Shown: piece by piece, positions 1 through 27,480 of the stretch
Numbering within the stretch: the first letter of the stretch is position 1
Layout: each line of letters starts with the position of its first letter
Assembly (NCBI GenBank): GCA_040383925.1
Contig: JBEICS010000001.1
Coordinates: forward strand, 1 to 27,480
Source: Acidimicrobiaceae bacterium
GTDB lineage: Bacteria > Actinomycetota > Acidimicrobiia > Acidimicrobiales > Ilumatobacteraceae
Direction: 5' to 3'
DNA length: 27,480 bases
Translations under genes and position numbers: made by a program
The notes under the pieces: model-generated
What the model was told of the DNA's origin: nothing
The model's database searches: none
What the model saw: only the letters and a program-made list of their open reading frames with translations

Positions 1-225
1 ATCCAGAGCATCGTCATCGAGGAGAACCGCTTCGGTTTCGAACCCGAGATCACGGCGAAGGTCGCGCGGGGTGGATGGCGGGTGTACGAGGTGGGCATCT
101 CGTACTCGGGGCGCACCTATGCCGAGGGCAAGAAGATCGGCTGGCGCGACGGGGTGCGTGCCTTCTACTGCATCGTGCGCTACTCGGCCATCGGCCAGCG
201 CGTGCGGCGTGCGGTGAAGGGCTGA
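1..225 (+). CDS. Glycosyltransferase family 2 (DPM1/polyprenol-phosphate mannosyltransferase-like), C-terminal fragment, 5'-truncated by the window
   Basis: Frame 1 is open from base 1 to TGA at 223-225: [61 protein letters not shown]. The RFGFEPEIT...EVxISYxGR...GKKIxWRDG tail is characteristic of this GT2 subfamily. Not in the ORF track because it has no start codon in the window. Confidence 0.85.
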
Positions 226-346
226 GGGTGGCGGCCCTCCGGTCGCTGCTCTCGCTACATTGGCAGCGCCGCCGACTGTCGTCCGGCGCTCGCTGCGTGC
301 TCGGTGCGACCACGGGGCATGTGGATCGATTCGAAGGTGAGCACTG

Positions 347-1561
347 ATGTCCGAACCCCACCAGGATGCCGATTTCGTTCTTCGCCGGTTCCGGCGACAG
401 CTCCGCAGGGCCTGGTGGGTCGTTCCCCTGGCGGGTGCAGCGTGTGCCGTGGCCGGCATCGTCGGACTGCCCCGCGACTACACGTCCACCGTCACGCTCG
501 AGGCTGCTGCTGAGGAAGGGGTGCTGTCGTCGGCAGAACTCGTCGTGCCGATGCCTCCGCTGAACGTGGATGTGGCGGCCATCTCGAGCGATCGTTTCGA
601 GAACGAGGTGAGCGACCGGATCGGGAGCAGCGTGAACGCGACGGTGCTCGCTGCCGGCAACGTCGTGACCATCACGGTCGAGAGTTCCTCCCAGCAAGCG
701 GTCAGTGAAGCGGTAGCCGCCTATGTGGAGGGGTTCACCTCGTCACGGCGCACGAGCATGGATCAGGAGTTGGACAAGGTCGCGGCCAACCTCGATTTCG
801 CCCAGCAGGAGAACCTCAAGCGAATCGCTGAGATCGATGCTGAACTCGCCTCCGTCACCGATGCGACGGGCAGCCTGGCGCAGGCTCTCCTGTACGACCG
901 GTCGTTGGCCGCCACCGAGAACGTGAAGGTGTCGAGGCAGATCGACGCCGTGGCGGCGGTGCGCGAGGACCCCACCGCGGGTGTGTCGGTGGGAGACGCG
1001 AACGACCCGAAGGCGTCGGGGGTGACGGTGAGCCGCATCATCCCGGGCGTGTCGCTCGGCATCATCCTGGCGATCGGCCTCCTGTACCTGTTGGCGGTGC
1101 TCGATCACAAGGTGCGCTCGCGGGCCGACCTCGCCGGGCTCACCGGACTCGATGTGCTGGGCGTGCTGCCGAACCGTGGTGCCGACGACCTCGACCAGCG
1201 GGTCGTGGCGCTCATCTCGGCACAGGCGAAGGGCCGTGGGGCTTCTGCTGCGCTGCTGGTTCCCATCGATGCAGCGGCGCAGCGGTCCGACGCGCTGGCA
1301 CGGCTGGTGTCCGCTGCCGGCGACGGACTCGATCTCGGGCTCGCCGACAACATCGGTGGCGACCGATCGGTCCTCGCGTCCGACGTGCCGCTGGTCTTGG
1401 TGGCGGCCGCCGGGGCGACGACCGCCGAGGCCGTGGAGCACGCGGCCAGCGATCTGGCGCTTGCCGGACGGACCGTGCTCGGCTCGCTCCTGGTCGATGT
1501 CGCGCCGTCCGACATGCGCCACGCGGTGGGTAGCGACCGCCGCCGCTCGAGGCTCTACTGA
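347..1561 (+). CDS. Polysaccharide co-polymerase / chain-length determinant (Wzz/Wzc-like) with a degenerate C-terminal kinase-like domain
   Basis: N-terminal TM (AWWVVPLAGAACAVAGIVGL), helical middle region, second TM (IIPGVSLGIILAIGLLYLLAVLD), then HKVRSRADLAGLTGLDVLGVLP, resembling the Wzc D-x-x-I-R...L-G-x-I-P segment. The end (LVLVAAAGATT...GRTVLGSLLVDV) resembles the CpsD/CapB C-terminus. SD-like AAGGTG upstream. Confidence 0.75.
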   Translation: MSEPHQDADFVLRRFRRQLRRAWWVVPLAGAACAVAGIVGLPRDYTSTVTLEAAAEEGVLSSAELVVPMPPLNVDVAAISSDRFENEVSDRIGSSVNATVLAAGNVVTITVESSSQQAVSEAVAAYVEGFTSSRRTSMDQELDKVAANLDFAQQENLKRIAEIDAELASVTDATGSLAQALLYDRSLAATENVKVSRQIDAVAAVREDPTAGVSVGDANDPKASGVTVSRIIPGVSLGIILAIGLLYLLAVLDHKVRSRADLAGLTGLDVLGVLPNRGADDLDQRVVALISAQAKGRGASAALLVPIDAAAQRSDALARLVSAAGDGLDLGLADNIGGDRSVLASDVPLVLVAAAGATTAEAVEHAASDLALAGRTVLGSLLVDVAPSDMRHAVGSDRRRSRLY

Positions 1562-1563
1562 CG

Positions 1564-4317
1564 GTGACCCCGCAGTCGGGCAACGAGCCCGGTGCTGACG
1601 GCGCTGTTCCGTCGGGCAGTAGCCGGTCGTTGGGTGCAGTGGCGCGCTCGCCGCGCGCCCTCATCGCCGTTTCGACAGCCGTCAACCTCGGCGCCTACTT
1701 CCTGCTGTCGAAGTTCGTCGCGGTGCGTAGTGGCGTTGCGGGCATTGCTGTCCTTGGTGTCGTCTCGGCGATCTCGAACATCTTCGCTCTGCTCGCCGAT
1801 GCGAACGTCGGCCCCGAGCTGACCCAACGGGTCGCGGCGCGCCGCCCCGGAGCAGCGGGTGACGAGGACGTGGCCGTGGTCACCAGGGCTGTCTTCCGGA
1901 TCACGGCCGTCGGGTGTGTGGGCCTGCTGGTCGTGCTCGCTGCACTGGCGCCGTGGTTGGGTTCTTGGCTCGATCTGTCGGTGTGGGCCGTGATCGCGGC
2001 TGGTGCCGCAGGTGTTGCCACCATCGCAGCGCAGCAGTGTTTCAACTACCTCAGCGGCCTCGGGGCCACGGGCCGGGTCGCGGCCGGTGGCATCGCCCGG
2101 AGCCTCGCGGTGACCGGGGTGATCGTGCTGACCATGGTGGTGCTCGACAGCTCGTTGCCCTTTGCGTACCTGTTCGGAATGGCCGCTGGAGCGGCTGCAA
2201 TGGCGGCCTTCACCGTCGGTGTGCTGCCTCGCCTTCGCGGCAGCGCACCTCGAGGCATCTACGGCGAGTTGCTCCGAGTCGGAAGCGGGATGACGGCAAC
2301 GTTGGTGGCCTACACCGGTGCCCTGTTCGCCCTGCCGCTGATGGTGCAGGCGTTGGCCGGTACCGAGACCAACGGGTTGTTCAAGGCGGCAGCGCTCGTG
2401 AGCGGCGGTCTGCTCCAGTTCCTGAACTCGACGGTGCGCTACGAGTTCTTCCCGCGGATCAGCGCCGCACCCTCGGCCGAACACGCCGACCGGGCGGTTC
2501 GTGCCGAGCTGCGGCTCCTCGTCGCTGCGATGGGCTGCATGGCGGTGGTGATGGTCGCCCTACGCATGGTCGTGTGGCCGGTGCTGTTGACGGGCGACTT
2601 CGACGGGGCTTCGGGTGTGCTGGTGTGGGTACTGGTCGGCGACCTGCTGCGGGTGTTCGTCACGGTCATCGGCTTCGGGTTGTATGCCCGTATCGGTGTC
2701 AGGTGGCTCCTCGCACTCGAGGCTGTCAACGGCGCCGCACTCGTCGCGCTGGTGTGGTTTGCCGCTGCGCACGATGCCACACCTACGGCCGTCGGCGTGG
2801 CGTACGCAGGAGCGCACCTGGTTGCGGTCGTTGCCGCTGCACTGTTCGCGTCGCGTCGACTCGTGGGTCGGCCGCTGTGGCTCGAGCTGGGTCTGCTGGC
2901 GATGTGTGCCGCCCTGGTAGCGGTCACGGCCCTTGCCTCAGACCGCTCGACCTGGCTCGGCATCGCCCTTGCGGTCGTGTCGGTCGCGGTGCTCGGGAAC
3001 CTGGTCCGCGCAGCTCGGCGGCAGGGGCGCTCGGCGCCGAACCAACCATGGGTGACGGCGGGGGCTGTTCGGTACAGCGACGTGGCACCCCGCCATGGAC
3101 TCGGCCTACGCCATGGCATCGTGCTCGGTGGCATCACGGTGCTCGGTACGGCTACCCAGCTGCGCTCCGCCGGCGGCGTCGGCCCGGCCGAGGTGCTGCT
3201 GGTGCTGTTCCTCGCCGCCACCTGGCGGGCGAGTGGCCTGGTCACGCGATGGTGGGCCCCTTCTCGAGTCACGCGAGCGCTTCTGGTGTTCGCCGTGATG
3301 TCGACAGCGGGGGCGCTGATGGGATCGCTCGTCTTCGACGAGGATCTGGTCGCCATGGTGCTGAGGCTCTCGGTGCCGGTTCTGCTGCTCGTGGTGGTGT
3401 GCTACGCGATGACCCGGCCCGATCCGGCGCGGCTGCTGAAGCCCTGGGCGCTCACTTTCGGTCTTGGCTTCCTCGCCACCCAGTCGATGCTGCTCGTCGC
3501 CAGCCGGGTCACCGGCTCGGTCGGGCCATTCGTTCCGATGTACTTCGACATCCGGTTCCAGGGCTGGACCACGAATCCGAACCAGTTGGCATTCCTGACG
3601 GCTGTTGCCTGCGGCGCGGTCCTGTTGTCGGGTATGCGGAGCGTGGTGGTTCGCGTCGCTGCCGTGGTCGCCGCGCTGGGCATCGGGGCAGCGTCGCTCA
3701 GCGATGGTTTCCGCCTGGCGTTGATGGTGGGAGTGATGGCACTGCTGTTGCTCTCGGTCACCTCGGCAGCCCGTCGAACGGCGCCGCTGGCGCGCCTGTG
3801 CTCGTGGGTCGCCATCGCCCTGGGCGGCGTCGGCGTTGCGTTGCTGTGGCCTCGGATGCTCAGCCGAGCCGAGGGTGTGGCATCGGCAGGCAACCAGGGT
3901 TCCGACCGACTGTCGCTGTGGAAGGCCTGTGTCCATGCGATCGGGCAGTCGCCGCTGACAGGCCTCGGTCCCGGGGGGCACGCGTCGCTGCCTACCGTGG
4001 CCGAGCCGATGGAGTGCCACAACTCGCTGCTCGATGTGGCGTCATCCGCGGGGCTGATCGCCGGTGCGGTGTTCGTGCTGCTGATCGTCGCGCTCATCGG
4101 CCGCGCCTGGCGTCGTCTCGACCGGGTGGCGGTCTTCGTTCTGGTCCAACTGTCGGTGATGACGATGTTCGGCTATCTCCTGCGCTATCCGCCGCTGTGG
4201 TTGCTGCTGGCGCTGATCGAGGTGCGTCTCTTCCCGTGCAGGCGTCGCCAGAGCCGTGGTGGTAGCTCGTTCCGTAGCGGGGAACCCGTCCTTGCCACGC
4301 CTGGGGTCGACCGCTAG
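1564..4317 (+). CDS. Fused oligosaccharide flippase (Wzx/MOP family, N-half) and O-antigen polymerase/ligase-like protein (Wzy_C/WaaL, C-half)
   Basis: One 917-aa frame. Residues ~30-480 are polytopic with flippase-like segments (GVAGIAVLGVVSAISNIF; GLFKAAALVSG...VRYEFFPRISA; VLVWVLVGDLLRV). Residues ~510-900 carry Wzy_C/WaaL motifs (RFQGWTTNPNQLA; SDRLSLWKACVHAIGQSPLTGLGPG; CHNSLLDVASSAGLIAG). Confidence 0.8.
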   Translation: MTPQSGNEPGADGAVPSGSSRSLGAVARSPRALIAVSTAVNLGAYFLLSKFVAVRSGVAGIAVLGVVSAISNIFALLADANVGPELTQRVAARRPGAAGDEDVAVVTRAVFRITAVGCVGLLVVLAALAPWLGSWLDLSVWAVIAAGAAGVATIAAQQCFNYLSGLGATGRVAAGGIARSLAVTGVIVLTMVVLDSSLPFAYLFGMAAGAAAMAAFTVGVLPRLRGSAPRGIYGELLRVGSGMTATLVAYTGALFALPLMVQALAGTETNGLFKAAALVSGGLLQFLNSTVRYEFFPRISAAPSAEHADRAVRAELRLLVAAMGCMAVVMVALRMVVWPVLLTGDFDGASGVLVWVLVGDLLRVFVTVIGFGLYARIGVRWLLALEAVNGAALVALVWFAAAHDATPTAVGVAYAGAHLVAVVAAALFASRRLVGRPLWLELGLLAMCAALVAVTALASDRSTWLGIALAVVSVAVLGNLVRAARRQGRSAPNQPWVTAGAVRYSDVAPRHGLGLRHGIVLGGITVLGTATQLRSAGGVGPAEVLLVLFLAATWRASGLVTRWWAPSRVTRALLVFAVMSTAGALMGSLVFDEDLVAMVLRLSVPVLLLVVVCYAMTRPDPARLLKPWALTFGLGFLATQSMLLVASRVTGSVGPFVPMYFDIRFQGWTTNPNQLAFLTAVACGAVLLSGMRSVVVRVAAVVAALGIGAASLSDGFRLALMVGVMALLLLSVTSAARRTAPLARLCSWVAIALGGVGVALLWPRMLSRAEGVASAGNQGSDRLSLWKACVHAIGQSPLTGLGPGGHASLPTVAEPMECHNSLLDVASSAGLIAGAVFVLLIVALIGRAWRRLDRVAVFVLVQLSVMTMFGYLLRYPPLWLLLALIEVRLFPCRRRQSRGGSSFRSGEPVLATPGVDR

Positions 4318-4375
4318 AGCCAGCAGGGCCGGCGGGCGAGATCCCCGAATCTTTGCGACCGGTCGGGCGCCGAAG

Positions 4376-4381
4376 TACCTT
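4376..4381 (+). promoter_or_regulatory. Putative -10 element (TACCTT) of a leaderless transcript starting at GTG 4388
   Basis: TAnnnT hexamer 6 nt upstream of an in-frame GTG with no SD, which is the usual actinobacterial leaderless geometry. Pattern match only. Confidence 0.35.
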
Positions 4382-4387
4382 CATCCT

Positions 4388-5764
4388 GTGGCCCGAGTCC
4401 GGTTGATCGTCGGATTGCTCGGATGGGCCTTGCTCGCTGTGGTGGTAACCACAGCCAACGATGGGCGAGGCTTCTCGCGTTCGTCGGAGATTCGGGGCCT
4501 AGAGAAGGAGTCTGCAGGAACGGGTGGCGATGGTCAGCTCGTTTGGTCGGCTCGGTCGACGGAAATCGCCGTGACGTTCGGTGCTGCGAATCCGCAGGAG
4601 GGCATCGACTACCGAGTACGGGTTTCGCTCCCTGAACGACCCGAGATGGAGGTGGGGGGTTGCGCCATTTCCCGATCCTGGATTGCATCCTTCTGCGTGG
4701 TGCACGGATTGACAGACGACACGACCTACGCGCTCGATGTCTTGCAGATCGACTCAGAAGGGCGGCAAACACCAGTGGTGGAGGGACTCGTCGTGGCCAC
4801 CTCGAGTCATTCGATCGAATCTGCCATCGCTAGCCCTGCACAGGCCGCGGCCGAGCGCGATCGTCTCCGGTCGGTGGTCTTTGGATCCGAGGAACCGCTG
4901 GAGGCTGTTGAGACCTCAATGACATCCGACATCTGCACCGAAGACCCTGGGTTCCTCTACTGCACTCCGGACTTCACTGCCGTGGCCCGGATCGATCTGC
5001 TGCGGGTCGAGATGGCCTTGGGTCTGGAGTCGTTGGTAGGGGTACTCGAACCCGACGAGCCGCGCGGAGCGATTGTCTATCACCGCGGACACGAGGGAGG
5101 GGAGACACCGAACTTTCGAGCGAACATCTTGGGGTTGTTGGAGCGCGGCTACGCGGTAGCCATCGTTTCAATGCCACTCTTCCCGCCGAATGCTCCGGCG
5201 ATCGTGCTGGATGGAGGCCGATTCGGCGTCCTTCACCTGAACACCCACGACGACTTCGCGTTCGTTGAGGCCTTCGACGAAACGGGCCCTCTGAAGTTGT
5301 TCCTCCAGCCTGCGCTGGCCGTGATCGACTACTTCGCCGACCGGTCCGGCCCGTTGGGAATGCTCGGGCTGAGCGGTGGCGGTTGGACCACCACGATGGT
5401 TGCTGCACTCGACCCTCGTGTCGAGGTGTCGGTCGCTGTTGCGGGCAGTGTGCCGTTCACCTATCGCATGGGTGTCACCGAGAATCGCGGCGACTGGGAG
5501 CAGCGGCTTCCGCGCGTGGCGGGGAGCATCGATTACACCGACCTCTACCTCCTCGCGACCACTGATAGCCGCACCGCGTACGTCGTGTCGCACGATGACG
5601 ACCCGTGCTGCTTCGCCTCGGCCGGCGGCACTCGTGCTTGGGAAACCGAGTTGTCCGATGACGCGGCGCGCTGGGGTGGGCGGCTCGAGTTCCCACACCT
5701 CGATGCGCCCACCCACGACATTCAGCCCGAGACCCTTGCACTGCTGCTCGAACTGCTGGGCTGA
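4388..5764 (+). CDS. Membrane-anchored or secreted alpha/beta-hydrolase (esterase-like) with an N-terminal FN3-like domain
   Basis: Start moved from 4256 to GTG 4388 (the longer frame overlaps the upstream gene). Hydrophobic N-terminus (LIVGLLGWALLAVVVTTA), FN3-like strand pattern (HGLTDDTTYALDVLQ), oxyanion-like segment (IVYHRGHEG), nucleophile elbow GLSGGG followed by AALDPRV, candidate acid (DDDPCCF) and His (THDI). Confidence 0.65.
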   Translation: MARVRLIVGLLGWALLAVVVTTANDGRGFSRSSEIRGLEKESAGTGGDGQLVWSARSTEIAVTFGAANPQEGIDYRVRVSLPERPEMEVGGCAISRSWIASFCVVHGLTDDTTYALDVLQIDSEGRQTPVVEGLVVATSSHSIESAIASPAQAAAERDRLRSVVFGSEEPLEAVETSMTSDICTEDPGFLYCTPDFTAVARIDLLRVEMALGLESLVGVLEPDEPRGAIVYHRGHEGGETPNFRANILGLLERGYAVAIVSMPLFPPNAPAIVLDGGRFGVLHLNTHDDFAFVEAFDETGPLKLFLQPALAVIDYFADRSGPLGMLGLSGGGWTTTMVAALDPRVEVSVAVAGSVPFTYRMGVTENRGDWEQRLPRVAGSIDYTDLYLLATTDSRTAYVVSHDDDPCCFASAGGTRAWETELSDDAARWGGRLEFPHLDAPTHDIQPETLALLLELLG

Positions 5765-5768
5765 TGCA

Positions 5769-5790
5769 CCGCCAGGGGCTGCCCCTGCGG
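5769..5790 (+). terminator. GC-rich hairpin just after the hydrolase stop
   Basis: CAGGGGC-T-GCCCCTG perfect inverted repeat (5773-5787), extendable by CCG/CGG across a one-base bulge. No U-tract. Confidence 0.3.
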
Positions 5791-5851
5791 GGGAGGAGCA
5801 GGCCGGTAGAGTCCCAGAGACTCATGCGGCCGCCTCCGGCACCGTGGCGGC

Positions 5852-7312
5852 GTGCCAAGTATCGATCGGAGACATGGATTGGTCGCGAGATCAGGCGACG
5901 GCGCAGGGAGCAGAGCTGCGCTCGAACATGTGGTCGAGGCTGCTGACGGATTCGGACGCGAAGCCATTGCAGCCGCTGTCGAACGCGCCGTACGTGAGGC
6001 GAGGTTCTCGGACGAACCCACCGACGCTCGTGGGCTGTTCGCCGACCTCGTGGCTCCTGGCAGGCGAGCCTTTGTACTGGTCAACCATGTCATGCATCGC
6101 CGCGACGATGAATCGCGCGACAACTTCGATGCCAAGGTCACCGACGCCGAGGTGATCGGTGCCGTCACCGATCTCGTTGCGCAGGCCACCGGTAGCCGTC
6201 GGCTGCTCGCCATCGGCAACTCACCCCTGCAGGGCTGCGATCACGCTCGTGTCGTCGAGGAGTCCGGCATGGTCGACGTGCTCGAGCGGTGGGACGGGGC
6301 CGACCGACCGGATCTGGTCGATCTGCGAGGTGTCGTGTCGACATGGAGCCGAGTGGGTGCGAAGTTGAGCGAGGAACGGCGCTCGCCCTCCGACGCGGTC
6401 GAGGTCGACCTTGGGCCACACAGCCTGCTCGAACAACTCTACGCTGGCGGCCGGATGCCCCAGTTCCGCGTAGGTGACTATGCCGCCGACGAGACCGAGA
6501 GTTACCACGCGCAGGGACGGCACGTGTACGCCGTGCACCGTCGACTGCTCGAGTCCGACCTCATTGTCAGCGTGCCCACCTTGAAGACCCACCAGAAGGT
6601 GGGTATCACCTGTGCGTTGAAGGGCACGGTCGGCGCCATCAACCTCAAGCAGTGCCTCGCCCATCACCGCCTCGGAGGCCCCGGTGAGGGGGGCGACGAG
6701 TATTCGCCCGACGGCATGTTGCGCAAGATCGCCTCACGGCTCGCCGAGCGGGCAGGGGGGCTGGGTACCGGACTGCTGGCGAACGCCGAACGGGTGGTGT
6801 CGAAGATCGCCTATCGAGGCGCCCGGTTGCCCGAGCGCTCGTTCATGGGCGGCGCCTGGAGCGGCAACGACACCGCATGGCGGATGACGCTCGACATCGC
6901 CCGCGTGCTCCGATTCGCTCGGCCCGACGGTTCGTTGGCCGACGAGCCGCAACGCCGTCACGTGGCCGTCATCGACGGGCTGATCGCTGGTGAGGGCGAG
7001 GGTCCGCTGCGACCGACCGCGCGGCACGAGGGCGTCATCATCGCGGGGACGAACCCCGTGGTGGCCGATGTGCTCGCGGCACTCGCCATGGGCTGGGATC
7101 CGCGAGCGCTGAATCTGCTCGTGAATGCCGTGGGGATCGATCAGTTCCCTGTGGTCGACATCGACGGTCTCGATGCGATGATGCTCGTCGCTGACGGCAA
7201 CGAGTTCACGATGTCGACGGCGCCGCGCCTCACCAGCAAGCCCTTCCGTCCTCCGAAGGGCTGGGCTCCTGCCGACCTGTTCCTCGGCCTCGAGGGCGGG
7301 GTATCGGTGTGA
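5852..7312 (+). CDS. DUF362 domain-containing protein
   Basis: DUF362-type motifs: VPTLKTHQKVGITCALKGTVG, VIDGLIAGEGEGP, DVLAALAMGWDP. GTGA overlap with the next gene at 7309-7312. Start position uncertain. Confidence 0.75.
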   Translation: MPSIDRRHGLVARSGDGAGSRAALEHVVEAADGFGREAIAAAVERAVREARFSDEPTDARGLFADLVAPGRRAFVLVNHVMHRRDDESRDNFDAKVTDAEVIGAVTDLVAQATGSRRLLAIGNSPLQGCDHARVVEESGMVDVLERWDGADRPDLVDLRGVVSTWSRVGAKLSEERRSPSDAVEVDLGPHSLLEQLYAGGRMPQFRVGDYAADETESYHAQGRHVYAVHRRLLESDLIVSVPTLKTHQKVGITCALKGTVGAINLKQCLAHHRLGGPGEGGDEYSPDGMLRKIASRLAERAGGLGTGLLANAERVVSKIAYRGARLPERSFMGGAWSGNDTAWRMTLDIARVLRFARPDGSLADEPQRRHVAVIDGLIAGEGEGPLRPTARHEGVIIAGTNPVVADVLAALAMGWDPRALNLLVNAVGIDQFPVVDIDGLDAMMLVADGNEFTMSTAPRLTSKPFRPPKGWAPADLFLGLEGGVSV

Positions 7313-8730
7313 GTCTGCAGGAGACGGTGTACGAGCGTTCGCCGGTGTTGGTCCAGCACGCCCTGGTGTCGATGCGCGGGGCGAACTTCCGCTTCCGGCG
7401 GTCGAACGATCGGGCCATGCGCGCAGCCTTGAGTGACCTGCTCGCTTCAGAGGCGCTGAGTGTCGACGAGCGACGCGCCCGGCGCAGTCGGGAGCTCGGC
7501 GAGTTCCTGAAGGCCGCCGTCGAATCGACGCCGTACTACCGCGAGTTGCACGCTGCGGGTCAGTTCCCTCCGGTCTGGCGCGACGACGACCCGCTGTCGG
7601 CCTTTGCGGCTGTCCCACTGCTCGACAAGGCCCGGGTTCGAGGCCATGAGGCCGACTTCTACGCGGAGGCGATCGACCCAGGGCGGACGGTGGTGGGCTT
7701 TACGAGCGGTACCACCGGCTCGCCGATGAAGATTCGGGAGACTTCGGCGTCGCTGTCGAAGCGTTTCGCGTTCGTTGCGCGCCTTCGAACGTGGGCTGGC
7801 CTGGCCGAGGTGGTCCACCCGCGCCGCGCCCAGTTCACCGGCCGGGCCATCTGCCAGGAGCGGCCACCGTTCTGGCGGCGGAACCTCGCCGACAACGCGC
7901 TCCTGTTGTCGACTGTGCACCTCTCCGAACGCGCTGCCGCAGGCTATGCCGACGCCATTGCCTCGTTCCGGCCCGTGCTGATGGACGGCTATCCGTCGGC
8001 CATGCTCGCCCTCGCCAGGCTCGCCGCGGTGCAAGGGATCGCCTTGCCGCAGGTCCCGGTTGTCATTGTCTCTGCCGAGACACTCACCCCGGAGATGCGT
8101 GCCACCATCGGGTCGGCATTCGGCGCAACGGTGTACAACCAGTACGCCGCGTCGGAACCGAGTTGCTTCTGGAGCGACTGCGAGTTCGGCAACATGCACA
8201 TCCACGAGGAGTACGGCATCTCGGAGATCCTCGACGCCTCGGGCGCCCCGGTGGCCCCCGGCGAGACCGGCGAGGTGGTGGTGACCTCACTGCTCAATCC
8301 CGCCATGCCCCTGATCCGTTACCGAACGGGCGACCTGGCTCGTCGAGGTCTCGACACGTCGTGTCCCTGCGGACGCAACCTGCCACTCGTCGCGGAGGTC
8401 CTCGGTCGCACCGACGACATCCTGTACACCCCGAGTCGCGGCTATGTCGGTCGGCTCGATCCGATCTTCAAGGGGGTCACCGGCATCATCGAGTCGCAGG
8501 TCGTCCAGGAAGATCTCCAGCACATCCGTCTGCTCGTGGTGCCCGAGCCGGGCATCTGGGGCGCTGAACCGCAGGCCAAGCTGTTGCACAACCTGCTCGC
8601 CAAGGTGGGGTCCGACCAACAGGTGACGGTGGAACTGGTCGACGAGATCCCGCGCGGCGCCAACGGGAAGTTCCGTTCGGTCATCACCAGGTGCCGCAGC
8701 GACTATCCCCTCGACCTGCAGCCCTACTGA
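7309..8730 (+). CDS. CapK-like / phenylacetate-CoA ligase family adenylate-forming enzyme
   Basis: ANL-superfamily motifs FTSGTTGSP, YAASE, PLIRYRTGD, GRTDD and NGKFRSV. N-terminus (YERSPVLVQHALVSMRG) is typical of polysaccharide-locus CapK homologues. Confidence 0.8.
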   Translation: MSLQETVYERSPVLVQHALVSMRGANFRFRRSNDRAMRAALSDLLASEALSVDERRARRSRELGEFLKAAVESTPYYRELHAAGQFPPVWRDDDPLSAFAAVPLLDKARVRGHEADFYAEAIDPGRTVVGFTSGTTGSPMKIRETSASLSKRFAFVARLRTWAGLAEVVHPRRAQFTGRAICQERPPFWRRNLADNALLLSTVHLSERAAAGYADAIASFRPVLMDGYPSAMLALARLAAVQGIALPQVPVVIVSAETLTPEMRATIGSAFGATVYNQYAASEPSCFWSDCEFGNMHIHEEYGISEILDASGAPVAPGETGEVVVTSLLNPAMPLIRYRTGDLARRGLDTSCPCGRNLPLVAEVLGRTDDILYTPSRGYVGRLDPIFKGVTGIIESQVVQEDLQHIRLLVVPEPGIWGAEPQAKLLHNLLAKVGSDQQVTVELVDEIPRGANGKFRSVITRCRSDYPLDLQPY

Positions 8731-8761
8731 CAGCCGCCACCGCACCGCGAACCCGTCGACC

Positions 8762-8767
8762 TATCCT
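8762..8767 (+). promoter_or_regulatory. Putative -10 element (TATCCT) of a leaderless epimerase transcript
   Basis: TAnnnT 7 nt upstream of ATG 8775; no SD between them. Confidence 0.4.
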
Positions 8768-8774
8768 GACGCCC

Positions 8775-9716
8775 ATGCGCATCCTCGTCACCGGCGCAGC
8801 CGGCTTCATCGGCTCGCAACTCGTTCGTCGACTGCAGGCGGTGGGAGAGGTGGTCGGTCTCGACGACCTCTCGACAGGCAGCCTCGACAATCTGAAGGGC
8901 GTCGACAGCCGACTGGTCGTCGGCTCGATCCTCGACCCTGATGCACTGGGAGAGGCCATCGAGGGGTGCAACGCCGTGGTGCACCTCGCCGCCCGGCCGT
9001 CGGTGCCGCGGTCGGTTGCCGACCCACTTGCGTCGCACGAGGCGAATGCCACCGGCACTCTGAAGGTGCTCGACGCAGCTCGGGCGCTCAACGATCCGTT
9101 GGTCATCGTTGCGTCGTCGTCATCGGTGTACGGCGCGAATCCCACCTTGCCGAAGAGCGAGTCGGCACTGCCGATGCCCATGAGTCCCTATGCGGTGAGC
9201 AAGTTGGCGACCGAGCAGTACGCCATGGCCTGGCAGCACAGCTACGGCATGCGCACCTTGGCCTTCCGATTCTTCAATGTGTTCGGCCCGTATCAGGTCC
9301 CCGGGCACGCCTATGCAGCGGTGGTTCCCGCCTTTCTGTGGGCGGCGCTTCGGGGCGAGCCGCTCACCGTCCATGGTGACGGACAGCAGAGCCGCGACTT
9401 CACCTATGTCGGCACGCTGTGCGAGGTGATCGCCGACGCGTTGCAGCGCGGTGTGTCGCACAATTGGCCTGTCAACCTCGCATTCGGTACTCGGACCACG
9501 CTGCTCGAGATGATCGCGATGCTCGAGCCGATCCTCGACCGGAAACTCGACATCGAGCACGTCGGGTCGCGCACCGGCGATGTCCGCCACAGTCAGGCCG
9601 ACAACTCCGTGCTGCGGGGTCTGTTCCCCGACGTCATGCCGGTTCCCCTGGAACAGGGTCTGCGCGAAACGGCGGACTGGATGGCGACTCAGGTGTCGCC
9701 CAGCTCTGCCCGGTAG
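8775..9716 (+). CDS. NAD-dependent NDP-sugar epimerase/dehydratase (WbpP/GalE-like UDP-HexNAc(A) 4-epimerase)
   Basis: MRILVTGAAGFIGS (GxxGxxG), VVHLAA, SSSSVYG, catalytic YAVSK, FRFFNVFGP, GDGQQSRDFTYV. Start set at ATG 8775. Confidence 0.9.
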   Translation: MRILVTGAAGFIGSQLVRRLQAVGEVVGLDDLSTGSLDNLKGVDSRLVVGSILDPDALGEAIEGCNAVVHLAARPSVPRSVADPLASHEANATGTLKVLDAARALNDPLVIVASSSSVYGANPTLPKSESALPMPMSPYAVSKLATEQYAMAWQHSYGMRTLAFRFFNVFGPYQVPGHAYAAVVPAFLWAALRGEPLTVHGDGQQSRDFTYVGTLCEVIADALQRGVSHNWPVNLAFGTRTTLLEMIAMLEPILDRKLDIEHVGSRTGDVRHSQADNSVLRGLFPDVMPVPLEQGLRETADWMATQVSPSSAR

Positions 9717-9769
9717 ACCCGGTTTCTTGAGACGGCGGCGAGTGGCGTCACCTCCATGCTTCGTCGCAG

Positions 9770-9823
9770 GTGCCGAATAGCACTTTGCCGGTTCGGCACG
9801 GCTCGTCGACTTCGTAGACGAGC
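9770..9823 (+). other. Tandem hairpins in the spacer upstream of the acyl cassette
   Basis: GTGCCGAA (9770-9777) pairs with TTCGGCAC (9792-9799); GCTCGTC (9801-9807) pairs with GACGAGC (9817-9823). Confidence 0.5.
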
Positions 9824-9871
9824 GGTCCGCTGACGAACAGCACCCTGCTAGCAGTCTTCGGTGAAGCAAGC

Positions 9872-9880
9872 TAGTATGGT
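9872..9880 (+). promoter_or_regulatory. Putative -10 region for the cassette (overlapping TAGTAT / TATGGT)
   Basis: Two overlapping TAnnnT hexamers in a relatively AT-rich patch 30-80 nt upstream of the first SDR. Confidence 0.35.
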
Positions 9881-9955
9881 TACGCCAGTTTCCTGGTCGG
9901 TGCTATCGCAGTGACCTGGATCGCCACGGGCGGACACCTCGAGGACGCAGTAGAG

Positions 9956-10753
9956 ATGACACCCAGAACGACTGCAGGAGAGGGCGCCACGCCGTTCGGC
10001 GACCACGCAGCAGCCCTCAGCGGTCGACATGTGATCGTGACCGGCGTCAACGGCGGGATTGGCCGCGCGGTCGCAGGTGCCTTTGCTGGTATCGGCGCCA
10101 CGATCATCGGAATGGACCGAACTCCAGAGCTTGCGAGGGAGGCGGTCGAGCATCTACCCGCCCACGGCGGGAAGCAGCACGCATCGACCGATGTCGACCT
10201 CTCAGATCCGGATGCAATCACCGCCGCTCTGACTCAAGTCAGGCGGATCTCGAAGGACATCGCTGCGCTGGTCAACGTCGCCGGTTACGCAGCCGACGCT
10301 GTGGCATTGATGGTCACGCAAGATTCACTTCGCACCCACTTCCAGGTGAACTTCAGCAGTGCTGTCCAGATCTCACAATTCGTCGCTCGCCTGATGGTCC
10401 GGACCGGTGGAGGTTCCATCGTCAGCGTTTCCAGCGTGACCGGCCTGGATGGCAACCCTGGGCAGCTGGCGTACGGTGCCTCCAAAGCCGCTCTCAACAA
10501 CTCCACCCGGATCCTTTCAATGGAGCTTGCCGCTCAAGGGGTCCGAGTGAACGCAGTCGCACCTGGTATCGTCAACACGCCCATGACACGATCACTCTCT
10601 GAGGATGCCCGTGCACGCCTCGTCGACCGTGTGGCCATGGGAAGAATGGCGGAGCCAGACGAAGTAGCGTCAGTCGTCCTCTGGCTGGCCAGCCCGGCCG
10701 CATCGTTCGTCACAGGACAAGTGGTCCGAGTCGATGGCGGGATGTCGGCGTGA
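9956..10753 (+). CDS. Classical SDR oxidoreductase (FabG-like), copy 1
   Basis: [18 protein letters not shown]...YGASK, NAVAPG. ATG 9956 has GAGGA upstream; GTG 9911 is an alternative start. Confidence 0.9.
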
Positions 10754-11508
10754 TGCCGGACCGTCTGCTTCGGGGTGAGAACATCCTGGTTACCGGTGCC
10801 AATCGCGGCATCGGTTGGGCTGTGTGTCAAGTGCTCGCAGCCAACGGCGCTAACGTGATAGCAACCAGTCGAACCATGGATCGCGAGTTCGAAGACAAAC
10901 TCGCTGAACTCGCCGCAACCCATGACGTATTCATACGCCGAGAACATCTCGCGCTTGATGACCCGCAGAGTATCAGAGCGGTGCTGGATGGCGCACGAAA
11001 GGTCGAGCCCCCGCTATCCGGTCTCGTTAACAACGCCGGGGTGACATACAACGCATTGTTTCAACTGTCCCCCATGGTTGCGGTACGGGAAGTGTTCGAA
11101 GTCAATTTCTTCGGACTTATGACTCTGATGCAGGGGGCCGCCAAATTGATGGCCCGCCACAAGCGGGGCAGCATTGTCAATATCTCCTCCACTGCAGCCA
11201 TCGATGCCAACCCAGGGCGGTCGGTGTACGGCGCCTCGAAGGCTGCCGTGCTGACCCTCAGCAAGTCCGCTGCTCGGGAACTGGCACCGTTGGGCGTGCG
11301 AGTCAACGTCGTGGCCCCTGGGTTGACGGACACAGAGATGCTCAGCAGCATGACCGACGACGTCATCGCCGAGGTCGAGGCGGCCACGGATATGGCACGG
11401 CGGGGTCGGCCGGCAGAGGTCGCAGAAGCGGTCGCTTTCCTAGTGTCACCGCTGGCTTCGTACGTCACAGGGCAAGTCATCCGGGTCGACGGGGGGTTGA
11501 GAGCGTGA
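10750..11508 (+). CDS. Classical SDR oxidoreductase (FabG-like), copy 2
   Basis: [18 protein letters not shown]...YGASK, NVVAPG. GTGA overlaps at both ends. Confidence 0.9.
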
Positions 11509-12347
11509 TCGATGCGGATGAGCAGTTGAGCGATCAGCAGGCCCTAGCGCGTCTCGCCTCGCGAGCGCGATGCTCGGTGTTGCGGCTGGGCCACGCTGCC
11601 GGAGGAACCGGAGCCCACTACGGGCCCGCTCTGTCCCTCGTCGAAGTGATGACTGCGATCTACTCCATGGCGCGTGTAGCCCCAGGTGTGGGGACGGATC
11701 TGGAGCGCGATCGGGTAATCCTGAGCAAAGGGCACGGGAGCTTGGCGCTATATACGGTGCTTCACGAATTCGGTCACATTCCGGACGATGTGCTGGAGAC
11801 CGCGGAGCTCGACGGCACCCGACTACCTGGTCAGCCGATCTGCGATCGTGAGTTAGGCATCGAGTTCTCGAGCGGCAGTCTCGGCATGGGACTTGGGTAT
11901 GGTGTGGGACTAGCGCTCTCCGCTCGGATGATGCAGTCCGGTCGCCGGATCTTTGTCGTCATGGGCGACGGTGAGACCAATGAAGGGTCCGTCTGGGAGG
12001 CCGCGATGGCCGCCACCCACTTCGGTCTTGGATCCATCACGGCAGTCATCGACGTGAATGACCTGCAGAGTGATGGAGCGACGAGCGACATCATGTCCTT
12101 TGACCATGCCGCTGGCTGGGCCGGCTTCGGCTGGGAGGTCATCGAGGTTGATGGGCATTCGATCCCGGCCCTCCAAGCGGCAATTGCTCAGAAGCCGTCC
12201 GGGCGTCCGCGGTGCATTCTCGCGCGCACCGTCAAGGGTAAGGGGATCTCCTTCATGGAGGCCGTCCCCGAGTGGCACCATGGCCGGCTCACCGAGCCTC
12301 AGTACGCCGAAGCGCACGATGAGTTGCGTGGCGGTGAGCCTCGATGA
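11505..12347 (+). CDS. Transketolase-like ThDP enzyme, N-terminal (PP-binding) subunit
   Basis: [26 protein letters not shown], ThDP motif GDGETNEG...[21 protein letters not shown]. Confidence 0.9.
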
Positions 12348-13336
12348 CAAACCTTCCCAACCCCCGCGGCCTGTCGCGATTGGGGCCGCGGGGCACGTTC
12401 GGTACTGCCTTGTTGGCCGCCGCCGAACTCAACCCCAGGGTCGTTGGTGTCACCGCTGACCTAGCTATCACGGCTGGGCTCGAGCGGTTCCGGGTGAAGT
12501 ATCCGGAGAGGCTCCTGAACGTCGGCATCGCCGAGCAAAACCTCGTGGGGATCGCCGCAGGTCTCGCAGAGGACGGATGGCAACCGTTCGCTGCGACCTT
12601 CGCCAACTTTGCAGCGATGCGCAGCAATGAATTCGTGCGACACCACCTCGGTTACATGAGGCAGAAGGTCTCAGTGGTTGGAATCGGCGCCGGATTTGCG
12701 ATGGGTCAGTTCGGCACCACCCACTACTCGCTAGAGGATGTCTCGGCGCTTCGAGCGATTCCGAACCTCACGATCCTGAGCCCCGGAGACTGCACAGAGG
12801 TGTTTCAGGCCGTGCTGGCGCTCGCCAACGATCCACAACCGTGCTATCTGCGCCTGAGTGGAGCCCCATCCATGCGACCCGTGGATCAGAGCGACACCTC
12901 CTTCCAAATCGGGAGAGCGAGGGTGCTGTCGACCGGCAGCGATGTCACCATCGTCGGCACTGGCAGCATGCTCAGCGTTGCGGCAGGTGCTGCTGGCATT
13001 TTGCAGGAGCGGGGCATCTCGGTGGGCGTGGTGAACGTCCACACAATCAAGCCGTTGGACGAAGACGCGATTCGTGGCTTGATTGGGAGCACGGGCGCAG
13101 TGGTGACGGTGGAGGAGCATTCGATCCTGGGTGGGCTCGGGGCCGCGGTGGCCGAGATCCTCTCTGCGGAAGCAGGCTCGCCACCGCTGCGCCGAATCGG
13201 CGTGCCCGACCGGTTCCCCAAAGTCGGGTCCTATGATTTCGTGCTCAAGCAGTGCGGCCTCACAGACCTGTTGGTTGCCGACGAAGTCGGGGACTGGATC
13301 AGTCGACACCGGCGCGCAGCCGCTGCCACCACTTGA
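12344..13336 (+). CDS. Transketolase-like ThDP enzyme, C-terminal (PYR + C) subunit
   Basis: NVGIAEQNLVGIAAGLA, GTTHYSLED..LRAIPNL, HTIKPLD, VTVEEHSILGGLG. ATGA overlap at 12344. Confidence 0.9.
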   Translation: MTNLPNPRGLSRLGPRGTFGTALLAAAELNPRVVGVTADLAITAGLERFRVKYPERLLNVGIAEQNLVGIAAGLAEDGWQPFAATFANFAAMRSNEFVRHHLGYMRQKVSVVGIGAGFAMGQFGTTHYSLEDVSALRAIPNLTILSPGDCTEVFQAVLALANDPQPCYLRLSGAPSMRPVDQSDTSFQIGRARVLSTGSDVTIVGTGSMLSVAAGAAGILQERGISVGVVNVHTIKPLDEDAIRGLIGSTGAVVTVEEHSILGGLGAAVAEILSAEAGSPPLRRIGVPDRFPKVGSYDFVLKQCGLTDLLVADEVGDWISRHRRAAAATT

Positions 13337-13379
13337 ACCACGTACACGCGCCGGCGCCACCGCAGGGAGAAGGAGAAAG

Positions 13380-13625
13380 ATGACCAACGAAGAAGCTCTC
13401 AAGAAGGCCTTCTGTGAGGGACTAGGGGTCAACGAGGACGAGATTGATTGGGGTACCCTTCAATACCGTGGAATCGAACAATGGGACTCTGTGGCTCACA
13501 TGCAGGTGGTGGCTGAGATTGAAGATGCCTTTGACATCATGATGGACATCGATGACGTGATTGCCATGTCAGACTTCAAGGCCACCAAAGAGATCCTTCA
13601 GAAGTATGACGTGAGATTTCCCTGA
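13380..13625 (+). CDS. Acyl carrier protein
   Basis: 81 aa, acidic. WDSVAHM contains the phosphopantetheine Ser. Strong SD AGGAGA before ATG 13380; the ORF track's longer start (13131) overlaps the upstream gene. Confidence 0.9.
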   Translation: MTNEEALKKAFCEGLGVNEDEIDWGTLQYRGIEQWDSVAHMQVVAEIEDAFDIMMDIDDVIAMSDFKATKEILQKYDVRFP

Positions 13626-13626
13626 C

Positions 13627-15003
13627 ATGCTTCTGGATGGTCGCGCCGGAACGGACATCATCCTCATCGAGGCCTCGTCTGGCGCCACCATCACCGTCAA
13701 CGACGTACGGGTCAGAGCGACTGAGGTCGCTGGAGGGGTCTCGTCGCTCACCTTCCTGGTTGCCGATGCCTCTATCGACTCGTGGCTCACGGGTCTCGCC
13801 CTGCTTGAGGCTCGCTCGGCCTTCGCCTTGATCGACCCCAGCATGGGCCACGCCGCAATGCTTGCACTCGTCGAGCGTTACCAGCCTGACCGGATTATCG
13901 ATCCGGCGGGCGCGCTGGTCACCGGCGGCAGGGAGTGGAGCCGGGGGCGCCTCGCCACCAGGACCCACCCTGACTTGGCAGTCCTCCTGACGACATCGGG
14001 CACCACTGGCAGTCCTCGATTCGTACGGCTCTCCTCTGACAACATAGTTTGCAATGCTCGCCAAATCGCCCAGGCGCTCTCTCTCAGTCCAGATGACCGT
14101 TCGGTGACGACGATGCCGCTCGTCTATTCGTTCGGACTCTCGCTGCTCACGTCGCATGCAGTCTCGGGTGGTGCGCTGATCGTCACCGACCGCAGCGTGA
14201 TTGAGTCCGGCTTCTGGGAGGACATCGATCGTTACCGCGTAACCACGATGGCTGGCGTGCCTGTGACCTACAAGATGCTTCGACGCCTCGGCTTCGCCGA
14301 CCGCGCGCCCTCGGTGCGCACAATGATCCAGGCTGGCGGCCGCCTCGACTCGGAACTGATCTCGCACTTCCACGACATCATGGAGGCGCGAGACGGGCGA
14401 TTCTTTGTGATGTACGGCCAGACGGAGGCCTCGCCGCGGATATCGGTGCTTCCACATTCGATGCTTCCCGCCAAACTTGGCTCTGTCGGCCTTCCATTGG
14501 CCGGTGGCCGTTTGTTCATCCTTGATGCTGACGATCGCGAGGTCCCGGAGATGACACGGGGCCGCGTCATGTACCAAGGCCCGAACGTCATGATGGGCTA
14601 TGCCGATAGCTCGGATGACGTTGCGCTCGGCGACGTGTACGGCGATGTTCTCGACACAGGTGACGAGGGCTACCTTGACGAGGACGGTTGCCTCTACATC
14701 TCAGGTCGCACGAAGCGAATCTGCAAGCTTTCAGGAGTTCGAATCTCGCTGGAGGAGGTCGAGTCGATGGCATCTGTTCTGGTCCCCGAGGCTGCCGACG
14801 TGGCCGCCTACAGCCCTGGAGACGATACTCTCGTCTTGGTGGTCGAAGGCGCGCGAATCGGTGACGATGAGGTTCGTCGGACGATTGCGAACAGGCTGAA
14901 GGTCCCACCGAAGTTGGTCACGGTCTGCGCTCGAGAGTCTTTGCCTCGACTCGCCAACGGCAAGATCGACTACAGGACCCTGCAGTCGGAGCACGACACG
15001 TGA
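13627..15003 (+). CDS. Stand-alone AMP-forming acyl-CoA/acyl-ACP ligase (ANL family)
   Basis: LLTTSGTTGSPR (P-loop), YGQTEA, DTGD, ISGRTKR, LANGKID (catalytic Lys). Confidence 0.85.
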   Translation: MLLDGRAGTDIILIEASSGATITVNDVRVRATEVAGGVSSLTFLVADASIDSWLTGLALLEARSAFALIDPSMGHAAMLALVERYQPDRIIDPAGALVTGGREWSRGRLATRTHPDLAVLLTTSGTTGSPRFVRLSSDNIVCNARQIAQALSLSPDDRSVTTMPLVYSFGLSLLTSHAVSGGALIVTDRSVIESGFWEDIDRYRVTTMAGVPVTYKMLRRLGFADRAPSVRTMIQAGGRLDSELISHFHDIMEARDGRFFVMYGQTEASPRISVLPHSMLPAKLGSVGLPLAGGRLFILDADDREVPEMTRGRVMYQGPNVMMGYADSSDDVALGDVYGDVLDTGDEGYLDEDGCLYISGRTKRICKLSGVRISLEEVESMASVLVPEAADVAAYSPGDDTLVLVVEGARIGDDEVRRTIANRLKVPPKLVTVCARESLPRLANGKIDYRTLQSEHDT

Positions 15004-16106
15004 GCGTCCATGCCGAGCAGGTAATGGCTGAACTCTTTGAGCGGCCCCAGTTCAGCATCGACCAGGACGAGAAGACGCATCTGATTGCAGCAGAGATGTC
15101 TCGGCTGGTGCGACACCACCGCTTCAACTGCGAATCGTATGACCGCATTTGCCGGGTGCTTGCCGTACCGGATCGTTTCGAGCATCTCGCTGAAGTGCCC
15201 TACTTGCCGGTGTCTCTGTTCAAGACTCACGAGTTGCGGAGCGTGCCAGCCGAGGACGTCTTCAAGATCATGACGTCAAGTGGTACGACAGGTCAAGCGG
15301 TGTCGAAAGTCAGCCTTGATCGCGAGACAGCAACCCTACAGTCCAAGGCCCTGAGCCGAATCATGAGACGCATCATCGGTGACCAACGGTTGCCGATGAT
15401 TATCATTGACACTCCTAATGTCATCAAGGACCGCAAGATGTTCTCAGCGCGCGGTGCCGGAATACTTGGCATGAAGCCATTCGGACGCGACCACTTCTTC
15501 GCCCTGGACGACGAAATGAGACTAGATACGGCTGGCCTCCAAACATTTCTTCGCGAGCGCAAGCCCGGACCGGTGCTCATCTTCGGATTCACGTTCATGG
15601 TGTGGAAGTACTTCCTCAACGCCCTCGCCGACGCGGGATCCACTGTGGACTTGTCAGGCGGCCTGCTCGTGCATTCAGGTGGTTGGAAGAAGCTGGTAGA
15701 TGAAGCGGTAGGAAACACCGAGTTCAAACACACTGCCGCCGAACTCACTGGGATCACACGGGTGCATAACTTTTACGGAATGGTTGAGCAGGTTGGCTCG
15801 GTCTTCCTCGAGGGGGATGACGGTTTTCTCTATCCACCGAACTTCGCTGACGTGATCATTCGCGACCCGCAGACCTGGCTTCCTGCCCAGGATGGCGACA
15901 TCGGCGTGGTCGAAGTGCTGAGCGTCCTGCCACGTTCTTACCCCGGACACGCAATCCTTACCGAGGACCTTGGGATCATCCACGGGGTTGGCGCCGCGGC
16001 AAGCGGCTGGGCGGGCAAGAAGTTAGAGATCATCGGCCGCGTGCCGCGCAGCGAGTTGCGGGGCTGCTCAGACACCCACGCTTTCGAAACCACCCGACCG
16101 GCATGA
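15000..16106 (+). CDS. luxE: LuxE-like acyl-protein synthetase
   Basis: TSSGTTG, HSGGWKK, FYGMVEQ, ILTEDLG, and C-terminal GRVPRSELRGC with a Cys where LuxE is acylated. Family-level call, not bioluminescence. Confidence 0.85.
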   Translation: MSVHAEQVMAELFERPQFSIDQDEKTHLIAAEMSRLVRHHRFNCESYDRICRVLAVPDRFEHLAEVPYLPVSLFKTHELRSVPAEDVFKIMTSSGTTGQAVSKVSLDRETATLQSKALSRIMRRIIGDQRLPMIIIDTPNVIKDRKMFSARGAGILGMKPFGRDHFFALDDEMRLDTAGLQTFLRERKPGPVLIFGFTFMVWKYFLNALADAGSTVDLSGGLLVHSGGWKKLVDEAVGNTEFKHTAAELTGITRVHNFYGMVEQVGSVFLEGDDGFLYPPNFADVIIRDPQTWLPAQDGDIGVVEVLSVLPRSYPGHAILTEDLGIIHGVGAAASGWAGKKLEIIGRVPRSELRGCSDTHAFETTRPA

Positions 16107-17326
16107 CCACAGTCACCCAGCTTGTCCCTGAGCCGTGCGCCGTGGATCTCAATGACCTCCTTGCGCGATTGACGAGCGCAGCGGCCGTGCCACCGTTCGA
16201 CTCGTCTCGGCAAGAGTTCGTGAGTGACCTGGCTCGACGATTGGGTCGCCGTTCTGCTTCGCATCCCGAGTCGCGGGCACTGGCTTACTGGATGCGCAGG
16301 GCCGAGATCACGCGAATGGCCGCTGCGTTTGCCGAGCTGGGAAGCGCACAATTGGTCCTGCAACCGCGTGGAACAGTCTTCCATGTCCCGCCGGCGAACG
16401 TGGATACGATCTTCGTGTACTCGTGGGCCATCTCGGTCCTTCTCGGCAATCGCAACATCGTGCGGATGTCCAGCCGCGCCACACATCAGTCGAATCTCAT
16501 CTTGGATGTGATCAATGAGGTCTTAGCGGACCACCCTGGCGTGGCGATGTCGAATGCGATGATCACCTACGGCCATGACGATGCAATCACTGCAACAGTG
16601 TCCCAGCGCTGTGACACCAGGGTGATCTGGGGTGGTGACGCGACCGTCAACCGCATTCGGGCAGTTGCGCTGCCGCCGCATGCCACGGAGCTTGCCTTCG
16701 CGGACCGGTTCTCCTTCGCTGCGATCTCTACAGCTGCGTACTTGGCCCTTGACAACGCAGGGCGGGATTCCCTGGCGGAGCGCTTCTTCAACGACACCTA
16801 TTTCTTCGATCAGATGGGGTGCTCGTCCGCTCGATTGCTGGTCTGGGTGGGCGCCCCCACTAGTGCGGATCACGACTTCAGGCAGCGGCTTCGTTCAATC
16901 GTCCGCAAGAAGGGTTACGACGTCCCCGCCGCCGTCGCCATCTCGAAACTGGCTCAGGCCTACAGCGGGATGATTGAGGGCGGCGCGGTCGCTGTCGACG
17001 TCCGTGACAACGCGCTCACCCTCCTTAGCGTGGAACGCTTCCCGCACACTAGAGGGCAGTTCTGCGGAGGCGGCTTTCTCTACGAACTTCAAGTTGAGAA
17101 TCTCGGTGACATCGCTGCCGACATTCGCCGTGCGGACCAGACACTCGCAGTGTTCGGCATTCCCCACGCCGAACTGCGGGACTTCGTCGACCGTCTCGCC
17201 GGACGCGGCGTTGACCGTATCGTGCCGATAGGGAGCGCACTAGAGTTCAGTCGCTACTGGGATGGATACGACCTGTTCGCCGAGTTCACCCGGAAGGTGA
17301 CAATCGATTCAGGAGGACTGCTGTGA
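16103..17326 (+). CDS. luxC: LuxC-like acyl-CoA/acyl-protein reductase
   Basis: PRGTVFHVPPANV, RNIVRMSS, IWGGDAT, FDQMGCSS (catalytic Cys motif), GVDRIVPIG...WDG. Family-level call. Confidence 0.85.
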   Translation: MTTVTQLVPEPCAVDLNDLLARLTSAAAVPPFDSSRQEFVSDLARRLGRRSASHPESRALAYWMRRAEITRMAAAFAELGSAQLVLQPRGTVFHVPPANVDTIFVYSWAISVLLGNRNIVRMSSRATHQSNLILDVINEVLADHPGVAMSNAMITYGHDDAITATVSQRCDTRVIWGGDATVNRIRAVALPPHATELAFADRFSFAAISTAAYLALDNAGRDSLAERFFNDTYFFDQMGCSSARLLVWVGAPTSADHDFRQRLRSIVRKKGYDVPAAVAISKLAQAYSGMIEGGAVAVDVRDNALTLLSVERFPHTRGQFCGGGFLYELQVENLGDIAADIRRADQTLAVFGIPHAELRDFVDRLAGRGVDRIVPIGSALEFSRYWDGYDLFAEFTRKVTIDSGGLL

Positions 17327-17994
17327 CGCCGGAGGTCGCCATCATCGGTGGCGGGGGCTACGGGCGCGAGGTACTGGAATACGCCGACGATGCTCGAGCT
17401 CACGGATGGAGTTTCCGAACGGTCGGGTTCTATGACGATGACGCCACTGTGCGAGACGGCTACTCGGGTGAGCACCCCGTTCTCGGCCCTCTCACGGCCA
17501 TAGCGCATTCATCCATACAGCACTTTGTCATTGCGCTCGGTTCCCCCGAGACACGCCGAATGGCCTCCGATCTGGTGTTCGAGGCAGGCAAGCACCTCGT
17601 GTCCCTGGTACATCCCCGCGCGTACGTCTCGCGATCTGCCTCGATCGGTGCCGGCACGATCGTGTGCCCCTTTGGCATGATCGGTGCGAACTCGACTGTT
17701 GGACGCAACGTATCGGTGAACGTCTACGGCTCAATTGGGCACGATTCGATCATCGGGCGTGACGTCGTGGTGTCGCCGTACGCAGCCATCACTGGCACGG
17801 TGAACGTCGGGGATGAGTCTTTCCTTGGCACTCATACCACCATCACGCCTGGAGTCAGCATCGGCAGCCACTCGAAGGTGCATGCTGGCTCGGTGGTGAT
17901 TCGCAGCGCCCCACCGGGCTCCCTGCTTGTAGGCGCGCCGGCGAAGGGTCGCGTGATTTTCAGAGTCCCCGATGTTCCCGCGAGCCAGCGATGA
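17323..17994 (+). CDS. NeuD/PglD-family hexapeptide-repeat sugar N/O-acyltransferase
   Basis: N-terminal IIGGGGYGREV, LVHPRAYVS, left-handed beta-helix repeats (ASIGAG, TVGRNV, SIIGRD), GHD His motif, GAPAK tail. Confidence 0.85.
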   Translation: MTPEVAIIGGGGYGREVLEYADDARAHGWSFRTVGFYDDDATVRDGYSGEHPVLGPLTAIAHSSIQHFVIALGSPETRRMASDLVFEAGKHLVSLVHPRAYVSRSASIGAGTIVCPFGMIGANSTVGRNVSVNVYGSIGHDSIIGRDVVVSPYAAITGTVNVGDESFLGTHTTITPGVSIGSHSKVHAGSVVIRSAPPGSLLVGAPAKGRVIFRVPDVPASQR

Positions 17995-18332
17995 TCAGCG
18001 ATCTCGGGGTCGGAGTCGATGTCGAGCTTGTAGGTCGTTTCACTGACCCTGACCCTCGCTTATTCACCGAGAATGAGTTGGCGCTCTGCGAGGCCGCCGG
18101 GAACCCAGCGGAAAGCCGAGCAGGTCGCTGGTGCGCCAAGGAGGCCGTGGTCAAGGCGGTGGCACGTCACGTGCTGTTGAGTCCACGGGATGTTGAGATC
18201 CTTGCCGATCAGGCAGGCCGTCCGGTGGTGCACTGGCTGCGCCCACAGCTCGACCACGTCCGCTGCGACGTCTCGATCACGCACGGGGGAGAGATCGCAG
18301 CTGCGATCGCTGCCGCCTGGCAGGTGTCGTGA
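17991..18332 (+). CDS. acpS: AcpS-type 4'-phosphopantetheinyl transferase
   Basis: GVGVDVE, LFTENE, AGRWCAKEAVVKA, VSITH; 113 aa; ATGA overlap. Confidence 0.85.
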   Translation: MISDLGVGVDVELVGRFTDPDPRLFTENELALCEAAGNPAESRAGRWCAKEAVVKAVARHVLLSPRDVEILADQAGRPVVHWLRPQLDHVRCDVSITHGGEIAAAIAAAWQVS

Positions 18333-18345
18333 TACGGGGCTATAC

Positions 18346-18363
18346 GCGGCCAATGCTGGTCGC
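18346..18363 (+). terminator. Possible terminator hairpin after acpS
   Basis: GCGGCCA-ATGC-TGGTCGC, a 7-bp stem with one G-U pair, 13 nt past the stop. No U-tract. Confidence 0.3.
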
Positions 18364-18566
18364 AGGCCTCGGGTTCTATGGGTGGGGACGGTCGTCCAGC
18401 GAAGGCTCTTCTCATCTGAGTAGGGAGCTGCGACTCGAACTGTTGCGCTTCGGAGCTGAGGGCGGGATGAGGGTGCTGGTGTAGGTCCCCAGGCGCGGTA
18501 CAGGAGTTCTGCGAGCCTGTCGGTGTCTAACATCGTTACGGACCGGTGCCCCTGTCGGGCCATAAC

Positions 18567-19742
18567 TCAGGTGTCGCCCAACTCCGCCCGGTAGACCTCG
18601 AGCAACGCCGTCCAGACACGCTCGCGGGCGAACTCGGTCTGCACCCAGGCGCGTGCAGAGGAACCGAGCTCGTGCCGGAGCGATGGGTCGGCCAGCAACG
18701 ACACCAGTGCCTCGCCAAGTCCGGTCGCGTCGCCGGTGGGGACGAGTACACCGGTGACACCGTGTTGCACGGCGTCGACCGTGCCCGTCGCCGCATAGGC
18801 CACCACCGGTACGGCGCAGAGCTGCGCCTCCAGCGGCACGTTGGGCAATCCTTCGCGGAATGACGGGAAGGCGAGGACGTCGAGGGCTGCGTACACGCTG
18901 CCGACGTCCGACCTCGTCGGCAGGTGGTGCACGTCGGGGTCGGTGTCCACTGCTGCGCGGACGTCGTCGGCAAGCGGCTCGCCCTCCTCGTAGTCGCCCA
19001 CGATCAGCAGTTGGGCACCAGGCACCCGATCGCGAACTGTCGCGAATGCGGCCACCAGGTCGGTGATGCCCTTCGACCGGGTGAGTCGGCCGACGAAGCC
19101 GATGACCGGCGCGGTGGCAGGAAGCTGTAGCGCGACGCGCGCCTCGTCGCGTAGCGGTCGGTTGTCGAAGCGGGTGGTATCGATGCCGTTGCCCGATCCG
19201 GCACCGAGCACCTGCCCGCGGCCAGCAGGCAGTAGCCCGTCGAGTTCGGCGATCGATCGGGAACTGGGGCTGTTGAACACTACGGTGGTGGCGAGCCGCA
19301 TCGCTGTGCGCTCGAGGCCGCGGAGCAGGGTTCGGCTGCGGCCGCTCGCCGACTCGTAGCGCAGCCCGCGTACGACGTACACACGGTGAGGCTTCCTGCA
19401 GAGCCATGCGCCCATCATGCCGAGGAGGCCTGCCTTCGGTGTGGAGGCATTCACGATGTCGGGGCGCACCCTCCGGATAAGCCTGATCACTGCGAAGAGC
19501 CCACGCAGGTCGCGCAACGGGCTCGGATCGCGGGTGAGAGGAAGGTCGAACACCTCGACACCGGGGTCGAACCGCGTCGTCGTGGCGGGATCGTCGATGC
19601 GGGTGCCGACCACGACCCGGAAGCCGTGTTCCTGCATGAACTGCAACTGGCCCCGGAGGAAGACGCTGCTGACCTCGCTGGTGATGAGATAGAGGATCGT
19701 CGCCGAGCCGCGTTGCGGAACTGCGCCTTGCTCGTGTCGCAC
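18567..19742 (-). CDS. Glycosyltransferase family 4 (PglA/CapM-like)
   Basis: ILYLITS, ASTPKAGLLG, GSGNGID, GFVGRLTRSKG, FPSFREGLPNVPLEA (E-X7-E). Start set at GTG 19742 rather than 19907. Confidence 0.88.
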   Translation of the reverse strand: MRHEQGAVPQRGSATILYLITSEVSSVFLRGQLQFMQEHGFRVVVGTRIDDPATTTRFDPGVEVFDLPLTRDPSPLRDLRGLFAVIRLIRRVRPDIVNASTPKAGLLGMMGAWLCRKPHRVYVVRGLRYESASGRSRTLLRGLERTAMRLATTVVFNSPSSRSIAELDGLLPAGRGQVLGAGSGNGIDTTRFDNRPLRDEARVALQLPATAPVIGFVGRLTRSKGITDLVAAFATVRDRVPGAQLLIVGDYEEGEPLADDVRAAVDTDPDVHHLPTRSDVGSVYAALDVLAFPSFREGLPNVPLEAQLCAVPVVAYAATGTVDAVQHGVTGVLVPTGDATGLGEALVSLLADPSLRHELGSSARAWVQTEFARERVWTALLEVYRAELGDT

Positions 19743-19749
19743 GACGCTC

Positions 19750-19755
19750 AGGCTA
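19750..19755 (-). promoter_or_regulatory. Putative -10 element (TAGCCT) of a leaderless GT4 transcript
   Basis: Minus strand reads TAGCCT-gagcgtc-GTG: TAnnnT 7 nt before the in-frame GTG at 19742. Confidence 0.4.
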
Positions 19756-19919
19756 CCGACGGCCGAACAAGCGGCTGACGTATCGAGGGGAGATTGACGC
19801 AGGGCCTTGATCGCTCTTGTCCAAGTGAGGCTCGACCCCGTAGGTTGCCTCTGGGATGCTCGTTGTCGGACCGGCAACGAGGTAGCCAAGGCTCGCTTTC
19901 TTGGCAAGGAGTGCCATCG

Positions 19920-20981
19920 ATGACTGACTCACCCGAGGTCGCTCGCATCCTCGTCACCAGCATCGGCTCGTTGGTGGGACGAGGCATCCTCGACGTCCTG
20001 GTCGGCCGCCGACAGGGCCTGCACCTCGTCGGCGGCGATGCCGATCCTGCCTCGCCTGCGTTCGCCGAATGCGACGAGTGGGTTCATCTTCCGGCCAGCA
20101 CCGACCCCGACTTCGTGCCGGCGGTCGAGCAGGCGTGCCGTCGATTCGACGTCGAACTGGTGCTTCCCGGACGCGACCCCGATGTGTTGGCCCTGGCGGC
20201 AGCCAACGACGACCCGGCCAGCCCGGTGACGGGCCCCTTCGCACCGGCGGCACTGGTGACGGCGACACGCGACAAGTGGGAGACGGCACATCTCTGTGCG
20301 CGCCTCGGGGTTCCGTTCGCTCCGACCGTGTGCACCGACGAACCGCTTGCGGCTGAACAGGCAGCCGAGTTGGTTCACGAGTGGGGGTTCCCACTCATAG
20401 CGAAGCCTCGTCGCGGCAGCGGTTCGCTCGGTGTGCGGGTGCTGCTCGACCACGGCCACCTCGACGCGTGTCTCGCCCTCGCCGACTACATCGTGCAGCC
20501 GTTCCTCGATCCACCGAGCGCTGCGTCACTGGCGATCGAGGCATCGAAGGGCGTGCCGCTGTTCTGGGAGGTGCCCGTGATCGACACCCCGGCGGTGATG
20601 GCGGTGATCGAACCCGACGGCGAGGTGCGGGGGCCGGTGTGCTGTGCCGTGACGCAGCGTCTCGGACGGGTCGAGGATGTCCGACTCGTCACCGACGAGT
20701 CCATGACCGAGTTCGCCACCGCTGCGGTGCACCGGTTCCGCGAGGCCGGATGGCGAGGTCCGCTGAATCTTCCGCTGCGGCCAGGGCCGACGGGGTGGTA
20801 CGTCATCGAGATCAACCCTCGGTTCACGGGGAGCACGTCGAGCCGTCTCCATCTCGGCTTCGACGAGGTCGGGCTCACCATCAATGCCTGGACGGGTCGA
20901 ACCGTCGTTCCGCCGGTGACGGCACCACCCGTGTCGAGGGTGCGGCGCATCCTGCACGACTTCCCGGTCAGACCGGCCTGA
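19920..20981 (+). CDS. ATP-grasp ligase (PylC / carbamoyl-phosphate-synthase-like; resembles the type found in Neisseria PglB2)
   Basis: Pre-grasp Rossmann segment (ILVTSIGSLVG...VGGDAD), RDKWET, PLIAKPRRGSGSLGV, IVQPFL, VIEINPRF. SD AAGGAG before ATG 19920. Confidence 0.8.
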   Translation: MTDSPEVARILVTSIGSLVGRGILDVLVGRRQGLHLVGGDADPASPAFAECDEWVHLPASTDPDFVPAVEQACRRFDVELVLPGRDPDVLALAAANDDPASPVTGPFAPAALVTATRDKWETAHLCARLGVPFAPTVCTDEPLAAEQAAELVHEWGFPLIAKPRRGSGSLGVRVLLDHGHLDACLALADYIVQPFLDPPSAASLAIEASKGVPLFWEVPVIDTPAVMAVIEPDGEVRGPVCCAVTQRLGRVEDVRLVTDESMTEFATAAVHRFREAGWRGPLNLPLRPGPTGWYVIEINPRFTGSTSSRLHLGFDEVGLTINAWTGRTVVPPVTAPPVSRVRRILHDFPVRPA

Positions 20982-20997
20982 GCAGCATCGCAACGCC

Positions 20998-21585
20998 TCA
21001 GTCGACGCCGAACTCGGGCATCGTGGCATGCCCCTCGGCGGAGACGCCGTCACGTCGCACCACCGCCCGGATGGTCTTCCAGATGATCTGGAGATCGAGC
21101 CGCATGGTTCGGTGATCGACGTACCACACGTCGAGGTCGAACCGCTCGTCCCACGTGGTGGCGTTCCTGCCGTTCACCTGCGCCCAACCGGTGAGGCCGG
21201 GCCGCACCTCGTGGCGACGGGCCTGATGCGCGCTGTAGCGCGGGAGGTAGGCCATCAACAGCGGGCGAGGGCCGACCAGCGACATGTCGCCGCGCACGAT
21301 GTTCCACAGCTCGGGCAGCTCGTCGAGGCTGGTGGAACGAAGGAGACGTCCGAACGAGGTGAGTCGCTCGGCATCCGGCAGCAAGTGGCCGTCGGGGCCA
21401 GTGGCCGAGGTCATCGTGCGGAACTTGTACATCGTGAACGGCCGAGCATTCCGGCCGGGCCGCTGCTGGGTGAACAGAACCGGCCGGCCGAGTTTCAGCG
21501 CGACCAGTACTGCGAGCACGGCGATGAGCGGGCTGAGAACGACCAGCGCCACAGCGCTGGCGACGATGTCGAACAGCCGCTTCAC
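20998..21585 (-). CDS. pglC: Monotopic phosphoglycosyl transferase (PglC / Bac_transf family), initiating sugar transferase
   Basis: KRLFDIV, GRPVLFTQQRPG...MYKFRTM, SLDELP (Asp-Glu dyad), GDMSLVGPRP, RPGLTGWAQVNGRN. Confidence 0.9.
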   Translation of the reverse strand: MKRLFDIVASAVALVVLSPLIAVLAVLVALKLGRPVLFTQQRPGRNARPFTMYKFRTMTSATGPDGHLLPDAERLTSFGRLLRSTSLDELPELWNIVRGDMSLVGPRPLLMAYLPRYSAHQARRHEVRPGLTGWAQVNGRNATTWDERFDLDVWYVDHRTMRLDLQIIWKTIRAVVRRDGVSAEGHATMPEFGVD

Positions 21586-21589
21586 CAGG

Positions 21590-22723
<1,134 letters not shown>

Positions 22724-22725
22724 CG

Positions 22726-23991
22726 TCAGAGGTGCTCGACGTTGGCCGCTGCGGCGAGTCGGTGCCGGGCGTCGAACACGTAGGCTGCCTCGGCGGCGAT
22801 GCGCTGGAAGTCGATGGAGTCATGGTCGGTGAGCACGACGACCGCGTCGTACGCGGCGACATCGGAGCTGGCGAGATCGACCAGGGTGACGTGGTCGAGA
22901 CCTCGAGGTGCTGCATCGAGATACGGATCGACCGCCTCGACGACGGCACCGAGTTCACCCAGCAGTTCGGCCACGCGCACGGCAGGAGACTCGCGGGCGT
23001 CGCTGCTGTTCTTCTTGTAGGCGAGGCCGAGCAGCAAGATGCGCGAGCCGCGAACCGACTTGCACCGATCGTTCAACGCGAGGGTGAGGCGCGACACCGT
23101 GTAGTCGGGCATGTGCTCGTTCACATCGTTGGCCAGTTCGACGAAGCGGAACTGGTGCCCGAGGCTCTGCTTCACGCGCCACGACAGATAGCTCGGGTCG
23201 ATGGGCAGGCAGTGGCCGCCCACGCCGGGCCCGGGGGTGAACTTCATGAAGCCGAACGGCTTCGTGGCGGCGGCATCGATGGCATCCCACACGTCGATGT
23301 CGAGTTGCTTGGCAAAGACAGCAAGCTCGTTGACCAGAGCGATGTTCACGTGCCGGAACGTGTTCTCCAGCAACTTGGTGAGTTCGGCCTCCTTGCAGCC
23401 CTTCACCGGGACGACCCGCTCGACGATCGATCCGTAGAACGCGGCCACCGCATCGCGCGATGCCTCGTCGATACCGGCGACCACCTTGGGAGTGTTGTCG
23501 AAGTGCCACGTCGGGTTACCCGGGTCGATGCGCTCGGGCGAGTAGCCCACCTGGAAGTCGGCGCCGGCCTTCAGGCCGCTGCCCGCCTCGAGGATGGGCA
23601 CCATCAACTCTTCGGTGGTACCCGGATAGGTGGTGGACTCGAGCACCACGAGCACGCCGGGCCGGACGTACGGCGCCAGGTTCGCGGCAGCGGTCTCGAT
23701 GTACGACAGATCGGGGGCCGCCTCGCGTAGCGGTGTGGGCACCGTGATGACGGCCACGTCGAAGCCGGCAGCGGCAGCCGGGTCGGTGCTGGCGCTGTAA
23801 CGGCCGGTGGCCAGCGCAGCCTGCAGTTCCGTGTCGGACACGTCTTCCACGAACGAGTCGCCCGTCTGGAGGCGCTCGATGCGCCGTGGGTCGTTGTCGA
23901 GACCCACCACGCGGTAGCCCATCTGCACGGCGCGCATGGCGATGGGAAGGCCGACATAGCCCTGGCCGACGATCAGTACCTGACGTGTCAC
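22726..23991 (-). CDS. UDP-N-acetylhexosamine 6-dehydrogenase (WbpA/WbpO/TviB/WecC/CapL family)
   Basis: GQGYVG, ITVPTP, ESTTYPGTTEE, YSPERIDPGN, KLLENTFRHVNIALVNE, GGHCLPIDP (catalytic Cys), LGLAYK...RESP. GAGGAG precedes GTG 23991. Confidence 0.92.
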   Translation of the reverse strand: MTRQVLIVGQGYVGLPIAMRAVQMGYRVVGLDNDPRRIERLQTGDSFVEDVSDTELQAALATGRYSASTDPAAAAGFDVAVITVPTPLREAAPDLSYIETAAANLAPYVRPGVLVVLESTTYPGTTEELMVPILEAGSGLKAGADFQVGYSPERIDPGNPTWHFDNTPKVVAGIDEASRDAVAAFYGSIVERVVPVKGCKEAELTKLLENTFRHVNIALVNELAVFAKQLDIDVWDAIDAAATKPFGFMKFTPGPGVGGHCLPIDPSYLSWRVKQSLGHQFRFVELANDVNEHMPDYTVSRLTLALNDRCKSVRGSRILLLGLAYKKNSSDARESPAVRVAELLGELGAVVEAVDPYLDAAPRGLDHVTLVDLASSDVAAYDAVVVLTDHDSIDFQRIAAEAAYVFDARHRLAAAANVEHL

Positions 23992-24034
23992 TGGGGTGCT
24001 CCTCGGAACGAGAACGGGGGAGTGGTGGCGATGC

Positions 24035-25867
24035 TCATGCGCGCGTCGCGATCGTTGCGATCCAGTCCCTGGCAGCGGCGGCGTCGAAGGCGTCGACGTC
24101 GACGGTGAGGGCATCGAGATCGATGGGCGGCACCGGGGCGTGAGAGATCAGCTTGTGGAACGGGCGCTCGTCGCGTTCGTCGTCGCCGAACAGTTCCTCG
24201 TCGATCTTCTCGCCGGGTCGGAGGTGGGTGAACTCGATCTTGACCGGCTTGCCCGACTGGGTGATCATCCGCTTGGCGACATCGAGGATGCGCACGGGGG
24301 CACCCATGTCGAGGACGAGCACCTCGGCCGGCCGACCGATCGCCCCCGCCTGGATGACCAACTGCACGGCCTCGGGGATGGTCATGAAGAAGCGGGTGAC
24401 CTCGGGATGGGTGACCGTGACCGGCCCGCCCCGCGCGATCTGGTCGCGGAAGGTAGTGAGCACACTGCCGCGACTGTTCAGCACGTTGCCGAAGCGCACC
24501 GACAGGAAGGACCCGGCGGCATCGGCGGACTCGGCGCTGGTGATGCGCTCGGCTACCCGCTTCGAGTAGCCCAGCACGCTGATGGGATTGGCCGCCTTGT
24601 CGGTGCTGATGTTGACGAAGCGCTCGACCCCTACTGCCTTGGCAGCCTGGACCACGTTGAGCGTGCCCCACACGTTCGCCTTCACCGCCTCGGCTGGGTA
24701 CTGCTCGAGCATCGGCAGGTGCTTCAGTGCCGCGGCATGGAACACCACCTGGGGCCGGCGGGCGTCGAACACAGCCTGCACGCTGCGCCGGTCGCGGATG
24801 TCGCAGAGGATGACGTCGGGTGTGTCGAGCAGCGCCCGCCCGGTGATCGACAACTGCACGTCGTGCAGCGCGCTCTCGTCGCGGTCGAGCATCATCATCT
24901 CGCGGGGCCCGTAGCGCGCGATCTGGCGGCACAACTCGCTGCCGATGGAGCCACCGGCACCGGTGACCAGAACCCGTTTGCCGTTCAGGTAGGTGGCGAT
25001 GGAGGCGAGGTCGAGTTCGATCTGATGTCGGCCGAGCAGGTCGGCCTCAGTGAGGTCGCGGATGTCGCTCACCCCGGGGCCCGTCTCGAGCAGTTCGTCG
25101 ACCGGCGGCAGCACCTTCACGGCCAAGCCGGCGCGTTCGGCGTCGTCGGTGAGTTTGGCGAGCAGATCGCCGTCGATGCTCGGCACGGCCACCAACAGCG
25201 CGCTGGCGTTCAGGGCCTCGGCCGCCGACGCGATCTCGTCGCGGCCACCCACCACACGCACCCCGCCGATCGAGAGGCGCTGCTTGGACGGATCGTCGTC
25301 GAGGATGCCGACTGGGAGGTACGGGCTGGTGGGAGTGCGCAGCATCGCGTTGATCACCTGCACGCCACCATCGCCGGCCCCGAACACGATCATCCGCTGG
25401 GCATCGGCACCGGGCCGCTTGCGGCGTTCCAGCAGCAGTCGCCACACGTAGCGGCAGCCGGCCATCAGCACCAGGCCGACGAACCCGGCGAACCAGATGG
25501 TGCTCATCGGCAGCAGTCGGGGCGAGAGATAGCGGGCGTTCAGGACGGCGACCACCAGCGTGGTGATGGCCGAGGTGGCCACCAGGGCGGCCACCTCGTC
25601 GAAACTGCCGTACCGCCACCGACGTCGGTACAGCCCGATGGTGAGCCCCACCAGCACCTGGATGAGGGCGACGATGGGGATGAACTTGAGCAGGTTGTTC
25701 CGGTACTCAGTGGGCGGGTCGAACTCGAAGCGCAGGTACACCGCGGTCCATGCCGCCGCCGTCCACGCGGAGATGTCGAGGAGGACTTCGATAGGCCCGG
25801 CGAACCGGGAGAGCAGTGCCAGAGCACCTGATGAACGTTTCAGCGCACTGCCCTGGCTCTGGGACAC
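24035..25867 (-). CDS. Membrane-bound UDP-GlcNAc 4,6-dehydratase (PglF/CapD/WbpM family)
   Basis: Four N-terminal TM segments, IVFGAGDGG, VTGAGGSIGSEL, HAAALKH, STDKA, VRFGNVL, RFFMTIPEAVQLV, LRPGEKI. Confidence 0.92.
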   Translation of the reverse strand: MSQSQGSALKRSSGALALLSRFAGPIEVLLDISAWTAAAWTAVYLRFEFDPPTEYRNNLLKFIPIVALIQVLVGLTIGLYRRRWRYGSFDEVAALVATSAITTLVVAVLNARYLSPRLLPMSTIWFAGFVGLVLMAGCRYVWRLLLERRKRPGADAQRMIVFGAGDGGVQVINAMLRTPTSPYLPVGILDDDPSKQRLSIGGVRVVGGRDEIASAAEALNASALLVAVPSIDGDLLAKLTDDAERAGLAVKVLPPVDELLETGPGVSDIRDLTEADLLGRHQIELDLASIATYLNGKRVLVTGAGGSIGSELCRQIARYGPREMMMLDRDESALHDVQLSITGRALLDTPDVILCDIRDRRSVQAVFDARRPQVVFHAAALKHLPMLEQYPAEAVKANVWGTLNVVQAAKAVGVERFVNISTDKAANPISVLGYSKRVAERITSAESADAAGSFLSVRFGNVLNSRGSVLTTFRDQIARGGPVTVTHPEVTRFFMTIPEAVQLVIQAGAIGRPAEVLVLDMGAPVRILDVAKRMITQSGKPVKIEFTHLRPGEKIDEELFGDDERDERPFHKLISHAPVPPIDLDALTVDVDAFDAAAARDWIATIATRA

Positions 25868-25938
25868 GAAGGTGAAGTCCTCTCCGTCGGGGGCCCACCG
25901 TCGAGATCGGAAAGCACGGTCCGACGTCTCGTTGACAG

Positions 25939-25954
25939 GGGCGGAAGAACGCCC
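25939..25954 (-). terminator. Short hairpin between the ligase-like gene and pglF/capD
   Basis: GGGCG-N6-CGCCC inverted repeat immediately past the TAG of the ligase-like gene. Confidence 0.25.
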
Positions 25955-25960
25955 ACAATG

Positions 25961-27283
25961 CTACCCGTGTTCGACGGCCCTGTGGGGGAGAGCGGTGCCT
26001 CCCGACGAGGTGAGGAGTGCCGCAACGAGCAGCAGCCACAGGAAGTGGTTCGGACTCACGAACGTCTCGAGCAGGTTGGCGGTCGCGCAGAACGCGATCA
26101 GGGCGACCGGGAACAGTTCGATCGCCGCCGAGCCGGCCAGCGCGCGCTTCACCGCGCGAACCATGCCGATCGCCACGGCAGCGATTCCGAGCAGCAGGGC
26201 CACCGGGCCGGCGCCGAGCAGCAGTTCCAGGTACCCGTTGTGTGCCTCGCGGATGACGGGGGCCAACACGGTGCCATCGCTCAGGGGCTCGCGGAATGCC
26301 GGGTCGTACCAGGCGGCATCGAATCCCCAACCGATCACCGGTCGTTCGCGTACCCGCTGCAGCACGACCGACCAGATGTCGTTGCGACCGTTGAGGCTGG
26401 TGTCGCGCCCGAGGCGGCCGCTGATCCACGAGGCCGACACGGCGACCACCGCCACGCCGGCGACGACCAGGCCGGCGACGAGCCCGGCCCGGGCACGGGG
26501 CGACGTGACCCAACGGCGCGCCGTTGCAACGGCGATGCAGACGATGACGGCTGCGGCGAGCGAGAACAGTGAGGTACGCGACTTCGAACCGATGAGCAGC
26601 ACGATCGCAACGGCGTCGACAGCAGCGACGGCCAGGACTGCTGCACTTCGTCCAACGGTCCATCGGTGCTTCCCGACCACCACGGGTGGGAGGACGAAGC
26701 AGCTGGCGAGCAGGCAGATCGCCGCGACCGGAGCGAGTGAGTTCCGGTTGAAGTAGAGGCCGACCCACAGCCCCCATTCATCTCGCGCCGTGGGCCAACC
26801 GCGCCAGAGCGCGAACCCGCTCCAGGCCACACCGATCCCCGTGGCGATGAACACCAGCACTGCCTGATCGGTGGGTGCGAAACGGCGGCTGAACCACAGG
26901 CCGCTTATCGCTGCTCCGGCGAGTCCTGCCGCTGCTCCGACAGTGATGGCAGGCGCGACGGACCACAGCGTCGATGCAGCGACGAGCAGGACGAGGGCGC
27001 CGATCAGCACCTCCACCAGGTCGACGCGTCGGGGCGGTGTGCCGAGTCGCCCGAGCGAGTAGCCCACGAGGACGTACAGCACGAGGAACGTCGTGACGAT
27101 CGCCGTCGGCGCGGCGAAGAGGTCGATGGCGTCCGGGTCACGCGCCCAGAGGGTGTACACCGGCCCCTGTGTGAGGGCCCAGAGCACCAGCACCGCCAGC
27201 ACCATTGGGGTCAGCGACCGCACGTCCCACCGGTGTGCGCCGGTGGTGCGGTCCGAACCGGTCCTGTTGCTGCTGTCGATCAT
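25961..27283 (-). CDS. O-antigen ligase/polymerase-like membrane protein (Wzy_C/WaaL family)
   Basis: Polytopic. WVGLYFNRNSLA, SKSRTSL, SLNGRNDIW...RPVIGWG, AHNGYLELLLGAG. ATG 27283 chosen as start, but the frame is open upstream to the window edge. Confidence 0.85.
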   Translation of the reverse strand: MIDSSNRTGSDRTTGAHRWDVRSLTPMVLAVLVLWALTQGPVYTLWARDPDAIDLFAAPTAIVTTFLVLYVLVGYSLGRLGTPPRRVDLVEVLIGALVLLVAASTLWSVAPAITVGAAAGLAGAAISGLWFSRRFAPTDQAVLVFIATGIGVAWSGFALWRGWPTARDEWGLWVGLYFNRNSLAPVAAICLLASCFVLPPVVVGKHRWTVGRSAAVLAVAAVDAVAIVLLIGSKSRTSLFSLAAAVIVCIAVATARRWVTSPRARAGLVAGLVVAGVAVVAVSASWISGRLGRDTSLNGRNDIWSVVLQRVRERPVIGWGFDAAWYDPAFREPLSDGTVLAPVIREAHNGYLELLLGAGPVALLLGIAAVAIGMVRAVKRALAGSAAIELFPVALIAFCATANLLETFVSPNHFLWLLLVAALLTSSGGTALPHRAVEHG

Positions 27284-27480
27284 CCGCCTCTGCCAGGTGT
27301 CGGTCGTTGGTGGGCGTGGCGACTCGGTGGTGGACACCCCAACAGTTCGGAAGCATAGATGCAGGTCACATTCGGCACAGGTCGTCCGGGTACCCTTCTC
27401 CACGTGTCGACGCCGCCTCCCGACGATCTCGTGGCACAACTCGTCGAGTTGAGCGAGCAGTTCGCCGCGCAGGACCAGGC

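Follow-up and report, generated by a model that had tools for sequence, protein, structure and literature searches.

Several described systems resemble parts of the locus reported here. The split transketolase AziC5/C6 of azinomycin/DADH biosynthesis adds two carbons to glutamate semialdehyde, an aldehyde acceptor that arises by activation and reduction of a carboxylate (PMC9570651), and the two-component transketolases NapB/NapD and DinS/DinU have been reported to supply an ACP with a hydroxyethyl unit drawn from xylulose 5-phosphate (PMC7570522). Among surface glycans, V. cholerae O1 antigen requires wbeN, a LuxC/LuxE fusion that adjoins an Fe-alcohol dehydrogenase (PMC9915646), and in F. 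psychrophilum a locus-specific ACP and a PglD homologue acylate UDP-Qui2NAc4N (PMC6519341). Aeromonas AH-3, which carries the five-gene core described below, has a pseudaminic acid derivative of 376.14 Da and also an unknown moiety of 102 Da (PMC7874193).

We compared these systems with a cassette of 10 co-directional genes (9956-18332, plus strand) that, by annotation of the window (the whole 27,480-nt stretch of DNA analyzed), lies among surface-sugar genes in an uncultured actinobacterium. Pfam and NCBIfam profiles confirm the families, which occur in the following order.

9956-10753, plus strand: SDR1, FabG-like short-chain dehydrogenase/reductase (Pfam adh_short_C2, 1.5e-56)
10750-11508, plus strand: SDR2, FabG-like reductase (Pfam adh_short_C2, 5.2e-57)
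11505-12347, plus strand: transketolase-like N-terminal subunit (TK-N), ThDP/PP domain (PF00456, Transketolase_N, 1.9e-33)
12344-13336, plus strand: transketolase-like C-terminal subunit (TK-C), Pyr and C domains (PF02779, Transket_pyr; PF02780, Transketolase_C)
13380-13625, plus strand: dedicated acyl carrier protein (ACP), 81 aa (PF00550, 22.4 bits against a cut-off of 20.8; NF002150 match)
13627-15003, plus strand: ANL-superfamily adenylating ligase, AMP-binding (PF00501, 2e-42)
15000-16106, plus strand: LuxE-type acyl-protein synthetase (PF04443, 1.6e-48, 166 bits)
16103-17326, plus strand: LuxC-type acyl-thioester reductase, aldehyde-forming (PF05893, 1.8e-28, 100 bits)
17323-17994, plus strand: NeuD/PglB/VioB-family left-handed beta-helix N-acyltransferase (TIGR03570, 172.2 bits against a cut-off of 160.8; PglD_N and Hexapep domains)
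17991-18332, plus strand: AcpS-type 4'-phosphopantetheinyl transferase (PF01648, 4.3e-16; TIGR00556, 52.1 bits against a cut-off of 45.35)

Seven junctions are 4-nt start/stop overlaps (at 10750, 11505, 12344, 15000, 16103, 17323, and 17991), the ACP gene is preceded by a 43-nt gap carrying a ribosome-binding site (GGAGAAGGAGAAAG), and a 1-nt gap separates it from the ligase gene. The SDR1 reading frame opens at GTG 9911, and ATG 9956 agrees with the starts of its homologues. The cassette is bounded by ~240 nt of noncoding DNA on its 5' side and by a convergent GT4 gene on its 3' side, and its G+C content (0.57 to 0.63) is lower than that of the flanks (0.64 to 0.71). A metagenome contig (L082) carries the identical 10-gene set in the same order, and both set and order recur in Thiodictyon, Dormibacteraeota, and Actinomycetota MAGs, so the arrangement is more than chance. 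The 10 genes are a genuine operon in a glycan locus.

Far from being unique, the cassette is the transketolase-bearing form of a very widespread one. We sampled 80 LuxE loci, and in all 55 of those with full 10-kb flanks, from many phyla, an ACP-SDR-ligase-LuxE-LuxC core is present; LuxE homologues 50 to 80% identical are likewise spread over many phyla. Only 32 of the 55 have a detectable glycan-type neighbor beside the core, one locus (L024) offers nothing of this kind but a polysaccharide-deacetylase-like gene, and in Acidobacteria the core is found without clear amino-sugar genes. Transketolase-bearing cassettes adjoin polysaccharide loci or flagellin islands, with ligase-LuxE-LuxC adjoining in all 12 such loci examined and a DegT aminotransferase and/or PglD-like gene in all 8 tallied. 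On the LuxE tree the transketolase add-on appears at no fewer than four positions, a minimum of about 4 to 5 changes, and one bearer (L027) is sister to near-identical loci that lack it (L032 and L037); the add-on has thus been gained or lost, which suggests that it acts on the product of the core. The cassette is a composite: the five-gene core is joined by a swap-in set of SDR and transketolase genes, by an acyltransferase gene, and, now and then, by AcpS. Its low G+C content, the scarcity of LuxE homologues in the host's family (2 of 60 other sampled genomes), and the position of its nearest LuxE relatives in other phyla indicate that it probably arrived by horizontal transfer.

Within the swap-in set, SDR1 has orthologues 55 to 59% identical at the same position in four loci (L003, L004, L007, and L082) and is the extra reductase belonging to the transketolase form. 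The core SDR best matches SDR2 (36 to 46%) in most of the 80 loci, and by this comparison SDR2 is nearer than SDR1 to the single SDR of the core. In searches against solved structures, TK-N comes closest to 6YAK, a split-transketolase N chain (2.4e-55), and TK-C matches 6YAJ (6.1e-62). TK-N keeps GDG...N and the equivalents of His26, His66, and His261, while that of His100, a site that may bear on donor recognition, is Gln in the cassette's clade and His in other clades. TK-C keeps the equivalents of Glu411, His473, and Arg358, and has Phe for Asp469, Gly for His461, and Gly for Arg520; among 120 relatives, Phe replaces Asp469 in 114, and all 120 have Gly, Ala, or Ser for His461 and Gly for Arg520. 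Judged from these alignments, the ThDP and catalytic residues are intact and those recognizing the sugar phosphate and the 2-hydroxyl are substituted, a signature that fits a nonphosphorylated aldehyde acceptor without a 2-hydroxyl.

The PP-binding score of the ACP is borderline, and its assignment is strengthened by a serine motif, W-D-S-V/I-A/G-H-M, that is invariant across 75 homologues. The cassette holds two distinct adenylating enzymes, the ANL ligase and LuxE. The former, presumed to be an acid:ACP ligase, has oxalyl-CoA synthetases as its best solved relatives, and MenE and malonyl-CoA synthetase rank high among the matches as well, so that the acids activated by its closest solved relatives are dicarboxylates (oxalate, malonate, and o-succinylbenzoate); it also matches long-chain ligase models of NCBIfam at lower scores. 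In alignments, the cysteine of a C-terminal RGCS in LuxE matches the KGCS cysteine close to the C terminus of P. phosphoreum LuxE (7XC6), and that of FFDQMGCSS in LuxC matches the FYDQQACFS cysteine of 7XC6 LuxC. Both proteins are far from reaching the equivalog cut-offs of NCBIfam (80.7 against 550 for LuxE and 49.1 against 750 for LuxC).

The acyltransferase is the sole PglD-family gene found by domain annotation of the window. It keeps a histidine at the VioB histidine position, and its best solved relatives, VioB (7TXP), PerB, the PglB acetyltransferase domain (PglB-ATD), and PglD, all act on 4-amino-4,6-dideoxy sugars, which supports an enzyme of the kind that N-acylates such sugars. To our knowledge, the PglD-family enzymes characterized to date use acyl-CoA donors, not acyl-ACP. 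Four genes on the opposite strand (20998-25867) are likely the acceptor-sugar genes.

20998-21585, minus strand: PglC-like Bac_transf (PF02397, 2.3e-65)
21590-22723, minus strand: DegT/PglE-like aminotransferase (PF01041, 1.5e-95)
22726-24114, minus strand: UDP-sugar dehydrogenase (PF03721/PF00984/PF03720)
24035-25867, minus strand: PglF-like 4,6-dehydratase (PF02719, 2.9e-100)

An ATP-grasp gene also lies in the window, between the PglC-like and GT4 genes, and could provide a different amide on the same amino sugar.

The gene order, families, overlaps, and gaps given in the preliminary description are all verified, and profile matches support its reading of the genes as a coherent and self-contained operon that builds an acyl group, lies within a glycan locus, and has its own ACP and PPTase. 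Its link between acyltransferase and amino sugar is upheld by the relatives of the enzyme and by the PglF-, PglE-, and PglC-like genes, and the 8 tallied loci place transketolase-form cassettes not mostly outside polysaccharide loci. Its 10-gene cassette recurs whole but is not one evolutionary unit.

We propose, with a probability of about 0.55, that the operon manufactures an acyl donor for an amino sugar: a diacid on the ACP would be reduced, extended by a C2 unit, and transferred to a 4-amino sugar; the most likely product is a small hydroxylated acyl group assembled on the cassette's own ACP and then put on the amino sugar. AcpS would convert apo-ACP to holo-ACP, and the ANL ligase would attach a small dicarboxylic acid (candidates are malate, succinate, malonate, or an oxo-diacid) to it through one carboxylate, as a thioester. 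LuxE would adenylate the free distal carboxylate and hand the acyl group via its C-terminal cysteine to LuxC, which would use NAD(P)H to yield the aldehyde. With the plain core, reduction of this aldehyde by the one SDR would give an omega-hydroxyacyl-ACP, a parallel to the way in which V. cholerae O1 has been proposed to make 2,4-dihydroxybutanoyl (tetronate). In the transketolase form, the aldehyde would instead be the acceptor that the transketolase-like pair extends by a ketol unit of two carbons, much as AziC5/C6 does with glutamate semialdehyde, and the SDRs would reduce the keto group(s) to a polyhydroxy acyl-ACP longer by two carbons. The PglF- and PglE-like enzymes would supply UDP-4-amino-4,6-dideoxy-HexNAc, on whose N-4 the NeuD/PglD-type enzyme would place the acyl group before the PglC-like enzyme initiates glycan assembly. 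The literature searched held no biochemical work on any step in homologues of the cassette.

The acyl-ACP might be made in this way and its acyl group go to another amino sugar, a uronic acid-linked amine, or a nonglycan molecule, with the PglE product acylated by the ATP-grasp enzyme or one encoded elsewhere. The location of the ATP-grasp gene, the second PglD-like gene that adjoins the DegT and Bac_transf genes of L082, and the acidobacterial cores lend this some weight, but we consider it unlikely, as no PglD-family gene besides the cassette acyltransferase turned up in the window, the best structural relatives of this acyltransferase share one type of acceptor, and a DegT or PglD-like gene accompanies every transketolase-type locus tallied.

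It is improbable that the ACP, ligase, FabG, LuxE, and LuxC process medium- or long-chain fatty acids and decorate the glycan with a fatty acyl group or one derived from a fatty aldehyde. Ketosynthase, dehydratase, and enoyl reductase are represented by 0 of the 10 cassette genes in Pfam and NCBIfam, and tblastn of window proteins against the 80 loci, in which these three were not queried directly, found no cassette families beyond the core. The low equivalog scores, the short-diacid relatives of the ligase, Aeromonas glycan masses (376-Da sugar, 102-Da unknown) too small for a long chain, and the C4 hydroxy acid linked to the V. cholerae analogue also argue against it. The names LuxE and LuxC do derive from the fatty-acid reductase of luminous bacteria, and the long-chain models matched by the ligase point the same way. 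Homologous flagellin-island genes have been so interpreted in comparative genomics (PMC7874193; PMC4875605).

We give little credence to a pair that uses a ketose phosphate as C2 donor to form glycolyl-ACP, with LuxE, LuxC, and the ligase serving a separate purpose, although NapB/NapD and DinS/DinU set an example and the transketolase genes lie immediately 5' of the ACP gene. At 330 aa, TK-C has only Pyr and C domains, with no lipoyl/E2-type or other extra domain by Pfam profiles, and the loss of the phosphate-binding His461 and Arg520 equivalents from all 120 relatives argues against ketose-phosphate binding in the usual mode. The transketolase was never seen without ligase-LuxE-LuxC in the 12 loci examined and was gained or lost atop a core that works in its absence. 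ThDP enzymes that branch keto-sugars with a C2 unit include YerE (yersiniose-type) and E1-like pairs in avilamycin-type pathways, and the window does encode a 4,6-dehydratase yielding a 4-keto sugar, but a two-carbon branch put on the PglF 4-keto-6-deoxy sugar nucleotide, with the ACP arm making an ordinary hydroxyacyl, is very improbable for genes that are translationally coupled within the acyl arm between SDRs and ACP, that accompany ligase-LuxE-LuxC in polysaccharide locus and flagellin island alike, and whose hydrophobic acceptor-site Phe is unexpected in a nucleotide-sugar pocket.

Compared with known systems, the five-gene core parallels the V. cholerae O1 tetronate genes and matches the uncharacterized "fatty-acid-like" genes found in the flagellin glycosylation islands of Aeromonas and enterobacteria. 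By our arithmetic, Pse5Ac7Ac with one acetyl swapped for C4H6O3 dihydroxybutanoyl gives 376.15, against the 376.14 observed in AH-3. The naphthyridinomycin/quinocarcin route reportedly passes its unit via a lipoyl E2-type carrier, a partner with no counterpart in the cassette. This precedent, invoked in the preliminary description, fits poorly, NapD and DinS being 754 aa long (PMC7570522) against 330 aa for TK-C. The cassette transketolase shares 42% identity with its counterpart from an azinomycin/vazabitide-type cluster (L099), compared with 27% for a canonical transketolase. The L099 enzyme has an aromatic Tyr at the Asp469 position, where the cassette has Phe; it retains His461 and Arg520, both lost from the cassette family, and so falls outside this subfamily. 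AziC5/C6 is the closest biochemical precedent for the cassette pair, and a better one than the quinocarcin and naphthyridinomycin enzymes (PMC9570651).

A family had been claimed for each of ten consecutive genes in the preliminary description, and Pfam and NCBIfam models back every one of these assignments:

9956-18332, + strand: ten-gene cassette, in order two FabG-like SDRs, the halves of a split transketolase (TK-N and TK-C), an ACP, an ANL ligase, LuxE, LuxC, an acyltransferase and AcpS (Pfam and NCBIfam families)

The junctions, too, are as had been described, with seven 4-nt overlaps, a 43-nt gap before the ACP gene and a 1-nt gap after it, and a strong ribosome-binding site lies inside the 43-nt gap 5' of the ACP gene. 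The operon is preceded by ~240 nt of non-coding DNA and followed by a convergent GT4 gene. Simple scans found no promoter or terminator at either operon end, and Rfam models found no RNA family in the window, a ThDP riboswitch included. The window spans an entire contig of 27.5 kb from a MAG that is 63% complete, and the RpoB is 86-93% identical to that of Acidimicrobiia/Ilumatobacteraceae-type MAGs. The operon is real and well preserved.

The surroundings are those of a polysaccharide-type locus. Downstream, the minus strand encodes a PglF-like 4,6-dehydratase, a UDP-sugar dehydrogenase, a DegT (PglE-like) aminotransferase and a PglC-like Bac_transf protein, with ATP-grasp and GT4 genes nearby; genes for an epimerase, a DUF362/ANL pair and Wzy_C-domain proteins precede the cassette. 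The only PglD-family gene found in the window is the cassette's acyltransferase. In one upstream ORF of 917 aa (1564-4317, + strand), the Wzy_C (O-antigen ligase/polymerase) domain is confined to residues 700-838. Between the PglC-like and GT4 genes, on the opposite strand, is the ATP-grasp gene (19794-20981, + strand). Its product, which has a PylC-like N domain, may form a second, different amide on the sugar; the PglB2-type ATP-grasp enzyme of Neisseria is said to make such an amide. In the DUF362/ANL pair (5852-8730, + strand), the two genes are translationally coupled; the partner of DUF362 is a weak AMP-binding (CapK-like) protein, a second adenylating enzyme in the locus that is unrelated to the cassette, and tblastn detected this pair in none of 80 LuxE loci from other genomes.

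The ACP, of 81 aa, passes PF00550 narrowly (22.4 bits against a cut-off of 20.8), and its serine motif, W-D-S-V/I-A/G-H-M, is invariant in 75 homologues, while AcpS is recognized by PF01648 (4.3e-16) and TIGR00556 (52.1 against a cut-off of 45.35). Among solved proteins, the best relatives of the ligase are oxalyl-CoA synthetases, with MenE and malonyl-CoA synthetase near the top; diacid activation is common to these relatives, which gives a weak hint of the substrate. Alignment to the LuxC-LuxE complex of P. phosphoreum (7XC6) places a C-terminal cysteine of LuxE, in RGCS, at the conserved KGCS of its counterpart and a cysteine of LuxC, in GCSS, at the conserved ACFS; we take these to be the acylated cysteine of LuxE and the catalytic cysteine of LuxC. 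The substrate of this pair is probably a short polar acid.

The acyltransferase, a hexapeptide enzyme of the NeuD/PglB/VioB family with PglD_N (PF17836) and hexapeptide (PF00132) domains, scores 172.2 bits with TIGR03570 (cut-off, 160.8). Its best solved relatives are VioB, PerB, the acetyltransferase domain of PglB, and PglD, all four of which N-acylate 4-amino-4,6-dideoxy sugars, and it has a histidine, presumably the catalytic residue, at the position of a VioB histidine (7TXP). To our knowledge, the PglD-family enzymes characterized so far use CoA thioesters as donors; here, the gene context suggests an ACP thioester as the acyl donor.

For both halves of the transketolase, the closest solved relative is the split transketolase of C. 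hydrogenoformans. TK-N has a Transketolase_N domain, TK-C has Transket_pyr and Transketolase_C domains, and the halves score 207.8 and 209.3 bits with the canonical transketolase equivalog NF004559, below its cut-off of 488. No canonical transketolase was found in the incomplete MAG to serve as an internal reference, and the reference for alignment was that of a genome of the same order (L086). Positions were mapped via motif context, and we assume that the E. coli transketolase numbers used here are correctly assigned to TK-N and TK-C. The ThDP/Mg motif, GDGE...N, is kept, as are the equivalents of Glu411 (in GIAEQN), His26, His66, His261 and His473. At the sugar-phosphate site, which in transketolases comprises Arg358, Ser385, His461 and Arg520, the Arg358 equivalent is kept and both His461 and Arg520, which bind the sugar phosphate, are replaced by Gly. 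At the acceptor site, Asp469, which reads the 2-hydroxyl of the acceptor aldose, is replaced by Phe. His100 is Gln in the clade of the window protein, a position that is variable among relatives.

These replacements amount to a family signature. Across 120 TK-C relatives, position 469 is Phe in 114 and Leu, Tyr or Met in the rest, position 461 is Gly, Ala or Ser in all 120, and position 520 is Gly in 120/120. L086, in turn, keeps every sugar-phosphate residue and Asp469, and in the alignment the solved split transketolase 6YAJ/6YAK keeps the equivalents of His461, Asp469 and Arg520. With Asp469, His461 and Arg520 replaced, the family to which the window pair belongs probably acts on an unphosphorylated acceptor aldehyde that lacks a 2-hydroxyl. 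Complex prediction for the ACP with TK-N and TK-C gave a score of 0.07 against a mark of 0.34.

A pathway can be proposed from these parts. The presence of one ACP with two adenylating enzymes would be explained most simply by a substrate with two carboxylates. AcpS would generate holo-ACP, the ligase would thioesterify one carboxylate of a small diacid onto it, and LuxE and LuxC would convert the distal carboxylate to an aldehyde. In loci with only the five-gene core (ACP, SDR, ligase, LuxE and LuxC), the single SDR would make an omega-alcohol, whereas in loci that also have the split transketolase, the pair would put a C2 ketol on the aldehyde and the SDRs would then reduce the keto group or groups. 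Finally, the PglD-type enzyme would acylate the PglF/PglE product at N-4 with this group. A more far-reaching possibility, less likely than not (probability 0.3), is a ThDP-dependent, non-Claisen C2 extension of an aldehyde still tethered to a phosphopantetheinyl carrier, yielding sugar-acid-like polyhydroxy acyl chains, such as deoxy-hexonoyl, that would decorate surface glycans and flagellin sugars as N-acyl groups in many phyla. If true, this would be a new route to acyl side chains, from diacid to semialdehyde to ketol extension, and would define a new class of transketolase substrate.

Two other routes were considered and set aside. In naphthyridinomycin and quinocarcin biosynthesis, which had been offered as a precedent, the unit is handed on via a lipoyl E2-type component. 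That system does exist (PMC7570522), but its much longer transketolase partner (754 aa), of the NapD/DinS type, is absent here, and a naphthyridinomycin-type route was rejected on this ground. Fatty acid synthesis was likewise rejected, as none of the ten cassette genes encodes a ketosynthase, dehydratase or enoyl reductase.

To place the cassette in a wider setting, we compared the window proteins by tblastn and blastp with the 80 LuxE loci, which a scan of species-representative genomes had drawn from many phyla at 48-70% identity. LuxE has a very large number of homologues, well conserved at 50-80% identity over many phyla, and the five-gene core is fixed, being present in 55/55 LuxE loci with full 10-kb flanks. 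The same five families are adjacent on one strand in the window in a different order, with the SDRs 5' of the ACP gene and the transketolase pair between. The split transketolase is present in only 4 of the 80 loci, those of Thiodictyon (L003), Dormibacteraeota (L004), Actinomycetota (L007) and Acidobacteriaceae (L027). All ten genes recur in the same order on a metagenome contig (L082), adjoining DegT and Bac_transf genes and a second PglD-like gene. In a search with TK-C, ~70 clusters were at least 58% identical, and a second clade came next at close to 50%; in the latter, TK-N/TK-C adjoin ligase-LuxE-LuxC in all four contexts sampled. These four loci adjoin a FliA-like sigma factor gene in Lelliottia, flagellin, FliT and TPR-GT41 genes in Paraburkholderia and fliF/fliG in Magnetovibrio, the fourth being from a Synergistaceae MAG. 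Such homologous sets in other loci indicate that the ten-gene set is recurrent rather than a singleton, and modular. On the LuxE tree, the distribution of transketolase-bearing loci needs five changes, at least four of them forced by supported branches, and L027 is the sister of two near-identical loci that have no transketolase (L032 and L037).

The gene order in the Paraburkholderia (L095:299-9978) and Magnetovibrio (L096:992-9972) loci is ACP-ligase-LuxE-LuxC-FabA-like dehydratase-GMC oxidoreductase-small protein-SDR-TK-N-TK-C, with a PglD-like gene 5' of the ACP gene in the former only. The additional tailoring enzymes in these two loci suggest a more elaborate acyl chain.

In the transketolase-bearing form, a DegT gene, a PglD-like gene or both adjoin all eight of the loci first tallied. 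Two further loci of this form show neither gene, one lying in a flagellar region (L096) and the other truncated by the contig end (L097). The core does not invariably occupy an identifiable glycan locus; for it, tblastn with window proteins found a glycan-type neighbor in 32 and a DegT or NeuD-like gene in 27 of the 55 loci. On a Bryobacterales chromosome (L024:6249-13229), no amino-sugar gene lies within 10 kb of the core; upstream there is just a polysaccharide-deacetylase-like gene, and a GNAT gene lies further on. Many acidobacterial loci resemble this one, and the acidobacterial core may serve non-glycan acceptors.

The history of the cassette points to movement between lineages. Its G+C content (0.57-0.63 over positions 10001-18000) is low against the rest of the contig (0.64-0.71), a LuxE homologue is present in only 2 of 60 other sampled genomes of the same family, and its nearest LuxE relatives belong to other phyla, Pseudomonadota and Dormibacterota. 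On these grounds the cassette appears to have been acquired by horizontal transfer. AcpS is rarely part of the set, lying beside it in only 8/80 loci (six in Actinomycetota, one in Chloroflexota and one in Thiodictyon), which may mean that in these lineages the unusual ACP is not activated by the housekeeping PPTase. The Lelliottia cassette DNA had no match in complete E. coli genomes, and on plasmids the TK-C protein matched only ordinary split transketolases at ~44% identity and an azinomycin-type cluster of Streptomyces.

In bacteria, many surface glycans and flagellin sugars bear N-acyl groups other than acetyl whose identity has yet to be worked out and which influence antigenicity and phage/host recognition, and the genes for such groups have so far been dismissed as "fatty-acid-like." With the conservation across phyla, the active-site signature and the azinomycin precedent set out below, what was a vague annotation becomes a pathway that can be tested through predicted mass shifts, and working it out in one tractable carrier would allow thousands of loci to be annotated. 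Biocatalysis could also gain a ThDP carboligase for unphosphorylated, non-hydroxylated aldehydes.

Known systems share parts of this organization. The LuxCDE system of luminous bacteria has the same LuxE and LuxC folds and the aligned cysteines, but the relationship is very distant (E of 0.0035 for LuxC), scores with the bioluminescence equivalogs are far below the cut-offs (80.7 against 550 for NF052244 and 49.1 against 750 for NF052251), and the window ORFs gave no match to LuxD or a luciferase family. Another parallel, drawn from gene descriptions, is wbeK-wbeO (rfbKLMNO) of V. cholerae O1, genes associated with N-acylation of perosamine by 3-deoxy-L-glycero-tetronyl; we take this wbe locus to include ACP and ligase genes. 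The O antigen concerned is tetronate-acylated perosamine (PMC6479008). Unlike the window, V. cholerae O1 has LuxC and LuxE fused and an Fe-ADH instead of an SDR, with no transketolase and no second SDR.

UDP-Qui2NAc4N of F. psychrophilum is the predicted acceptor of a 3,5-dihydroxyhexanoyl group, which a PglD homologue would take from an ACP specific to the locus (PMC6519341). The wfpC-wfpG genes resemble the cassette in having their own ACP and PglD homologue and a predicted hydroxyacyl group on a PglF/PglE product, but they rely on ketosynthases and a ketoreductase, that is, on fatty-acid-like Claisen chemistry. The window cassette has no ketosynthase, and its chain would instead be made by reducing a diacid and extending it through ThDP carboligation. 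The vio genes of Pseudomonas syringae are a case similar to that of F. psychrophilum.

The core itself is recognizable in flagellin glycosylation islands, as orf1-3, luxE and luxC in the polar flagellin islands of Aeromonas group II (PMC7874193) and as Acp/CaiC/FabG/LuxE/LuxC in those of enterobacteria (PMC4875605). Both papers treat these genes as fatty acid synthesis and suggest a liposugar, and neither mentions a transketolase (PMC7874193, PMC4875605). Literature searches turned up no biochemical study of either the core or its transketolase-bearing form. The five families are the same, LuxE is highly conserved, and the flagellar regions of Lelliottia, Paraburkholderia and Magnetovibrio contain transketolase-bearing relatives. 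The window set differs in lying in a polysaccharide-type locus of an Acidimicrobiia MAG, in having an SDR gene 5' of the ACP gene, and in adding an extra SDR, the split transketolase, the acyltransferase and AcpS. The Aeromonas AH-3 linking sugar has a mass of 376.14 Da, with a further unassigned moiety of 102 Da (PMC7874193). By our own arithmetic, replacing one acetyl of Pse5Ac7Ac (316.13 Da) with a C4H6O3 dihydroxybutanoyl group gives 376.15 Da, and C4H6O3 itself is 102.03 Da; two hydroxypropanoyl groups fit 376 Da equally well. As a lead, which rests on this arithmetic and has no published assignment, the AH-3 masses would tie the core to a tetronate-like product.

The nearest analogue of the proposed chemistry is azinomycin biosynthesis, in which phosphorylation and reduction turn N-acetyl-glutamate into its 5-semialdehyde and AziC5/C6, a split transketolase, then carries out the key step of adding two carbons, ahead of transamination; a carrier-protein-tethered version has been proposed for vazabitide (PMC9570651). 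A cluster of this type on Streptomyces parvulus plasmid pSPA1 (L099:5613-16418) encodes a RimK/LysX-like ligase, a small carrier-like protein, DegT, TK-N, TK-C, GNAT, ArgC, ArgB, M20 hydrolases and NRPS genes. Its transketolase is 42% identical to that of the window, compared with 27% for a canonical transketolase, and has Tyr at the Asp469 position, with His461 and Arg520 kept. The AziC5/AziC6 and diamino-dihydroxy-heptanoate (DADH) route likewise uses a split transketolase to add C2 to an aldehyde made from an activated, reduced carboxylate, possibly carrier bound. It differs in using a kinase and an ArgC-type reductase instead of LuxE/LuxC and a LysW-like carrier rather than a phosphopantetheinyl ACP, and its ketone is transaminated, not reduced, with the product passing to an NRPS, not a glycan. 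None of the partners found in AziC5/C6 clusters (ArgB/ArgC-type kinase and reductase, LysW/LysX-type carrier or N-acetyltransferase, aminotransferase) was found in the window. At 42% identity to the L099 enzyme, the window transketolase may resemble the azinomycin/DADH type in mechanism. By analogy, the cassette appears to perform AziC5/C6-like chemistry in which LuxE/LuxC replace the kinase and reductase, the SDRs replace the aminotransferase, and a glycan is the destination. The cassette is a transketolase-bearing variant of a known acyl cassette with a wide distribution. Other genomes carry it too, and a counterpart of its chemical logic has been published.

Follow-up and report, generated by a model that had tools for sequence, protein, structure and literature searches.

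A split transketolase with replaced donor- and acceptor-site residues, linked to LuxE/LuxC and acyl carrier protein genes in a bacterial glycan locus

[quoted passage not shown] In TKs, phosphate is bound by R358, S385, H461, and R520, while D469 binds and selects the hydroxylated acceptor (PMC11387542). Changes at such sites admit non-phosphorylated, non-2-hydroxylated aldehydes (PMC10787763, PMC11387542), and directed evolution of the E. coli and Geobacillus enzymes (H100L/F, D469T/E/Y, R520Q, S385Y) has yielded variants that take pyruvate-type donors and non-hydroxylated or non-phosphorylated aldehydes (PMC10787763, PMC7661550). With H100L and D469T, for example, E. coli TK uses pyruvate and propanal (PMC10787763); the pyruvate-accepting H100L change was engineered, while DXPS naturally has a Phe at the His100 site (PMC7661550). 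A natural TK-family carboligase that has likewise lost the phosphate and hydroxyl ligands is AniP/siAniP of anisomycin biosynthesis, with D469 replaced by Trp and R520 by Asp, which joins a 2-oxo-acid donor to a non-phosphorylated aldehyde to form an alpha-hydroxy-ketone (PMC11387542).

As for the gene context, the literature that we found on this combination consists of genome-annotation mentions, with no biochemical study. The most similar is the flagellar region of Dickeya zeae EC1, which was annotated without functional study and contains LuxC, LuxE, a FadD-like ligase, TktA and TktB halves, two FabG proteins, an ACP, and an acetyltransferase, for a total of nine functions in common with our locus (PMC4522980). 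Enterobacterial flagellin glycosylation islands carry related Lux, ACP, FabG, and ligase genes, with no mention of a transketolase (PMC4875605); in these two reports, the genes are labelled as fatty acid biosynthesis or a liposugar is suggested. In the Aeromonas group II flagellin island, an ACP, a single 3-oxoacyl-ACP reductase, an AMP-synthetase, LuxE, and LuxC share the logic of amino-sugar acylation, with no transketolase listed, and the flagellin glycan includes a 376-Da pseudaminic acid derivative and an unknown 102-Da unit (PMC7874193). By arithmetic, both masses are compatible with a dihydroxybutyryl group (C4H6O3). Compared to the Aeromonas module, our locus has a TK pair and one more SDR in addition, which would give it a further step of C-C bond formation. 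The rfbK-O tetronate genes of Vibrio cholerae O1 follow a similar logic of ACP, adenylating enzyme, LuxE/LuxC, and reductase for the acylation of an amino sugar. Known analogues of the cassette make short hydroxy-acyl groups. The a-type flagellin island of Pseudomonas aeruginosa PAK was considered as a carrier and rejected, as no transketolase or LuxEC is listed for it, the listed genes including an aminotransferase, an ACP, 3-oxoacyl-ACP enzymes, a ferredoxin, an acetyltransferase, and a methyltransferase (Table 1, PMC4020848).

The window, by which we mean the whole 27,480-nt stretch of Acidimicrobiaceae DNA that was analysed, encodes the pair on its plus strand as TK-N (P0001; 11505-12347, 280 aa), the PP-domain subunit, and TK-C (P0002; 12344-13336, 330 aa), the Pyr + TKC subunit. 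Both open reading frames are intact and overlap by 4 nt, and TK-N starts with a GTG that overlaps the stop codon of the SDR gene upstream. The Pfam matches span full-length domains (Transketolase_N, PF00456, E 1.9e-33; Transket_pyr, PF02779, E 1.8e-33; Transketolase_C, PF02780, E 1.4e-30), placing the pair within the transketolase-like ThDP fold. AlphaFold2 monomer models (pLDDT 89 and 89.8) have 6YAJ/6YAK as their best structural match (TM 0.83-0.91), and the same chains are the best sequence match (HMMER E 2.4e-55 and 6.1e-62). The structural comparison proposed in the earlier note thus bears out the fold in single-chain models but falls short at the TK-C loop 120-127, which holds Phe123 and His127 and has a pLDDT below 50, so the residue mapping described below rests on sequence alignment rather than on a modelled pocket.

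When aligned by BLASTP to E. coli K-12 TktA (L001, 1645-3636, minus strand), Gln110 of TK-N pairs with His100, while in TK-C, Gly115 pairs with His461, Phe123 with Asp469, Gly173 with Arg520, His127 with His473, and Arg16 with Arg358, and Glu64 corresponds to Glu411. HMMER against 6YAK/6YAJ gives the same pairing at top posterior probability in the segments lqGHP/lpGQP, tHaGltvGeDGasH/GiGaGfamGqFGttH, and yiRlgR/ylRlsG (ChTK/window enzyme). Aligning 80 loci and TktA with MAFFT gives the same result except for Arg520, which falls opposite Ala174 instead of Gly173; no Arg occupies this site under either alignment. The changes of His100 to Gln, His461 to Gly, and Asp469 to Phe and the loss of Arg520, which the earlier note had aligned by eye, are therefore borne out by all three methods. 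Its coordinates are also correct throughout, with the CAG codon of Gln110 (11832-11834, context ggt cag ccg) and the TTC codon of Phe123 (12710-12712, context cag ttc ggc) both read in the DNA. The note's further claim that the cofactor and catalytic residues are intact holds as well: TK-N carries the ThDP/Mg2+ motif (GDGETNEG...N), and His26, His66, Gly114, Leu116, Asp155, Asn185, His261, Arg358, the cofactor-activating Glu411, Phe434, Phe437, and His473 are all kept in the MAFFT alignment. Three further changes were absent from that note, namely Ile189 to Ser (LQSDG), Gly262 to His (TK-N His259), and a new Arg near Pro264 (Pro264 to Arg; TK-N Arg261), the new His and Arg (WHHGR) lying on the PP-domain side.

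Relative to the canonical EC 2.2.1.1 enzyme, then, the phosphate set retains Arg358, with Thr in place of Ser385 and Gly at both His461 and Arg520, while the hydroxyl array retains His26, His261, and His473, with Gln at His100 and Phe at Asp469. ChTK shares all of the cofactor and catalytic residues with the window enzyme, whereas its His100/Ile189/Gly262/His461/Asp469/Arg520 are replaced here by Gln/Ser/His/Gly/Phe/Gly. The positions that are changed are also those altered in the engineered TKs, but the residues differ (Gln, Phe, and Gly versus Leu, Thr, and Gln); the pocket may not act as the engineered variants do. AniP is a homodimer of fused 603-aa chains without the His-rich motif, and it takes aromatic keto acids specifically, whereas the window enzyme is split, keeps His26/66/261/473, and lies in a glycan/ACP context. 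DXPS keeps an Asp-Gly-x-Thr-His motif and Arg phosphate ligands, both of which are missing here; likewise, compared to the TIGR00204 class (a single chain of about 620 aa with these features), the window enzyme is split and carries a Phe in place of the Asp and a Gly in place of Arg520/Arg478. NCBIfam scores fall far below their cut-offs: with the best model, NF004559, the halves reach 207.8 and 209.3 bits against 488; 123 and 69.6 bits against 682 for TIGR00232; and 191.7 bits against 466 for TIGR00204. The best explanation for these observations is that the pair forms an alpha2beta2 ThDP enzyme of the transketolase fold that is catalytically complete and has a rebuilt substrate channel.

This pattern of replacement is a family signature rather than a one-off, far beyond what chance would give, and the window enzyme belongs to a widespread family. 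Not one of the best 120 C-subunit homologues, whose identities reach down to 48%, has His461, Asp469, or Arg520, and 118 of the best 120 N-subunit homologues have Gln at the His100 site. For gene context, we examined 80 split-TK loci from GTDB species representatives, which were found with generic peptide patterns and constitute a sample rather than a census; these contexts are read at 39-51% identity, whereas the closest metagenomic homologues are at 58-87%. Among the matches listed, 12 split TKs have LuxE and LuxC within 10 kb, and all 12 lack His461, Asp469, and Arg520 and are accompanied by an ACP, an AMP-ligase, and an SDR. The other 68 loci listed have no lux genes within the fetched flanks, and 55-62 of them keep His461/Asp469/Arg520. 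These counts overstate the statistical weight of the linkage, because related and horizontally spread cassettes are not independent samples.

In the FastTree phylogeny of the matches listed, the LuxEC-linked enzymes fall within one diverged clade of 30 entries (SH-like support 99), with a narrower fork of 27 entries that holds them supported at 87. The diverged clade spans Pseudomonadota, Bacteroidota, Bacillota, Planctomycetota, and Spirochaetota among the matches listed, and a conserved gene order ties the TK to LuxE/LuxC across at least five phyla. The full set of ACP, AMP-forming ligase, LuxE, and LuxC occurs in 12 of the GTDB loci listed and on a Rhizobium plasmid. Among 13 listed cassette loci, an SDR adjoins the TK pair in 12, the exception being Rhizobium L012, and lies directly upstream of TK-N in 11. 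The linkage is not absolute: Acetivibrio L002, which is the closest GTDB relative among the matches listed and is also of the Gln/Phe type, has an ACP, an SDR, a ligase, and an N-acyltransferase, with no LuxE/LuxC within 10 kb. Pantoea L006 has the same gene order as the window, plus DegT and a glycosyltransferase. The window locus is of the Wzy-type polysaccharide kind and belongs to the Gln100 clade, whereas the Dickeya and enterobacterial loci are flagellar and belong to another clade.

In the window, the pair is part of a ten-gene, translationally coupled cassette on the plus strand. Two FabG-like SDRs come first. In SDR 1 (9911-10753), Ser-Tyr-Lys (YGASK) and an Asp that follows strand beta-2 (GMDRT) point to NAD(H) as the cofactor; since its Pfam match starts only at residue 40, its true start may be some 30-40 codons further downstream. 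In SDR 2 (10750-11508), immediately upstream of TK-N, YGASK and NNAG occur together with a Ser-Arg that follows beta-2, pointing to NADPH. The cassette has two functional SDRs, where a simple scheme needs one. The TK pair is followed by an 81-aa ACP (13380-13625; PP-binding, Ser in WDSVAHM), an AMP-forming adenylating enzyme (13627-15003) that among solved structures is closest to oxalate-, malonate-, and 2-succinylbenzoate-CoA ligases and to beta-aminoacyl-ACP synthetases, a LuxE-family acyl-protein synthetase (15000-16106; C-terminal Cys356 in ELRGC), and a LuxC-family acyl reductase (16103-17326; Cys in DQMGCSS), which is predicted to form an aldehyde. The cassette closes with a left-handed beta-helix N-acyltransferase of the NeuD/PglD/VioB family (17323-17994), which among solved structures is closest to VioB, PerB, and PglD, enzymes whose common target is the 4-amino group of 4-amino-4,6-dideoxy sugars, and an AcpS-type phosphopantetheinyl transferase (17991-18332) that is presumably dedicated to the cassette ACP. 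On the minus strand, a block for the supply of the amino-sugar acceptor (20998-25867) consists of a PglC-like phosphoglycosyl transferase (20998-21585), a DegT/PglE-like aminotransferase (21590-22723), a UDP-sugar dehydrogenase (22726-24114), and a PglF-like 4,6-dehydratase (24035-25867).

Most likely, the TK pair adds two carbons to an aldehyde in the building of an unusual acyl decoration of a cell-surface amino sugar. We consider it reasonably probable that this carboligase extends an aldehyde made by LuxE/LuxC and that ketoreduction follows, leading toward an ACP-borne N-acyl group for a 4-amino-4,6-dideoxy sugar, and we infer the reaction, the order of steps, and the nature of the donor and acid as follows. 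A short, probably dicarboxylic, acid would be activated by LuxE and reduced by LuxC to the aldehyde. The TK-like enzyme would take a ketol or 2-oxo-acid donor to form a ThDP-bound carbanion of two or more carbons, which would attack the aldehyde, itself lacking a 2-hydroxyl and a phosphate, to give an alpha-hydroxy-ketone. The adjacent SDR would then reduce the new ketone. The chain would be carried as an ACP thioester, with the adenylating enzyme loading it ahead of its extension or once this is complete, and the VioB/PglD-like transferase would move it onto the 4-amino group of a UDP-4-amino-4,6-dideoxy-HexNAc made by the PglF/PglE-like enzymes of the opposite strand.

The earlier note had similarly proposed a carboligase with a rebuilt acceptor and phosphate site that acts on the aldehyde from LuxC, and this part of its interpretation is also our best reading because of the rebuilt site, seen in every LuxEC-linked relative listed, the conserved LuxE/LuxC gene order, and the published mutagenesis. 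Its proposal of a non-ketose donor, however, is not established: a Gln can still hydrogen-bond the C1 hydroxyl, and among the 12 LuxEC-linked relatives listed, the His100 site holds His in 8 and Tyr in 3. At this site, only Leu and Ile resemble the engineered H100L or the Phe of DXPS, and these are found only in second-copy modules among the matches listed. A plain aliphatic aldehyde is also doubtful. Arg358 is invariant, and together with the new His/Arg pair, this indicates that the acceptor or the donor is probably still anionic. On the basis of these residues, the oxalate-, malonate-, and succinylbenzoate-type relatives of the ligase, and the known analogues, we favour a short omega-oxo-acid or omega-oxo-acyl-ACP over a fatty aldehyde.

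A more speculative version, which we put forward tentatively and regard as somewhat unlikely, is that such cassettes build chains in a modular way, as a system distinct from both PKS and FAS. LuxE/LuxC would begin each round by converting a terminal carboxylate to an aldehyde, a pocket-specialised TK-like enzyme would add a 2-oxo-acid or ketol unit, and an SDR would reduce the ketone, with the substrate possibly held on the ACP; with a carboxylate-bearing donor of the oxaloacetate or 2-oxoglutarate type, the product could re-enter the round. Repeated rounds would account for loci in which LuxEC, SDR-TK, or both are present as two modules: in L002, L017, and L056, whole LuxE-LuxC or SDR-TK modules are duplicated, with differing pocket residues. 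Across the matches listed, position 100 is His, Gln, Tyr, Leu, or Ile and position 469 is Phe, Leu, or Ser, and these two positions might form a code that specifies polyhydroxylated acyl chains for surface sugars.

It is unlikely that the TK pair is instead an E1-like enzyme that loads an acyl group or decarboxylates, either by delivering a ThDP-bound C2 unit oxidatively to a carrier protein or by converting a 2-oxo-acid to an aldehyde through plain decarboxylation. In the QncN/QncL and NapB/NapD route, oxidative delivery of ThDP-bound C2 gives glycolyl-ACP. The ACP gene lies directly 3' of TK-C in the window, L002, L004, L005, and L010, TK-like enzymes are related to the E1 component of 2-oxo-acid dehydrogenases (a weak Pfam E1_dh match), and L002 illustrates that an aldehyde partner is not always encoded nearby. 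The cassette, however, has no lipoyl/E2 domain or other oxidant, the near-constant SDR partner suits the reduction of a ketone product, and a second source of aldehyde would be redundant with LuxEC.

Alternatively, the enzyme could attach a two-carbon branch to the nucleotide-sugar 4-keto intermediate of the PglF-like dehydratase, as ThDP enzymes form branched-chain sugars in yersiniose-type pathways, with the Lux/ACP genes making a separate acyl group. The locus is predicted to make a UDP-4-keto-6-deoxy-HexNAc, and an acceptor as bulky as a nucleotide sugar would likewise be compatible with the lost phosphate and 2-hydroxyl ligands. We nonetheless find this decidedly improbable: the TK travels with the SDR, ACP, ligase, and LuxEC rather than with any single sugar pathway, its other partners ranging from NeuB-type nonulosonate genes (L002) to DegT with a glycosyltransferase (Rhizobium plasmids) and those of Pantoea, while duplicated TK modules fit poorly with a single sugar branch and the transketolase fold rarely takes ketone acceptors.

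The gene is accessory: no close orthologue is found in 30 relatives (best 41% identity), which carry a normal fused transketolase, a full-length TIGR00232 protein above cut-off being present in 16 of 20. That the pair is just a split version of an ordinary pentose-phosphate transketolase, its substitutions being tolerated drift, is hardly credible: the fold is preserved together with every cofactor and catalytic residue, and no full-length housekeeping transketolase was recovered in the window's own assembly (a MAG that is 63% complete), but His461, Arg520, and Asp469, three of the four residues that bind phosphate or select for the hydroxyl, are consistently missing across the family, the gene lies in a glycan operon, the relatives have the fused enzyme without this one, and the NCBIfam transketolase models are far from their cut-offs (208 versus 488 bits). 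The best explanation is that the TK pair is not the pentose-phosphate transketolase of the cell.

If the preferred reading of a carboligase for LuxEC-made aldehydes is true, these enzymes would be natural, stable TK scaffolds that accept non-phosphorylated, non-hydroxylated aldehydes, which has been a goal of engineers for two decades, and they would come in several pocket versions (Gln, His, Tyr, Leu, and Ile at position 100; Phe, Leu, and Ser at position 469). It would also predict extended hydroxy-acyl decorations of bacterial surface sugars, a class that structural glycobiology has yet to link to genes. Finally, it would assign a reaction to a gene pair that is annotated merely as transketolase in numerous glycan, O-antigen-like, and flagellin-glycosylation loci, among them loci in the plant-associated Dickeya, Pantoea, and Rhizobium.

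The window spans the entire 27.5-kb contig C1 of a MAG that is 63% complete, and its gene content is that of a surface-polysaccharide locus. Ten plus-strand genes with 4-nt start/stop overlaps, from ~9.9 to 18.3 kb, form the cassette: two adjacent FabG-like SDRs (9911-11508), a Transketolase_N subunit (11505-12347), a Transket_pyr + Transketolase_C subunit (12344-13336), an 81-aa ACP (13380-13625), and then, in order, an AMP-forming ligase, LuxE, LuxC, a NeuD/PglD/VioB-type N-acyltransferase and, last, an AcpS-type phosphopantetheinyl transferase. The minus strand encodes a UDP-sugar dehydrogenase next to PglC-, PglE(DegT)- and PglF-like proteins, and a 492-aa ORF (25961-27439) there has a Wzy_C (O-antigen ligase/polymerase) domain; a second Wzy_C domain occupies residues 700-838 of a 917-aa ORF (1564-4317). 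Upstream of the cassette lies a separate tailoring pair (5852-8730), in which translational coupling joins a DUF362 protein (5852-7312) to another AMP-binding protein (7309-8730), a divergent one whose PF00501 score of 28.5 bits falls slightly below the cut-off. A plus-strand ATP-grasp/PylC-like gene (19794-20981), between a GT4 glycosyltransferase and the PglC-like gene, is a possible second amide-forming activity of the locus.

The window transketolase is an accessory gene. No close orthologue was found in 30 relatives (best, 41% identity), and in 16 of 20 a full-length canonical transketolase passes the TIGR00232 cut-off. None was found in the window's own 63%-complete assembly, which we attribute to assembly incompleteness.

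Both subunits were aligned to the E. coli K-12 tktA product, after which the compared sites are numbered. The replacements claimed in the earlier note hold: Gln110 stands at His100, Gly115 at His461, Phe123 at Asp469 and Gly173 at Arg520, and the window DNA indeed reads CAG at 11832-11834 and TTC at 12710-12712. His127 (His473) and Arg16 (Arg358) are unchanged. HMMER alignments to 6YAK/6YAJ, structures of the Carboxydothermus hydrogenoformans split transketolase, give identical pairing with top posterior probability. The pairing also holds in a MAFFT alignment that includes 80 other split transketolases besides TktA and the window enzyme. In the latter, the catalytic and cofactor residues and other histidines described as intact are retained (Asp155, Asn185, Glu411, His26, His66, His261, His473), along with Gly114, Leu116, Phe434 and Phe437. 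Three first-shell changes are additional to that description: Ile189 to Ser (LQSDG), Gly262 to His and Pro264 to Arg (EWHHGR). The proposed structural comparison was informative in part: the confident AF2 single-chain models (pLDDT 89 and 89.8) best match 6YAJ/6YAK (TM 0.83-0.91), followed by DXPS and human transketolase, but the monomer model shows disorder in the loop that includes Phe123 and His127, and the residue mapping thus rests on sequence. Around the anchored motifs, at about 38-39% identity to 6YAK, this mapping is safe.

The pocket pattern is more than chance. In the best 120 C-subunit homologues from a 5.8-billion-protein collection (down to 48% identity), the His461 site is a small residue in 120/120 and the Asp469 site is Phe/Leu/Tyr/Met in 120/120, while Arg occurs at the Arg520 site in 0/120. 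Gln occupies the His100 site in 118/120 N-subunit homologues, nearly all of which have WHH followed by Arg. Named sources of the C-subunit set include Burkholderia, Paraburkholderia, Lelliottia, Thiodictyon, Magnetovibrio, Dormiibacterota, Bacteroidetes, Synergistaceae and Oscillospiraceae.

Among the matches listed, we sampled 80 species-representative loci with split transketolases. In 12 of them LuxE and LuxC lie no more than 10 kb away, together with ACP, ligase, SDR and often the N-acyltransferase. These come from Pseudoduganella, Aquirufa, Pantoea, Rhizobium, Planctomycetia, Brevinematales, Selenomonadaceae, Lachnospiraceae, Oscillospiraceae and Eubacterium. His461, Asp469 and Arg520 are absent from all 12, whereas they are kept in 55-62 of the remaining 68, whose fetched flanks contain no lux genes. 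With FastTree, the LuxEC-linked enzymes and the window family fall within one diverged 30-row clade (SH-like support 99) apart from the canonical split transketolases, with a narrower 27-row fork containing both (support 87); taxa are scrambled within the larger clade, as expected of a mobile cassette. An SDR adjoins the transketolase pair in 12/13 cassette loci, the exception being Rhizobium L012. A Rhizobium anhuiense plasmid has the cassette set with DegT and a glycosyltransferase, under generic PGAP names only, and in Pantoea formicae the cassette is adjoined by DegT, a methyltransferase and a large glycosyltransferase. The Acetivibrio locus (L002), the nearest GTDB relative among sampled loci, is of the Gln/Phe type like the window enzyme and joins two transketolase pairs, two ACPs, SDRs and an acyltransferase to NeuB-type nonulosonate genes; no LuxEC lies near its pairs, so that the linkage is strong, not absolute.

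Duplicated modules with differing pockets occur in three loci (position 100 Gln/His/Tyr/Leu/Ile; position 469 Phe/Leu/Ser). Each has two SDR-TKN-TKC modules (L017:8422-15745, L056:5586-12990, L002:8456-15388), with extra LuxE-LuxC in L017 and L056, and the second copies have Leu/Ile/His at 100, Asp at 262, Asp at 461 and Phe/Leu at 469. This arrangement suggests modular or iterative use. Lux-free non-canonical split-transketolase clades also exist (L029, L041, L042, L050, L051, L057; also L013, L015); two of them, with the motifs G-I-S-S-G-M-A-Y-G-E-L-G-P-T-H-H-S (Rhizobium, Trueperaceae, Solibacteraceae, Neobacillus) and I-E-A-G-M-R-F-G-S-L-G-N-T-H, likewise lack His461 and Asp469.

In transketolase, substrate phosphate is bound by Arg358, Ser385, His461 and Arg520, and sugar hydroxyls by His26, His100, His261, Asp469 and His473; the stereoisomer accepted is determined by Asp469 (PMC11387542). 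Unlike the wild type, E. coli transketolase with H100L and D469T can use propanal and pyruvate (PMC10787763). AniP, a transketolase-type enzyme in which Trp and Asp replace Asp469 and Arg520, is a natural precedent and joins a 2-oxo-acid to a non-phosphorylated aldehyde (PMC11387542). Given these roles, mutants and precedent, the acceptor side of the window enzyme is clearly not built for a 2-hydroxy aldose phosphate any more, which supports the non-phosphorylated, non-2-hydroxy acceptor claimed earlier. The non-ketose donor also claimed is not implied for this enzyme, since Gln at position 100 remains able to form a hydrogen bond to a hydroxyl, and His is retained at that position in most LuxEC-linked relatives. 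Phe is the natural residue at this site in DXPS (PMC7661550). For a pyruvate-type donor, the Leu/Ile second-copy modules are better candidates than the window enzyme.

Because LuxE/LuxC would supply an aldehyde and an SDR adjoins the transketolase pair, carboligation followed by reduction of the ketone is the most economical reading. Both window SDRs have an intact Ser-Tyr-Lys set (YGASK in each); after strand beta-2, one reads GMDRT and the other ATSRT, and they look NAD(H)- and NADPH-type, respectively. The simple scheme would use only one of them. Carboligation survives from the earlier proposal, but its plain aliphatic LuxC aldehyde is doubtful: as acceptor we would expect a short omega-oxo-acid or omega-oxo-acyl-ACP instead of a plain fatty aldehyde, based on the invariant Arg358 with the newly gained His/Arg pair, the kinship of the ligase to oxalate, malonate and succinylbenzoate ligases, and the short hydroxy-acyl products of analogues without transketolase. 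One such analogue is the tetronate route of Vibrio cholerae O1. Aeromonas piscicola AH-3 carries a 376-Da pseudaminic acid derivative and an unknown 102-Da glycan moiety (PMC7874193). By our own calculation, not in that paper, exchanging one acetyl (42) of Pse5Ac7Ac (316) for 102 gives 376, and 102 Da corresponds by mass to C4H6O3; both would fit a dihydroxybutyryl group from a transketolase-less Lux/ACP module. The nearest solved relatives of the acyltransferase are VioB, PerB and PglD, which, with the PglF/PglE-like genes, suggests that the acyl chain finally goes onto the 4-amino group of a 4-amino-4,6-dideoxy-HexNAc.

The cassette itself is already known and annotated: in Dickeya zeae EC1 it is listed, TktA and TktB included, under 'fatty acid biosynthesis' genes (PMC4522980), and related Lux/ACP/FabG/ligase genes have been described from flagellin glycosylation islands of enterobacteria, with a liposugar as the proposed product (PMC4875605). 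Our literature search found no biochemical or structural study, or residue-level description, of its transketolase. What is new here is at the residue level, namely the family-wide loss of His461, Asp469 and Arg520, the clade-specific identity of position 100 and the gains at 189, 262 and 264. The chemistry proposed for the window transketolase is testable and potentially useful.
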